Positions 1 through 64,000 of a stretch of 64,000 bases of DNA are shown here, piece by piece. Each line of letters starts with the position of its first letter. Position 1 is the stretch's first letter. The notes beneath the pieces are model-generated. The model was not told the origin of the DNA. It saw only the letters and a program-made list of their open reading frames with translations, and did no database searches. The stretch is from Nymphon striatum. Lineage: Eukaryota. Both the position numbers and the translations under genes were made by a program. The stretch lies in contig JABFOP010000225.1 in the NCBI GenBank assembly GCA_016618385.1, positions 15,735 through 79,734 on the forward strand. Reading direction: 5' to 3'.

Positions 1-12536: not shown

Positions 12537-13261
12537 CTTGTTATAGAAAAACTCCAAAATGGGCAGACTTTTTATATATGATGGCTTATAATGAAAAAGG
12601 GCTGCAAAATAGAGTGAAGCATGGCAAAATGAAATTAACTAAATGGGCCGAGTGCAGGAAAGAAATACTATCAATGTGAGTGAAAGTGGCAGTGGCACAG
12701 TGGGTGGAGCTCTCGTTTGTGAAGTACTGGTTTGGTTTCTGGTTCATAGTTATGAATGAAACTTTGAGTGAAAATTTAAAACACAATATTTCAGCTGGAA
12801 CTTTTACATGGGAATGAATGAGCAGTAAGAAAGGTAGAGTAATAACATGGGATGAACAAAGTATATTTATGGAGATGGATGTTAGGAATCAGGATATTAT
12901 ATGAAATGAAGTTTTAAAAAAATAGAGGGAGATAGAGAGCTGATGTGGTAGGTGTGAGTCATAAAATGAGAGAATATTGCCTTTGGAAGTTTGAGGTTTT
13001 GGACAGAAAGGATGTTGGCAATCCAATAAAGAATGTTTAAGATAATCGAAGAGAGTGAAATGGAAAGGAAAGGAAAGCAGAAACTGAGATGCTGAGATAT
13101 CATGAAAAAGATTATGAGTGAAGATGAAATTTGTTAGATAACAGACAATAAAGTCCTATGGCATACACACATGTTCTAAACAATGTACACTGAGGTAAAG
13201 ACAATGGGAAAAGAAGAAATATTTCAAATAAATAAAAAGTAAGAATGACATACATTCTTAT

Positions 13262-13538
13262 GCTGAAGACTGGTACAATTTTCCTGCCATTAGCTAAATT
13301 ATATACATGAATTCTACCATTATAACTTCCACGGAATAACAGACTCGACTTCACATCCCATACGAAAGAAGTAGTAATCTCTGCTAAGCGGTTAATGCTA
13401 TGGACTTGACTGATAGATGTATCCTTTTGCTTTGATATTGTCAAGAGGTAAATGCTATCATAATAACAATATACTATTTCAAAGCCACAAAATTCCAAGA
13501 ACATCGGGAAAGGACAGTTATAATCATTCTGAGAATAG
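13262..13538 (-). CDS. WD40 exon (NDYNCPFPMFLEFCGFEIVYCYYDSIYLLTISKQKDTSISQVHSINRLAEITTSFVWDVKSSLLFRGSYNGRIHVYNLANGRKIVPVFSIR)
   Basis: ORF 13112..13504. Acceptor ttctcag, donor gtatgt. Confidence 0.55.
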
Positions 13539-14762
13539 AATAAAATATTTTTATATAGAAATGCGACATAAATTATTTAAAATTTTATTTATTTATTAGG
13601 CCTAAAATTCACGAACAGCTTATTAACACTAAAAATATATCAATACAGATTCAAAATATTTAAAATTATTAGGGAAAAAAAAGAAAAAATTTACAAGGTA
13701 GTTAAGTTTTGGCAGCATGACGTCATTTCTAAATAAAGTTCTATAAAGTGGTGAGACAAATATGAACTAATGCCTCATTTCCAAATTTTGATACATATAT
13801 TCTTTTGGTAGATTGATTTAAGTAATTCTCAAGTAGGTTGTAAAATAATTAAATGAAAGTGTGCACAGTGCTGCCAAAAACTAGTGTTGGAGCAAAATTA
13901 AATCCGATTGATTGATAAAATGAAAATAAACAAATGAGTAAGTTAAAACAGGTAAAATGCAAACAAATATAAAATATTTAACTATTAAATTATTTGGTCA
14001 GTAACATTTAAGAATCTTATGAGAAAATGTTATTCATATATTGATCAAGTGTAGAACTGCTTTAATTTGAGGATAGAAACTTAAATTATGAAACAATCGT
14101 TCATGGAAGGACAGTTATCAATCACAAATGAATATTAGAAGAAAAATGAGTTTATTAACTCATTCAGACACATGCTTTTTTATTTATTTCTGGAATAAAG
14201 AAATTCACAAAAACATATGTAAGTTTACCCAACAGTAAGAAATAATTTTGGAGACAGAAAAAATAGGAAAACAATCTGTCAAGCTATTTCAAAATTATTA
14301 TTTTAGTTATTGTTGTCATTTGTTTTATCTAGTATACCATTCAGCTTTGCAAAACATCCTACAAGAAATTTAATTACTTATGCGTGGCTTGATTTTATGT
14401 TATTTTATTAATTATATTTAAAAATTGATCAGAAACTGAATTGTATTTGTATTAAATTTCAACTCACCTTCATTCCTTTGAAAAGTATTAGAAACAATTT
14501 GCATGGATGTGTTATAAAGATTAGTTATAAATCTATAAATCTAAATACAATTTGGTTTCTAATCACTTATTGTATATAATTGAGAAAAGAACAGACGGTC
14601 AAGCTGTTTCTCATGAGAATACAAAAATATAGACATTTATAGGGTTATAGAGAATGTATGAACACTTGGTTCTTATTCTTCACTGAAACACTATTTTGAA
14701 ATTGTAATTCTACAGATGACATGAATTTTAATGATAAGAAATGAGGTAAAAATATAATCTTA

Positions 14763-15066
14763 CCAGACATAAAGAGTGATTTGTCACTTTAATTGGAGGC
14801 TCTTGGCAATTTGGTTTTGTATTCCAAAGTATCAGATAATCTATATTTGTTTCTTGACAAACACTAAAACTAACTGCACAATTTCTTCTTTTGGAAATTG
14901 TAACATTTCGTACTGAATTATCATGATCATAGTCAATTTTCTGATTTTCTCTCATGCTCCAAATTTTAATAGATTTGTCCACAGATGATGTGAAAATGTT
15001 AGAAGTTGACATAGCCAAACCATTTAATTTATCTAAATGACCATTAAATCTAGATACATTTTCAAC
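14763..15066 (-). CDS. WD40 exon (VENVSRFNGHLDKLNGLAMSTSNIFTSSVDKSIKIWSMRENQKIDYDHDNSVRNVTISKRRNCAVSFSVCQETNIDYLILWNTKPNCQEPPIKVTNHSLCL)
   Basis: ORF 14728..15018 extended. SSVDKSIKIWS is a canonical WD40 core. Acceptor ctttag, donor gtaaga. Phase 0 matches the upstream exon. Confidence 0.65.
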
Positions 15067-15136
15067 CTAAAGATTTGATGACAGATGTTTTATGAGAAGT
15101 TTTGCATTGGAAAACATTAACACCAAAAGATTAAGA

Positions 15137-15280
15137 AATTACCGCAAAAGGAATGAAAACAGATACAGTGCCAAATTCAGTTTCAGCACAGATTAGAAAG
15201 TCAGGAACAGGTTTTCGATCATTAATTTCCTTATTTTCATCTTCATTTTCATTTATAGATTCGCTCCAATGGCTTTGAAC
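15137..15280 (-). CDS. Exon (QSHWSESINENEDENKEINDRKPVPDFLICAETEFGTVSVFIPFA)
   Basis: ORF 15131..15361. Acceptor tttttcctag, donor gtaatt. Confidence 0.5.
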
Positions 15281-16861
15281 TAGGAAAAATAATAAATACA
15301 CTCTGAAATATTCTTTGACATACACTATAATAATAGCTCTTAAGTAATCTTTCTCAGGCAAAGCTAGTTACATATATGTTTTCACCCAAATATTATTGAT
15401 GGTGTTTTATAGAATTTTTCTTGAAAGTTTTCCAGAGAATTAATTTGCACATCACATTCTAGTTAGATTTCAAATTATAAATGAGCAGAATTTTTAATCT
15501 TTTAAAAGCAACAAAAGGCTGAAATAATACTTTCTGATATAAATCAAATGAGATCTCCATTCAGACCTTTATTCATTATTTCCATGTATTCTTAAAACTG
15601 ATGGACAAAGTCAATTTACAAATTTTGCTATTGCATATTTGGGACTATTGTTACAGCATTTTAACATAACAAACTCTAAAACGATTATCTGCAATTACCT
15701 CTTTAGTTTCAGAATATTTTATATATTTCATTTACTATTTATTTCATGCTTGTCAAAATATATAGTGGCTTACAGAGATTTGAGCCAAACGACATGGTAT
15801 ATTGAAGAAGTCAGAATATATATATATGACCACCCATAGCATATTACCTCAAAATTGACAAATGGCATATGATTGAAGAAAGTATTTCCTATATTTTATA
15901 GATATAATCAGAAGAGGCATTAAGAATTATTTTCACAAAACAACATATGGTATATTCAAGAAGTCAGAATTTTATATGACCACCCATAGCATTTACAGCA
16001 GCAATTCTTTTGGCCATGTTATAGCGATATCTATGAATCATACTTAAAAGCATATTTCCATGTCTTCTGTAAACAGTCCCAAAGATCATTAATGCTAGAA
16101 GGAGCCAGTTTCATTTTCTCTTAATCAGGATAAACCCATATGGCCTTGATGAGGTTAAAGTCAGGCTTTTGTGAGAGGCCATTCTTTCACTTCCAACATT
16201 CCATCTTTTATTTTTGCCGAAGATAAACTTTTACAATATTCATTTGCAGATGTTTGGGGTCAATAATCTTGACGAAAAATGAAATTTTGACAAATCAACA
16301 ACAAATCAGAAGAAATGGTATGACGCTAGACGTAATGTCATTTGGCAGTAAAACATTACAGTAAATTAGAAACAATTTTATCATTGAATTATTTATCTGC
16401 TTGAAACAGATTCTGGCAGTTAAATATCAATACATTGAATTGTTAGTAAGCATCTCTACATTGAGACATTGGCTTTGACAAGCTTCCACATCTTAATTAA
16501 TTAATTATATACAGCATTTTACATCAGGAGCATATGAAATTTACTATGTAATAAGTTACAAGTAACAAAAATGATATAAAAGCAGCCAAAATTGTTTCTG
16601 TTCCTATGTATTGATATAAATGTTAGACATTTTAGTGGAACACGGAAATCCCTGTTTTCTGTAGAAACACCCAGATAGATAGTAACAAAATACCAATTCT
16701 TGAGCTGAGTTATACTGTACATGTAGTGATACTCGGTAGAAACAGCTTATATGACTTAAGCCACATTGATGTATGAAATACAACAAATATTCTCATTATC
16801 ATCATGATTACATTCAATTTCACATACAAATATAGTCAGGTTCAAAATTTTGTCACTATAA

Positions 16862-16886
16862 TATATTATATCATAGTTAGTTAGTT
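16862..16886. repeat. (AGTT)n microsatellite
   Basis: agttagttagttagttagtt. Confidence 0.9.
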
Positions 16887-17329
16887 AGTTAGTTAGGATT
16901 ACGTGCTTGGCAACAAAAGGCCCTTGCACGAAGTCTGAATAATCTTTCCTTAATTATTGTACATACAGATGACCATTCATCCTGATTTCTAGCCAATAAA
17001 GCCCTTCTATATTGACTTTGCACTGAAATTACGGGGGGGGGGGGTGATAACGGGGCATTTGGAAATTATCTGTTCTATGTCTTCGTTTGGGTGTTCGCAT
17101 AGCTGACATTGAGGTGAAGTAGAAAGATTAAATCTGTGCAGATAGGTGTAGGACGGAAAGTGGTTAAATCGGAGTTTCGTTATGATGACTTGGTGTTGCC
17201 TCATAACAAAAAGGGAAAAAAAAGCCACAAATATTACTCACCACATAGATTACTATTATAGCTATTTGCAGAAAACAAAAATGATTGTCCTGGAACTATC
17301 TTTTCAATTGATGTGCATAATTTACCATT

Positions 17330-17388
17330 CTCATCATAAACATCTATTTTGCCATTGTTTGATCCAGTTAATATATAATCATCCTTAA
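17330..17388 (-). CDS. WD40 exon (DDYILTGSNNGKIDVYDEN)
   Basis: Acceptor ttttaag, donor gtaaat. Confidence 0.45.
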
Positions 17389-17571
17389 AAATATACATTT
17401 CATTACTATTAAATGAAGAATATTATTCCGGCTATGCTCATTTTACAACATAGCAAAATAAATAAATAAATCAATAAATATATCAATGAATATAAATATA
17501 ATAAATAGATAATTAATAAGAAATAAATTTTGTCAGATTTGAAGAAAACAAAATACATACAAGCACCATGA

Positions 17572-17680
17572 ATGAATGTGGTGAATCAGGTAATTGAATT
17601 ATATCTTTCCATGTGAAACGATCATCGGGTACATATTTAGCCGTTTTCATCATGCCATCAGATGGAACAGCATACTGAAA
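17572..17680 (-). CDS. Exon (YAVPSDGMMKTAKYVPDDRFTWKDIIQLPDSPHSFM)
   Basis: Acceptor ctgtttcag, donor gtgctt. Confidence 0.45.
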
Positions 17681-18911
17681 CAGTAAAGTGGAAAGATTAT
17701 ATTATTTTCAATATTTTTTATTTGCGGGAACATCAAAGAAAGATATAACTAATTAATTAATCATCATTATTTATTTAAGTATATTAAGTATAGCCTTTGC
17801 AGAAGTTTTGAAAAATGTTTTGTAGGAAGATACCTCAGAGCATCAGTGAACAAAGTGCTCTAAACAATTAATTTCAAATTGAAACAGCACAAACTAAAGT
17901 GAATACTAAACCAAATTAGCTTTACATATTAATAAATTCATATTTTTATATTCTTCAACTAAATAAGAAATCTAAAGTTATTCAATGAACAAAATGTAAG
18001 AAAAGAATAAAGATCAAAATTAGATAAAGGTAAGCCAAATTACAATAGAATCCCATTTAACATCTAATAGTTCTGCTTTGAAGTTTTCAATAATCTTGAA
18101 GGGAGTAAAATCTTTTTCAATGAGAAATTTATTAAAAAATTTCAAAACCTGAAAGTAAAAAAGATAAATTAAAATCTATGCAACTATCGCATATAAAATG
18201 AACTAAATCAGTACACATATGGAATGCCAGCTAATACACTGATATGCTTCCAAATAATCAACCCAAGTTTATATTTAATATTTTATATTTAAAAAACTGA
18301 TGCCTGCCTTTGATGATAAAGTTACTTAAATTAAAAAAGGAACATGATAAAAAAAAAAAAACATAAGATATAAGATTATGCTCATACGATAATAAATAAA
18401 ACAAACAAATAAGAACCCCACATGATTTCAAGCTTTACGGAGCCTACAAGCCTTCATTTTCCGTTGCTTATTTTTCTAACTTTTTCATCTTTCATGCAAG
18501 TCACTTTCATCTGTGCCATTCAATCACGTCCACAGGCAAGTTTTTCTGACATCACTATTACCAGATACTGCAAACTACTGCCGCATTAACCGAACCTCCA
18601 GCATTAATTCTTTAAAGCAATTTTCAAACACTTTTCCTATTTGATTCTCCTCAAATCAAAATTAAGAGAGGGAAATTAAACAAACTTATGGAATAGTAAA
18701 TAATTTCATTTTTCTGCCATCTACTTTTGTATTAATTTCATTTTCATACATTTCCTTTCAAAAATATTGCATTTCTCTACAACTGGGTGGAGGAGTTTTG
18801 TGGTAGATCTGTTGCATTTCGGTGACATCACAGTTTATGACATAATTCTACCTCTATGATATGTATTGAACCTCTAACAGCTTTAACTTAATAAAATATT
18901 TTCTTGCTATT

Positions 18912-19493
18912 GCAGGGGTCGAAATTCCCATTTGCCCGGCGGTCCGAGACCCCCAAAAATTACGTCGGACCACCTAAGTGTTGTAGTAAAGGTGTCCGGT
19001 GGACCTCCTGAAATTTGTCAATAAAAATTTTCATTTTTAAAATTCCCGCCATGGCGGCGTATATACTATCTTGTACTTACAATGTTCGCCAACATAAAAG
19101 TCGCGCGAGAGAACTAAATTAACTAATACTTTTGCAGCGAAGAATATTACGATAGGTCTTGTAATGCTGATTTAGAAAGTGACAATGAATGCAACAGTGA
19201 ATTAAGTGACTATGATGATGATGATACCTATGATGATGAGAGAGACATTTGATTGTATTGTTGATTATTTTAGAAATATAGATCTATTCATGACCAACAC
19301 CTTTGTTTTATAAGAATTTTAAATTTCCCGCCAATTCAAATTTTGAGTTTCCCGCTAATTCAAAGTTCGAATTTCCCGCCGTTTTAAGAAACCGAAAAAA
19401 ATCAGGACCACCAGATTTTCAGGAGGACCACCTAAAATTTTGGCAGGGGGTCCTGTGGACCACTTGGGATTTCATGGAAATTTCTACCCCTGT
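18912..19493. mobile_element. MITE (about 580 bp) with ~100-bp imperfect TIRs starting CAGGGGT..., internal 22-bp triplicate (gaatttcccgc), apparent 5-bp TSD TATTG
   Basis: 18912-19015 is the reverse complement of 19395-19493. Flanks gctATTG|caggggtc ... acccctg|TATTGcg. Confidence 0.6.
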
Positions 19494-19841
19494 ATTGCGC
19501 CATTAACCATGTGACATCTAACTTATATATTACATATCATTCATCTACTTCACATCCTGATTGTTTTAACATGCTAAATCTAACATAATTTCTTTTAAAC
19601 TGCCTGAAACCAAACTAAAAAAATTAATAAATAAATTCATAATTATGCCAGCTGGAATGATAATTTATATATTTCTAATTTGGTGGTTTAAAACATTGAA
19701 AAGAGTATGATAATCATTCATTCATTCATATTTCATGGAAATAATTTTCAATGAACACATGCGATAAATAAAATATTTGAGCTTAAAACGAGATTCAGAT
19801 GAAATCATAAGATGATTTTATAAATGAACTCTTACTTTGTC

Positions 19842-19930
19842 AGATCCAAGTGTAACAAATATTGATGAAGTAATTTCTTTAATAGCAACAATTGATCCAT
19901 TATGAGCTTGAATTTTAGATTTTGGGAAAT
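19842..19930 (-). CDS. WD40 exon (RENFPKSKIQAHNGSIVAIKEITSSIFVTLGSDK)
   Basis: Acceptor cattttgtag, donor gtaaga. Confidence 0.5.
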
Positions 19931-21894
19931 TTTCTCTACAAAATGAAAAAATTATCAATCAGCTGAGTGAGAAAACTGATATCATGACATGTCATTTTGA
20001 AATCAAATAAGTATCGTATTTCTTGGCGTATAAGTTGACCCTTGTAAATCTTCAACATTTTATTAATGACAATTTGTGAAGCGATATCTTAAATGTAAAA
20101 CAACAGCTGTTTGAGTTCATTAAAGACCGCGTGACAAATAAATAAGTTCTGAAAACTATTTGTGGGTGATTCAATCATTATATGGGTTGATTTTAGAGCC
20201 ATTATCTGTTTCCTTACTCAGGGCTTGATCCAGGGGAAAAAGTTTGGACACCCATCATTTTACGATCAATCTAAAGCTAAGTTTCGGCCGAGGGCACTTG
20301 CGCCCGTTTTTTAGAAAAAAAGAAAGATTTTGTATGATAAAATGAAGACATTTTAGAGCACCATGGGGAAAAGTATTAAGCAATTAGAGTGACAGTATGT
20401 TACACCAATCAGAGACTGAAAGACAACCTAACATTCATCTGGACTTGACAAAAGTTAAACATGATCAGATCACAATTATATATTTTTTTGAAATATGCAA
20501 GGTTGATTATGTTGATCATGTTAACTTTATATCAGGATAATATAAAAAGACTGCCTTTTTGATACAGGTAACCAACTACATGCAGTCCTTGCATTTTTAA
20601 AATCGGACGGGACTGATAAATAGGCCTCATCACGTGGGGTGAGGGGGCTGATTTTAAAATTGCTTCAAAATCTTGTGACTTAGTTTTTGTAAACTGTTTA
20701 TTGTAACCTGTGGTCCAAATTGACCAATGTCCGTACAAACTGAGCCTAATCCTAACTATGTAATTTCAAAATGTACCCTAAAAGGCCGCCTAACACAAAG
20801 TTTTAAAAATTCAAAATCTCGCAAAATGTCCACACCTGGATCAACCAGTAACCTAGTAATAATGTCAAAAAGGTTATTCTCATAACAAATTTATGAGTTT
20901 ATTGATCCATTTTTGTCAACAAAACTAATTTATCTACAAATATATCTCCAATGACAGAAGATGTAAATGTGTTATACGTGTGTTCAGTACATTCTGCCAA
21001 ATAGTAATTAATTTCAGCATGTAAATCTTCAGGCAAAACCCCCAAAAGTCACTATTATTAGATTCGTCAGATAATTGTGAAAGAGATTCATCCCCTGAGC
21101 TACCTGAAGATAAGTCCAACAAAACAGTATTTTCTATATATATATAAAAAAATTTCACGGCTAAATTTTGTTTTGAGTTCATTAAAGACCGACGGACGGC
21201 CTATCGATTCAATAAGTTTTGAAAACAATTTCGTGGGTGATCCAGTCATTTTATGGAAATTATTGAAAATTGACCACGGGTCGATTAGGAGGGCAAGGCT
21301 GATCGGCTATGTAAAAATGCAAACCCTGCACATGTAAACATAATTTTATAAAGTTCAAACTTGTACGTCTTTATCATACCTGTCAACCCCGATGCCTGCC
21401 AGCCCTTATTAAACATTGTACTTTCCCTTACTAAATCACTAAAAACAGTATGCGTGCCACAAAACTTGTTCTAATGGGTAACAACACATAACAAAGCCGT
21501 TGATCTGCCTGGATCGGAAGCCTGGATTGGAAGAGGAAATAATTCTAAGCCTAAAGCGCATGCGCAAAAAATCGCCACGCGCAGACGCGACCAAAACGAG
21601 ATCACAAATTAAATTTTTCTTATTTACCCGTGATGCCTTGCACCAGAATCGGAAAAAGATGTCTGTCGAACGTAAACATAAGCAATTTTGAGTTTTAAAA
21701 ACAATATGATCGTAGTTTTGTTGAGAAAAAGTGAGAAAAAAATAATTGTGAATTTTGAAATTTCCCGTATGGGTTTTCATTGTACGCCGTATATTACTAC
21801 AGTCACTGTATTACACTTTCATGAGAATAAAACAGTTTTCGCTCTTGCTGCCCGCTGTTCCGGCGATAGATGGGTTACTCATCTGCCATGGATC

Positions 21895-22170
21895 CTTCGT
21901 ATAAGCTGACACACACCGTAGTCCTCCGTGGTGTAGCGGTTAACACGCTTGGCTCATGAGTTGGGAGACGCGGGTTCATTTCCCGGAGGTACCAATGTTA
22001 CGTTCACAGGGAAGCAGATTTAGGGGACCATTAATTAAGAGATAGAAAAAGGAACCTCTTACCTCCAACGGGAATCAAACTTGCGTCTTCCAACTCATGA
22101 GCCAAGCGTGTTAACCGCTACACCACGGAGGACTGCGGTGTGTATCAGCTTATACGAAGCTCATACTCTT
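21895..22170. repeat. tRNA-like sequence (about 72 nt) and its inverted copy forming a near-perfect ~100-bp-stem hairpin around a ~70-nt loop
   Basis: cttcgtataagctgacacacaccgtagtcctccgtggtgtagcggttaacacgcttggctcatgagttgg… versus reverse complement at 22060-22165 with about 10 mismatches. Confidence 0.7.
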
Positions 22171-22993
22171 GGAAGTTATTAACATTAATGTAGTCGCTAC
22201 ATGACTCCCCGGCTAGTAATAACGTGTATAGAATTAGCGAGACATATATGACCTGTCTGAAGGTTAGAATAGATCTGTGACCATAAGTGGTATCGGCCTG
22301 AAGGCAGACGGAAAGAAAGAAAGAAATATATACATGGTGAAAAAGAACAATATAATTTATGGTAATAAATTCCCATATGGCTTGGGGACATACGGGGGAA
22401 GAAAAATATGGCAGTCAGATGTCGTCGCTAACGGTCGTTACATTTCAAGGCTGAAGTTTGTTCTTAATTGAAGAAGATTTGTCTCTCTTTCACCACAGAA
22501 CACCATTCTCAGCAATTTGTTTGGCATAGCTATTACAATTTTTTTTTAAATTTTGAGTATGGGCGCCCAAACCTGTTTAAACAGGTTCAAAATCTTCAGG
22601 CCCTGTTATTGGTCACCTAATTCAGGGAGCATCAGCCAATCATAGAATAAACTGCCAGACAATCGATCTCACAAAAAGTTCAAGCGTCGAGACTTTGTGA
22701 TTTACGTGACTTATGTGAAATAAGTTGATGTGGATTTTTTCACCCCTATTTTGGGTCTCAGAAACTTGACTTATACACCGAGAAAAACAGTATCAAGATA
22801 TTTAAAATACTAGTTAAAAGTAAACTTTCAAGGAAAAAAAAACCATCATTCAAAAAAAAAAAAGAATAAAAAAGGTTATTGCAAAAATGAAATTTAAAAA
22901 ATGAGAAAAGTTAAAAGAATAGTACTTGACAGTAATTCTATAAAAACAAAAAAACAAAACACGAACAAAATGTAAGACTGTAAAATAAATTAC

Positions 22994-23088
22994 TTTGCAT
23001 CTTCCATTTTGAACCAACACAATGTACCATCTTCATTGCCAACAAATAATTCAGAAAATAACAAGATTAAAGCTGTTACTGGAGATAA
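22994..23088 (-). CDS. WD40 exon (TALILLFSELFVGNEDGTLCWFKMEDAK)
   Basis: Acceptor tctccag, donor gtaatt. Confidence 0.45.
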
Positions 23089-23228
23089 ATTTTGACAATT
23101 GTATTCAAATTTCACGCTGTTTTTTATTTTTGATTCCACATTCACACTCTATGAATGAAAGAAGATTTTAACTTGTTTAAAGATTGAAGATAAAATAATA
23201 ACGGCTGTGTTAGTGAGCATTTTATTAC

Positions 23229-23335
23229 CATCACAACTCCAGATGAGGTACCAACATAAATTTCGTCAAATGAAATATCCATTAATGTGATTATATCATT
23301 TGTAACTTGTTTGGAAATTTCTGAAGAGATCAACA
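23229..23335 (-). CDS. WD40 exon (LISSEISKQVTNDIITLMDISFDEIYVGTSSGVVM)
   Basis: ORF 23142..23336. Acceptor ttgcag, donor gtaata. Confidence 0.45.
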
Positions 23336-23696
23336 CTGCAATTCAACATATTGAAATGAATAAATTATTACAGAAACAATGACTACAGTAATTTTTCCAT
23401 ATCTGCATAACATGTTAAACACATTTTCAGTTTTACTAGTTTCAAGACTGTGCCTTACTAGTGAGATAATACTACAATATGATTAAATGAAAAACATGTT
23501 GCTAAAAATGATGAAAAAAATTTCTAAGAAATTAATAGCCTTACAAAATGGTTCATGTAAATTATTGACAGAGTTTAGACTTTCTTATTATAAATTGGTT
23601 TACAAAACAAACCATTTAGAAGTGAAAAACGTAAACAAATAAAATATTCTTACTAGAGCTTCCATGATAAATAAATTCTACACAAACAACATAACC

Positions 23697-23808
23697 ATCA
23701 TGATAGGAAATACACAATCTACTGAGTCTGACATTGCGATGGCAGTAACTGCAAAATTTCTTGCATATGAATATGCTTTCTTTCCAGTCGTTGATTTGAA
23801 AACCTAAA
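23697..23808 (-). CDS. WD40 exon (VFKSTTGKKAYSYARNFAVTAIAMSDSVDCVFPIMM); 3' boundary uncertain
   Basis: Acceptor catttag. Two WD-like frames overlap here. Confidence 0.35.
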
Positions 23809-24962
23809 TGTATGAAAAAGCAAATATTAGACATAAGTATTTGTATATCAATAACTTTAAATAAAAATCAACAGGGTAATCAATAAAATATTATATATTA
23901 TATTTATTATCATTTTTATTTTAATTGAATTTCTTATACACCGATACACACTTATTTATATGCCACGTTTTACTATAGTTAATATAAAAATTCATATTGT
24001 TTATAATATTTATTATAATAAAGAAATATTTACCTAACCGCGCCCAAACAGTTTTGAGAATAAAAAAAGCAGACGACTTATGAATGAATGACGTCACTTA
24101 TAAAAATAATGTTTTACACTTTTACAACTCACAATTTTCTTACCATGAATGTAGAAATATGCATTTGTTAAATATTCTATGTTTCAGGCATAACTGCTTC
24201 TGATATTACCAATTTCAAAATATATGGCATATTAACATATTTTCTTGTAGAACTGTATCTAATATCTCTTAATTAATGTGATTATTTTTACGCGGATTAT
24301 TGTATTCTATAGATTAAACCAATGCTACAAAAGAGTTATTTGGATCACATATGATATAAAAATGTTGAAATGGAAATTGAATCCATAAGTTGTTTTTTAA
24401 TTATTTTAAATGTTTTTAAGATATTATGTGATATAGAGGATAATATTGTAAATTATTAAAAAATCAAAGATTTTCTATGTGTTAAAAATTGAAATGAGAA
24501 TTACACTCCAAACATAAAAATACAATAAGGAAAAATTTTTGAATAAGAATTCAAGTTACAATATCTGGTTTTCTGGACTGAGGTACAGATCTTACATCAA
24601 TCAGTAAGATTTTATATCTATACAAAAAATATTTTGAGTTTTTTTTTTCATTTTGGGATGATATGATACACTTTCTTTATTTTCGTTTGGTGCTCACATG
24701 ATCCCTTTCAATTTTGTTATTTTACAGAGATTTCATTACTCATACGATCTACCAATAAAAATATTAACGATATACAAACACTAATTAAGCTAACATTCGG
24801 ATTATTGCACACTTAGCTTTTGATACTTTCTTTGGCGTTTGAGGACTTTGAATTTTAATTTATGTATTTGATGTTCAACAAAATGAATACATTCAAAATT
24901 TAAAAAGCATTTATAAAATATAAACAATCTTAGAGATAATAACTGTGACATACCGATGTGGA

Positions 24963-25058
24963 ATCTTTATCATCATCATTTACAATTATATTTGTCCCAC
25001 AGGGAGATACAAGCAGTTCATTGGCATGGAATTTCTTATAATATGTCTGAAATTGTGA
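24963..25058 (-). CDS. Exon (TYYKKFHANELLVSPCGTNIIVNDDDKDSTS)
   Basis: Acceptor caatttcag, donor gtatgt. Confidence 0.5.
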
Positions 25059-25135
25059 AAAAATAAATAGATGGCAAATGAGAGAAGATGAATTTTAAAG
25101 ATCACTATGTAAATGTGGTTAAAAACTTACAATCA

Positions 25136-25252
25136 TTTGATTTGATAATGACCAAAGTAGTATTTCAGTCATAGAAGCTGAAACAGCAGTTGTACCCGCT
25201 AGATTAATAGATATGTTTTGAACAGATGATTTGTGTCCCCTAAATGTCTATT
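25136..25252 (-). CDS. WD40 exon (TFRGHKSSVQNISINLAGTTAVSASMTEILLWSLSNQMI)
   Basis: Acceptor aattaatag, donor gtaagt. Confidence 0.55.
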
Positions 25253-25324
25253 AATTATGCAATGACTATTAATATAAATCAACTAGAATGAAAATCTAAT
25301 AGGTGAAAGAAATATAAATCATAC

Positions 25325-25434
25325 ATATTTTTTCGTCATGTTTATCAAATCCCAACTCTTGATGAGTTTGTCCCAACCACCAACAAGAATTTCTTGTTTT
25401 GATGGATAGAATTTCACACAATTATGTGGAAGTC
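25325..25434 (-). CDS. WD40 exon (LPHNCVKFYPSKQEILVGGWDKLIKSWDLINMTKKY)
   Basis: Acceptor ccttttcag, donor gtatga. Confidence 0.55.
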
Positions 25435-26099
25435 TGAAAAGGATAATTTCAAAAATTATTATGATGATAACAAAATATTTATAAAACAATAAAATTCAAC
25501 CAAGATATGAGAGACTAGATGATAGGCTAACTTAATTTTTTCAGAATGAGTCTGAAGATTTAATTTTCCATAATTTTTCACGTCTTTTAAGGACTAAAAG
25601 TCATGGCATGGTTGGTAACATTATTTCGTTTGTTTTTTATTTTAACATGACTTAATTCAGGTTTCCACCCTCATGAGATCTATCAAGGACTTAGGAGCTA
25701 GCACAACACAAAAAGTCCTTTATACAGATACAGGTAGATAATGTTGAAGCAGTAAGATTTAAAAGTTTAATGCAAAGATATTATCAGTAATACTGGTAGT
25801 CTTAATACTGTGCAGGGTGAACATCCTCAATTAGTAAATTTCCTTGTTTACACTAAAATACAAAATGCTGGCTGTGTTATGATTTCAACTGAACACTCGA
25901 ATGTTGAAAGGTTCAGAAATGGACATGCTAACAACAGTATCACCAGTCCCATGCACTGTATTAGTAGTATTGAGTATTGAGGTGATTGTTCTTAAACATT
26001 ATACGCACACATAATACATAAACGTTCAAACTGAAACGTTCTACACTATAATTTATGTAAAAAATCTTGGTTTAGTTATAACTCTTGAACATATCTCAC

Positions 26100-26249
26100 C
26101 TTTCAGATGTTATTTTAGAGATCAATCTTCCATCTGTTACGGCCCATAAACATATCTTGCAATCATAGCCAACAGATACTATTGTCATCTTATCACTATC
26201 AATTGCGCAGTCTATAACATCTCTGCTGTGGCATTGTAACACAGACAAA
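26100..26249 (-). CDS. WD40 exon (LSVLQCHSRDVIDCAIDSDKMTIVSVGYDCKICLWAVTDGRLISKITSE)
   Basis: Acceptor ttatttattag, donor gtgaga. Phase fits the previous exon. Confidence 0.6.
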
Positions 26250-26326
26250 CTAATAAATAAAATTTAGTATAAAGAATTGATACATGACAGTGATATTGAT
26301 GTAAGAAAGGACAGCAAAAATATTAC

Positions 26327-26440
26327 CGTAATCCATTGACAATATTCCAAATACTAAGCGATGTATCTTTACTTGAACTACAGAATTTATTGCTGCCTAT
26401 CATTTTTAGAGAGGTGATCGAATTAGAGTGACCAACAAAT
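26327..26440 (-). CDS. WD40 exon (FVGHSNSITSLKMIGSNKFCSSSKDTSLSIWNIVNGL)
   Basis: GH...SSSKD..L.IW repeat pattern. Donor gtaata. An intervening exon upstream is probably missed (phase mismatch). Confidence 0.5.
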
Positions 26441-26548
26441 CTTTTAATTTTCTAATGAAAAGAGGAAATTAGTAATCAAATAATTTGAAACAGCAGATAA
26501 TGCAGATTAACAATATAAATTAAATAATAATGTTCTAGAAGAAAGATT

Positions 26549-26812
26549 GAGAGAATACCGACTGCGGTGGCTGGGGCATGTGTAAAGGATGGATGTATGT
26601 AACCCAGTGAAGGATGCATGGATCAGGGACGTGAGTGGTCAAAGACCGAGAGGAAGGCCGCGTTTGAGATGGAGGGATGTAGTTACAGAGGACATGGATG
26701 AGAGAGGGTTGTGTATTAATGATGCATACGATTAAGTCCTTTAGCGTGCAGGCGTAAGATCCCCTGACCCCATTCCGGTGGGATAAAGGGTGGATGTTGT
26801 TGTTGTTCTAGA
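26549..26812 (+). mobile_element. 5'-truncated RTE/CR1-type LINE 3' end (…RLRWLGHV…GRPRLRWRD…) with a (GTT)n tail and a perfect 16-bp TSD GTTCTAGAAGAAAGAT
   Basis: TSD at 26533-26548 and 26809-26824. The translated frame has the RLRWxGHV motif typical of RTE-clade ORF 3' ends. Confidence 0.75.
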
Positions 26813-27164
26813 AGAAAGATGGCTAAATTTTCAAAAATTAATTTAATTTCCCCCAACATGATATTTCTTGACTTGAATACATATGGCACTCATTCAGCTA
26901 CTTGGCAGAGAGCATTTAAAGATTAAAGATTGGGAAAATAGATCACCAGAATCGGTGAATACTGACTGTTTAATAAAGTTCTAAAAGTAATGAGTAACAC
27001 ATAACTTCAATCAAAATCTGCAGTCTTTTATACATTGCACAGCAACGCTTAGCTAAACACATTTTGGACATGTGAAAATATGCTACACATAGAAGTCACT
27101 GCTGACTCATTACAGTAAATGCTTCAAACACATAAAAATTATATGGTGATAATTTACATAGATA

Positions 27165-27690
27165 TGAGAGACCCTAGGTTGGCAAGCTTTTGGTCGCCTG
27201 AACAATGTTTGGCGCTGCAAGCTACCTCTCTGCTTGAAGCGGAAGGTATACAACCAATGTTTCCTGCCTGTACTAACGTATGGGTCAGAGACCTGGGCAA
27301 TTACAGATACCCTGTTGAAAAAATTGCCGAGTGCCCAACACAGTATGGAAAGAAAGATCCTAGGTGTGAGCTGGAGAGATAGAAAGACTAATAGTTGGGT
27401 GAGGATACACACAGGGTGTAAAGATTTGAACCAGACAGTGAAGAGTAGCAAGTGGTACTGGGCCGGACACTTGATCCGTAGAACAGGTGATAGATGGACC
27501 ATTAAATCCACAATTTGGATACCAGGTAGGGGAGGAAGAAAACGGGGAAAACCGAAGAGAAGGTGGGTGGATGATATAGCTAAGTTTGACAGGGATTGGG
27601 TGGAGAGAGCTGCCGATAGAGAGGACTGGAGAGCTAGACGGGAGGCCTTTGCTCAGCAGTGGGCCAGTATGGGCTGATGATGATGATGAA
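27165..27690 (+). mobile_element. 5'-truncated RTE-clade LINE copy (RT C-terminus …KVYNQCFLPVLTYGSETW…WAGHLIRR…GRKRGKPKRRWVDD…) ending in (TGA)n
   Basis: ORF 27234..27677. About 90 percent identical to 35515-36040. Confidence 0.8.
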
Positions 27691-27869
27691 AGACATTTTA
27701 AAGCTAATAAAAAATAAATATATAAACTAATGTTTATAGTGCATTGAAAGTTTGAACTAGAAAGGGATTTTAAATCACTTTATATGTTAATCTCTAAATT
27801 GAAAAAAAAAAAAATAAAAATTGAAAATAAATCACAAAATAGATTCCAAAGAATGAATAATATTAGGAC

Positions 27870-27968
27870 TTACCTTTTTAACATTACAATCATACAATTG
27901 AATTAAACCGTCAAAACAACCAATTAAAATGAGTTCAGAATGAGGAATAGCTAGAATACAAGTTGGAA
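27870..27968 (-). CDS. WD40 exon (IPTCILAIPHSELILIGCFDGLIQLYDCNVKK)
   Basis: Acceptor ttttag, donor gtaagt. Confidence 0.5.
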
Positions 27969-28496
27969 TCTAAAATTTGTTTTGAGAAAACAAAAATATA
28001 TATTAATCTCCAAATTAAGAAGAACTTTCATTAGAAATATAAATATATAAAAAATTCAAGAATAATAAATAATACAGTACAATCTCTTTAATCTATAACT
28101 CTTGTGACCAGACATGTGCCGGATTTGGAAATATTCTGGATATATGAGGCTTTTCACCTAAGGCTTTGTAGAGCATTAGAATGATGAAATGAAAAAATAA
28201 TAAAGAAATAAACTGCCAATCATATAGTCTGTCATACTATGCACATTCAGAAGTGAATTTTGAAAACCTTTGGTGAATGAGAACTACAAATAAATCAATA
28301 GTACTCTGTAGTGCGGTTGTTTCTGTTTTTTATGGTAGGTCATTAAAGTCGCTTTAATAGACAGAAGATTGCAACTTGAAAGGTGAATATTTTTAATGGA
28401 AATATATAACACAAAAAGTACGAACAATGTGAGTTTCTAAATTTGAAGGTCTCAGATTAGAGAGATTTTATTGTAATAAGAAATCCTAAGATATAC

Positions 28497-28987
28497 CATA
28501 TCATTGTCGCTAAAAGTAAATAGGCAATCTTCATTAATCCTTTTATTGTATCTCCATTCCAAGATATGACTCCTTAAAGCATCATTGCCTTGAATCACAT
28601 TCTGTGCTCTAATATGAACTTCAGTGTGGTTTGGTTCATTTAAAGCCAATTGTAATAACAAAGCAGGATTGGAGAGCAGACGGTGTAGATTCCTTTCCAG
28701 GAAAGACTTAAACTGTAAAATGCATTTATTTGATGAAAATATTTGCTGCTGTTTTTTATATACAGATTTTGAACCCTGAGTAGAATTCCAAGTAAAATCA
28801 GAGAGAATGTCATTGCCAAGACCCAGATCCAGCTTTGCTTGAAGAAAATTTATCTGGGTAATCAGCTTCAATAATTCTTCAAGACAATTGCTGTTTGCAA
28901 GATGATATGGCAAAGAAGATAATGCACGAGCATGTTTCTCGTTCATAGTAGAATCCAGTGTTCTTTTCACTTGAGTCATATATAACC
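28497..28987 (-). CDS. Large exon (LYMTQVKRTLDSTMNEKHARALSSLPYHLANSNCLEELLKLITQINFLQAKLDLGLGNDILSDFTWNSTQGSKSVYKKQQQIFSSNKCILQFKSFLERNLHRLLSNPALLLQLALNEPNHTEVHIRAQNVIQGNDALRSHILEWRYNKRINEDCLFTFSDNDM)
   Basis: ORF 28452..28979. Acceptor cttag, donor gtatat. Phase consistent with the upstream exon. Confidence 0.6.
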
Positions 28988-29083
28988 CTAAGAATAAAAA
29001 GAATTAAAAGTTAAAAAAGAACCAAAATTGTCAGATTTAAAGTAAAATTATAGTACACAGATAATTTGAAAAATTAATCTTAC

Positions 29084-29190
29084 CAGCAAAAAGAGTGTGT
29101 AGATAAATAATTTCATCTGATGATGATTTCTGAACATAGCGTGAATTTACAGCCTCAACGATGCCATTATGTGCAAATTTCAGAATGGTA
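29084..29190 (-). CDS. Exon (TILKFAHNGIVEAVNSRYVQKSSSDEIIYLHTLFA)
   Basis: Acceptor ttttttttggcag, donor gtaaga. 107 nt. Confidence 0.55.
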
Positions 29191-29818
29191 CTGCCAAAAA
29201 AAATTCAAGATAACTATCAACTGATTCATGTATTTCTCTCAATTATAGTTATGATTGACATAGTGATCAAGTAAAACTCTTCATAATATTATGTTACAAT
29301 ACATGAATCCATTTATTGCGAAAACAAAAACAAATATTTATGCAAAAGTTGGGTACAGCCTTGAAGTTAATTTGATATATTGTCTATAACTTTTTAAAAC
29401 ATAACTCAAGATGAAGAAAGTATATACTGGTCACTTTGGGATGTCACATGTTATGTGATTCGGTGAGGTATATGTATTTCAATATAGCTGGGCTAATGGG
29501 ACTGAAGGAAATACTTCATTTTGACTAAAAGTTGGATTAAATATTAAATTTTTATAATTCAACAATTTGTGATTATCTCCATCCAATGGGCATGATGATT
29601 TTTATTGAAAACAATGAATATGTAAAAATACTGGTGTAAAATATTATGGAATTCATCTGTACATAATTGTAATGTAGTTATTGCTATGATTCTTTGAATA
29701 TCATGATTGTAACTCTAATGAAAGTCTTAAGAAATGATTTTGTAACAACATTCTTATAACCATATATACACATCCCACATAAAAAAAAAAATAGAAGATA
29801 AAAGTCAATTTGTATTTC

Positions 29819-32800
29819 ATTCAGTTTTAGTAGAGAGGCAGAATTGAAAAAGTGGCTTAGTTAAGGATTTAAAAATCATTTTGAGGTAGAGCATGGCATC
29901 CACCCTAGATGGGTTGGCTATGGGATGGGGCATATGCCCAGGTAGGATGACACCTAATATTTTTCCAAAATTTTGGTTTTTTAACCCTTTTCAGTCAAAA
30001 TGCCGGTTTCTCAAAAGTCAATATTTTTAGGGGTAGGGAAAGAAGAATTGGTCATAACAAGTTCAATTTTTATCTTAGAATGGCAATCTGCCATTCAAAT
30101 TCTAGCATTTGATGTCCTCTACAAACTCAAATATGAAATTAAAAAAAATAAAATTATTATAAAGGTATACAGGGTCAAATATCTAGGACTGGCCCTCTAC
30201 CCCCCAAAATACGACCCTTTGTCAAATGAGCCCTATGACTCAATTGTTCTGGTGTAGATGTAGGATTGTTGGGGTATTTTTCGGTAAGGGGACATATTCA
30301 GTCAGTTTTTGAAAAAGGTTTGAACTTGATAGGGCAACTAGACAGGGAGTACTGGGGGTACCAATTTGGACCCTTTTTCGATATTTGGCAAAACTTGGGT
30401 TTTTCACAACGCAACAGTCATGAAGGTAAAAAACTTAGGCCAAGAGCAATAGCTTTAACCTGGACATCGCTCATAACAAGCTGAATTTTTCAGGATAGGT
30501 CCAGGAATATGTGTAGAGTAACATACTAAATGTCTCCATAAATCCCCCTGGAGCTATCACCAAAAATCAAGATGGCGTCCAAAATATCCACCAAGCCTCC
30601 AATTTTGTCATAACTTTGCAACCAGAGAAGCTAAAGTAACAAATAAAGTGTCCAAACACATGTTTTAAGACACAAAGAATCTAATAAAATCATTATTTAG
30701 AGGTTTAAAACGTCCAAAATGGCCGCCAAGTTCCAATTTTGACATAACTTTGCAACCAGAGAAGCTAAAATTACAAATAAAGAGTCCAAACATATGTTTT
30801 AAGGCACAGGGAATCTAATAAAAACCTTATTTAGAGGTTTAAAAGGTTCAAAATGGCCGCCTAGTTCCAACTTTGTCATAACTTTACAACCAGAGAAGCT
30901 AAAGTTACAAATAAAGAGTCCAAACATATGTTTTAAGTCACACGGAATCTAATAAAAACATTATTTAGAGGATTAAAACGTCCAAAATGGCCGCCAAGTT
31001 TCAATTTTGTCATAACTTTGCAACCAGAGAAGCTAAAATTACAAATAAATAGTCCAAACATATGTTTTAAAGCACAAGAAATCTAATAAGCACATTATTT
31101 AAAGGTTAAAAACGTCCAAAATGGCCACCATTTTTATTATTTATTTTTTTATACTTTGTAATCAAACAAGTTATAAATACAAATGAAGTGACTAAACACA
31201 TCTTTTAAGGCAAAGAGAACATATGGTGCAAATATTATCTGTTACGTCAGTATTCATCTTCATTATCTGCTGCAGAATCTTCAACGCTAATGACCACTGA
31301 TGATGGTACAATGTCTTCATCATCGACATCTAATAATTACGGTGTTGTGTTGTTGCAAGTTTGACCACTGCGTTTACTGCACATTGAAGTGCAAAAGAGT
31401 CCAAGTTTATTGCAACTACATGTTATGTTGCTACAACCGTCAGGTTTTCAACTACACGGCACCATGTTGAGCAAAGATTCGGGTGCAACAGGCCTGTCTG
31501 TTTCGACTGGTGCAAGAGTTCCATCATGTGATCGCCATCCCCATTCTATTGGAGGCAAAGTATTACCCATCCATTCTTGAACAGTGTGATAAGTGCGGTA
31601 TGAATGTTTCTTTGCTGCAGCACTAGTTGGAGGAAGACTTGCTAGCTGAAATGATGAACTCGGGGAACAGCGCCCGATTGCCTTTTTGTATGCGATGTGG
31701 CGGTATTTATCAAGTGATTCAAAGTTGCTGGCCCCATAGAGTTTAAGAACAAAGGTTTCCCCGGCTCTTTTCACCTTGTCATGGGTGCTTCCATTTATAC
31801 CAGTCAAATTAGGGCTGGACCTAGAACAAATTGCAATAGAAGGTTTTTTTGGCTTTAACTTGTTCATTAGGTCTCTCTGATGAACATATAAAAAGTCTCC
31901 AATCTAATTTGTCATTCGATTAAAAAGTCGATTGTGAGTCGCCTATTGATCGTAATTGAATTTAGATTGTAGGCAGATTATAGAGCTTGAAGTAAGGAAG
32001 ACAACAATTCTCTAAGACAAGATGGACGTCACAGTCACGTGACTTTCATAGCAACCGCTTGTCTAGGGGCAAAAGAACTTGGTCGCTATGGCTTTGGCCG
32101 TGCTGTAAGTATGGTGATAGAGAACTTTTCCAATTCACTGCTTGTTTTAAATTATTTTAACGAACCGGGTGATTTAAATCAGCCTGAAATCAATTCTGGA
32201 GTATAAACAGGATTTGGATAAGCATTAAAAAGCATGGACTTACAATTCGGTTCTGTTTGATTTGATTAAATCATGTAGTCTGTACAGTGATAGTGTACAT
32301 AAATATCTCGACTCGGACAACCAACAAGCCTTTCGGCATGATTTAAACAAATCAAACATAGTCAAATTGTAAGTCCAGGCTTTTTAATACCTACCCATAT
32401 TCTGTTTATACTCCATAATTGATTCTATGCTGGTTAAAATCATCCAGTAAATCAAAAAAGCATTGGAAAACTTCACAATCACAAGTGCGTCCACAGTTAA
32501 CACGGTCAAGGCCATAGCGACCAAGTTCTTTTGCCCCTAGACAAACGGTTGCTATGCAAGTCACGTGATGAAAGCCCGGATGTTGTCTTACAGAATGTGT
32601 GTCTTGAAATCAAATTCCAAAATTTGGGCAAGTTATAGCCATTCTTATATCATGTACTAAATATAATATTTTCGTTTGAATCTAATTTGTCATTCGATTA
32701 AAAAGTCGATTGTGAGTCGCCTATTGATCGTAATCGAATTTGCATTGTGGGCAAATTATAGAGATTGAAGTAAGGAAGACAACTATGTGCGTCTTGAATC

Positions 32801-34512
32801 GATATTCTAAAATTTTCCAAAAAACCTTCTATTGTAATTTGTTCTAGGCCCAGTTAAATGATTGCTAGATTTACTGGACTATATATATGGAAATCGACTT
32901 GTCGAAACACAATAGGCGCGGTTTCATTGGGTGTCTTTAAATCTGAATAAGTTGCCGATTGTGTTCTAATTGACTCTGTAATTAGAAGCGGGAATGTATT
33001 TCTGGTAAAGTGATTTTATTTCTCACATGTCGCCAATGTTCTACAATTTGTTACGTCATTGTTAATTGTTATTGTTATACATTTTTTTAATGAGGTTTTG
33101 GATACTTATGATTTTTGAAACCTCTAGATAATGATTTTATTAGATTACTTGTGCCTTACAACATATGTTTGAACACTTTGTTTGTAATTTTAGCTTCTCC
33201 GGTTGCAAAGTTATGACAAAATTTGAACTTGGCGGTCATTTTGGACGTTTAAAACTTATAAATGATGATTTTATTAGATTCCCTGTGCCTTAAAATATAT
33301 GTTTAGACACTTTATTTGTAATTTTAGCTTCTCCGGTTGCAAAGTTATGACGAAATTGGAACTTGGCGGCCATTTTAGACGATTTAAACCTCTAAATAAT
33401 GATTTTATTAGATTCCTTGTGCCTTAAAACATATGTTTATACACTTTATTTGTAATATTAGCTCCACCGGTTGCAAAGTTATGACAAAATTGGAACTTGG
33501 CGGCCATTTTGGACGATTTAAACCTCTAAATAATGATTTTATTAGATTCCTTGTGCCTTAAAACATATGTTTAGACACTTTATTTGTAATTTTAGCTCCT
33601 CCGGTTGCAAAGTTATGACAAAATTGGAACTTGGCGGCCATTTTGGACGTTTTAAACCTCTAAATAATGATTTTATTAGATTCCTTGTGCCTTAAAACAT
33701 ATGTTTAGACACTTTATTTGTAATTTTAGCTTATCTGGTTGCAAAGTTATGACAAAATTGGAGGCTTGGTGGATATTTTGGACGCCATCTTGATTTTTGG
33801 TGATAGCTCCAGGGGATTTATGGAGACATTTAGTATGTTGCTCTACACATATTCCTGGACCTATCCTGAAAAATTCAGCTTGTTATGAGCGATGTCCAGG
33901 TTAAAGCTAATGCTCTTGGCCTAAGTGCTTTACCTTTATAACTGTTGCGTTGTGAAAAACCCAATTTTTGCCAAATGTCGAAAAAGGGTCCAAATTGGTA
34001 CCCCCAGTACTCCCTCTCTATTTGCCCTATCAAGTCCAAAACTTTTTCAAAAACTGACTGAATATGTCCCCTTACTGAAAAATACCCATAAAACCCTACA
34101 TCTATACCAGAACAATTGAGTCATAGGGTTCATTTCACAAAGGGTCGTATTTTGGGGGTAGAGGGTCAGTCCTAGATTTTTGACCCTGTATACCCCTACA
34201 ATAATTTTTTTTTTTAATATTTCATATTTGAATATGGAGAGGACATATAATTCTATCATTTGAATGGTATATTGCCATTCTAAGATAAAAATTGAATTTA
34301 TTATGAGCAATTCTTCTTTCCCTACCCCTAAAAATATTGAATTTTGTGAAACCGGCATTTTGATAGAAAAGGGTTAAAAAACCAAAATTTCGGGAAAAAT
34401 ATTAGGTGTCATCCTACCTGGGCATATGCCCCATCCCATAGCCAACCCATCTAGGGTGGATGCCATGCTCTACCTTCCAATGATTTTCAAATCCTGATTT
34501 ATCGATTCTGCC
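29819..34512 (+). mobile_element. Copy 2 of the same long-TIR element; carries a nested MITE at 32010-32595
   Basis: 29825-30540 is the reverse complement of 33830-34510. 120-bp arrays at 30545-31150 and 33110-33780. Internal ORF 31448..31867 is homologous to 7733..8332. Confidence 0.8.
32010..32595. mobile_element. Nested hairpin-forming MITE (about 585 bp, ~75-bp TIRs plus an internal palindrome) inserted into the 180-bp array of element copy 2
   Basis: Absent from the otherwise colinear copy 1: ggaagacaacaat|gtgtgtcttg is contiguous at 8470. Terminal inverted repeats acaagatggacgtcacagtcacgtgactttcatagcaacc... / ...ggttgctatgcaagtcacgtgatgaaagcccggatgttgtcttac. Confidence 0.75.
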
Positions 34513-35284
34513 TCTCTACTAGTTTGTGATTGTCAAGTGATAAGAGTAAAATTATGTTGCATAAATATCATCATCCTGCAACTTTACATAATATAAAATT
34601 ATTTATAATCATACATATATGACTACGCATCCAATTTCTACATGTACACATACGTACACATATAATAAATTCACGTAGACAAACGCACACACACTACAAA
34701 TCAGACATATATATATATTTATAAAGGGAAAGAATATGGAATGCCTACCCTTAAATTATATAATATTAGACTAGTAATTATTACATAAAAGTAGAATATT
34801 TTATTCGAAGAATTAATTCCTGAATATAAAGACCGTTCCAATTACAAATTTGAAATTACAACTGAATGTTTTTTCTGTCGGTTGACCTAATAGTCACACT
34901 TTTAAATTAATTTAAAGTTAATAATTATAATCAAATTTATATATAATTTAAATCAAATACAATTATTTTTAAAGATATTTAATACAGGAAACCCATCACT
35001 TATAATATAAATTATTAGACTTAGAAATTTTTCATACACAAATTTCAAATTCAAAATTGAAAAAAAATTCAAATTTCAACAGCCAAAATAGTCTATCAGA
35101 CGACCTGATACAATTATGGTTAATAAATAGGTGAATTCGATCCTAATGTGAAATGAAACTAATTTTAAATATTTATTATGGATATATTAAACTCAAGATA
35201 AATGATTTAGTAATTATAATCGTTTGTTTTGTTAGTAAACAAGTCAGAGATACTTAGCCATCATGTAAGAGATGTGCACTAGTC

Positions 35285-36040
35285 ACTGTCAACAACGGAA
35301 GTAGTCCTGTTCTCGGAGTCCCCTCAGGAGCTTCAACTTATGGTTAAGGAACTAAGGACTACCAGTAATAAAGTAGGTTTAGAGATTAATTTGAGTAAGA
35401 CTAAGGTCATGTTTAACAGAAATGTAGAAATCCAACCCAATGTGGCCTTGGACCAAGTTGATAGATATACTTATTTAGGACAGCTTACACAGAGACTTGG
35501 AACCGTGAGGCGACGTGTTGCCCTAGGTTGGCAAGCTTTTGGTCACCTGAACAATGTTTGGTGCAGCAAGCTACCTCTCTGCTTGAAACGGAAGGTATAC
35601 AACCAATGTGTCCTGCCTGTACTAACGTATGGGTCAGAGACCTGGGCAATTACAGATACTCTGTTGAGAAAATTGGCGAGTGCCCAACACAGTATGGAAA
35701 GAAAGATCCTACGTGTGAGCTGGAGGGATAGAAAGACTAACAGTTGGGTGAGGACACACACAGGGTGTAAAGATTTGACTCAGACAGTGAAGAGTAGCAA
35801 GTGGAACTGGGCCGGACACTTGACCCGTAGAACAGACGATAGGTGGACCACTAAATCCACAATTTGGATAACAGATAGGGGAGGAAGAAAACGGGGAAAA
35901 CCGAAGAGAAGGTGGGTGGATGATATAGCTAAGTGTGACAAGGATTGGGTGGAAAGAGCTGCCGATAGAGAGGACTGGAGATCTAGACGGGAGGCCTTTG
36001 CTCAGCAGTGGGCCAGTACGGGCTGATGATGATGATGATC
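35285..36040 (+). mobile_element. Second, longer 5'-truncated RTE-clade LINE copy ending in (TGA)n
   Basis: ORF 35340..36026 (228 aa) with RT C-terminal motifs. Same family as 27165-27690. Confidence 0.8.
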
Positions 36041-36267
36041 ATATCATCAAATAAAAATATAGAATAAGTTATTCCTCAACTGCTGCCATAATTGATTATC
36101 TCTTTAGTGAATAGTTTATTTGTCTGATGAATAAGCTATTATGAAAGGTACCCTACGGGGTCTTAAATAATTTTGTGATTGCAGACATATATTACAATTA
36201 GTATCTCTAGTATTTTCAAGCAATGTGATGTCACTAATTTGTATTGTATCAAGTTTTCTTTAACCCT

Positions 36268-36582
36268 TTTCGCTGCTGGACTGCACAATATGCTCATTTA
36301 TATTCCTTGCTGGCTATATTCCTTACTGGCAATGTAATTATTACTAATTGTAGTGAGAAACTTTAATGTCAAAATACATCATGAATTCTTGGAAATAGAA
36401 CAGTTGTGAATGTGTAAAAGTTTTTGGGTATATCAACAAGTTCCAGAATATGTTATTTTAAAATATGCAAATTTATGCAAACTTATGCAAATTAGCTAGT
36501 TAGTCAGTCGCCAATCGGCGACATCAGCACATAATGGAAGTTTGTTTATGGTGTCGATTGGCGTACAATAGCAGCGAAAGGG
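36268..36582. mobile_element. piggyBac-like MITE (about 315 bp): 13-bp TIR CCCTTTCGCTGCT flanked by TTAA on both sides
   Basis: ttTTAAccctttcgctgctgg ... ccagcagcgaaagggTTAAac. Confidence 0.65.
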
Positions 36583-36917
36583 TTAAACAAATGGCTATTG
36601 CTATATCAGTAGTTTATTTTTTTCTTTTAACAGATTTTGACTGGAAAACAACTACAACAGAATTAAAGACTCTGATAAAATTTTTGTGGTTCTTTGCACT
36701 GTAATTATTGAAAAAATTGTTGATTCAATCTTATATTTCAAAAATTAAAATAAATGAATAAACAAAATAAAATTAATAAAAATAAGAAGTTTTGCTATTA
36801 ACTATTATTAACAAAACTTTCTTTCATAGCTCTCGTATGATAATTTGAAAGAAAAAGTTTGACTGATTGAAGTGTTCACCAAATTATTCAAAAATCAATG
36901 CAAGTATGTGCACTTAC

Positions 36918-37098
36918 TTTTTTTGATGCAAAGGCATTAAAAATGCTTCAAGCCTTTGAATGAGGTGAATAAATAGAGCAGGAGCAATCTTAATTGATGA
37001 TGTCATTAGTATCTGCTGTACTTTCACAATATCCACTTTATCATTCTTCAAATGTGAATGCAGGTTAAGTAATTGATGAAGTTCATACTTATCCAGTC
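36918..37098 (-). CDS. Exon (LDKYELHQLLNLHSHLKNDKVDIVKVQQILMTSSIKIAPALFIHLIQRLEAFLMPLHQKK)
   Basis: Acceptor aaatag, donor gtaagt. Phase-1 entry. Confidence 0.5.
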
Positions 37099-37369
37099 CT
37101 ATTTAAAAAAAGAAATGAAAAGAAAAATTTATAACATATACAATTGATATTTAAAGTACTTTTCAAAGAGTAGAATTTCATTTTTTGTTGTCAATTTTTT
37201 TGTTTTCTGGCTGCAAGTATAATGGTGTATCCAAGAATTTTTCTGTTATGTACACTCACTGGTTATCAGCATTTGTGGAAATAAACAAAACTGACCTGGA
37301 GTCAATCTATGTATCTAATTTAGAAATTTTAGCATTATCATTACTCAAAAGCTTCAGATGTATAACATT

Positions 37370-37725
37370 TCATGAATTGTCACTTGTAGCGATACAGTAG
37401 CACCGAGCCATCTGGCCGTTGCAAGCTATTCCGCAGGAAAAGTGGCCGAGAATGCAGAGAATGCCAAAATAGCAAAATACTCGGGACTTTCTGGAAGCTA
37501 TGAATTTGTGCCAGTCTGTGTGGAAACTCTAGGACCATGGGGGCCAAACGGGCTGAAGCTCATCCAAGAAATTGGAAATCTAATAAAAATAGAGACCAAT
37601 GAGCCCAGAGCCACTACTTTCCTCAAACAATCAGTCAGCATGGCCATCCAAAGAGGAAACGCTGCGAGTGTTATTGGCACAGTAGTAGCGTGCAGAAATC
37701 TGGATGAGATTTTTTATCTGTAGTG
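37370..37725 (+). mobile_element. 3'-terminal ORF fragment of a retroelement (…KYSGLSGSYEFVPVCVETLGPWGPNGLKLIQEIGNLIKIETNEPRATTFLKQSVSMAIQRGNAASVIGT…) followed by an A/T-rich tail
   Basis: ORF 37442..37723 extended upstream to a stop at 37373. Conserved YxFxPxxxETxGxWG … AIQRGNAAS block, recurrent in retrotransposon ORF C-termini. Low-complexity A/T run at 37725-37800. Confidence 0.4.
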
Positions 37726-38553
37726 AATATAAAAAAAAAATATGTATATATATATATTTTTTTAATTTTTTTTTTCTTCTTCTTTCATTTTTCTTTCTCT
37801 CTAATATATTTTTAAACAAATTATTTGTTAAAAAGTAAAATATTATTGAAAAATCATGTATAATATTCCATCGTATTTAATAAATAAATATTTTTTATAC
37901 TTTTAGTATCAAAAGCAAAATATTTATCTGTACAAATGTTAGATTATTAAATCATTAAATATTAAATCATTTGTAAATGATAATTAATTATCAAATAATA
38001 TATTCAGTTACAGCATTTATTATTTCATTTATTCTATCATATGAAGTTGCAGCAATACTGATTTTAACAGAATTAACGGTCTGAATCATGCCTGCATTCA
38101 AATTATTATACTCTTTTATAGCTATTAGGCTATACCGTCTGGAGCGTATGCTCTTGGTAGGGCTTCCTTGGGTGGGTGGGCTGAGCAGGATAGACAGGGA
38201 GGCAAACTCTGTGATGCAACTTACTTCCAGACAACCTCTTATGAATAAAAGTACTATTCTGGGTTGTTCAGCAGCTTGAAGAAATGGGACAAGAAAGAAA
38301 CAAACAATAGCCATTGGGAATCACAAATGATTAAAAATTTCCGATTCTTATATTTGAAATACTTTGACATAAGATATGTTGGGCAATATTTCTATAAAAA
38401 TAAAAGCTGCACAACTTATTTTATATTTATATTTTATTTAATGATTTTTAGTGTCGGCAGATCCAACAAATATAATAAGCCTGGCCTAGAGAGAGATAAA
38501 GTTAGCAGTGAGTTTGGCAAGTTTGGCTAACTTAAACAGAAGAGAAGAAATAC

Positions 38554-38686
38554 CTTTATGAGAATTCAAAATTAACAGAAGAGAAACTTTAATCATGTCT
38601 TGACCAAATTCACTCTCTAAACTCATCAACATATCTTGTAACAGAAGCTTCAATGTAGTCGAGAGGGATTTGACAATTTTTGACAT
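38554..38686 (-). CDS. Exon (MSKIVKSLSTTLKLLLQDMLMSLESEFGQDMIKVSLLLILNSHK)
   Basis: Acceptor ttttttttcag, donor gtattt. The phase-1 exit matches the next exon. Confidence 0.55.
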
Positions 38687-39166
38687 CTGAAAAAAAAATA
38701 AATTGGAAAAAAGAAAAAAAAATAAAGAATAAAAATAAATATATACATTAAATCAGGCTTTTAATTGCAAATTTTACAAACAGCAATACTATTATTGTTA
38801 AAACTGTGGTTTCAAAGTAGGTAACAGAAAAAGAAAATAAAAAAATCATCTCTACGTCAAATAAATGATGACTAGCAGGTAGCAAAATATTAATTTCCCC
38901 CAGAACCTCTAAGAGGCAAGTAGATTTGGCTTTATATCAGATGTCAGACAAATAGTTGTTAAGTATTGATCATAAATTTTATAATGCAGTGTTTCATCTA
39001 CACTTGCGTCCTGCATCATATAATGCATAAATTATCAAAAGGCACATCAAATGTTTGTATTTATGCTAATAATTTTATCCTATTACAGGGGCGGATCTAG
39101 GGGGGGGGGTGGATTGGGTGGCTAGCCACCCCCCCTTGCAACCCAAACATATTTTGTTCATAGTAT

Positions 39167-39562
39167 TTGATAAAATTCTTACTGACAAATGGGAATCCGA
39201 TCTCCCGTCATTATTCAATGAACTTCTTAGATTTGAGCAACAACCCCAAAAAGGTTTCTTCATCTTCATCAGTTACATATTTGATTCAGCATCATGCAGA
39301 CACTACATTTTTCCCAAATATCAGGGAGTTGCTGAGCATTCTTGCTGTATTGCCAATTGGAAGTTGTGAAGCCGAAAGGTCCTTTTCTTGTGTGCGGCGT
39401 ATTCACTCATGGCTTCGGTCATCTATGTCCACAGATAGATTATCAGACCTTTGTGTGATTGCCATGCATGGTAATATCCCTGTTTCCACTAAGGAAATTG
39501 TCAACCGCTTCATTACATTACATCCACGTCGAATGCAGGGACAAAGTCTTTTCTCGTTGTAG
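39167..39562 (+). mobile_element. hAT transposase C-terminal dimerisation-domain fragment (…LAVLPIGSCEAERSFSCVRRIHSWLRSSMSTDRLSDLCVIAMH…)
   Basis: ORF 39167..39562. Classic hATC motif SxxxERxFSxxxxIxTxxRxxLxxxxLxxL. Confidence 0.7.
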
Positions 39563-39829
39563 TAGGCCTACTTTTGTCAAACTGCAACATCATGCTTTTT
39601 GTGACTACTAGTCTACCATTAATTTTGAACTTAAGGATTTAGACGTAACAGTATACTTGAAGTAATGAATTATACTTATAGCAATGGTATATTTTGTGTG
39701 TTATTTTTTAAATATTATTATTATGTTTTTTATTGTAATCTACAAAATCGAAATGGTTTATCTTTAATTTTGAGAAAAATTTAGAAACCAAAATATGATC
39801 TGTTTCACAAAAACGCATGCCGATATAGG

Positions 39830-41235
39830 CCAAGAGCATTAGACGAAATAAGGCCAAACCTGGACATCGCTCATAACAAGCTGAATTTTTCAGGATAGGT
39901 CCAGGAATATGTGTAGAGTAACATACTAAAAGTCCCCATAAATCCCCCTGGAGCTCACTCCAAAAATCAAGATGGCGTCCAAAATACCCGCCAAGCCTCC
40001 AATTTTGTCATAACTTTGCAACCAGATAAGCTAAAATTACAAATAAAGTGTCTAAACATATGTTTTAAGGCACAAGGAATCTAATAAAATCATTATTTAG
40101 AGGTTTAAAACGTCAAAAATGGCCGCCAAGTTCAAATTTTGTCATAACTTTGCAACCGGAGAAGTTAAAATTACAAATAAAGTGTCCAAACATATGCTGT
40201 AAGGCACAAGTAATCTAATAAAATCATTATCTAGAGACATATAAGACAAATAAAGACATATAGCAAACCCGCTGTTCCCGGTTTACAGTCTGTTGTAATA
40301 TATCCTCTCAAGAATCATGATCAAGGGCTCCAGTCTCTCCGCTCAGCAGCTGCACTAGACGCCCTCTTGGTTTTTGGCTGTGTTCTGGAACTATCCCCTT
40401 GTCCTTCATGGAGTGGATTCATGAAAGTAGCCATACAAAGTGACCTATATGAGACAACCAGAATAGAAACTTTGCCCTTTATTAATCTGGACCCCTCCAA
40501 TCCGAGTACTATTTATACAGCATTATGCTTTGCACAAACACAGTGTGAAAAGCATGGTTTGAGAATATGTCCAGTCACATTTGATGAGCCGTTATATATT
40601 AAGGCTGCAGAGATTGTAGCTGCTTCACAAGATCTGGACATAGTGATCATCCGTCTTGTCGGATTTCACCTCTTCATGTCTTATCTTGGAAACATAGGTC
40701 ACATAATGACAGGAAGTGGGCTAGCAGAGCTTTGGGAGACGGTATACGCCAAAGGATCCGTCATACATATGCTATCTGGCCATGCCTTTTCTCGTGCTCT
40801 TCGTGCTCACATTCTTACTTCAGCTGCCCTCATTGGTGTCTTGATGGGTACACCTGGCGCCTTAGAGAAATTAGACAAAGAACACTTAGAGAACCTTTAC
40901 AGAGCCCTTCTTAACCAGGACAAGAACGCCACTGACATAGCCGAGGAGGAATGCGTCAAACAGTTAAGCCAGATCATTTCATAACTCCTTGACCAGGCTG
41001 CAAGTCAGAGCAGAGCAGAGTCAGAGCAAGTCTTCTCTGGTTGCAAAGTTATGACAAAATTGGAGGCTTGGTGGATATTTTGGACGCCATCTTGAATTTT
41101 GGAGAGAGCTCCTGGGGGATTTATGGGGACTTTTGTTATGTTACTCTACACATATTCCTGGACCTATCCTGAAAAATTCAGCTTGTTATGAGCAATGTCC
41201 AGGTTAAAGCTAATGCTATTGGCCTAATAGGTGAA
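39830..41235 (+). mobile_element. Third, rearranged derivative of the long-TIR element. Inner-TIR plus 120-bp-repeat fragments (39830-40250 plus; 41030-41230 minus) flank a 205-aa ORF.
   Basis: Sequence identity to 6700-7100 and 10130-10330. Confidence 0.6.
40367..40984 (+). CDS. ORF of unknown function carried between the TIR-derived fragments (…ICPVTFDEPLYIKAAEIV…GSGLAELWETVYAKGSVIHMLSGHAFSRALRAHIL…). Candidate transposase or passenger fragment.
   Basis: 205-aa uninterrupted ORF in an otherwise non-coding intron. No motif I can assign confidently. Confidence 0.3.
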   Translation: MVFGCVLELSPCPSWSGFMKVAIQSDLYETTRIETLPFINLDPSNPSTIYTALCFAQTQCEKHGLRICPVTFDEPLYIKAAEIVAASQDLDIVIIRLVGFHLFMSYLGNIGHIMTGSGLAELWETVYAKGSVIHMLSGHAFSRALRAHILTSAALIGVLMGTPGALEKLDKEHLENLYRALLNQDKNATDIAEEECVKQLSQIIS

Positions 41236-41494
41236 GGAAAATTCCTATCCTAGCCACCCCCCTTTCAAAATTCCTAGATCTGCCTCTGTATTATCTATAC
41301 TTCCATTAGGAGGCAACCAAAAAATTACCAAATTACGTTGAATCGCATAATGATCAACAATTTACATTTAACGAAGTTAAGCTACATTGAAAAATCTGTG
41401 CTGATTGGCTGAGTCTAATTATGTCCCTTCTTTTTAGCAAATCGTCTTGCATAGTGTTATGCAGGTGCTCCATTTCATCAGGACCGTCCACTCT

Positions 41495-41760
41495 ACATTT
41501 TTTTTTTTCAAATAGTGAATTGTGTTCTTTAACACACAGAAAGTGTGACTATCCTCTACACAGGGCCTCCAACAACATCCTATTTAAGGAACAGAGTATT
41601 TTCTCTCCTAAACCAGCCTCCATCAGATATCAGAGAGGAAAGTACGAGAATGAACAACATAGAGGGTGAAAGAGTGGAGGGCTCCGATAATATTTGAACT
41701 TGGGTTATTCCAGCTCAGAAAGATTATATACCACTCAGACACCTGTGACTGAGAGTTAAA
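41495..41760 (-). mobile_element. SINE copy (minus orientation)
   Basis: Reverse complement of SINE body and head (…ctgagctggaataacccaagttcaaat…). Confidence 0.6.
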
Positions 41761-41805
41761 ATTAACTAATTACAGAAAAGAACATTTTTCAGTTTTTACA
41801 CTTAC

Positions 41806-42075
41806 ATTTTCATGAACTCCAAAATGTCTCAGTTTCTGACAAGCTAATTCAATAAAAAGAGGAAGGCCAGCATCTTGTTTTGATGTTAATAATCTGAGAA
41901 GATTGTTGAATGGTGAACTATCAAGAACTTTCCTATATTTTCCTAATGAATTGATGACTATATTTTGTCTTGTTGCCAATTCCAAGGGCGATATACTCAT
42001 TTGAAGTTTTGATATGTTGGACATTTTTTCAGAAATTTCAGAATCGCTAGTTGAACTGCACACAATTGAAACACC
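41806..42075 (-). CDS. NACHT exon (GVSIVCSSTSDSEISEKMSNISKLQMSISPLELATRQNIVINSLGKYRKVLDSSPFNNLLRLLTSKQDAGLPLFIELACQKLRHFGVHEN)
   Basis: ORF 41770..42063 extended to acceptor catttacag. Donor gtaagt. 270 nt, phase 0 in and out. Confidence 0.7.
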
Positions 42076-42146
42076 CTGTAAATGAATTATTTATTGAGTA
42101 TATTAATGAAAAAATATACAATTTAAACTAATCAAATTTATCTCAC

Positions 42147-42297
42147 AGAGGGGATATCAGTAGGCAGCCACGTCAGGTCAGCAGCTTGATGTGATGTAGA
42201 AAGTAAATTCATACCATCAATGAAAATGAACAAACGTTTGGTAGGAGATACTGTCACAGCATTTGAAATGATTAAGAAGAATATCTTCACAAGTTCA
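42147..42297 (-). CDS. NACHT Walker B exon (ELVKIFFLIISNAVTVSPTKRLFIFIDGMNLLSTSHQAADLTWLPTDIPS)
   Basis: hhhhDGhD Walker B motif (LFIFIDGMN). Acceptor ttttttccag, donor gtgaga. Phase consistent. Confidence 0.75.
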
Positions 42298-42577
42298 CTG
42301 GAAAAAAGATTATGATTACATGCATAAAATAGTAAATAAACTTTTTAATTCTGAAGAAATATTTGAAAGTTTGAAGTTTATTTAACATAAAGATAAATTC
42401 ACTGGAACTTGTAAGACTAAATGAGGCTCTGATCCATTAATTGTAAAGAAAACAGAGAGTTCAGAGAAGAATATAGAATAGTCTTCTCTGATTTAATCTT
42501 TATACAGAAATTACACGGCAAGTACAAAGAAAATATTTATTTTTAACAAAAATTAGGGAAAGAAATTTCAATCGTAC

Positions 42578-42735
42578 TTATAAGTATCTGGAAGTCGAAT
42601 TTCCAAAGAAAATTTTGTGATTATGTCATAACATATATGTCTTAGTAAAGCTGCAACATTATCTGAATTTGGAGTGAGTCCAACGAAATGAATTACACTT
42701 GGATTCTGGCTAGCAAATTTTCCATACAGAAAAGC
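42578..42735 (-). CDS. NACHT exon (AFLYGKFASQNPSVIHFVGLTPNSDNVAALLRHICYDIITKFSLEIRLPDTYK)
   Basis: Acceptor tatag, donor gtacga. Phase 0 in, phase 2 out. Confidence 0.6.
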
Positions 42736-43442
42736 CTATATAAATAAACAATAATAAATATATACACATTAGTACATAGAGGATACGTAATGAGTGCCCA
42801 TCGTATACAGAATATACGTGCTCGTAAAAGTTGTTGTTATTTTCAGCGAGCCTTGGCGGGCTTAAAATAAATCAATGTTAGCGAGTTTCATATATTCTAT
42901 ATGCGACGTGAACGAGTTTGGTATTCTGTTTATCACATAATCAATAGATAGCTTTGAAAATGAATTAAAATGAATTTAAAATAGATTCAATTTAAATAAG
43001 TGTAAAATGTTTTAGCATAAAATGGCACATTTCTTCCCCAGGCAGTCTTCCCGTTTAAAAGGGGGCATTTAAAGAGGCCATTAAAAAAATCACTCCTGTT
43101 ACTTCAAAACATAGATATTTTAGAATATTATTCTAAATATTATTATTGAATTAGCAAGTCATTAAAAGAGGGACTGAAAACTATTAAGAGCCATTTGTCA
43201 TTGTTCAAGATTATTGTCACTTTAAATCGGTTACCCATTAAAACATCTCTCTCCGTTAAGCAGTTAATTGTTTCATAACACGTTTTTACACGCGTGTTTA
43301 TATGATTTTTATGTCCATTGAGATCAGTAGAATAAACGCACTAATATTTGATAATTATGTATATGGAATTAAAAATTCCAAATCTAGAGTAAGCATGGTA
43401 CTGATTTCATAGCTTAAAATTGTAGGATTTAGACAAAATTAC

Positions 43443-43628
43443 CATTAAAGATGTTTTGCCACTTCCAGGTCTTCCCATTATACAAAATAACCCAGAATTC
43501 TTTGAAATCTGTTTCAAATTATCTGTGTGCTTCAATAAATTAGTTGGAAGAACATATTCTTCAATTCGACGATTAGCAAAGTCTTCATGAAGATTTGATT
43601 CATGGTCCAACTCAGATGCTTGAACATA
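43443..43628 (-). CDS. NACHT Walker A exon (YVQASELDHESNLHEDFANRRIEEYVLPTNLLKHTDNLKQISKNSGLFCIMGRPGSGKTSLM)
   Basis: P-loop GRPGSGKT preceded by a hydrophobic strand, typical of NACHT. Donor ATG|gtaatt. Confidence 0.8.
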
Positions 43629-43769
43629 CTAAAGATCCAAAATAAAGAAATGAACAATTAATAATAAATTTATTTATGGTCCTTCAGATGCAGATTAATT
43701 TATTAAAATTGAAATTAAATAAAAAAAAGAAAAAAAAAATATAATTATTAAGATGGAGGACATATTTAC

Positions 43770-43899
43770 CTCAACATTGTATGAGTTGTATGTGTTGGTG
43801 AAGGCATACCATAGATTATCAATTACACTTTGACCAAAATGATTTAAACCTTTCACAACAGGCTTACCATTGAAAACGCCACCCCACTCACAAGGATAA
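43770..43899 (-). CDS. Linker exon (RYPCEWGGVFNGKPVVKGLNHFGQSVIDNLWYAFTNTYNSYNVE), 130 nt
   Basis: Needed to restore phase between neighbouring exons: entry phase 2, exit phase 0. Acceptor ttttttag, donor gtaaat. Confidence 0.55.
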
Positions 43900-44729
43900 C
43901 TAAAAAATCATACACAGAATGGGTACACGACATTCTATTATAATAATCAAATTGGAACCATTAGAATAAATCTTATTAAATATAGTAATCCTATAGAATG
44001 TTCTTGCTAACAGATCAAATAGTTCACCAACAGATTAAATCATCATATAAATCTCAACATATAATATTGATGATTCCAGCTTGATGATCCAGCTAATGAC
44101 TAACCTCGGTGTTGACCTATGTACATTTACTTTGTTTCCAGATTTGGGTAATATTTTAATAGGTATTATAATAGTATTTAATAGGTATTGTCCCACATTA
44201 TATTTAATTTATGCATAAAATTGCATAAATTATGCAGAAAGATTGTATTTCAGGGAAATATAAAGGGGCAAACAGATTTTTACTTTAAGGTTCTTATATT
44301 ATGATTTATGTAAGTCTGACTAATCTTTATAAATTTGACAATTATTGACAACTATTCATAATATTTCATTTCTTCATCCACTGAGATGAGGTAAAATATA
44401 TACTTCATTGATAAATAAAAGAGCAAAAACGATTTGCTTGAACTTCATGGTGTATATTTTTTAAAACATAAAAACAAAAAACAAAACAAACGTTTCGGCC
44501 TGCAAGGCCATCCTCAGTGGATAACATATAACATATAGTACAGTGATGACTTCGTATATATACAGAAATAGAAAATAAAATCTTCAAGATATCCTGACGT
44601 AATCATGAAGCCAATGCAAATTTATTTTACATTGACTTCATGAGTACCTCTGGCGACAAGCAACGGAAAAGCTGAAATGTTGTCATTTAGTTTGGGTCTA
44701 TTTTTTAAAATGTAAAGGCTTTCCAGGAT

Positions 44730-45480
44730 TCTCAAATTCAATGTGTTTTCTCAGTATCGAGAATGCGGAAATTATTTAGGTTAACTGAACACCCACATGT
44801 TTGTGAGTGAAGGTGTATGTTGCTGTTAGTATCGGATAAAGGAGGTTTGTTAGTCCGGGCACTCCTGTGAGCATGTTCAGTCAGACGTTGATATAAGTGT
44901 CTCTTAGTTGAACCGACGTAAGAGACTGGTGCATTGCGTGCACAACTATATTCGTAAACAATGTTTGACCTCATGCCCAAAGAAAGCCTGTCTTTAAAAT
45001 GAAAAAAGGAGTTAATTCGAAATTTATTGATTAGTATTATTTGTATATTATGATTTTTATAAAATTTATTAAGGAATATGAGAAGGTCAGATTTGAGTTT
45101 AATAGATTGGTGTCCAAAGTACGGAAGGGTAAAATAGAATTTGTTATCTGATGAAGTTTGGGAGTCCTGAGCAGTAGAATATAGATTGTTGAGAAAATTT
45201 TTGATATATTTGTTAATTAGGAATTCGGGAAAATCGTTATTATGGAAGAAGGTTTTTAAGAATTGAAACTCAGAGTGCAAGGTATGAAAGTTAGAAGAAA
45301 TCTTATAAGCACGAGAAATGAGTGTTAGTATGGTAGAAAGTTTGAATTGTGGTGGGCAGAAGCTGAAATAGCTTAACCCTAGACCTGAGAATGTGGGTTT
45401 TCTGTAAACGGAAGTTGTAAAAGTTAGTGAGCTCTGCAGTCATACAGCAAAAAATACAAACTGAGTAAAAGAGAAATCTC
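44730..45480 (-). mobile_element. Penelope-like element (PLE) 3' fragment with GIY-YIG endonuclease domain (…NIVYEYSCARNAPVSYVGSTKRHLYQRLTEH…)
   Basis: ORF 44738..45280. YVGxTxRxLxxRxxEH GIY-YIG signature preceded by PLE-typical conserved blocks. Confidence 0.65.
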
Positions 45481-45509
45481 ACTGATATTCAAAATTGATC
45501 ATAAATTAC

Positions 45510-45626
45510 CGAGCATCCATTGCTTCAAAACCACTTGTTATCATTTTATCCTGCAAAGCTGTCACTTTCTGTTTCTTAGTTGAATCATGTTCAATAAAAT
45601 GTTCAATCCATTCAGGTGGCACGTCC
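45510..45626 (-). CDS. Linker exon (DVPPEWIEHFIEHDSTKKQKVTALQDKMITSGFEAMDA), 117 nt
   Basis: Only one frame open. Acceptor ttaattag, donor gtaatt. Phase 2 in, phase 2 out. Confidence 0.55.
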
Positions 45627-45712
45627 CTAATTAAATAATGGAAATAGGCACATAAAGTCAATTGAAAAACAAAAAATAATATTCAGATAATACCTAAAAA
45701 AATTATCTTTAC

Positions 45713-45964
45713 TTTATGAAAGTGGAATCCCTAATAAAGAAGAATGTATTATTCTTATGTTTATGTTTCTGGCTTTCGTCGAAAATGCCAGCAGCATACA
45801 TTTCCAATTCAGTCACAGATGTACCAGATGGACAATCCTTAACCCAGTCAAATGTTGGGTCATTTGGCAAATCCTGAACATCTGGTATCCATCCATATCT
45901 CTCACCAAGCATCCCAATAAAGAACTCACTTTTAGAAACTTCTCTTAGACACATTTCTAATAAC
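45713..45964 (-). CDS. DUF4062 exon 2 (LLEMCLREVSKSEFFIGMLGERYGWIPDVQDLPNDPTFDWVKDCPSGTSVTELEMYAAGIFDESQKHKHKNNTFFFIRDSTFIK)
   Basis: Conserved FIGxLGeRYGW motif. Acceptor tttag, donor gtaaag. 252 nt. Confidence 0.75.
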
Positions 45965-46649
45965 CTAAACAATTTAAAATTAGCTGAATGAACTAAAAGA
46001 TGATTAAGCTTCAGGAATGGAATTGTAAATTACATTTAATTTAATGAAAAAATTCTAGGAACTAACATTGGAGTATACAATCAATATAGCATGTAGTAAT
46101 AAATATATGACAAAAATTGAAAGGATTGTGATGATATATCATAGTAACAATTAGAAATGATATGACCAGAATTACAAAGTATTTTAAAAGTTAACCATTT
46201 ATAAAAAATAAACCAATATTAACACAACACAATTGCAAGAAATTAAATAACAGACATTTCACACTATCATAAAAAAATAATAAACAAAAAATAAATTGAT
46301 ATGTACTGATGATGAACAAAAAGTAAGGGATTTGAGAAAAAAAAGCATGACAATTAAAATATAGAAGTTTATTTTTGAAAAAGAAAAAAAAAAAAAAAAA
46401 AAATGAAGTATGACGGGGAAATTACCCAGAGGCTAGTGGCGGACCAAACCAATCTGGTGCATAAACTCAGTTTCATTTAAGTTAAACTAGCCCATGACTA
46501 TTTTACTATTCATACCCATTAGAGTTTATGGTTCCTATTTCTCAATTTTGCCTGTAGTCTGCATATCGGCAGTTAATTAATTAATTAAATGTTGATTGAT
46601 TCATTTGATTAACTACACAAAGAAAAGCTCTTACATTTGGGTGAAGGGT

Positions 46650-47960
46650 ACGTTTATTTGTTGATCAGGTACTTTGTATACCACATCGACATTCAGTTTA
46701 CCTGGTCAGAGGATCTCTTCCGATGTCAGACAAAAGCTCAACATACTTCAGAATGCTGTCCTTTTTGCGTGGCTTGCCAGAAAGGAAGTAGTGTTGGAAC
46801 TAGTAAGGGACATGCTGGAACATGCCAGTAAGAATAACGCAGTCTCAGGTTTGAGATGCCAAGCAGTAAGAATAGCATTCACTGGTAGTGGTATACATTT
46901 GGGCTTTTTGCTAGTCCTAGCTTTCATAGGCACCTTTTTGTTTTCAGGACAATGGGCTAGTAGCAGCAAGACACCTGTGTCTCTGGACCATACAACAACT
47001 GTAGGTGAATCAGTATGTACACAGTGTAAGAAATACCAGCAGGGTTGCATCTAGAAATTGAAAAAAAGGGGAGATATCCCCCCTAATTTTCAGAAAAAGG
47101 GGGGCATGCCTCATTCTTAAATATTTAAAAGGAGGAATACATTTTTAACTTAATTTCCACTCAAAATTAAAGTCTACTTACAAATCCAAACACTTTATCA
47201 TGCACGTTGTTCGTCTTAGTTCTAGATATACCCATAAACGTTAGTTTTTTTTCCACTTCTGACAATAAATCTTAAACATTCACTTTACTGTCAAACAGTG
47301 AGTAACTTACAAATATCTGATCCCATAGACTAGTAATTTACAGTAATTTATTGCACTAAGCTCACATGGGCTTATGGCAAATACAAGAAAATATAAAATA
47401 ATAAAATAAAAATAATGGTAATGGTAATACAATTACAACAAAAATACCTTCCAAATGGATAGCAGAAGTACTACAAGGCAAGAAAAGATCGAATTTGAAT
47501 GAACAGCTTTTGATGCTGAATCTAGACAAAACCGGCATTTTGACAATGTTTCTTACATAATATTTATTTGAAAAGTACGCACAGCCGTTAAAACTTTGCG
47601 GGCAATTTTATATTATTGCGGGATAGAGCCCGCACAGTCTTGTCATTTTTGCGGGATGAATTAATTTTTCGCGGGAGTCCCGCAATCCCGCGCTCTAGAT
47701 GCAACCCTGTACCAGGTGAGTATCTGCTTCCTCATGAGTGCTTCTTAAGCCTTCCACATCAACTCCAGGCCTACTGCACGACACATCTGTAGCCTCTGTT
47801 AATCCACCAGCTGTTATGACACATTTATTATCAAGTGCATTTCTGATTAGTTCCTGTGAGTGGAAGTTAGCCAGATCGGCTTTGCTCCGAGAGTTACAAA
47901 GGAAACCTTGATAATCCTGGGGTATAGGGATATCAGGAGTTTCAAATACTCTGCAGATGG
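46650..47960 (-). pseudogene. Disrupted copy of the FEN/XPG-like PIN-domain ORF family (…RSTHEEADTHLV | MITE | …VVVWSRDTGVLLLLAHCPENKKV…)
   Basis: HEEADT and DTG..LLLA motifs align with HEEADTRIF and ATDTDIIVLA of the plus-strand copy at 63.6-63.8 kb. Interrupted by the MITE and a 1-nt frameshift. Confidence 0.55.
47046..47711. mobile_element. hAT-like MITE (about 665 bp) with 16-bp TIR CAGGGTTGCATCTAGA and 6-bp TSD TACCAG, inserted into a PIN-like nuclease pseudogene
   Basis: Perfect terminal inverted repeat. Flanks gaaaTACCAG|cagggttg ... caaccctg|TACCAGgtgag. Confidence 0.7.
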
Positions 47961-49246
47961 ATTTACCTTTCTTTCTTCTTGTCTTGCTTGGTTCCTTCCA
48001 TTATAAAGTAACTCATATAATCAAATGGTACATTAACCCTGACAAAATGCCTGACTTATTGGACACCAGATTAAAAAATATTTTTGCAAACTCTCCAAAG
48101 GTACACTACAAGGACTTGGACATTTATCAGCAGTTCCGTCTTCAGAGTGCCATCTATCTCTGCAAGTGCTAGAGGTACTACAAGAAGTTCATATAAAAAG
48201 GAAAAGTTATCAAATTCCTTTATGTTTTGTTCATTAAATGATTCAGCCAGAATTATTAAAATACAAAGTTTTTAAACTTCAATAAACATAAAATGTGATG
48301 ACTTTTGCCTTTAGTCAAACACTGTATAAGGATAAAGTTCAACAACAGAAAATATATTATTTTGGTCCAAATACAAATATATTTAGTGATTTAGTTTGCA
48401 CTCAAATGTTTGAAATTTGTATTCTGTCCATTAGGTCAAAACACTCATAAATCTTTGGGCTATTTCCAAAGTGACTACTGCTTCAATGGATATTATTTAT
48501 TTACAGTTTGCAGTATATATTCACAGTGGGTTTGCCGTTACCTTGTATCTATTCCATAGTATTGCTATATTTATATATACTTTCAAAAACATAACATTTT
48601 AATGCCTATAGTAATGCCTATAGTGTCATTAAAGAATATTTTAGTTTACCTTTGATAAAATGTTTACAACCTGGTAAAATAATCCTTTCTCTGACATATC
48701 TACAATTTGAGTTAAAAAATTTCAGTTTCTAAGATCGTCATATTTGATGAAAAAATTAATTTTTAAAGGTCCACTAAAGTGGGAAAAAAAAATCTAAATC
48801 GTGTGAAAAATAATCAATTAGGTCCACACTAATACACTGAATGCATTTTGGTAAAATTAATTAGCCACTTTTAATAAGAAAAACGGTCTCAAACTACAAG
48901 AATTTACACTCATCCAAATTTGCCATACGTCATACGTGTGACGTCAGACAAGACACTTGTCACTACACCTATCGAGTCAAAATGGCGAGTTCTAATGCCA
49001 GATATGAAAATGTTGACAATGTCATTGACACTCTTTCCTCGTCGTCTGAGATAAGTGAAGATGAAATAGATCTAAGCTCGTGTGAAGACTATTGTGAAGA
49101 AATTGGCGGTTGGGGCAAGTGTGTGGAACCATACAAATTTCAGCCTCTGAAAAGTGTAAGCGAAGACTGTCCCAGTGACACAAATCGAAGACATTTACTG
49201 GGGTTAAAAATGTTATGTTTAAAGGTCTGACTAAGAGACAAAGAAA

Positions 49247-49795
49247 TCAGTGATTAGATTTTAAAATTAGCGTCAACAGTGGACTTACCCTTGTTCTCTC
49301 TCGTTTTTGGAACGCCAGTTCCCTCCGGATTTTGCCAGACTTTCGCTTTGGTGTGGATGAATGTTGAGGATGAAAATTCTCCTCTTCTGGACTATTCTTA
49401 ACATTCCCCGCATAAGGTAAAGTCACAGCCGTGCTTGACAGTAAATCCGAGGTCTCGGCATGTTCGCTGTGGGCCTCCAGCTCCATGGTCATGCTTGTCT
49501 CATAAGCGATTTCCATGAAGTGATCTGGCAAATGTGGTAGTTGTTCAGATAAAACAGTCTTAATTGTTGGAACAGCATCGGGTTTCAACTTTTTCCGATA
49601 ACCAAATAAAATTTCCAATTCTGTAGTTTCATACCAGTCATCTTGAAAATGACCAGAACACAAAGCCGACCACTGTGTCGGATGGGTTCATTTGCGAGTC
49701 ATTTTCACAAACCTCGTCCATTTTCGGGTCTTTTGGCCATTGATGTAACACATATCCTTCCCTGTTCGTGTTGCTACACCCACCCAAAGCGCAAC
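49247..49795 (-). pseudogene. THAP-domain ORF (MPRCCALGGCSN…HQWPKDPK… / …CSGHFQDDWYETTELEILFGYRKKLKPDAVPTI…) with an internal frameshift. Possible remnant of a P-element-like or THAP-carrying transposon.
   Basis: C-x2-C … FPKDP … CSxHF … LKxDAVPTI THAP signature split over two frames. CRE palindromes TGACGTCA at 48943 and 49933 bracket the unit. Confidence 0.5.
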
Positions 49796-50544
49796 AACGT
49801 GGCATACCTCTCAGAATATTGCAGTAAAGTACTTGTTAAAACACTTGCCGGAGGTTAAGTAAGTAAGTAAGTAAATAAAGGCGGTAGGGCTATGTGTCAA
49901 GTTTTCAACAACAATAAGCCTGTGTGTCAGCTTTGCCAGCATTTCTAGTCTGACGTCATAGCTCAGAAATCATTACAAACGAGAAATGTATGATAAAACT
50001 CTAAAATGTTCACTTTTATAATTTTCACATCGAAAAACAAACTGGTACAACTGATAAATATAGTATTTAGGAATTCATTTTTGACAAGTGAGTTTGGACC
50101 TTTAACACGGGCAGTTGCGGAAAATATTAGGGGGGTACTACTACTATGTATATAGAAACTGAGATTATGCAAGGTGTTTCACATGCAGTCAAGGGGTAAA
50201 ATACCCCCAAATGTGGCATTCATAAAAATATTTTAATGCTGCAACATCATTCACATTATATTATTATTATTTAATCACCTTATTTTTCAATTAATTGTCA
50301 TTAAAATCCTCAAAATCCAATACACGGTTACTGACTGACAAATCAGCTTGCTATAATAATGTACATTATATGCATCTAATTGTGGCATAGTTACAAATAT
50401 ATGTGTGCGCAATTTGACTGCTTTGAAGTATACTGCTTTCACTCTCCGCTGTTTTCGTCTGGACCACAACAGTGGTGCTGCCCCCTGGTCAATGCAACGG
50501 AACTAGAGAATTTTAGAGTCGTCCATTGTGTGTTGGCGAGGAAA

Positions 50545-50820
50545 TCATCTTTATGTAATGTACTTGCACTATGTACCACTTCACTGGGACCTTCCACCCT
50601 ACTCTTGTTCGAATAGTGAAGTGGGTTCTTTAATGTGCAGAGGGTATGGCTCTCCTTTACATGGAACAGAGTATTTTCTCTCTCAAACCAGCCTGCATTC
50701 AGTATCAGAGAGGAGGGCACGAGAATACACAACATAAAGGATGAAAGAGTGGAGGGTTCAAACCTGGGTCATTCCAGCTCAGAATAGAAATCTTAACCAC
50801 TCAGCCACCACGCTCTCCTA
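50545..50820 (-). mobile_element. SINE copy (minus orientation), nearly full length
   Basis: Reverse complement of ggagagcgtggtggctgagtggttaagat… head plus core. Confidence 0.7.
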
Positions 50821-51073
50821 ATAAGAATAATGATACATTTATTCCTAAAAAAAAATTGTAATTCGATACAGTTCTTATTTTATTCAAAATAAATATGATA
50901 TCTTGATGTAATTAATTAAGGGGTGAGGAAAGTTTTCAAAATTTCCTTGACAAGAGCTCTCAAAAACTTTAATCTATTTTAATCCATTTACTCTTTCAAC
51001 ATGAACAATAAAATTTGATCTTAATATATATACACAAAGTACTAAAAAACAGATGAATGAAACATAAACGTAC

Positions 51074-51250
51074 TTGGAACTTTCAGACTGAGATTCAACA
51101 AGTCCCCATCGAAAATCAACTTCGTAAACTTTGAGATAGAGACATTTAGCTCTTTCTCGCAATTCAGGAAAAACAAATCTAACAAGTAAGTCTCTTTCAG
51201 CATACATATCAAGAAAGGTTGAAGAAATGAAAACTTGAGTTGTCCTCCAT
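51074..51250 (-). CDS. DUF4062 exon 1 (WRTTQVFISSTFLDMYAERDLLVRFVFPELRERAKCLYLKVYEVDFRWGLVESQSESS)
   Basis: Hallmark DUF4062 motifs FISSTF-DM-ERD ... LRWG as in NWD1/NWD2/TEP1. Acceptor ttttaag, donor gtacgt. 177 nt, phase conserved. Confidence 0.75.
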
Positions 51251-51312
51251 CTTAAAATTACAATAACATGTTAGGAAAAACACATTTGATACAAAATTTG
51301 ATAAATGTAGAA

Positions 51313-52012
51313 ATACAGTCATTTGCAAAAGTATCAGACCACCACTGCAAAATCGCCAATTTGGCAACCCTGCTAGTTATTGCATCATGCTTAATTTGCA
51401 TTGCATCATCTTTTTTGTATTACAAGGTTCATTGTCTTAGTAGAGTTCCAGCCTAGTTTCAGACTGGAGTTACAAGTGCTTTGTTTCATTTTGAGTTATT
51501 TTTTCGATTTTCAACTGCCCAAAAAAGGGGGAAAATCGGCACCATACGGATGTAGAACATGCTCAGATTGTTGTACTCCACAAAAATGGATTGTCTCAGC
51601 ACCAAATATTGGAACAACTTGGTGTCAGTAAGTCATCCATTCAAAGAGCGATCGAAAAATTCAACAGGGAAAGAATTTATGGCAATCGGAAGAAAAGTGG
51701 GAGGCCTCGCAAATCATCTCCACGAGATGACAATACTATGAAGAGGATCGTAGTGCGGTCTCCCACGAGTTCCTGCAAAAAAGTTTGCACGAACTTTGAG
51801 TAATAGAAAATCGAAAAAATAACTAAATATGAAACAAAGCACTTGCAACTCTGGTCTGAAACTAGGCTAGAACTCAACTAAGACAATGAACCTGTAATAC
51901 AAAAAAGATGATGCAATACAAATCAAAGCATGATGCAATAACTAGCAGAGTTGCCAGATTGGCGATTTTGCAGTAGTGGTCTGATACTTTTGCAAATGAC
52001 TGTAAGTAAAAT
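51313..52012 (+). mobile_element. Internally deleted Tc1-like DNA transposon (about 700 bp). Its ~200-bp TIRs are flanked by TA and it retains only the N-terminal HTH part of the transposase.
   Basis: TIR cagtcatttgcaaaagtatcagacc... at both ends in inverted orientation. ORF 51591..51803 (…QILEQLGVSKSSIQRAIEKFNRERIYGNRKKSGRPRKSSPRDDNTMKRIVVRSPTSS) matches the Tc1 paired-like HTH. Confidence 0.8.
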
Positions 52013-52137
52013 CAGCGATTTAATATCAGAAAAAGAGAAATAATAGTAAAAAAAAAGTTGGCTCCTTAAGAATGTTTGCAATAAAACTGGACCTTAAGAG
52101 GACCTAAAAGGACATAAATATTAAAATCAAATCTTAC

Positions 52138-52316
52138 TTCGGAATTTTTATAGGAGACAAAACATTATCAAGAGAAATTGGTTGCCTCTCTTTCACTGCA
52201 TCTGATTTAGGGTCGTGGAATGACTGTGGCTTTGACTTCAATTCATAACGAGAATCTATCTTTTCAATCATCATCAGTTGTCCATTACCGCCTCTCTCAG
52301 CGATCAACCTTAATGA
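52138..52316 (-). CDS. Exon (LIAERGGNGQLMMIEKIDSRYELKSKPQSFHDPKSDAVKERQPISLDNVLSPIKIP); ends in phase 2 with donor gtaaga
   Basis: ORF 52134..52352. The phase-2 exit matches the phase-2 entry of the next exon, giving ...IPK-WRTTQVFISSTF. Confidence 0.5.
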
Positions 52317-52894
52317 ATAACACAATGATTTTTTATTTGTATTTAATAACAATATATTTTTTCACAATTTAAATTAAATATTTTATGCAATGTAAAAAAA
52401 TAAATAAAAACATAAATAAATAAAATATTTAATAACAAGAACAGTAAGTAAGATAAAAATAACATGTTTCAACGTACTATATCGTCATTTTCAGGTAAAG
52501 TAATAAAAAAAAATCTGTGAAACTCACTATTATCCACTACAAAAAATGATAAAAGAGAAAATACCAAATGGACTGATGAAAAGGAAAAAAGTCATGTATA
52601 ATTACTTGAAAAAAGGGGGATAGGGGTGGGAAGGGAAAAGAAAAACTATTCAAATGAGGGTTGCTTCAGGTAAAAAATTTGGCTTCGAATAGAGTCAGAT
52701 TGAACATTTAGAGATGGATTTTTCTTTTTTTTCCAAAGCAACTCATTCGAATTTATTTTTGCATTTTTTCAGGACTTTTAAGAATTTGTTCAGGTCATGG
52801 GTTCGACCCCGTGATCGTTTCTCATGTGTTTGCCTACAGAAGAGAACCTGTGTTCATCAATGCGCTAGTGGAGATGCCAGGTAGTGAAACTAAC

Positions 52895-53075
52895 ATACTC
52901 TGCGTCACACCCCTGCAAAATATGTTCTTTAGGATTTCTATAGAAATTCTATAGAGTTTTAGGATCCGAGAATCTTATAGAAATCCTATAGGACAGTCCT
53001 AGGAATTTCTATTGAATTTCTATAGAACTCTGGTCCTAAAACTATAGAAATCCTATAGAATATTTTTGCAGGGAC
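52895..53075. mobile_element. Small palindromic MITE (ccctgcaaaatatgttctttaggatttctatag … ctatagaatatttttgcaggg)
   Basis: Terminal inverted repeat of about 35 bp with internal ctatagaaat repeats. Confidence 0.55.
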
Positions 53076-53389
53076 AAATCACACATAAAATTGTACACCA
53101 TGCATTGATACTGATCAAAGGGGACATTATCCACCCACCCTCAGCTGGTTGGTTTTGTCGCAAGACAAACACAGGTTGAAAGACACATGAATGTTTCATT
53201 CCCAAATTCAGCCATGTCCCTTTTGACCCAATTTTCAGACTTTTGGTCTTTGAAAGGCATTGTGAACTTATAATTTAGGAGGTGGGTCTTCAGTAGAAGA
53301 TGGTTTTTCTTGATTTTTGCAAAATTCAAATATTATTGAGTATATGAGATGCTGTATCAGCCTTATGTGCCACTAGGCACGAAAAGGAT

Positions 53390-53442
53390 TGATATATATA
53401 TATATATGTATATATGTATATGTATGTATGTATGAGATGCTG
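53390..53442. repeat. (TA)n/(TATG)n microsatellite
   Basis: atatatatatatatgtatatatgtatatgtatgtatgtatg. Confidence 0.9.
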
Positions 53443-53479
53443 TGGATATTTCAGTGCTGTAAATATTGATCTGATATCG

Positions 53480-54350
53480 TCACATTATTTTTAGGAAATA
53501 TTCTTTGTCGGACGATAGAGAAGACGGAGAAGCATGATTTTACATGGTTTTCAGTAAACCCTATTTATAATGGTTGACTACGTTGCTGTCGTAATGTAGA
53601 AGTAGAAGGAGACCAGTGTTAGTTTTCTTATGGTGGACACAAGTTTTGAGTTTGTTGTTAGTGTCCATGATTTCAATGCAATGAATGGTAATCGGTCCTT
53701 GTACTCTGTCTCCATGGTAAATTATATTGACTGATGGTACATATTCAAGGTGTCCAGGAAAGATTCAGCAGTTTTGATTTCGGGCATTATGGTGAAGGTG
53801 TCATCAACATATCTCCTATAGAAGGACGGAAGCTTTCCGGAATTATTGAACGTTTCTTCCATTAAGTACAGAAAAGGATCGGCTAATAATGGGCCCAATG
53901 GGCAAGCCATGGCTATACCTTCTGTTTGTTTATAAAGAAGGTTATCAAACTGGAAAAGTTGATATTTGGTAGCAGTCTTGAGGAGTCGGATCATATCCAA
54001 ACTTTTTATGTTGACGTTGCTGAAGTGCTGTTAAATCAATTGTTTTTAAAGGCTTTTTCTGCAATAAGTTCAATAGTCTCATCCAGTAGAACATTGGTGA
54101 ACAATGCTGTGACATCCATAAGAGGTGAAGATGGAACCTTTTTGAACTTCTGTTTCTTTGATTTCATCAGCAAACAAGAATGGATCTGAGACTGTGAAAG
54201 TGTTGTTCGATAGTGGTTTCAATTTGTCATCTAACCATTTGGGTAGAGCATAATTGTAGGTTCTCGTGGCTGACAGTATAGGTCTGAAAGATAGTTGATT
54301 TTGTGAGTCTTTGGAAGCCCATATAGATGAGCTAGACTCGAACATGATTT
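53480..54350 (-). mobile_element. Retroelement RT fragment, probably Penelope-like (FRPILS, DVTSLFTNV, ACPLGPLLADPF, FYRRYVDDTF, CVHHKKTNTGLLLLLHY)
   Basis: ORFs 54079..54345 and 53722..54000 on the minus strand with RT motifs including YVDD. Confidence 0.6.
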
Positions 54351-54394
54351 ACAGAGACATTTTGCTATCTCCTTTGGCAAGATTTTGTGAACTA

Positions 54395-54955
54395 CTCAGG
54401 GACCGATTTTAACGGTTTTGGGAACAAGCAAATTGAAAAAACTACAAGCAAGCAACTTTTTTTTTAATTTTTTATTATTAAATATACATCTGGTTATCAA
54501 TGAACTGCCAATAATGAATGTTTTCGTTTATTAAGTATTGTAATGTTGCAGGTTTAGGACCCGAACTGCCAGCGGTTGGGCGTTTTGATCTTAACCCACT
54601 TATCCACCACCGATTTACGATCGGTCTGGGTCTAAAATCGCGATCGCTGATTGGACGGTTTCACCCAATAACATTACGCATTACATCCGGCATTATACAA
54701 AAAAGGGTTTCCCCAATTATAATGGTAACTTTTATTTCTTTTCATAAAAAGATAAATATATCCTAATTTAGTTGTAAAATATCAGATATTTATGACTTAA
54801 TAACCTAAATACGTCATTTTCAATATAATATACATAAAAAATCAACACGACTTTTATTGCTTGTGGTTTTTTCCTACGGACGACATATTGGCCAGTACAC
54901 ACGCAATTTGCTTGTAGTCGTCCATTAAAATCGGTCCCTGCCACTATTACAGTAT
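54395..54955. mobile_element. TIR element (about 560 bp; TIR cagggaccgattttaacgg…acaagcaaattg) adjacent to the PLE RT fragment
   Basis: 54395-54440 is the reverse complement of 54905-54955. Confidence 0.5.
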
Positions 54956-55444
54956 CTTTCTCCTTTTGTAAAAGAGAATGAAAATGTTTTGGTGGCCAAC
55001 CTCTTTTCTTCGGTCTTTATTTATTAGTCTAAATTTATTAGTATTGTTCACATAAAAGATCATCATAATTATCTTTGTCCATTATTACGACTTCGTTTCC
55101 TTTGGATTTAAAAAGAAAAATTCATCTCCAAATGCTCAATCTAAAGTTTGTACCTGAAGCAACCCTCATTTAAATAATTTTTCTTTTCCCTTCACCATTT
55201 ATTCCAGTATTTATACATGACTGTTTTTCTTTTCAGCAGTTAATTTTGTATTTTATTTTGTATCATGTTTTTTGATTAATAGAGAGTTTACAGTTATTTT
55301 TTTTTTTTACTTTACTTAAAAAATTACAATATGGAGTCGTCGAAACATTGTGTTATTTTAGCTTACTTATTTTTAATAAAATGTTTGAAGACAAGTACTT
55401 TGATCTAAAGAACAGTAAAAACATCAATAACAAATAAAATTACC

Positions 55445-55523
55445 TTAAAACTTGATCACTGAACCCGGATATATAAACATCATTAATATGGTTACTCTTA
55501 ACAGAATCATCTGGCCTAAAATT
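55445..55523 (-). CDS. Upstream exon (PDDSVKSNHINDVYISGFSDQVL)
   Basis: Acceptor ttttag, donor gtaatt. Confidence 0.25.
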
Positions 55524-55611
55524 CAAAAGAAAGATACTTAATCATAAAAGAACATACAATTCTTTACAAATATTAAAAAGAGTTCATCATTTAAAATTTA
55601 CCCAACACAAT

Positions 55612-55760
55612 TTGCCGACACATTAATTCTGACAAATAATAGGTCTGGATTGATTCTTTTTCGATACATGTGAAGGAAATCATTTAGTACATCCATTTCT
55701 GCTTTGCAAGATTCATCAGGTCCTCCAGGACAAGGATTATGAGATTATCAATCTGAATTT
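55612..55760 (-). CDS. Upstream exon (NPCPGGPDESCKAEMDVLNDFLHMYRKRINPDLLFVRINVSANCV)
   Basis: Open frame ending in donor gtaaat. Confidence 0.3.
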
Positions 55761-56219
55761 TAGAAAAAAATCAGAAGATATAAAAATGCCACAAAATGAA
55801 TATTAATGAAGCAATCAATTGTGAAAAAGTTAAATAAATGTTTCAAGCAATTACAAGTTAAGATTTTAAATATTTAAGATAAATTTATCAAAATGATAAA
55901 GATTAATGGATCATTATATATTTTTTTTCTGCTTTTATCTGAGCTTTTTCTTGGGCTTTCAGACTAGAGGCTGTATCAATCTGACTGAATGCAGTGTTTC
56001 TATGTCACGACTTCTCACATTCCAGCCATTATTTAGTATGCCTCGCAGGTACTTCACTTCAGGAGACAAAACACATTTTGAAAACACAACCTGATTTCTC
56101 AAACCAAATAATTCAATTTTTTTAAATCAAAATAATCCAGCTTTTCAAACTAATCTTATTTACCAAGATGCACAATTACTCTTCCAAACACTACTGTATC
56201 TAATTAAAGTTGGGAGATT

Positions 56220-56933
56220 GTCTCTTATAGAGTACCAAAGTGCTGACGTCACGTTTTAAGCCTGGACCGCAAAAAATTTTCAGCCCAGCTATTTTCCCAT
56301 AGGAGATTTCTACTTGAGCTTTCTTTCGTTATTTTCACCGAAATTTCGCACAGTTTTGTTGGTAAAAGTTTATTTTGGTCATTTGTGATACGAAAATGTG
56401 ACATTATATTGCTTTTTTCATTCGTTGTTTGCCTCGCAGCTTCAAATAAGTAGTTGAGTAGGCCTGAGTAGGTCGAGAGACCGTTTAATATGGCTCAGTG
56501 TTTCGCTCCTGACTGATCAATCAGAAATTCAGAATTATTTTTATATATTTTTGTTCTCATTTATGATTAATTACAAGTTTTTTCATTGTGGTTAATTAGT
56601 ATTCTATAGAAAAATGTTATGTTCTTATTTCTGTAAAATTTCTTATGAAACACTGACCCATGCTTGTATATATAGCCGGTCTCTCGGACTACTCAATTAT
56701 CTATAATTTGAAGCTGCGAGGCAAACATCAAATGAAAAAGCAATAAAATGACACATTTTCGTATCACAAATGACCAAAATAAACTTTTACCAACAAAACA
56801 GTGCGAAATTTCAGTGAAAATAACGAAAGAAAGATCAAGTAAAAATCTCCTATGGGAAAATAGCTGGGCTGAAAATTTTTTGCGGTCCAGGCCTGAAAAG
56901 TGACGTCACACTTTGGTACTCTATCAACTTCAA
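56220..56933. mobile_element. Foldback-type element: about 300-bp arms in inverted orientation around a ~110-bp loop
   Basis: 56220-56530 is the reverse complement of 56660-56933 at near identity (atagagtaccaaagtgctgacgtcacgttttaagcctggaccgc… / …gcggtccaggcctgaaaagtgacgtcacactttggtactctat). Confidence 0.75.
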
Positions 56934-58194
56934 GAAATAAATCGACGGAAGAACTTATTCTTTGATGAAAATCAATAAAAATCTGGAGGAAATTTGGGAC
57001 TTGTGCACAATTACCAAATCTTAAGATTACAACAAAGCAATTACGTATATAGGGATGAAGTCGGGAACAAACTAATCACCTAATACATAAATAGATGTTT
57101 TTAAACAAACTGACAGAGAAAAGTACTGTTAAAATAATTATTGACGATACATTTCAGTACTCATAGTGTTTTCCCAGTCTAATTCTTCAAACATTTAAAA
57201 TAAAAATGATGAACTGAACCTTATCTGTTATTATACTTTCTCGTAGTATTAATGACTTTGTAATACATTCCAATGATTTTACTCCATTGGAAGATGATTT
57301 ACTATAATTACTATCTTCATTCTGGAAATAAAGAAACAACTCAGAAAAAAAAAAAAAATATGGATCATAAACTGATCATTTCTTTAATCCACTATAATAT
57401 ATTTTAAACACACTAATTTGCATATCTCTCATGAATAAAAATAATTTGACACAGATATCATAAAAAATGAGTTATTTTAAAGTTATTTTATTGTCATAAA
57501 TGGAGCTTATAAAACTAATATTTTTGAGTCTTTCAAATGAATGAATTACCAGTAAGTAACAAAAGGAGTGCATATTAAATTATTAATTATGATATTATTA
57601 GTGCTTAGAAGACATCAAGCCAATAGAAAAACTAACTTGTTTCACCTCTTTAAATGCAAGGTTTTAAAAGAAAATGTTCTTTTCGGTGTATTTCTATCTG
57701 ACAAATCTTTTTAACTTTCATCTTATCCCAAACATCAGGGGTCAGCAGACCGGATTTTGCAGAATTTAATGTTTGATGCATCCTTTAATTGGTGCAACAT
57801 TTTGAAGGCCAGGATGCTCTTCTGGATACCATCCTAAATTAAAGATACTAGTGCTATAAGGAGGTTAAGTCACATTTTGACAAAAATTGAGTTAGATACT
57901 TTTTCTAACATTAGATGGCTCTCCGCACAATTTCTAATATTTTCAGAAGATAGTGTTATGTATAAAGAAAGAATATTTGCATTTGAATATACTATATACA
58001 TATATAGTACATATATATATATACAGCCCCCCTACGCCGAAAGGCAGAAGGGGAAAAGATAGAAGAAGAAGAAGATATATATACAGAGTGGTTTAATTTT
58101 TAAAGTTTTTGCCATTTTTCTCGAAATAGATAAAATGTGACTTATATCATTGGGCTCTTCAATTTGGTAAAATGTTTACTATAAAGTTTTCATA

Positions 58195-58440
58195 TAGTGC
58201 AGGTGTACCACTTCACTGGAACTTACAACCTACTCTGCCTTGAATAGTGAAGTGGGTTTTTTAACATGCAGAAGGTACAGCTCTCCTCTAAACCGGACCT
58301 TGATTAACATCATATCCAAGGAACAGAATATTTTTTCATCTGAACCTGTCTGCATCTGATTTGGAGACATAGACACAATAATGCACAATGTAAAAAATAA
58401 ATAGTAAATAGGAGGTTCAAATGAGATTCAAAATTTGGTC
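58195..58440 (-). mobile_element. SINE copy (minus orientation, diverged)
   Basis: Core cttcactggaac…gaatagtgaagtgggtttttaacatgcagaagg. Confidence 0.5.
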
Positions 58441-58875
58441 AATAAATCCCCTGACATAAGTAGAAATGTTATATCTACTAATCTACTTTGCTTTCTAGAC
58501 ACACAGACCAAGTTCAGTCAAAATCTGCAGCTAAACAGGTACTCAAACGTCAAACCTAAGGTAGTTCATTATTCATGACTAAGGTACATAGCATTAATCT
58601 TGACTGGATGCATACAACAAACAAAATCATACAGCTTTCTGAATACTTATCACTTTTTTCATTAAATTAAGGTGATATCAATTTAAGTGTTATCAGACCA
58701 ATTATGGTCAGGCTTGCAACAAACATACAAAGTCTGTCATCTTTATTTGTATAGAATATTAATTTAATGATGTTTAGTACTTTGAGATTTATTCATGAGG
58801 AACAAAAATAAAAAATATATAAATTCAAGTGTTAAATAAAACAGCAGATATTAGTCAAATTTTGTAATAATTTAC

Positions 58876-59027
58876 CAGTTTGCAAATTTCATTGAGGTTT
58901 TGCAATATGTCATTGTTTATCAAGTTATATTCTTCATAAGCTTCATCTTCTGAATACAAAACAATTAATCCCCTTTCACATTTTGTTAAACACATTGCTG
59001 CAAGCATTGCGCTGGCTTTGAAGCACT
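58876..59027 (-). CDS. Upstream exon (CFKASAMLAAMCLTKCERGLIVLYSEDEAYEEYNLINNDILQNLNEICKL)
   Basis: Acceptor cattatag, donor gtaaat; only one frame open. Confidence 0.35.
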
Positions 59028-59639
59028 ATAATGGAAAATAAATTGTGTACAATATAACATATTATTGTTTTAAACTTTTAATGATGTGAAGTTAATGATG
59101 TTAAGATGTGGCAATCTACAAAATTTATTTTGAAAATGTCAGGAATTATTTCAACTTTATCAAAGTTTCAGAAAATACATTTAAAAAAAAAGAAAAGAAA
59201 TAACATGTGTTCAGTAGGAAAAAATGAAAAGGGTGGATAAAATAGTTCATTTACAATATTTAACGCAGTTAAAGAAATCCAATTTATCTTATAAAATTTT
59301 ATATTTACTCTCTCAAATTTTTATAAATTTAACGTAATATTTAGGATCACAACAGAAAATGTTATGATTTAAAATTAATAAATCCTTATTTTTCTTAAAA
59401 GTTTACATGATTTACAATTTATATGGTACTCTTCATTCAATAATGACTATGGGTTTGCAAATGTTACAAATGGATTTAGATTTATATGGTCAATAAAATA
59501 ATATACTAATTTTATTAGGATAAATTAGTTATCAAGGTAATGCAGCATATACTAGCGTCATCTATTATCTAATTCTGTAGAAGAATGTGTGGCAGCCTAA
59601 TCAAAGGCGCTTACGCAGATCCTTTTTCTTAGGATCCAT

Positions 59640-59880
59640 TTATATCCATTAGTTTTAGCATTCTTCTTCGAGTAGTTAAGTTGGTTCTTTAACGTGCATA
59701 GATTTGGCTCTCCTTTACTCAAGATCTCTATTAACGTCTTTTCTTAGGGATGGAGTATTTTCTCATTCAAACCAGCCCACATCTGATTCAATGAGAACGA
59801 TTATACACAACGTAAAGAAAGAATGGGAGTTTCAAGCGAGATTTGAACCCAAGTCAATTTGACTCTACACACAAGTGGGA
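59640..59880 (-). mobile_element. SINE copy (minus orientation, diverged)
   Basis: Core …gttaagttggttctttaacgtgcatag… and head remnant …gatttgaacccaagtc…. Confidence 0.5.
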
Positions 59881-60215
59881 CCACTTATAAATAGATATAG
59901 ATTCACTCGACTACCCTGCTTTATTACTAATTTTATCATATTTCTTTTATTGCTATAATGAATGATGAGTAATACAGTAAAATAATTAAAGAAAATCGGT
60001 AATATTTGACCTTGATAAACAGCAGAAAACTGCAAAATATGCCAAAAGTATTTAGAAACAACAGGCAAATTACGTTACTCATTAATAAGTTATGAATTAT
60101 TTAGCATAAAAGCAGGGCTGCTAAATTAACTTTGATTTTATAAACGAATGAAAATTACATGTATACAAATAACTGATATCATTACAAATAGAAATATAAC
60201 AAATTAGCTTACTTT

Positions 60216-60404
60216 CTGCATATCAGAGGGAAACACATTTAGCAGTTTATTTGGTTGGTCGAGCTCAGCACAGCCATTCAATAAAATGAGAGAAACACCC
60301 TTGATTGGTTGAATGTTATTTGCAGCAGATATATTCACAGCTTTTTTCAGTGCTTTCAGATATCTATGAACTATCTTCACACTATAGTTAGTATCCTCTC
60401 TTGA
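60216..60404 (-). CDS. Upstream exon (EDTNYSVKIVHRYLKALKKAVNISAANNIQPIKGVSLILLNGCAELDQPNKLLNVFPSDMQK)
   Basis: Single open frame, splice-like boundaries. Confidence 0.35.
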
Positions 60405-60480
60405 ATAAATGACACAAATAATTAATATCGCAGAAGGTATCTACTGAAATAATTTTTAAAGAAAAATTAAAAAAGATTAC

Positions 60481-60674
60481 ATCTTGGCTTGAAGTTTTTT
60501 AGCTTTTTTTGCCTGCCACCATTGATCAGCATCAGCTGTCTTTCCACCTGATGAAAGCTTTTTTGATATATCACTTAGAAGCTTTTCTTTGTAGTTTTCA
60601 TTTGCCAGCTGTTCAATTGCTTGATATGCAGACAAAAACCGAAAAGGAAACTGTTTACTCTTTATAACAGCATT
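60481..60674 (-). CDS. Upstream exon (NAVIKSKQFPFRFLSAYQAIEQLANENYKEKLLSDISKKLSSGGKTADADQWWQAKKAKKLQAK); possible TROVE/vWA-region exon of the same gene
   Basis: Open frame between acceptor cttccag and donor gtaatc; same strand and orientation as downstream DUF4062/NACHT exons. Confidence 0.35.
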
Positions 60675-61549
60675 CTGGAAGCATAGGAATTAATAAATGA
60701 TGAAAATCTATAAAATTTGAGAATCTGTATTTCATCTGGTGTATAATATTGTGCATCAGTTGCAAAAGGTAAAAGACATTGAATTTAGAAAATATAGCCA
60801 ATACCCAGGGGGCAGGCTAGTGCAACCTGACACGCAAAGGAATAAAAGCTTGATGGGTATCAAACAGTTCAGTGGGGTGTAATTAACACCCCCAGGGTGG
60901 ACACGAAAATTAATCTGCTGCACGGGGCCCGCAGGAGGGGGGTAACTTGCGTGGGGGGCCTTTTTTGGTAAATTGTACTCAAATTATATCGTGTTGGGTA
61001 TCAAATGAAAGGTAATTCAATTTTAAACACTTAGTAGGGGACCCAGACTGCCATATCGTGCAAAATAAGGGTTGGAGGTCACACTTCTTACTATACTTTG
61101 TTTCTATGTGTTTTTAGGTAGGTATATCCATTCCTCATAAGGTTTCAGAGGTCTGCTCATCAAACGCTCTTGCGAACAATTTCTGTGGGTGGAAGTTTGA
61201 AGATACGACGTCACCTAAATGAGCCAAATAATTAGGGGTAGGGGAAACTGAAATGAGATTTTCATGCATTTATTATGGGGTGAGTGCAACAAATGCAGGG
61301 TTCCCATTCAGATTTCTAAATGAGGGTTTTTGTACCCTTTCATCACCCAAAATGAGGGTACAAAAATAAATCTCAGGGTGCAATTTATTAATATGTAGTA
61401 TTAAAGTCACTGCTGAGTCACCATCTGGAAGGGAACCATATTTGCTAGTAATTTCGAGTACGTGACAGTACCCTTCAGTACTAAATATCGTACGTGACCA
61501 ACTGAAAATGAGCGTGAAATATGTACATATGTACGTTAATGGGAACCCT

Positions 61550-62070
61550 GAAATGACCACTCATTCTTTTTGTTATAAGATTGGCTTTTATATGAAACAA
61601 GATTCAATTTGATTGGACCATCCATGAGGTCACCAGAGGTCAAAAGGTTACGGAAAGTGGGTCAAGCTGAAAATTTAACGCCTTTATCAAACATTTCACA
61701 TTTTCCCTACTTTAATCTTAATATATCCAGATTTTCACACACAAAATATGTTCTTTGCATCTCTCTAATGTTTTTGGGAAAGTAATGCTCTGATTGAACT
61801 TAAATTACTGGCATGAATGTCAATTTAAATTTGCATAAATTAGAAAAAAAATCACCAAAATCCGGCATTTGACTATATATCCCATAATAAAGAGTTGAAT
61901 GCAACAAATTACCACTCATTCTATTTGTTATAAGCTTGGCTTTATATGAAACAAGATTCAATGTGATTGGACCATCCATGAGATCACCAGAGGTCAAAAG
62001 GTCACGGAAAGTGGGTTAAGCTGAAAATGTAACGGCTTTATCAAATAATTCACATTTTCCCTACTTTGTA
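61550..62070. repeat. Two ~165-bp direct repeat units (accactcattct…ttgttataag…ggaccatccatgag…ccctactttaatct) about 350 bp apart
   Basis: 61555-61720 approximately equals 61905-62065. Confidence 0.6.
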
Positions 62071-62081
62071 GACTTTGGAGT

Positions 62082-62340
62082 CGCGGTGGCTGAGTGGTTA
62101 AGATCGTTAGATTTGAACCCCGGCACTTTTCACCGTTTTACGTTGTGTATTCTCGTACTCTCCTCTCTGATATTAGATGTAAGCTGATTTTAGAGAAAAA
62201 ATACTCCATCCCTCGGATAGGAAGTTAAATGGAGGTCCCGTGTAAAGGAGAGCCATACCCTCTACACGTTAAAGAACCCACTTCACTATTCGAAGAAGAG
62301 TAGGGTGACAATTCCCGATGAAGTGGTACACTTGCATTAC
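62082..62340 (+). mobile_element. SINE copy (plus orientation) immediately upstream of the PIN-like ORF
   Basis: ggagtcgcggtggctgagtggttaagatcgttagatttgaaccccggc… plus conserved core. Confidence 0.7.
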
Positions 62341-62397
62341 ATCAATTAGGACTGCAATAGAAATAAGTGTTTGGACTTTCTTGCGTCATGATCCTAG

Positions 62398-64000
62398 GTG
62401 AACATACTGTTTTCAGAAACAGCACCAGAAGTGCACGAGGAGTTTGCAGCTGGCAAATTCACAGTTCACCAGACTGCAAGAGACTTCAATGGTGTGTGGA
62501 CAGACCTTGCCCTTGAACAGACCTACAATAGGGAAGGTAAAACAAGTATCTTTAAGGGTATAACGCAGTTGGAGTCAGCACGAGAAAAGTATATTAAGGC
62601 TCTACCGTTTATGACCTCCGTCTCTGAAAGTGTAAAACAGATGGCACACATGACCTCGTCGCAATCTGACCACCACGAGAAACTAAGGAAAGACGACATG
62701 GAAGCTGTGTTGCAGATCAAACGGACCGTGGAAGAGAAGATGCAAAACCCATTCCATCCTTCACTTGCGACAGATAAACTAATGAATATATCCACAGGTC
62801 AGATTCTTGCAGCAACTACCCTGGTAGATGCCAAACGTCTAGACTTGAAGGCAATGGATGCTGCCACTACGACGAATGCAGACAAGATTGTCTAACCGAA
62901 AATGGAAACATTCGCCACACATCTGATGAAAATTCAGAAAAAGATCGACACTGTGAAAGAAGTCATCAGAGAGGAGAGTGCAGTGACAAGGGCACTTTGT
63001 TTCGCACAGAATCTGAGTGATGAGGCACGGACTGAGGGATTTAGTTACGAATGGCTTGAGTACCCTCCGTCGTTGTTTGAGCCAGAGAAAAATGGATATT
63101 CTATGCGGAAAGGTTGCAAATCCACTTATCTATCCACTCTACAGGCAGAAGTTGCCAACTCATGGGAACCGTTAAAAGAGTTGCCTCCTTCAGCAGCTGA
63201 TGCAGTTTATGTAGTCGATGCAAAGGCATTCATCCAGCGGCTCAACGCACTTGGTTCGAGTGCATTTGGCCAACTTCAGGAAAGGTACAGGGAGAAACTC
63301 TTGAATATGAAACCCAGACATTGCACTGGAGTGCATTTCGTGGACGATCAATAAGATTTTGGGTTAAAGAGTCTAAAGGGGGATGAACGCCAGAGACGGG
63401 AGTCAAATATCAACTTGCCAGAGTATGTTCCAGCGGACAGCATGAAAATCCCTTATTGGAAGACATTGCTATTTAACCCTTGTAACAAGACCAATATGCT
63501 GTCTTATCTTGCTTCACGTTGGTCTCAGGAGGCATCCTGGCCTGCTGGCTTCTGCCTGGTCCTTGGGGTGAACGCCCAGGCAACTCGTGTGACGCAGACA
63601 GAACATACCGATGTTGATGAGCTGTATTGCCCTAACCACGAGGAGGCGGACACCAGAATCTTTGCTCACATTGCTAGTTGTGACGACAACAACGTATTTT
63701 TCATTCAGGCTACAGATACAGATATCATCGTCTTGGCAATGTATCATTTCCCTCGATTGTCAAACGTTGTTGAGTTATGGGTGGAGAAGAATGATCTGTT
63801 CCTCTTCATCCATGATTTAGTGAATGAGTCGGCCAAAGCAGTTGGAAAGGACGTGTTAGCACTCACAGACACACTGCTCATCTCATACATTCTGTCCGGT
63901 TGTGATTCGGTGAGCTTTCCTTTCAAACGAGGTAAGAAGAGAACAGTGAAAGTCGCACTCGAGCATGTTGATAAACACCCAGCTTTGTCCAATTGCATCC
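62398..64000 (+). CDS. Long ORF (runs off the window) encoding a 5'-3' exonuclease/FEN-like PIN nuclease domain. Two in-frame TAA codons (62893, 63352) suggest a pseudogene or decaying transposon ORF.
   Basis: Motifs AVYVVDAKAFIQRLNALG (compare vLLVDGssLlyRa), NHEEADTRIFAHIA (compare GYEADDvIatLA) and FIQATDTDIIVLAMY (compare vvTgDKDllQLv) in the canonical order and spacing of the 53EXO/XPG-N/I fold. The same frame continues across both stops. Confidence 0.55.

Follow-up and report, generated by a model that had tools for sequence, protein, structure and literature searches.

The locus at 21895-22159 of the window (the whole stretch of Nymphon striatum DNA analyzed here, 64,000 nt in length) is an imperfect palindrome of approximately 265 bp, in which a unit of ~98 nt and its inverted copy are arranged tail to tail. 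The reading we favor, at a probability of roughly one half, is that this single locus within the 64-kb window arose by inverted duplication or local retro-copying of a tRNA-derived pseudogene unit, and that it is decaying and carries no selected function. The features of the repeat and of the gene around it are listed in Table 1.

Table 1. Features of the inverted repeat and of the surrounding Apaf-1-like gene, in window coordinates.
Feature	Position	Strand	Description
Left-arm leader	21895-21921	+	27 nt, non-tRNA, CTTCGTATAAGCTGACACACACCGTAG, with a TATAAG motif
Left tRNA-like unit	21922-21992	+	degenerate; 3-nt deletion in the T arm; B box GGTTCATTTCC; CCA follows at 21993-21995
Spacer (hairpin loop)	21993-22059		67 nt, unrelated sequence
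T5 run	22046-22050	-	starts 10 nt downstream of the 3´ end of the right tRNA-like unit; resembles a pol III terminator
Right tRNA-like unit	22060-22132	-	degenerate; B box AGTTTGATTCC, C56 to T
Right-arm leader	22133-22159	-	27 nt, inverted copy of 21895-21921
APAF1_C exon	28455-29003	-	Pfam E 1.4e-12
WD40-type exons upstream of the repeat	26326-26451, 26099-26263, 25322-25495, 25122-25247	-	WD40 matches
Nearest putative upstream exon	22993-23148	-	open frame, WD-like, ...LFVGNEDGTLCWFKM...
Nearest putative downstream exon	19821-19958	-	open frame, WD-like, ...GSIVAIKEITSSIFVTLGSDKVRVHL
Further downstream WD40-type exons	17237-17422, 14731-15066, 13115-13576	-	14731-15066 matches WD40 proteins

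Each unit comprises a leader and a tRNA-like part of 71-73 nt. The left unit reads on the plus strand (21895-21992) and the right unit on the minus strand (22159-22060), with their 3´ ends facing each other. A repeat search returned ungapped arms of 91 nt (21895-21985 and 22069-22159), which are 91% complementary and lie 83 nt apart. A gapped alignment extends the arms to 21895-21992 and 22060-22159, approximately 98 nt each, with one 3-nt indel and a spacer of 67 nt. The outer part of the arms aligns over 77 bp at 96% identity by BLASTN, and the leaders agree at 25 of 27 positions (consensus CTTCGTATAAGCTGAyACACACCGyAG). Two arm pieces, of 33 nt and 24 nt, are each present once on each strand and nowhere else in the 64 kb, where shuffled sequence predicts 0.00 occurrences. 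The initial annotation had described a perfect stem of ~100 bp with few mismatches that reached to 22170. The long stem stands; the word perfect does not, as the arms differ by eight substitutions and the indel, and the repeat ends at 22159. The same annotation had taken the repeated unit to be a tRNA-like sequence of ~72 nt. This likeness is real but weak, and the 27 nt upstream of the tRNA-like part belong to the repeated unit as well.

The RNA fold was predicted for 21880-22175. The plus strand folds with -185.9 kcal/mol (z -19.3) and the minus strand with -179.6 kcal/mol (z -21.0), and none of 200 shuffled sequences folds as well. A hairpin far below the shuffled background is thus predicted for a transcript of either strand, in agreement with the fold proposed at first. 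As DNA, a repeat with a 67-nt spacer and ~90% identity between its arms is expected to be genetically fairly stable.

The tRNA-like parts are degenerate. With the Rfam tRNA model, the right unit (22060-22132, minus strand) scores 30.0 bits, just over the gathering score of 29 (local E 0.00036, window-wide E 0.033), and the left unit (21922-21991, plus strand) scores 21.6 bits, which is below it. ARAGORN calls no tRNA in the window or in either arm. The acceptor stem and the D arm are well formed in both units, the anticodon stem retains three of five pairs in the Rfam alignment, and the T stems are broken in both. In the left T arm, changes in the A58 region accompany the altered B box and the deletion, and in the right T arm the lesion falls on the conserved C56. 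The A box (TGGTGTAGCGG) is acceptable; the B box matches at 9 of 11 positions per arm, with the lesions at conserved positions. Neither unit forms the cloverleaf of a tRNA gene with a 7-nt anticodon loop. When the tRNA-like state is taken at each site that differs between the arms, the reconstructed ancestor has a perfect B box, and ARAGORN folds it into a cloverleaf whose anticodon loop has 8 nt and whose anticodon stem includes four G.U pairs. The defect of the anticodon arm is identical in both arms, which indicates that the duplication started from a pseudo-tRNA or from a tRNA-derived repeat. Both copies decayed further, and independently, after it. Assignment of a tRNA isotype was abandoned, given a D arm similar to that of several unrelated tRNAs and a disrupted anticodon arm. 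Two matches to the Rfam family 'Plastid-ycf2' on the other strand, which at 31.1 and 25.8 bits lie far below its threshold of 65.7, were set aside as a side effect of antisense tRNA sequence.

The edges of the homology are sharp. Outside, it begins abruptly at the outer end of the leader (21895); inside, it stops at the discriminator base in both arms. Beyond this inner boundary comes CCA in the left arm, and AGAGGTTCC followed by TTTTT in the right arm. The arms are therefore asymmetric, with the CCA after the left unit only and the T5 run after the right unit only. The plus strand carries no T4 run between 21839 and 22539. A self-complement test found no palindromy left in the spacer except TTAATTAA at 22031-22038, and a residual central palindrome was rejected, since the spacer scores no better than its shuffles (8.0 against a shuffle mean of 8.5, with 678 of 1000 shuffles scoring at least as high). 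Only these precise boundaries, namely a shared start of the leader outside and the 3´ end of the tRNA inside, where one arm carries the CCA, hint at a specific and possibly RNA-mediated origin. A CCA arises by accident with a chance of 1 in 64 per arm, and the one next to the left unit could be such an accident.

We infer the mode of origin of the inverted copy from these boundaries and from the state of the two units. The source unit would have consisted of the 27-nt leader and an already defective tRNA-derived sequence. The right unit looks original because it reaches the Rfam threshold and has the T5 run 10 nt downstream, and it would thus represent the initial pol III-type unit. The left copy could have been made by either of two routes. 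In the first, an inverted duplication at the DNA level, by template switch or fold-back repair, would have placed it next to the source; a random endpoint is not expected to fall exactly at the 3´ end of the tRNA, which counts against this route. In the second, the transcript of the right unit, containing the leader and processed at its 3´ end, would have been reverse transcribed, which would account for the CCA and for the sharp boundary at either end. Against this route, transcription would have to begin 27 nt ahead of the tRNA-like part, and the transcript would have to keep its leader. After copying, the two arms decayed independently. Upon transcription of the host gene, the intron RNA would fold as a duplex of ~95 bp, which by analogy could be open to Dicer-2-type or ADAR-type enzymes only as a by-product. 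The repeat itself probably has no selected function.

The pattern of divergence is in line with such decay only in part. The eight substitutions between the arms comprise seven transitions and one transversion. Read from the alignment, the seven transitions split 4:3 between the strands as G.U wobble versus mismatch, which is the neutral expectation and gives no sign that pairing was preserved on a particular transcript. The divergence is uneven along the arms, with two differences in the outer 70 nt and six in the inner 27 (Fisher p 0.005). Such a skew is not what uniform neutral decay would produce; the outer part may have undergone gene conversion or be under constraint, or CpG decay may have struck the CpG-rich T arm. 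The composition also counts against the favored reading: the element has a CpG o/e of 0.99 and a GC content of 49%, compared with a background of 0.56 and 33%, which suggests that it is fairly young or protected. Across the window as a whole, this low CpG o/e is accompanied by a GpC o/e of 1.05, and the window-wide depletion of CpG is consistent with germline cytosine methylation.

The repeat lies within an Apaf-1-like gene on the minus strand (12389-29003), which comprises an APAF1_C helical-domain exon and, downstream of it, many WD40-type exons with predicted boundaries. The large protein search found no relative of the APAF1_C exon; Pfam and PDB searches gave its identity instead. The repeat is located in a gap of ~3 kb between WD40-type exons and is therefore most likely intronic, as had been proposed from the outset. 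The 4.5 kb around it are otherwise unique within the window. The Apaf-1-like gene is also interrupted by transposon insertions.

Further copies were sought by several methods. Exact and 3-mismatch patterns and BLASTN with a word size of 7 found none in the 64 kb beyond the two arms, and neither did nhmmer with --max and a two-arm profile, nor Rfam matches with E up to 1. No sequence complementary to the arms is present elsewhere in the 64-kb window. When pieces of 21-23 nt from the unit were compared with viral, metagenome and prokaryote collections, the only match was a tRNA-Asp of a jumbo phage, which shares 25 identical nt of the acceptor and D arm with the sea-spider unit; it was rejected as a relative of the locus, as this is generic tRNA similarity and not homology. 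That phage contig (IMG/VR, 497 kb) carries a tRNA cluster for Cys, Asp, Phe, Tyr, Glu and Thr at 7841-8887. A search with the concatenated peptides of the antisense ORFs of the arms returned no match, and a sequence search of the literature did not find the element, its only match being a Staphylococcus tRNA-like string. For the whole element, no exact target site duplication (TSD) of 3-10 bp was found at inward shifts of 0-6 nt, with only a 2-nt CG at a shift of 5, and none was read in the flanks around either single unit.

The window is AT-rich and transposon-rich, and it contains 43 pairs of inverted repeats within 3 kb, among which the tRNA-like pair ranks 22nd by arm length. A Foldback-like element is present in two copies (6486-10567 and 30545-33815), with arms of 927 nt (94%) and 586 nt (91%). 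These arms are built from 134-nt tandem subrepeats, of which a third block occurs at 39976-40236, and each copy holds an ORF beginning MNKLKPK (7733-8332 and 31448-31867, both on the minus strand) with no Pfam match. A MITE-like inverted repeat at 51314-52004 has ends of the Tc1/mariner type, TA|CAGTCATTTGC ... GCAAATGACTG|TA, and a second inverted pair (51425-51893) is nested in it. Two further inverted repeats (39857-41205 and 56244-56908) have arms of 174 nt each that are 95% complementary, and in the latter the complementarity runs on into the flanks. C-terminal fragments of RTE-type reverse transcriptases occur at 27234-27677 and 35340-36026 on the plus strand. They match stretches of Nymphon striatum proteins at 88-92% identity, which for 35340-36026 points to that species or a close relative as the source of the window. 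Many of the matched proteins are annotated as host genes (MARCH2, neprilysin, TRIM71, Dlg1 and others), suggesting that transposon-derived exons have been fused into the gene models of that genome. A hAT dimerization domain is encoded at 39167-39562 on the plus strand (Pfam E 7.4e-5). The minus-strand ORF at 44738-45280 contains, as read by eye, a GIY-YIG-like motif (YVGSTKRHLYQRLTEH) of the kind found in Penelope-like elements, for which Pfam gave no confirmation. A 101-nt tandem repeat (11499-11765; 2.6 copies, 93% matches) overlaps a minus-strand ORF of 131 aa.

Against the reading of a decaying local copy, a serious but less likely alternative is that the locus is a MITE or a small foldback element, whose terminal inverted repeats (TIRs) of ~98 bp derive from a captured tRNA-like unit and whose internal region is the 67-nt spacer. 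The element is compact (265 bp) and non-coding, its TIRs are long and its outer ends are sharp. An inner boundary at the end of the tRNA would be natural if the TIR were the captured unit itself. The window is also rich in TIR elements, including the Foldback-like copies with arms of 586-927 nt and the Tc1/mariner-type MITE with its TA duplication. However, no TSD flanks the locus even when the boundary is moved inward, a second copy is absent from the 64 kb, and the TIRs are 9-11% diverged, and unevenly so. The termini (CTTCG...) fit no transposon superfamily motif known to us.

It is unlikely that the locus is a functional hairpin-RNA gene, whose stem would be transcribed within the host intron, or from the left unit by pol III, and then diced to siRNAs. 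Transcription of the hairpin is predicted from its intronic position. The ~95-bp stem is very stable on both strands, and since the plus strand has no T4 run until 22539, a pol III transcript from the left unit would span the whole hairpin. The 96% identity of the outer 77 bp, with all five of its CpGs intact in each arm, also fits this reading. It is opposed by the lesions of both B boxes at conserved positions, by the broken anticodon arm that the two units share, by mismatches with no strand-specific wobble bias, and by the lack of a complementary target sequence elsewhere in the window. Were small RNAs present, the locus would represent an unusual way for an hpRNA to originate, in an arthropod lineage that has been little studied.

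The initial annotation had also considered a dimeric SINE. In this form, two tRNA-derived SINEs would have inserted independently, 67 nt apart and in opposite orientation, as an inverted SINE pair or 'SINE dimer', and we consider this improbable. The tRNA-like head has its A box and an ancestrally perfect B box, and the boundaries of the unit are the same in both copies. In a SINE, however, the head would stand at the extreme 5´ end, whereas here 27 nt upstream of the tRNA start are common to both copies, which are joined tail to tail. Neither copy has a tRNA-unrelated body, an A-rich or simple-repeat tail, or a TSD, the spacer does not resemble a tail either, and truncation at the same 3´ position would be required twice. 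The search for other copies returned no dispersed monomer within the 64 kb, which likewise disfavors the proposal in its original wording.

A more elaborate variant, which we rate as a long shot, combines the retro-copy with a function. A pol III tRNA-like unit would have acquired, close downstream, an inverted retro-copy of its own leader-containing and CCA-tagged transcript, and a transcript running on from the left unit, which has no terminator, or one of the host intron would yield the ~95-bp hairpin and, from it, siRNAs against tRNA-like or SINE transcripts. If true, this self-made hairpin gene would be a natural long hairpin driven by a tRNA promoter in a chelicerate.

That the two units are functional tRNA genes in convergent orientation, held alike by selection on their coding region and an upstream promoter, is very improbable. 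The homology does cover exactly the leader, with its TATAAG motif, and the tRNA, a T5 run follows the right unit, and the right unit reaches the Rfam gathering score; yet ARAGORN rejects both units, only 3 of 5 anticodon-stem pairs form, even the reconstructed ancestor has an anticodon loop of 8 nt, and with broken T stems and a 3-nt deletion in the left unit the structure nearly refutes this reading. Palindromic artifacts are known from long-read and amplified libraries, but an assembly artifact, such as a palindromic chimeric read, can practically be dismissed here because the arms differ (by the eight substitutions and the indel), and the 265 bp, with an asymmetric 67-nt spacer, lie inside unique sequence.

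The local inverted copy that we favor can be placed among several known systems. Close to it in arrangement are the inverted Alu and B1 pairs in mammalian introns and UTRs, which likewise place two opposed pol III-derived copies in one transcription unit and are likewise predicted to form a long intramolecular dsRNA. Such inverted Alu/B1 dsRNA is a substrate for ADAR and Dicer. In contrast to inverted SINE pairs, the sea-spider units lack a body, a tail and a TSD, have a 5´ leader in common, and are without dispersed copies in the window; compared with Alu, the arms are only ~98 nt in length and the source is tRNA-like rather than 7SL.

The Twin SINE of Culex contains two tRNA-like units as direct repeats and is multi-copy, and the tRNA-miRNA genes of gammaherpesvirus 68 join a tRNA-like pol III unit with intact promoters to a downstream short pre-miRNA hairpin. 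Both resemble the present locus in that a tRNA-like pol III unit is joined to a second module, and they differ from it in that the units here are inverted and their B boxes are damaged. Tailless tRNA retro-pseudogenes that end in CCA offer a parallel to the left unit, which ends in GGAGGTA-CCA as if derived from a 3´-matured RNA; they differ in that the sea-spider unit has a 27-nt 5´ leader, which is absent from mature tRNA, and no TSD.

A transcribed inverted repeat gives a hairpin that Dicer-2 can process, and LIRBase and typical RNAi substrates have arms of at least 400 nt, shorter ones being set aside as MITE- or Alu-like (PMC8728187). Compared with Drosophila hpRNA and LIRBase loci, the present locus has the same inverted-repeat hairpin design, with shorter arms of ~98 nt. 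MITEs and Foldback elements are likewise short and non-coding, with long TIRs and a hairpin-forming transcript, and true examples are found in the same window; in contrast to them, the tRNA-like pair lacks a TSD and a recognizable terminal motif and occurs only once in the window.

Repeat turnover commonly leaves behind short inverted repeats made of small pol III-derived sequences, and taken by itself the locus matters little. The locus behaves like an inverted SINE pair in a transcript, yet it departs from SINEs in its build and from MITEs in its lack of a TSD, and it provides a tidy case of how a hairpin-RNA precursor may arise from a tRNA-like unit inside a gene, here an Apaf-1-like one.

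Follow-up and report, generated by a model that had tools for sequence, protein, structure and literature searches.

The window, as we call the whole 64-kb stretch of DNA analysed here, consists of AT-rich, animal-type DNA with a G+C content of 27-45%. It carries a 1,401-bp element at 39826-41226, whose parts are collected in Table 1 with those of neighbouring and related elements. Arms of 174 nt each (39857-40030 and 41032-41205) are 95% complementary, and at a blastn E value of 7e-75 their pairing is not due to chance. A 17-nt terminal pair, TAGGCCAAGAGCATTAG and CTAATGCTATTGGCCTA, at 39826-39842 and 41210-41226 extends these arms. The outermost letters of the element read TAGGCCAAGAGCATTAG ... 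CTAATGCTCTTGGCCTA, and the inverted repeat stops exactly at 39826 and 41226, abutting the ATA duplication. With the inner part of the ~1.3-kb arms of two large, long-form copies in the same window (6720-7121 and its mirror images), the arms share 93-96% identity, and the 134-bp units are 86-95% identical to units in those copies. By contrast with these shared parts, the unique segment at 40245-41031 (~0.79 kb) has no second copy within the 64-kb window and is thus missing from both large copies. A preliminary description of this DNA had placed inverted inner-TIR fragments and pieces of a 120-bp repeat around an ORF. The inverted fragments were correctly recognised, with arms at 39826-40030 and 41032-41226 that are about 95% complementary; the repeat fragments are also real, but their period is 134 bp by TRF (1.9 copies). 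The span then given, 39830-41235, did capture an element but slightly misplaced its ends.

Table 1. Features of the window and of three related complete elements (coordinates of L003-L005 refer to those loci).
Feature	Position	Strand	Particulars and basis
Long-form copy 1	6114-10930	-	outer arms 6114-6720 and 10333-10930 (607 bp), then inner TIR and 134-bp repeats (x4); TSD TTT
Long-form copy 2	29828-34521	-	transposase C-terminal fragment 31253-31870 (minus); TSD GTTT
hAT-like host, 5-bp TSD TATTA	39081-39085 and 41289-41293	.	sequence
hAT-like host, left part, TIR CAGGGGCGGATCTAGG	39086-39825	+	inverted repeats
Left TSD ATA	39823-39825	.	read from sequence; identical to 41227-41229
5' TIR, starts TAGGCCAAGAGCATTAG; 5' type with extra 11-12 bp after terminal motif	39826-40030	+	homologous to gene-upstream TIRs of L002-L005, same extra segment
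Subterminal 134-bp tandem repeat, 1.9 units, holds conserved block CAAGATGGCGTCCAAAAT..CC.CCA	39976-40236	+	TRF; block conserved in L002-L004
Left deletion junction, short filler repeating adjacent AAGACATATA	40237-40252	+	comparison with repeat unit and with gene in L003, L004
AcademX transposase internal fragment (P0087 residues 150-403)	40253-41011	+	tblastn, BLASTP
Right deletion junction, filler GCAGAGTCAGAGCAAGT imperfectly repeating preceding CAAGTCAGAGCAGAG	41012-41031	+	same junction comparison
3' TIR, 3' type without extra 11-12 bp, ends ...CTAATGCTATTGGCCTA	41032-41226	-	arm alignment, inverted-repeat search
Right TSD ATA	41227-41229	.	read from sequence
hAT-like host, right part, TIR ...CCTAGATCTGCCTCTG	41230-41288	+	inverted repeats and sequence
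L003 complete element	7105-14955		gene between both TIRs; TSD GAT
L004 complete element	about 6113-13419		gene between both TIRs; TSD TAT
L005 complete element	about 181-7061		gene between both TIRs; TSD TAA

The sequences on either side belong to a hAT-like non-autonomous element at 39086-41288. Its 16-bp TIR (CAGGGGCGGATCTAGG) is complementary at 14/16 positions, and what remains of a hAT C-terminal dimerisation domain lies at 39167-39562 (Pfam Dimer_Tnp_hAT, E 7.4e-5, 22.9 bits at a cut-off of 21.4). The TSDs of hAT transposons measure 5, 6 or 8 bp (Kojima 2020, PMC7165386), and that of this host measures 5 bp. It retains a domain remnant only and no full transposase. A G-rich subterminal GGGGGTGGCTAG block is seen in both of its arms. 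The 1,401-bp element is nested in this host, and the uninserted site would read ...CCGATAGGTG....

Between the arms runs an ORF of 618 nt and 205 aa at 40367-40984. Its TTG start is merely mechanical, and the frame is open over 248 codons at 40241-40984. The ORF has 85 homologues with E values down to 4e-89 and so is not a chance reading frame. All of them are parts of larger proteins, occur in many animals and lack a Pfam domain; a Pfam search with the 205-aa ORF itself returned only a noise match (TPPII_C, E 0.2). In comparisons with the longer homologues and by tblastn, homology to a large protein starts at 40253, at the repeat junction, and extends to 41017, passing through an in-frame TAA. 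This codon (40982-40984) occupies a Gln position of the relatives (...SQIIS*LLDQAASQSR versus ...SQIISQVLDQAA.ESRTGKLW). Since homology covers the entire insert and continues through the TAA, the insert is an internal piece of a larger frame that has been cut at both ends.

The parent protein is a transposase of the AcademX group of the Academ superfamily, which ranks among the least characterised superfamilies of eukaryotic DNA transposons (Kojima 2020, PMC7165386). Published Academ domains, taken from Data S3 of Kojima 2020 (PMC7165386), were compared by BLASTP with the translation of 40241-41041. Academ-1_AP, Academ-3_SP and Academ-2_HM each matched at E 2e-38 and Academ-1_CGi at 1e-33; with the fifth query, Academ-1_Ami, the whole range was 2e-38 to 8e-20. 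The same queries also match parts of a nearly full-length gene at locus L001, which spans ~4.2 kb and ~1,400 aa and is broken by a few frameshifts. A search with the C-terminal 735 aa of this gene retrieved uninterrupted arthropod, annelid and mollusc relatives, 1,100-1,270 aa in length, some of which bear the UniRef name 'Tesmin/TSO1-like CXC domain-containing'. The preliminary description had tied an unknown protein to this TIR family: the tie is upheld, and the protein is now an Academ (AcademX) transposase.

The domain layout of the family was read from P0087, a full-length relative whose last residue is 1126. Its catalytic triad is D94/D260/E503, with 166 aa between the first two residues and the motif GGFH at 285-288. 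An unusually long D1-D2 spacing of 138-192 aa and a G/A/E/QxxH motif after D2 characterise AcademX (PMC7165386). An AlphaFold2 model of P0087 built from an 88-row alignment has a mean pLDDT of 89 and a pTM of 0.80; it places D94 on a strand, D260 just after a strand and E503 in the helix following an all-helical insertion. As modelled, this layout is that of an RNase-H-like DDE fold. In full-length relatives, the DDE domain shares its polypeptide with an XPG-type (EXO1/FEN1/XPG-like) nuclease. A profile of 19 family sequences matched human Exonuclease 1 over ~200 residues, acidic motifs included, at E 4.7e-5. A family profile was required for this, as single-sequence phmmer of the 735-aa C-terminal part against the PDB gave no match. 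Pfam searches of full-length relatives gave weak hits only, 5_3_exonuc_N (E 0.023) and, in 2/19 members, DUF6589. From residue 1065 onward, P0087 ends in a Cys-rich tail, CGCKPDGCRNMTCSCKKLGLFCTSMCNKCSGQTC, which forms a putative Cys8 zinc finger; tblastn of P0087 to its last residue covers the finger region in the long-form copies of the window, where it is interrupted.

The family thus presents every AcademX feature that was checked: the homologous domain, the long-spaced DDE triad with GxxH, the XPG nuclease, the C-terminal Cys8 finger, and the TSDs and termini. For the last of these, AcademX is characterised by TSDs of 3 bp (in animals) or 4 bp and by elements that begin in a pyrimidine and end in a purine (5' to 3'). 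AcademH, with its separate superfamily II helicase gene and 9-10-bp TSDs, does not describe these elements, which have 3-bp TSDs and an XPG nuclease instead; among the genes called within L003-L005, none has a helicase Pfam match on record. A second, distant Academ-like coding remnant lies on the plus strand at 62398-63972, in the GC-richer right end of the window. It is broken by stops and shows 21-24% identity near the third catalytic motif (DLALEQ) and in the nuclease domain.

Several public annotations give the family protein other names (among P0103, P0109, P0118, P0158, P0160 and P0170). It appears as a Carcinine transporter in Nymphon striatum, and as a Glycerophosphodiester phosphodiesterase, a Fat-like cadherin and a CaM kinase-like protein in Frankliniella fusca. 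It is also found in a bacterial MAG (Sedimenticola sp.). The host-gene names probably reflect chimeric gene models, and the Sedimenticola sp. case is probably a misbinned eukaryotic contig.

Against this full-length protein, the fragment in the window amounts to 255 codons, or ~18% of the gene; it begins without a native start and is terminated by a nonsense mutation. Measured on P0087 (150-403), it comprises the end of the beta2-beta3 insertion, beta3-alpha1-beta4 with D2 (VTFDEPLY), beta5 and roughly one half of the helical insertion domain. Missing are D1 (FVFDNADFN), E (DQTIEQ), the nuclease and the zinc finger, so that only the second catalytic Asp is present. What the preliminary description had called a clean 618-nt ORF therefore exists but is not complete. 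Well-conserved columns are kept at 43/47 positions, and the real changes are W188L, Q261E (beside the catalytic Asp) and G285V (in the GxxH motif, giving VGFH). Compared with the intact segment of L003, the fragment has a dN/dS of 0.16 and a dS of 0.81; its nucleotide identity to L003 and L004 is 79-81%. The retention of conserved columns and the low dN/dS together point to recent descent from a functional gene. From the dN/dS and dS values, most of the divergence built up while the lineages were functional, and the relic is recent enough to have stayed open. The 205-aa ORF is thus a decaying transposon relic and not a gene of its own, and judged by its residues it is almost certainly devoid of transposase activity.

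Five related loci, L001-L005, provide the link between this gene and the TIRs. Three of them (L003-L005), in public contigs (ENA assemblies), hold complete elements of ~7-8 kb in which TIRs homologous to the window arms enclose the gene. With 70-81% nucleotide identity, these elements illustrate the architecture of the family rather than a direct parent. Thus, the suggestion that the ORF could be the coding region of an autonomous partner proved right, and the proposed look for longer copies with this gene between complete TIRs gave a positive answer in public contigs (L003-L005). All ends of the three elements begin TAG(G/T)CCA(A/G)GAGCATTAG, so that the termini are 5'-TAG...CTA-3', and are bordered by perfect 3-bp duplications. 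The window copy has the same termini, with ATA as its TSD. In the remaining two loci the linkage is one-sided: homologues of the 134-bp repeats and TIR come after the gene in L001, and a TIR homologue lies upstream of a gene fragment in L002. No left arm emerged when L001 was searched for inverted repeats, which indicates that this copy is truncated on its 5' side. A Tc1/mariner-like reading, with TA target duplication and termini GGCC.../GTAG..., was rejected: it leaves the ATA, TTT, GTTT, GAT, TAT and TAA matches at six elements unexplained.

The ends also carry polarity. An alignment of 11 ends has conserved blocks at the terminal motif, AACAAGCTGATTTTTTCAGGATAGGTCCAGGAATATGT, AAAAGTCCCC and CAAGATGGCGTCCAAAATGGCCGCCA. 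An extra 11-12 bp follows the terminal motif at gene-upstream ends (L002-L005) and is absent from gene-downstream ends (L001, L003, L004 and L005). The window copy combines a 5'-type left arm, a 3'-type right arm and a sense-oriented fragment, which is the native arrangement. An internal-deletion derivative is expected to show this polarity; a fragment that was captured or had inserted at random is not. Within 5'-type arms, the extra 11-12 bp leads to a second, degenerate terminal motif ~25 bp inside the end (TAGGCCAAG ... AAGGCCAAA / TAGCCCAAA / TAGGCTTAA), as located at 39826-39870 in the window, 7105-7150 in L003 and 6113-6160 in L004. This motif might provide the 5' end with a second binding site of its own. 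The block CAAGATGGCGTCCAAAATGGCCGCCA recurs at 39940-39975, in every 134-bp unit and in the arms of L002-L004; it is the best-conserved part of the subterminal repeats in loci that are otherwise ~70-75% identical. This block is a candidate binding site for the transposase or a host factor, and we take it to resemble the YY1-type AAGATGGCGGC motif.

The two large copies, which had been taken as full elements, are likewise non-autonomous. All that remains of the transposase in each is its C-terminal 181-207 aa, antisense beside the left arm and collinear with the 3' end of the L001 gene (7538-8149, minus strand, in copy 1). Hence, the report that the ORF is absent from these copies holds for the segment but not for the gene. 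In both of their ~1.3-kb inverted arms the inner arm is of the 3' type, and the copies carry the terminus TAGTAGAGAGGCAG, a sequence similar to the canonical TAGGCCAAGAGCAT. Neither the 607-bp outer arm, an addition outside the canonical terminus, nor the 190-bp tandem repeats (8366-9109, 3.9 units, and 32594-32816) could be matched to L001-L005. A canonical element nested in a palindromic host was considered for the long form and found unsupported, as the inner termini are flanked by ACT and AGT, with no TSD. From their sequence, the long-form copies look like a foldback-type duplication of the 3' end that gained new ends. The stronger proposition, that the long form is a foldback-generated element whose new ends are functional, is an improbable one, as is the separate conjecture of a regulatory transposase fragment encoded by the truncated ORF. 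The window copy is nearer to the canonical architecture than either large copy. It had been introduced as a derivative of the long-TIR element, and that derivation fails: in termini, 3-bp TSD and arm polarity it agrees with the canonical element, and the supposed full copies are themselves deleted.

We therefore regard 39826-41226 as, with high confidence, a non-autonomous AcademX cut-and-paste copy with a double internal deletion, whose ORF is the leftover middle of its own transposase gene. Relative to L004, the copy lacks ~3.2 kb on its 5' side (the subterminal region and the N-terminal part of the gene) and ~2.8 kb on its 3' side (the remaining gene sequence and the inner repeats), around a retained 0.76 kb of the transposase gene. 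Both deletion junctions hold short templated filler that imperfectly repeats the adjacent sequence. Filler of this kind is classically attributed to abortive gap repair after excision, as in Ac/Ds and P elements. Because it is found at both junctions, and on that basis only, abortive gap repair with template switching after excision is the most likely origin of the two deletions. With its intact termini and TSD, the window copy would be mobilisable in trans. If mobile at all, it would be moved by a full-length AcademX transposase able to recognise the TAGGCCAAGAGCATTAG termini and the subterminal repeats. The 64-kb window contains no intact autonomous copy, so that mobilisation in trans within this genome is an inference.

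Other origins for the ORF were weighed against this one. A captured host fragment had been raised in the preliminary description; it would amount to Pack-MULE-like transduplication of part of an unrelated cellular gene. Such an origin could account for a segment that is missing from both large copies, falls in no Pfam family and has several database homologues with host-gene names. Yet those names come from chimeric or misannotated models, the fragment matches published Academ transposases at E values of about 1e-38, and another section of this transposase gene is present in the large copies. That gene also lies between homologous TIRs in L003-L005, and in the window it is in native orientation between 5'-type and 3'-type arms. 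Gene capture supposes a segment from a non-transposon host gene; here it is the element's own Academ transposase gene in native polarity, and capture can be set aside as extremely improbable. Hardly more credible is a chimera by nesting, in which an unrelated Academ fragment inserted into, or recombined with, a TIR-only MITE, leaving ORF and arms without a common parent. The abrupt, filler-bearing junctions and the TE-rich, nested surroundings with their hAT host would suit such a history. Against it, no second termini or TSD surround the fragment and arm polarity agrees with gene orientation. In addition, the arms (70-75% identity) and the gene (79-81%) are comparably diverged from L003 and L004, as a single parent predicts.

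The remaining alternative concerns function rather than origin: the truncated ORF might be kept as a functional product, for example as a dominant-negative or regulatory protein like the KP repressor of P elements. Its 248 open codons, the conservation at 43/47 positions and the dN/dS of 0.16 relative to L003 are what such a product would show, but a low dN/dS is also expected from divergence between active parental lineages. Moreover, the ORF lacks a native start and the N-terminal region, which we infer to be the most plausible site of DNA binding. Q261E stands beside the catalytic D, G285V alters the GxxH motif, a nonsense codon at a Gln position ends the frame, and a single copy was seen. 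Retention for function is accordingly very unlikely, and decay of an internally deleted AcademX copy is the reading that we retain.

Comparison with known systems places both the copy and its family. Like Ds derived from Ac and like deleted P elements, the window copy has intact termini, a deleted coding part and junction filler, and would need a trans-acting transposase. It differs from them in superfamily and in having two separate deletions that leave a central island of the gene. The family resembles described AcademX elements in its single large protein with DDE domain, XPG-type nuclease and Cys-rich finger, its 166-aa D1-D2 spacing and GxxH motif, and its 3-bp TSDs and 5'-T...A-3' termini. 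The homologous domain is 35-44% identical to that of the AcademX entries Academ-1_AP (pea aphid), Academ-2_HM (Hydra), Academ-3_SP (sea urchin) and Academ-1_CGi (oyster). At this level it is a distinct family, with TIRs of about 200-440 bp and subterminal tandem repeats of 134-184 bp. The ~1.3-kb arms of the long form exceed the 526-575-bp Academ TIRs quoted in PMC7165386, and the flanks of long-form copy 2 match over 4 bp (GTTT), whereas that source gives 4-bp TSDs from a red alga only. No sequence relationship was found between the family protein and P-element or hAT (Hermes) transposases (no Pfam match; Foldseek weak). It is set apart from them by a ~100-aa beta2-beta3 insertion, by fusion to an XPG-type nuclease and by TSDs of 3 bp where theirs measure 8 bp.

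The window copy is a case of ordinary transposon decay and not a new gene, and it adds a new family member to a known superfamily. The long-TIR repeats of the window are now assigned to the Academ superfamily. Together with its relatives, the locus defines an AcademX family whose termini and 3-bp TSDs are established, whose 5' and 3' arms can be told apart, and for which conserved subterminal blocks and a high-confidence structural model are available. Such a definition is useful for repeat annotation, as Pfam matches the transposase sequences tested weakly or not at all. It also helps to flag misannotated 'host' proteins and the bacterial MAG contig that carry an AcademX transposase. Finally, if a foldback origin of the long form were true, these copies would offer an example of the birth of long-TIR non-autonomous transposons.

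Follow-up and report, generated by a model that had tools for sequence, protein, structure and literature searches.

The window, a 64,000-nucleotide stretch of the Nymphon striatum contig JABFOP010000225.1, contains the 3' four-fifths of the N. striatum gene for TEP1 (telomerase protein component 1, a vault minor protein). Our curated model comprises 39 minus-strand exons that encode 2052 amino acids, spread across 58 kb from position 60674 to a stop codon at 2581-2579, and it forms a single open frame save for one 1-nt frameshift in the exon at 55752-55602. Between 60674 and 2579 we counted 51,938 nt of intron and 6,158 nt of exon, which bears out an earlier note's estimate of about 50 kb of intronic sequence. 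The encoded domains are, in order, the C terminus of a TROVE domain, a vWA/DUF5920 region, a TIR-like domain, a NACHT domain, an APAF1-type helical domain, WD40 propellers, and a TEP1-specific C-terminal module. The gene was compared with TEP1 proteins in an alignment with 15 of them and by tblastn searches of TEP1 orthologs against the window. Residues 1 to 1370 of the curated protein aligned with residues 575 to 1933 of ortholog P0130 in a single high-scoring segment pair (HSP) (778 bits), and its C-terminal HSPs reached the final residues of orthologs P0131, P0129, and P0132. The gene is thus collinear end to end with TEP1 orthologs of 2500 to 2750 amino acids, down to the stop codon.

The most upstream exons encode the TROVE and vWA regions. 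Exon U1 (60674-60481) encodes the C-terminal part of TROVE (NAVIKSKQFPFRF...); Pfam TROVE scored 42.6 bits in this region (cutoff, 23) over profile positions 336 to 442 of 442, and ortholog P0131 matched U1 by tblastn from residue 607 onwards. U1 has AG/GT borders and a compatible phase, and it begins at an acceptor site, so that it is not the first exon and the gene's 5' end lies beyond 60.7 kb, a point that the earlier note had marked for checking. No upstream exon was found between 60.7 and 64.0 kb; the N-terminal ~600 amino acids, comprising the N terminus and three quarters of TROVE, lie outside the window. U2 (60399-60213) carries the end of TROVE and the start of the vWA-like region, which continues in U3 (59025-58876; LAAMCLTKCE..., placed by the 15-protein TEP1 alignment) and in U4 (57321-57220), which the deposited GenBank model ends early, at 57237. 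The frameshifted exon, U5 (55752-55602), covers the vWA/DUF5920 region, U6 (55515-55444; NDVYISGFSDQVLR, placed by the TEP1 alignment) belongs to the DUF5920 region, and E1 (52308-52138) encodes the end of DUF5920 (LIAERGGNGQL...) and a spacer ahead of the TIR-like domain. Pfam DUF5920 scored 25.8 bits, under its cutoff of 27. The suggestion that exons at 55 to 61 kb encode a TROVE/vWA region N-terminal to NACHT was thus confirmed by Pfam and by the 15-protein alignment.

The span that the earlier note had singled out, 41806-52316, holds nine minus-strand exons (E1 to E9) between 52308 and 41806, each flanked by an upstream AG and a downstream GT. Its lower bound was exact, and its upper bound was off by 8 nt; since 52361-52310, upstream of E1, lacks any AG, E1 starts at 52308. 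Phases after E1 to E10 read 2/2/2/2/0/0/2/0/0/1, identical to the list given before, and the tenth value comes from E10 (38686-38554), outside the span. Joined, E1 to E9 translate into 537 amino acids free of stops. The same exons recur in a deposited protein, KAG1680650.1 (P0157; "Telomerase protein component 1 [Nymphon striatum]"), with the E2 donor site as the sole exception, and the exons that the two models have in common are 100% identical. Given these exons and the structural match described below, the chain is, as judged from sequence, not a chance result. Exon for exon, the gene model proposed earlier for this span was correct, and it improves on the deposited annotation.

Exons E2 to E5 encode the TIR-like NADase domain (DUF4062/TeTIR/NIR). 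Their product aligned with the crystal structure of the human TEP1 domain (PDB 11gz_A, 220 amino acids) over 218 residues (E = 8.8e-52), gapless across the E2/E3 junction, and Pfam DUF4062 scored 53.2 bits (cutoff, 24.7). E2 (51250-51074) contributes the N-terminal part, with VFISSTFLDMYAERD at 51234-51190 and an RWG loop at 51114-51103. E3 (45964-45713) contributes the core, with EMCLRE (45957-45940), GERYGW (45906-45889), and SVTELEM (45819-45799). The next two exons, E4 (45626-45510; AG/GT borders, phase 2 on both sides) and E5 (43899-43770), had been proposed as real "linker" exons. Both are genuine exons and their coordinates were exact, and together with the other DUF4062 exons they align unbroken to the human domain; as to their role, the alignment shows them to be the C-terminal third of the NADase domain instead. 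E4 matches residues about 150 to 190 of the 11gz_A chain, and E5 encodes the C-terminal beta-hairpin and helix (YPCEWGGVFNGKPVVKGL...DNLW), shares YPCEWGGV with human TEP1, and was matched in tblastn by P0005, P0001, and P0121. Preprints from 2026 show that DUF4062, formerly a domain of unknown function, is a TIR-like NADase that uses a glutamate for catalysis, and roles have been assigned to its residues (bioRxiv 10.64898/2026.09.21.753143, 10.64898/2026.05.01.722283). In human TEP1 numbering (11gz chain position plus an offset of 893), N. striatum retains F902, S905, R914, R942-W943-G944, C959 (the Cys of EMCLRE), R976 (the Arg of GERYGW), and the glutamate of NADase catalysis, E1008 (the second E of SVTELEM), whereas R908 is replaced by Leu and R954 by Lys. 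R908 contributes to the activity of human TEP1, so its replacement is an observation on the negative side.

The remaining exons of the span encode the NACHT domain: E6 (43628-43443; domain start), E7 (42735-42578), E8 (42297-42147; with a conserved WLP motif), and E9 (42075-41806; domain end and its helical part, PFNN...LACQKLRHFGVHEN). The catalytic motifs reported earlier are in place, with Walker A (GRPGSGKT, E6) at 43475-43452 and Walker B (LFIFIDGMN, E8) at 42233-42207, both on the minus strand; the alignment with 15 TEP1 proteins shows conservation of Walker A and of the aspartate in Walker B. The Pfam NACHT model scored 16.7 to 19.4 bits, below its cutoff of 26.7, and NPHP3_N scored 26.1 bits (cutoff, 24.8). 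Downstream of the span, E10 and E11 (37098-36918) encode a winged-helix region, E12 (29190-29084) fits both E11 and E13 in phase, and E13 (28987-28497) encodes the APAF1-type helical domain (Pfam APAF1_C, 44 to 45 bits; cutoff, 22.8). E12 is missing from the deposited model, although orthologs P0131 and P0129 matched over 29192-28506, immediately after E11.

Sixteen WD40 exons follow: W1 to W4 (27969-27874, 26451-26327, 26249-26100, and 25433-25325), W5 to W8 (25247-25131, 25046-24954, 23803-23716, and 23335-23229), W9 to W12 (23148-22994, 19935-19836, 18148-18044, and 17674-17561), and W13 to W16 (17383-17242, 15279-15143, 15066-14764, and 13528-13254). All match KAG1680650.1 exactly, with GT-AG junctions and chained phases. 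Pfam WD40 scored 95 bits, and Beta-prop_TEP1_2nd scored 67.6 bits, under its cutoff of 89. The profile check recommended earlier thus recovered TROVE, DUF4062, and WD40 alike. Another putative exon, Wx (12518-12413; NSSPVEQVCVNGDSKEFVIYSVDSYGKISKSNVKY), is also missing from the deposited model. With Wx included, W16 (phase 2) and W17 (phase 0) are joined in frame and no transposon exon is needed; no homolog aligns at this position, and we infer that Wx is real from its splice sites, phase, and WD-like sequence. W17 (4395-4192), W18 (2911-2795), and W19 (2713-2582), followed by the TAA stop, encode the TEP1-specific C-terminal propeller module (Pfam Beta-prop_TEP1_C, 85 bits over profile positions 1 to 73 of 73; cutoff, 32), and residues 2619 to 2700 of the 2701 in P0131 matched 2914-2597 by tblastn.

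These features make it highly likely that the gene is the N. striatum ortholog of TEP1 with the structure described here. The earlier preference for TEP1 over NWD1 is upheld by TROVE, DUF5920/vWA, and the TEP1 C-terminal propeller, all encoded on one strand and in the expected order, by collinearity, and by the GenBank name. Were DUF4062-NACHT-WD40 an NWD1/NWD2-type gene instead, the TROVE/vWA exons at 55 to 61 kb would belong to a separate upstream gene, for example a Ro60-like one. The U5 frameshift formally divides the two parts, and E10 has an HTH_NWD1 match (22.4 bits), but HTH_NWD1 is a family-wide domain and here falls below its cutoff of 27. Moreover, U6 and E1, which lie between the vWA and TIR-like domains, are TEP1 specific and splice in phase into E2, the top solved-structure match is TEP1, the C-terminal propeller module is TEP1 specific and full length, and single HSPs against TEP1 orthologs run from vWA through WD40. 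We consider an NWD1/NWD2-type gene scarcely credible.

The introns carry remnants of both DNA transposons and retroelements. Decayed THAP-type transposon ORFs occupy the E2-E3 intron (49835-46702, minus strand; Pfam THAP, E = 1e-5, with a THAP remnant at 49687-49250), and copies with 84 to 93% identity occur on other N. striatum contigs, some within unrelated gene models. The E1-E2 intron holds a plus-strand Tc1/mariner-like helix-turn-helix ORF (51495-51800; Pfam HTH_29, 3e-9; HTH_23, 1e-8; HTH_SB, 4e-5), and a hAT dimerization ORF lies at 39164-39559 and a reverse transcriptase (RT) fragment at 35283-36023, both on the plus strand. A 233-amino-acid minus-strand ORF in the E4-E5 intron (45439-44741) had no match in a Pfam search; its GIY-YIG-like motif (VYEYSC...YVGSTKRHLYQRLTEH), spotted by eye, suggests a Penelope-like element, of which it would be the tail. 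An element of ~4.7 to 4.8 kb with terminal inverted repeats of ~1.2 kb is present in the E11-E12 intron (29825-34551) and again in the Wx-W17 intron (6111-10960), with a fragment at 39857-41227; copies are 94 to 100% alike, and the inverted arms reach 927 nt with 91 to 94% complementarity. The ~4.7-kb element reported earlier therefore exists, but both of its copies lie outside the span, and the Penelope-like assignment made there finds its evidence in motifs.

The deposited model, KAG1680650.1, is a chimera in which some of these sequences serve as exons: five of its exons derive from transposons, it omits two exons that we consider real (E12 and Wx), and it avoids the U5 frameshift. Three THAP-derived pieces (49620-49289, 47994-47713, and 46799-46702) put 238 amino acids of transposon ORF between E2 and E3, and an ORF of the inverted-repeat element supplies the exons at 31820-31456, which replaces E12, and 8105-7748. 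If the deposited model were correct, the THAP/transposase and inverted-repeat ORFs would have been exonized, placing a 238-amino-acid insert in the NADase domain and two inserts of 120 amino acids later on. Every junction of that model is GT-AG with the frame kept, and the transposon ORFs share the gene's strand. The inserts, however, have no counterpart in any TEP1 ortholog, interrupt an otherwise continuous alignment, and break up the match to the crystallized human domain, which is gapless without them. Their peptides recur on other contigs at the identities given above, fused to unrelated gene models; two of the deposited "exons" represent a single ORF, taken from each of two copies of a repeat; and the THAP insert begins midway through the THAP domain and lacks its zinc-binding cysteines. 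The deposited E2 donor (51081) scored 0.3 versus 5.3 for the curated one, and the model is forced to leave out E12, which homologs cover. Exonization is thus very improbable.

The earlier description of the gene as intact and functional holds for the span as regards intactness; the whole gene as assembled is interrupted in U5. In the first frame, U5 reads IDNLIILVLEDLMNLAKQKWMY and meets a stop at about 55686-55684, after KQKWMY; from 55702 onward, the next frame reads AEMDVLNDFLHMYRKRINPDLLFVRINVS. Both halves are conserved across all 15 aligned TEP1 proteins, and the conserved blocks are only 71 nt apart, too close together to accommodate an intron. Cryptic splicing aside, a full-length protein could therefore not be made from the exact assembled sequence. 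The shift stems from a mistake in the assembly or else marks a null allele. Had TEP1 recently been inactivated, as a pseudogene or segregating null allele, a real 1-nt deletion would truncate the protein after TROVE and a partial vWA domain, and too little time would have passed for the downstream NADase-NACHT-WD40 exons to lose their intact appearance. The assembled sequence does contain the frameshift and an in-frame stop, and no canonical splice combination that retains both conserved blocks in frame was found. The sole frame-preserving path uses a weak acceptor (score of 1.4 versus 5.6) and would remove the IDNLIIL strand, a vWA beta-strand present in 15 of 15 TEP1 proteins. Against inactivation, no other defect occurs in the 39 exons and their 6.2 kb of coding sequence, the shift adjoins short A runs (GCAAAGCAGAAATGG) typical of long-read indel sites, and the assembly is a draft built from 40 pooled animals (PMC12220506). 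Recent inactivation is accordingly unlikely. Since all other exons and both U5 flanks remain well conserved, an indel error or minority haplotype in the pooled PacBio draft is more likely than fixed inactivation, and this copy of TEP1 is probably functional.

By analogy with the human protein, the TROVE and vWA pair would bind small polymerase III RNAs (vault RNA) and dock the protein in the vault, and NACHT, the helical domain, and WD40 would act as an oligomerizing, APAF1-type STAND switch. The span 52308-41806 would then combine an effector, the TIR-like NADase (E2 to E5), with a switch, the NACHT P-loop ATPase (E6 to E9). We infer that the gene is expressed and spliced in N. striatum and that its product is enzymatically active and associated with vaults. 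TEP1 and MVP were previously known from crustaceans and chelicerates (PMC11219742), and N. striatum TEP1 is an ordinary conserved gene, already named in GenBank.

The intact DUF4062-NACHT exon chain that the earlier note had proposed for the flagged span is confirmed. A three-frame reading of the minus strand around every open segment gave nine exons: E1 (52308-52138), E2 (51250-51074), E3 (45964-45713), E4 (45626-45510), E5 (43899-43770), E6 (43628-43443), E7 (42735-42578), E8 (42297-42147), and E9 (42075-41806). Joined, they translate into 537 aa with zero stops, in a window that is AT-rich (~33% GC) and plainly eukaryotic. As had been claimed, the junctions are canonical, with AG before and GT after each of the nine exons, and the proposed series of intron phases was reproduced exactly: 2/2/2/2/0/0/2/0/0 after E1 through E9, the tenth value coming from E10 (38686-38554), which closes in phase 1. 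Two short exons whose reality had been argued from the phases were found at the same coordinates and are genuine (E4 and E5), and the motifs described as intact are present at 43475-43452 (GRPGSGKT) and 42233-42207 (LFIFIDGMN), both on the minus strand. The lower limit given for the span (41806) is exact; the upper limit (52316) is 8 nt too high, since the open frame has a single AG upstream of it, which ends at 52309.

The first part of the chain encodes a TIR-like NADase domain. Pfam placed DUF4062 on E2 and E3 (53 bits), and a search of solved structures aligned 218 residues of the E2-E5 translation with the 220-aa PDB chain 11gz_A (E = 8.8e-52), "Telomerase protein component 1," which is the TIR-like domain of human TEP1. 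The alignment is gapless over the E2/E3 junction, and the motif YPCEWGGV shows no difference between human TEP1 and the sea spider. Because the alignment continues through both E4 and E5, these exons belong to the TIR-like domain, of which they form the C-terminal third; the linker role that the earlier note had assigned to them does not hold.

DUF4062, renamed TeTIR or NIR, has been described as a TIR-like NADase in three 2026 preprints, which also report that human TEP1 hydrolyzes NAD+ inside the vault via E1008, that its activity needs F902, R914, R942, C959, and R976, and that the bulky substitution S905E abolishes it (10.64898/2026.05.01.722283, 10.64898/2026.09.21.753143, 10.64898/2026.09.04.749371). 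Mutation of R908 lowers the activity (2026 TEP1 preprints). With an offset of 893 from the 11gz_A chain to human protein numbering, the alignment shows that the sea spider keeps F902, S905, R914, R942/W943/G944 (the RWG loop), C959, R976, and the catalytic E1008; among the residues compared, the only two differences from human are R908 to Leu and R954 to Lys. The codon for this Leu lies at 51213-51211 (minus strand), within VFISSTFLDMYAERD at 51234-51190, and the position varies among orthologues. A TIR-like NADase domain with the catalytic Glu and the RWG loop is found directly upstream of NACHT, the arrangement expected of TEP1.

Exons E6 to E9 match P-loop/NACHT-type families in Pfam, with NPHP3_N at 26.1 bits (cutoff, 24.8) and the generic NACHT model at 16.7 to 19.4, under its cutoff of 26.7. 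In an alignment with 15 TEP1 proteins, GRPGSGKT and IFIDG line up with the Walker motifs; Walker A and the Walker B aspartate are kept, as are the WLP motif and the PFNN...LAC.ELR.FGV block. The Walker B residue that follows DG(M/L) is Asn here (codon 42212-42210, minus strand) and Asp in human and most other TEP1 proteins; this position, too, varies among orthologues.

The remaining TEP1 domains flank the flagged span. Upstream, TROVE was detected on U1 and U2 at 42.6 bits (cutoff, 23), with profile positions 336 to 442 of 442 falling within the window. The vWA/DUF5920 segment, made up of U3 to U6 and E1, lies upstream of the TIR-like domain on the same strand; DUF5920 scored 25.8 bits in Pfam, slightly under its cutoff of 27, and U3 to E1 are collinear with the 15 TEP1 proteins. 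Downstream, Pfam identified APAF1_C (44 bits; cutoff, 22.8), WD40 (95 bits), Beta-prop_TEP1_2nd (67.6 bits, under its cutoff of 89), and Beta-prop_TEP1_C (85 bits; cutoff, 32), the last of these full-length at the C terminus (model positions 1 to 73 of 73), so that an APAF1-type helical domain is followed by WD40 propellers and a TEP1-specific C-terminal module. A homologue search with the WD40 part yielded just six weak matches, its candidate list being filled by generic WD40 proteins. Membership in the NWD1/NWD2 subfamily, which requires an N-terminal TIR-like domain without a TROVE-vWA extension, was considered and rejected: here, TROVE, vWA, and DUF5920 exons precede the TIR-like domain on the same strand and join it in phase.

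The curated model comprises 39 exons, all with GT-AG introns, and has 6158 nt of coding sequence (2052 aa) spread over 58,096 bp, of which introns total 51,938 nt. A profile of four aligned database TEP1 fragments, searched against 1.8 billion representative proteins, retrieved many full-length TEP1 proteins of 2200 to 2900 aa, and the curated protein is collinear with full-length orthologues from end to end. It aligns as one HSP of ~1350 to 1390 aa with each of four of them (P0129, P0130, P0131, and P0132), and its C-terminal HSPs come to within 1 to 2 residues of the C terminus in P0129, P0131, and P0132. The coordinates of the WD40 exons and the stop codon (2581-2579, minus strand) were obtained by mapping the deposited protein onto the window. 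With this stop, and with orthologues aligned to their final residues, the 3' end lies inside the window.

The 5' end lies outside it. U1 corresponds to residues 575 to 690 of full-length orthologues, and therefore ~600 N-terminal aa are missing from the window; the rest of TROVE must lie upstream of position 64000. Between 60.6 and 64.0 kb, a sensitive tblastn search with 32 TEP1 N termini gave no credible minus-strand match to upstream TROVE exons. Weak TEP1-like matches on the plus strand at 63067-63186 (E = 0.009 to 0.5), inside a long GC-rich transposon-like ORF, were judged spurious, since queries homologous to one another offer no independent support.

The locus has already been deposited in GenBank as KAG1680650.1, "Telomerase protein component 1 [Nymphon striatum]," of 2442 aa; the corresponding database protein (P0157) matches the window at 100% identity in ~40 pieces, and an exact look-up returned this accession. 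The deposited protein begins at the TROVE C terminus and is 100% identical over 37 of the 39 curated exons, including U4, U5, and E2, each of which is trimmed at one end. Within the flagged span, E1 and E3 to E9 are common to both models; the deposited one closes E2 at 51081. It lacks E12 (29190-29084, minus strand), which fits the phases of E11 and E13 and has homologue coverage, and Wx (12518-12413, minus strand), which bridges phase 2 to phase 0. It also contains five transposon-derived exons on the minus strand (49620-49289, 47994-47713, 46799-46702, 31820-31456, and 8105-7748). Removing these and adding E12 and Wx restores a single frame.

The deposited model is therefore chimeric, with pieces of transposons annotated as exons. 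The first three of the added exons lie in the 5.1-kb E2-E3 intron and derive from a decayed THAP-type element (Pfam THAP; remnant at 49250-49687, minus strand); a search of this intron for terminal inverted repeats found none. Copies of the 238-aa peptide of this element, 84 to 93% identical, occur on other N. striatum contigs, where they are annotated as hypothetical or THAP proteins or are fused into models of unrelated genes, namely ER metallopeptidase (1-A), GLYR1, and hnRNP 27C. The other two added exons are one ORF, taken from two copies of a single terminal inverted repeat element. Aligned with TEP1 orthologues, the deposited protein splits into three HSPs, with residues 391 to 624 and 1146 to 1287 unmatched and the subject coordinates uninterrupted. 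The curated E2 donor scored 5.3 and the deposited one 0.3 on a matrix built from the TEP1 gene's own splice sites, a comparison that is slightly circular in that the curated sites belonged to the training set. On the evidence of the orthologue HSPs and the donor scores, the direct E2-E3 join proposed in the earlier note is better than that of the public annotation. Transposon-ORF chimeras are also present in at least 3 other N. striatum gene models, which suggests that the public annotation was made without adequate repeat masking.

A single lesion, a 1-nt frameshift in U5 (55752-55602, minus strand), the exon for the central beta-strand of the vWA-like segment, interrupts the coding sequence. 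Right after a strong acceptor, U5 reads IDNLIILVLEDLMNLAKQKWMY and then a stop; from 55702, the next frame reads AEMDVLNDFLHMYRKRINPDLLFVRINVS. Two conserved blocks, IDNLIIL... and ...DFLHMYRKRINPDLLFV, lie in different frames 71 nt apart, with the stop after KQKWMY. Both are kept in 15 of 15 aligned TEP1 proteins: Saccoglossus has IDNLIILSDG...DFLNKYRHLVNPNLLFVNVDLS, and other TEP1s have (I/L/V)DN(L/I)xxL. Given the 71 nt between the blocks, one nucleotide is missing and there is too little space for an intron. The exon chains U1 to U5 and U5 to W19 (the last exon) are each self-consistent, their mutual register being off by one base. No alternative splice that avoids the frameshift and keeps both blocks exists, because the internal U5 acceptors are all phase 1 and U4 (57321-57220) has no matching phase 1 donor that keeps IDNLIIL. 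The deposited model avoids the frameshift by joining a cryptic U4 donor at 57237 to a U5 acceptor at 55722, at the cost of the IDNLIIL strand; this acceptor is weak (1.4 versus 5.6), and its use deletes a conserved beta-strand. In this way, the deposited model conceals the frameshift.

The missing base may reflect a mistake in the assembly, a minority haplotype, or a true null allele. The window belongs to the draft genome of N. striatum, an Antarctic sea spider (Pycnogonida), which was built from PacBio reads on a pool of 40 animals (PMC12220506). We favor an artifact, which we regard as probable because the frameshift stands alone in 6.2 kb of coding sequence, adjoins short A runs, and occurs in a pooled long-read draft. 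It seems very improbable to us that the frameshift is real and tolerated, with a TEP1 lacking a complete vWA produced via a cryptic splice or with the NADase-NACHT-WD40 part expressed apart from the TROVE part, or, in a weaker variant, that the THAP-derived exons are truly exonized into the NADase domain. Under a tolerated frameshift, an animal STAND protein that cleaves NAD would no longer be coupled to the head that binds vault RNA.

Human TEP1, a 2627-aa component of the vault and of the telomerase RNP, has the same order of domains as the sea-spider protein (TROVE, vWA, TIR-like NADase, NACHT, helical domain, and WD40), and both have the TEP1-specific C-terminal propeller; this comparison covers the end of TROVE onward. 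By orthology, TROVE and vWA would bind small RNAs, and oligomerization would proceed via a switch formed by the NACHT, helical, and WD40 regions, the mechanism described for human TEP1 in the 2026 preprints. We infer activity, expression, and vault association in the sea spider from sequence conservation. NWD1, NWD2, TTC41, and NPHP3 share the TIR-like (DUF4062) and NACHT core, followed by WD40 or TPR repeats, but the TROVE-vWA extension at the N terminus and the TEP1-specific C-terminal propeller, which the sea-spider protein has, are missing from them. Bacterial DUF4062-NACHT defense proteins (Avs-NIR, Swarozyc, Vulcan/Vesta, and Evangelion), which follow the same NAD+-depleting effector logic (2026 preprints), are ~30 to 33% identical over the DUF4062-NACHT core; unlike the sea-spider protein, they are prokaryotic, single-ORF proteins without TROVE/vWA. 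Their triggers are phage proteins.

TEP1 is a known family that is widely conserved in animals, and this locus already carries its name in GenBank; the reading of the flagged span was correct, and the gene is an ordinary one. Since vault genes persist in arthropods other than winged insects (PMC11219742), a TEP1 in a pycnogonid is to be expected. The salmon louse has a 2427-aa LsTep1, and MVP orthologues occur across Crustacea and Chelicerata (PMC11219742); an older view that vaults were lost in arthropods (PMC3762200) has been corrected by the TEP1 and MVP of crustaceans and chelicerates (PMC11219742). The finding matters little beyond annotation, where its by-products are a corrected gene model, the transposon contamination of the public annotation, and the single-base frameshift. 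The curated 39-exon model could be used in comparative studies of the recently discovered TEP1 NADase activity, given an early-branching chelicerate in which the catalytic Glu, RWG loop, Cys, and Arg are kept and R908 is changed. It also illustrates that exon-phase chaining from raw sequence can beat automated annotation where introns are transposon rich.

The introns hold a variety of mobile elements. On the plus strand are a Tc1-like HTH ORF (51495-51800), a hAT dimerization domain (39164-39559), and a reverse transcriptase fragment (35283-36023). A copy of this fragment lies at 27168-27674. The terminal inverted repeat element, ~4.7 to 4.8 kb long with terminal inverted repeats of ~1.2 kb, is present as two nearly identical copies, which share one orientation and lie in separate introns (6111-10960 and 29825-34551), and as a fragment at 39857-41227; it has 134-bp tandem subrepeats within its terminal repeats and 190-bp repeats in its interior. 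An ORF in each copy (SSPNLTGINGSTHDKVKRAGETF...) had no Pfam match. Nor did Pfam match the GIY-YIG ORF at 44741-45439, the RT-like pieces at 53.7 to 54.4 kb, or the plus-strand ORFs at 62.4 to 64.0 kb; the first two may be Penelope-like, an assignment made from motifs only. The region 62398-63999 (plus strand) has a GC content of 45%, versus 33%, and three consecutive long ORFs, of which one has NHEEADTRIF, a motif shared with the THAP element ORF at 47713-47994 (HEEADTHL); this region is probably a related DNA transposon transposase.

Several smaller repeats were also observed. Segments of ~70 to 200 nt that are 67 to 82% alike occur in three introns (41486-41684, 50587-50759, and 58218-58290) and are a candidate SINE/MITE family. 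ARAGORN found no tRNA in the window, including at 22060-22132 (minus strand), where Rfam gives a borderline tRNA match (30 bits against a gathering score of 29; E = 0.033), perhaps the head of a SINE of tRNA origin within the W9-W10 intron. A 172-nt segment occurs twice, at 11121-11292 and 11872-12043, exactly 751 nt apart. Between these copies lie three tandem repeats of 101 nt (11493-11795), which translate into a repetitive ORF rich in Cys and Gly.

Follow-up and report, generated by a model that had tools for sequence, protein, structure and literature searches.

A probable remnant of an AcademX DNA transposon with a predicted FEN-fold nuclease domain in Nymphon striatum

What is a decaying, multi-copy open reading frame that resembles a structure-specific nuclease doing in the genome of Nymphon striatum? 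The question is raised by the end of a 64,000-nucleotide stretch of contig JABFOP010000225.1, referred to here as the window. There, a sequence-only reading had noticed a plus-strand frame with the blocks YVVDA, HEEADTRIF and ATDTDIIVLA, all three of which are indeed present between 63208 and 63738. It had left three origins to choose from: a transposon, a virus, or an expansion specific to this lineage. The analysis described below favors the first of these and neither of the others: the nuclease forms one domain of the AcademX transposase polyprotein, and the segment 62410-64000 is very probably a fragment of a dead AcademX DNA transposon with a FEN-fold nuclease domain. Accordingly, what had been taken for a stand-alone nuclease gene is an internal fragment of a ∼1500-aa transposase, and the dispersed nuclease sequences are the usual debris of transposons and do not amount to a new family of host genes.

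An internal fragment of an Academ transposase

Read from 62398, frame 1 runs for 534 codons up to the window end and contains exactly two in-frame stops, both TAA. The homology to the family begins at 62410-62416, and not at 62398, as judged from tblastn, the profile HMM and the relatives. The signal is not a product of chance: the profile HMM, built from 27 homologues, matches 62410-63996 with E = 1.3e-215 (hmmsearch), and the G+C content is 46% in the ORF region vs 33% elsewhere in the window. The fragment (62410-64000, plus strand) covers profile positions 139-680 of 843 and continues past the window end; its identity is 41% to full-length relatives (tblastn) and 93-96% to gene models of N. 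striatum.

Both stop codons had been reported by the sequence-only reading, and both are confirmed. The first, at 62893-62895, stands where the relatives have Q (ADKIVQPKMETF), and the second, at 63352-63354, falls within the second acidic motif, so that the window reads VDDQ*DFG where the relatives read VGDQYDFG or VGDRYD. With Q and Y found at these places in close relatives, each stop represents a single-base nonsense change, CAA to TAA in the first case and TAY to TAA in the second.

The key to the identity of the frame is its beginning. The segment 62410-62520 (plus strand) encodes the C-terminal end of an Academ DDE transposase, i.e., its last ∼37 codons, as detected by BLASTP and tblastn with published Academ domains; the remaining transposase is absent. 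Six published sequences (Kojima 2020, Data S3) match window codons 3-42 with E values from 4.6e-7 to 8e-3, and the predicted third catalytic residue is the E of WTDLALEQ (codon 62515-62517). After these last transposase codons, the window copy still has the linker and the larger part of the nuclease, while the Cys finger lies past base 64000; measured against a full-length relative, it has lost ∼3.4 kb of coding sequence at the 5' side. This copy is dead: it lacks the transposase core, bears two nonsense codons as well as an inserted SINE, and runs past the window edge.

What does an intact relative look like? With BLASTP, the six published Academ domains match the N-terminal parts of full-length relatives (E values of 1e-21 to 3e-41), as well as an upstream ORF of contig L001 that carries the first catalytic D (3e-11 to 6e-6). 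Each of four full-length relatives has a complete Academ transposase domain, with E values between 1e-25 and 1e-118, the best match extending across 413/413 residues, and in these proteins the nuclease is C-terminal to the transposase. The spacing between the first two catalytic aspartates is 167, 168 and 183 aa in three of them (the fourth, P0284, is left out of this count as the automatic pattern mis-hit) and 169 aa in L001. A GxxH motif, in the form (L/M)GxFH, occurs 25 aa past the second aspartate in all four, which also have 9-10 Cys within their last 75 residues; for P0198, the Pfam TCR (tesmin CXC) model scores 26.5 bits vs a cut-off of 23.5. Many of the clusters matched by the profile are 1400-1620 aa long, and their nuclease falls at roughly residues 1050-1530. 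In contigs L001 and L002, the order is transposase, nuclease and Cys region, flanked by inverted repeats on both sides.

An intact AcademX, a cut-and-paste element, encodes one protein of ∼1400-1600 aa between inverted terminal repeats, in which the N-terminal region is followed by the DDE transposase with its RNase-H fold, a linker, a 5' nuclease of the FEN/XPG/Xrn1 type and a tesmin-like CXC (Cys8-9) finger. This corresponds to the published description of AcademX as a DDE transposase with an "XPG nuclease" plus a Cys-rich finger in one protein, with examples such as Academ-3_BF, Academ-2_SP, Academ-1_Ami and Academ-1_CGi (Kojima 2020, PMC7165386). Kojima 2020 (Mob DNA 11:15, PMC7165386) cites Kapitonov & Jurka 2010 for this lineage of the Academ superfamily. 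The same paper gives an unusually long D1-D2 spacing of 138-192 aa for Academ, a G/A/E/QxxH motif following D2, and target-site duplications of 3 bp for AcademX of animals. The likeness extends to the D-D spacing (167-183 aa), the GxxH motif, the third motif (...D.x.EQ), the nuclease, the Cys finger, the inverted repeats of the relatives and the presence in animals. The window copy differs in being fragmentary and without the transposase core, and in having a duplicated ∼160-bp unit and a SINE in its terminal region. As the identity to the published Academ transposase domains compared is only 26-47%, the sequences studied here form a new family inside the AcademX lineage.

Could the transposase belong instead to another superfamily, such as the Kolobok, P, hAT or MuDR relatives that bear a C/DxxH motif, or to a composite element with a captured nuclease? 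Some observations leave room for this: Pfam gives only a weak DUF6589 match across the transposase region, the Academ GxxH motif is analogous to the C/DxxH of other superfamilies (Kojima 2020, PMC7165386), and a search for short direct repeats of 3-4 bp flanking the inverted repeats of L001 and of L002 gave no convincing match, the right arm of L002 reaching the contig end. Against this stand the full-length matches to published Academ domains, up to E = 1e-118, together with the D-D spacing, the position of GxxH and the order of nuclease and Cys finger, which are those of published AcademX; another superfamily is highly improbable.

The nuclease domain and its predicted fold

The FEN/XPG/Xrn1-like 5'-nuclease domain occupies 63040-64000 (plus strand) and reaches the window edge right after an H3TH-like motif. 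Its landmarks, all on the plus strand, are YVVDAKAFIQR (63208-63240, with the YVVDA core at 63208-63222), DDQ*D (63343-63357, inside HFVDDQ*DFG at 63334-63363), HEEADTRIF (63637-63663), ATDTDIIVLA (63709-63738) and the H3TH-like GCD...GKK motif, SGCDSVSFPFKRGKK (63895-63939).

The proposal of a FEN/XPG-like fold finds support in the predicted structure, and not in sequence profiles. XPG_N and XPG_I, two of the profiles that had been suggested for checking it, gave no match, and neither did 5_3_exonuc_N. More broadly, the window translation, the full-length relatives and 18 domain sequences matched none of the Pfam XPG, FEN and 5'-3' exonuclease families at E ≤ 10, the sole exception in Pfam being PIN_4 with E = 0.14 in one of the 18 domain members. 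Sequence searches of the PDB with a single sequence and two profiles (phmmer/hmmsearch) returned nothing, and when the domain profile was compared to human FEN1 with hhalign, the probability was 0.2, not significant, and the alignment was limited to the H3TH stretch. In the absence of matches in Pfam and the PDB, the domain is best regarded as a fold-level relative, placed outside those Pfam families.

On the structural side, the model points to a fold of the FEN/XPG/Xrn1-like 5' nucleases: the predicted structure has a PIN-like α/β core along with the helical arch and H3TH arrangement typical of these enzymes. Among 18 diverse members, D61, D104, E211, D213 and D240 are invariant, and E210, D238 and D301 are at least 90% conserved. 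Each of these carboxylates sits where the FEN1 topology would lead one to expect it, at the end of a strand or the start of a helix, and it is on topology that their equivalence is based. The domain is thus predicted to keep a complete FEN-type active site, in which none of the seven acidic metal ligands is missing, along with the DNA-binding H3TH motif. The closest structural match is Xrn1 (301 aligned residues) and not XPG, and the overall similarity is greatest to Xrn1 and Exo1; for this reason, the published label "XPG nuclease", the only description given to this domain so far, is looser than the data.

FEN, XPG, Exo1, GEN1, Xrn1 and T5-exonuclease form the FEN-like clade of the PIN-domain-like superfamily. 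Compared to them, the AcademX domain has an insert of ∼100 residues, with extra strands, between the second and third acidic motifs. Its fusion partners differ as well: a transposase and a CXC finger take the place of the PCNA-interacting or repair-complex regions of FEN-type nucleases.

Large DNA viruses (NCLDV, nudivirus, alloherpesvirus) encode FEN-1/XRN-like enzymes, so that an endogenous piece of such a virus had to be considered as well. Foldseek against viral models did return 17 matches at E ≤ 1e-3, comprising viral XRN, FEN-1, XPG and the alloherpesvirus protein Allo54. However, their identity is 9-16% and their TM-scores reach 0.51, no better than the matches to the cellular FEN family, and therefore they reflect the shared fold only. 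Moreover, the nuclease is flanked by an Academ transposase and by a CXC finger, not by viral genes, and no viral genes neighbor it in L001 or L002. A viral origin is extremely unlikely.

Terminal repeats, copies and neighboring fragments

If the fragment is part of a transposon, does anything of its termini survive? Upstream of it, 61551-61830 (plus strand) is a probable left terminal and subterminal inverted-repeat region, identified by blastn against L002 and by a four-way alignment. Within it, 61580-61810 aligns colinearly with the two inverted-repeat arms of L002, a related AcademX element (1118-1215 / 7867-7964; blastn, both orientations). Self-blastn reveals a second copy of the terminal ∼160-bp unit (61551-61713) at 61906-62067 (plus strand), 92.6% identical; in other genomic copies, the partner of this unit is found 3' of the ORF and inverted. 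This inverted partner shows up in gene models P0004 and P0010, whose C-terminal tails match 61943-61845 (minus strand). Judging from these alignments, a terminal-repeat-like region (61551-62067) probably survives upstream of the ORF fragment, the basis for common termini being gene-model fragments and one related metagenome contig.

Between this region and the ORF fragment lies a tRNA-derived SINE-like repeat, foreign to the Academ element (62078-62341, plus strand). Five further copies with 74-80% identity are present in the window, and the six were aligned; the tRNA-like head upstream of the ORF is part of this repeat. Scans of the upstream region with ARAGORN (for tRNAs) and Rfam gave no call.

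A breakpoint shared at the 5' side, ET|APEVHEEF, was evaluated as a terminus of the mobile unit and rejected. At the junction, the codons read C|AA, A|AA or G|AA, which suits a cag|AA acceptor-like site chosen by the gene predictor, and other copies continue through the junction uninterrupted; hence, it is no evidence of a common truncation.

That the family is dispersed and multi-copy, as had been suspected, is borne out by the protein clusters: 42 of the 79 found are gene models of N. striatum, located on many different contigs, and these clusters (at least 42) are 70-96% identical. Gene prediction has often joined the copies, on dozens of contigs, to unrelated host genes, producing chimeric models with SLC23A2, CCR4-NOT subunit 6, sorting nexin-12 and others. 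Beyond this species, there are homologues in molluscs, cnidarians, fish and insects, along with thousands of clusters from metagenomes, and the nuclease-domain profile matches 29,216 clusters among 1.84 billion representatives.

Might these copies be a host gene family instead, a structure-specific nuclease, expanded in this lineage or domesticated and no longer belonging to a mobile element, with the window copy as a pseudogenised paralogue? Several features invite the idea. Many N. striatum models retain long open frames across the nuclease and CXC region, variants deleted for the transposase core are numerous (the P0015 cluster has 24 members), and the first two catalytic aspartates occur in none of the N. 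striatum models retrieved. Yet internal-deletion derivatives are the usual fate of DNA transposons. In addition, the frame of the window copy runs on from the end of an Academ transposase and has nonsense codons, inverted-repeat-like sequence lies upstream, and fusions with unrelated genes on dozens of contigs are what scattered insertions are expected to give. A host family is, for these reasons, very unlikely.

The possibility that a single locus had been duplicated by mis-assembly is suggested by the nature of the genome: a later paper, as far as its account of the assembly goes, describes the only published one for N. striatum as fragmented and obtained from 40 pooled individuals. However, protein-level divergence among the copies amounts to 4-30%, and they vary in internal deletions and in flanking genes. 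This divergence effectively refutes duplication in the assembly, which the sequence-only reading had put forward as one finding that would undo its claim. The homologues in other animals and in metagenomes also speak against an artefact, whose probability is negligible, and so does the presence of four or five separate fragments, from different lineages, in this one window.

One of these fragments had been reported as a second, antisense copy split by a MITE. The fragment does exist, on the minus strand from 47997 to 46733, and its interruption is real. The first piece, at 47707-47997 (minus strand), is a diverged Academ-type nuclease fragment that ends at HEEADT (hmmsearch, E = 1.3e-10, profile positions 466-567). 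It is followed by a MITE-like insertion of 670 bp (47040-47709), with perfect 16-bp TIRs, CAGGGTTGCATCTAGA, and a 6-bp duplication, CTGGTA, on both sides. The continuation, at 46733-47032 (minus strand), is frameshifted and has degenerate equivalents of the DTD and GCD blocks; hmmsearch of this segment alone gave a weak score (6.2 bits, profile positions 217-318), colinear with the 47707-47997 piece. The part of the claim that fails is the kinship: with ∼28% identity to the family profile, the fragment is what remains of a different and older Academ lineage rather than a decayed member of the main family. Besides this and the main fragment, the window contains three more fragments of the superfamily.

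For genome annotation, the main fragment is transposon debris to be masked, and it has little consequence otherwise; the dozens of "hypothetical proteins" and chimeric models of N. striatum are annotation artefacts.

A second nuclease in the transposase

The AcademX nuclease itself is of wider interest, since no curated sequence profile recognizes it despite its tens of thousands of protein clusters. Why does a DDE transposase have a second nuclease, where the sister lineage AcademH has a helicase? The predicted FEN-type site makes this question testable. In an intact element, the DDE domain would nick the DNA and transfer the 3' ends, while the fused FEN-like domain might cut the complementary 5' strands at the junction between transposon and flank. 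Alternatively, it might trim 5' flaps that the 3-bp stagger of the target leaves behind, and the CXC finger could help to recognize the repeated terminal units. Reasoning from the domain arrangement, we consider a partnership in which the FEN-like domain performs 5'-strand cleavage or flap trimming for the DDE domain to be possible, if somewhat doubtful; a role in flap or gap repair after integration is about equally likely. More tentative still, and rather unlikely, is the broader proposal that AcademX elements are two-nuclease transposases, a single-polypeptide eukaryotic counterpart of TnsA/TnsB, and contain an unrecognised FEN clade of at least 29,000 clusters at 50% identity. If it were true, derivatives reduced by deletion to the nuclease and the CXC finger, of the kind abundant in this genome, could supply nuclease activity in trans, or titrate it.

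Two known systems help to place the family. AcademH shares the transposase superfamily, and differs in having a separate RecQ-like superfamily II helicase, along with 9-10-bp TSDs (Kojima 2020, PMC7165386), where AcademX has the nuclease and the finger; given that both of the latter are present, the family described here is not AcademH.

The other system is Tn7, in which the DDE enzyme TnsB works with TnsA: TnsA cuts the 5' ends, and the element excises completely. The likeness is that a DDE enzyme and a second, unrelated nuclease meet in one transposition machine, and it is one of analogy, not of homology. TnsA, a polypeptide of its own, is folded like a restriction endonuclease, and the second nuclease of AcademX differs in both respects, with a predicted FEN fold and a place in the same polypeptide as the transposase.

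Main ORF and the AcademX lineage

Read in frame 1, the stretch that begins at 62398 and reaches the window end comprises 534 codons, of which exactly two are stops, each a TAA (62893-62895 and 63352-63354, + strand). These stops and the three motif blocks reported in the sequence-only reading are confirmed in order and position: YVVDAKAFIQR (63208-63240), HEEADTRIF (63637-63663), and ATDTDIIVLA (63709-63738), with a fourth conserved block, SGCDSVSFPFKRGKK, at 63895-63939, all on the + strand. Close relatives carry Q and Y at the two stop positions, so that each TAA is a single-base nonsense mutation; no frameshift was found in the main ORF across 1.6 kb. The G+C content of the region is 46%, against 33% in the remainder of the window. 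As judged from the profile and the relatives, family homology begins at 62410-62416, and the ORF matches a 27-protein profile HMM over 62410-63996 (E=1.3e-215).

What does this frame belong to? The related metagenome contig L001, which holds the relative P0033, has a 691-aa ORF directly 5' of a 930-aa ORF, with the DDE-transposase-type motifs FDNLD..., TCDQAIY, and GGFH. About 140 bp (L001 3428-3570) keep the two ORFs apart, past the second catalytic D and ahead of GGFH. The proteins P0067 and P0055 read through where L001 is split, so that this stretch must be either a lesion or a short intron, and in P0067 the two ORFs form one continuous protein. The published architecture of AcademX is exactly that seen in L001, with 3-bp TSDs in animals; for Academ, a D1-D2 spacing of 138-192 residues and a G/A/E/QxxH motif after the second D are described (Kojima 2020, PMC7165386).

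Six Academ transposase-domain sequences from Data S3 of the same paper (Kojima 2020, PMC7165386) served for BLASTP comparison. They match the ∼240 residues at the N-terminus of P0033 and of a second relative, P0032 (E 1e-21 to 3e-41), the upstream ORF of L001, with the first catalytic D region (E 3e-11 to 6e-6), and codons 3-42 of the window (E 4.6e-7 to 8e-3). It follows from the last match that the window ORF starts within the extreme end of the transposase domain and keeps the E of WTDLALEQ (codon 62515-62517), which is predicted as its third catalytic residue.

A profile of the nuclease domain only, run against 1.84 billion representative proteins (E<=1e-3), matches 29,216 clusters; in many of these the protein is 1,400-1,620 aa long and the nuclease lies near residues 1050-1530. 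In all four long relatives inspected (P0180, P0198, P0211, and P0284) the Academ transposase domain is complete (E 1e-25 to 1e-118, full-length coverage), (L/M)GxFH lies 25 residues past D2, and there are 9-10 C-terminal cysteines. The D1-D2 spacing is 167-183 residues in three; in P0284 the automatic pattern mis-hit, and the true first transposase motif lies near residue 484. The cysteine cluster of P0198 is above the Pfam threshold for the tesmin/TSO1 CXC domain. The intact family is shown to fuse DDE transposase, FEN-type nuclease, and CXC finger always in that order. Assignment to some other transposon superfamily is unlikely, given the full-length matches to published Academ domains. The window element belongs to the already described AcademX lineage and counts as a new family member for the N. 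striatum genome.

Of the origins proposed earlier from the sequence, a transposon-borne nuclease is the one supported, the ORF being continuous with the end of an Academ transposase domain. A lineage-specific expansion or domestication of a host gene is unlikely, since the frame runs on from a transposase remnant, probable terminal repeats lie 5' of the ORF, and the copies are scattered and decayed.

Copies in N. striatum and the state of the window copy

A protein search returned 79 clusters. N. striatum gene models make up 42, spread over many contigs at 70-96% identity to the window, which bears out the multi-copy, dispersed family noticed at first; the best models reach 95-96% and none 100%. 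According to a later paper, the assembly was built from 40 pooled animals. The remaining clusters are unnamed metagenome or assembly proteins (25-64% identity) and one Tegillarca granosa protein named "Tesmin/TSO1-like CXC domain-containing"; outside Nymphon, a bivalve, a gastropod, and a sea anemone supply the closest named relatives. An assembly duplication is excluded, because the copies have diverged from one another and the family occurs across phyla. Full-length relatives, of 850-930 aa or longer, exceed the window fragment on both sides.

As for the gene models themselves, Academ fragments are fused to host genes in P0005, P0018, P0024, P0027, P0057, and P0078 (partners: RRP36, SLC23A2, i.e., solute carrier 23 member 2, CCR4-NOT subunit 6, sorting nexin-12, a secretin-type GPCR, and a pancreatic-lipase-like protein), and P0001 merges two adjacent copies; such models probably arose as annotation artefacts from a repeat left unmasked. 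One abundant deletion type joins WTDLA straight to MAFIQRF, so that the linker and the nuclease's first catalytic strand are lost (clusters P0015-P0019, P0024, P0027, and P0053; P0015 alone has 24 member sequences). None of the N. striatum models retrieved reaches the first two catalytic aspartates.

The window copy would represent another type of deletion. Sequence 5' of the main ORF does not code for the rest of the transposase; there, a unit at 61551-61713 recurs at 61906-62067 (92.6% identity). The related contig L002 carries a relative 58% identical, in which transposase, nuclease, and C-terminal region follow one another, between inverted repeats at 1118-1215 and 7867-7964; both arms are colinear with window 61580-61810. 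For 61943-61845, the match to the C-terminal tails of N. striatum models P0004 and P0010 is on the opposite strand, which places the same sequence inverted and 3' of the ORF in other genomic copies. Read most simply, this is an element with an internal deletion: a left terminal-repeat region, a SINE insertion and a ∼3.4-kb deletion relative to L002, and then an ORF that starts in the last part of the transposase domain. The gene models P0003, P0004, P0006, and P0018 contain parts of these upstream sequences, ordered as in the window, which suggests that the deleted derivative, or its locus, was itself copied. Lacking a transposase core, with two nonsense codons and its 5' region interrupted, the window copy is inert.

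The SINE-like, tRNA-derived repeat lies at 62078-62341 (+) and has five other copies in the window, at 4955-5143 (+), 41455-41676 (-), 50572-50765 (-), 58189-58337 (-), and 59662-59816 (-). These six copies in 64 kb are 73-80% identical, with the head GGCTGAGTGGTTAAG...GGTTCGAATC; ARAGORN and Rfam made no call on the repeat.

Other Academ pieces in the window

A second antisense copy split by a MITE had also been described. The fragment and the insertion are real: a family-profile match at 47707-47997 (-) ends at HEEADT (E=1.3e-10), and a weak, colinear continuation follows past a frameshift at 47032-46733 (-). Between them, the 670-bp MITE-like element (47040-47709) ends in perfect TIRs of 16 bp, CAGGGTTGCATCTAGA, and is flanked by a duplication of 6 bp, CTGGTA; its termini are hAT-like, and no further copies occur within the window. 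The common family did not stand, for at ∼28% identity the fragment is a relic of another Academ lineage rather than a decayed twin of the main copy. A transposase-domain fragment at 40394-40966 (+), spanning the second catalytic D and the GGFH region, belongs to yet another lineage, different from that of the main copy, and is nearest to the published Academ-2_HM (E=1.8e-34) and Academ-1_CGi (E=3.4e-30).

Two segments of ∼1.2 kb, 7001-8186 and 30716-31902, are 97.9% identical and contain C-terminal Academ fragments at 7613-8074 (-) and 31331-31789 (-), each covering profile positions 687-837 (E about 2e-18). Either a segmental duplication or a further non-autonomous derivative may account for them. 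The neighbouring sequence has short tandem repeats.

Nuclease fold and proposed role

The FEN/XPG-like fold proposed initially holds at the structural level, in the predicted model, and fails in sequence: Pfam gave no match to XPG_N, XPG_I, or 5'-3' exonuclease in the window translation, the full-length relatives, or 18 domain sequences, and the single related match was PIN_4 (E=0.14) in one of the 18. Sequence and profile searches of the PDB gave no matches, and hhalign of the domain profile against FEN1 aligned the H3TH stretch alone, not significantly. The full P0033 model has pLDDT >90 through the nuclease region, and the domain-only model (residues 436-850) has pLDDT 90.7 and pTM 0.91; Foldseek retrieves the same families with either. 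A viral origin is unlikely, since matches to viral models are at fold level only (9-16% identity) and L001 and L002 have no viral neighbour genes.

D61, D104, E211, D213, and D240 are invariant in the domain alignment, and E210, D238, and D301 are conserved at >=90%. In the model, the conserved acidic residues are found where strand 1 ends, past strand 2, where a helix begins, past the strand that follows, and in the loop that leads into the H3TH-like helices. This predicted layout is that of the seven FEN1 carboxylates, by a correspondence of topology and not of superposed coordinates, and the modelled active-site signature of a FEN-type nuclease is shown to be intact in the family. The domain's nearest relatives in structure are Xrn1 and Exo1 rather than XPG.

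What would such a nuclease do for a transposon? A link to DNA repair has been suggested, with the AcademH helicase as a functional alternative (Kojima 2020, PMC7165386). Our preferred hypothesis, offered tentatively, is second-strand cleavage: the DDE domain would cut and transfer the 3' ends, and the FEN-like domain would cut the 5' strands where transposon and flank meet in a distorted junction. The main alternative, to which we give about the same weight, is that the FEN-like domain would act once the strands have been transferred, trimming 5' flaps or gaps where the target is staggered by 3 bp. Under second-strand cleavage, the FEN-like domain would resemble TnsA, which cleaves the 5' strands for Tn7.
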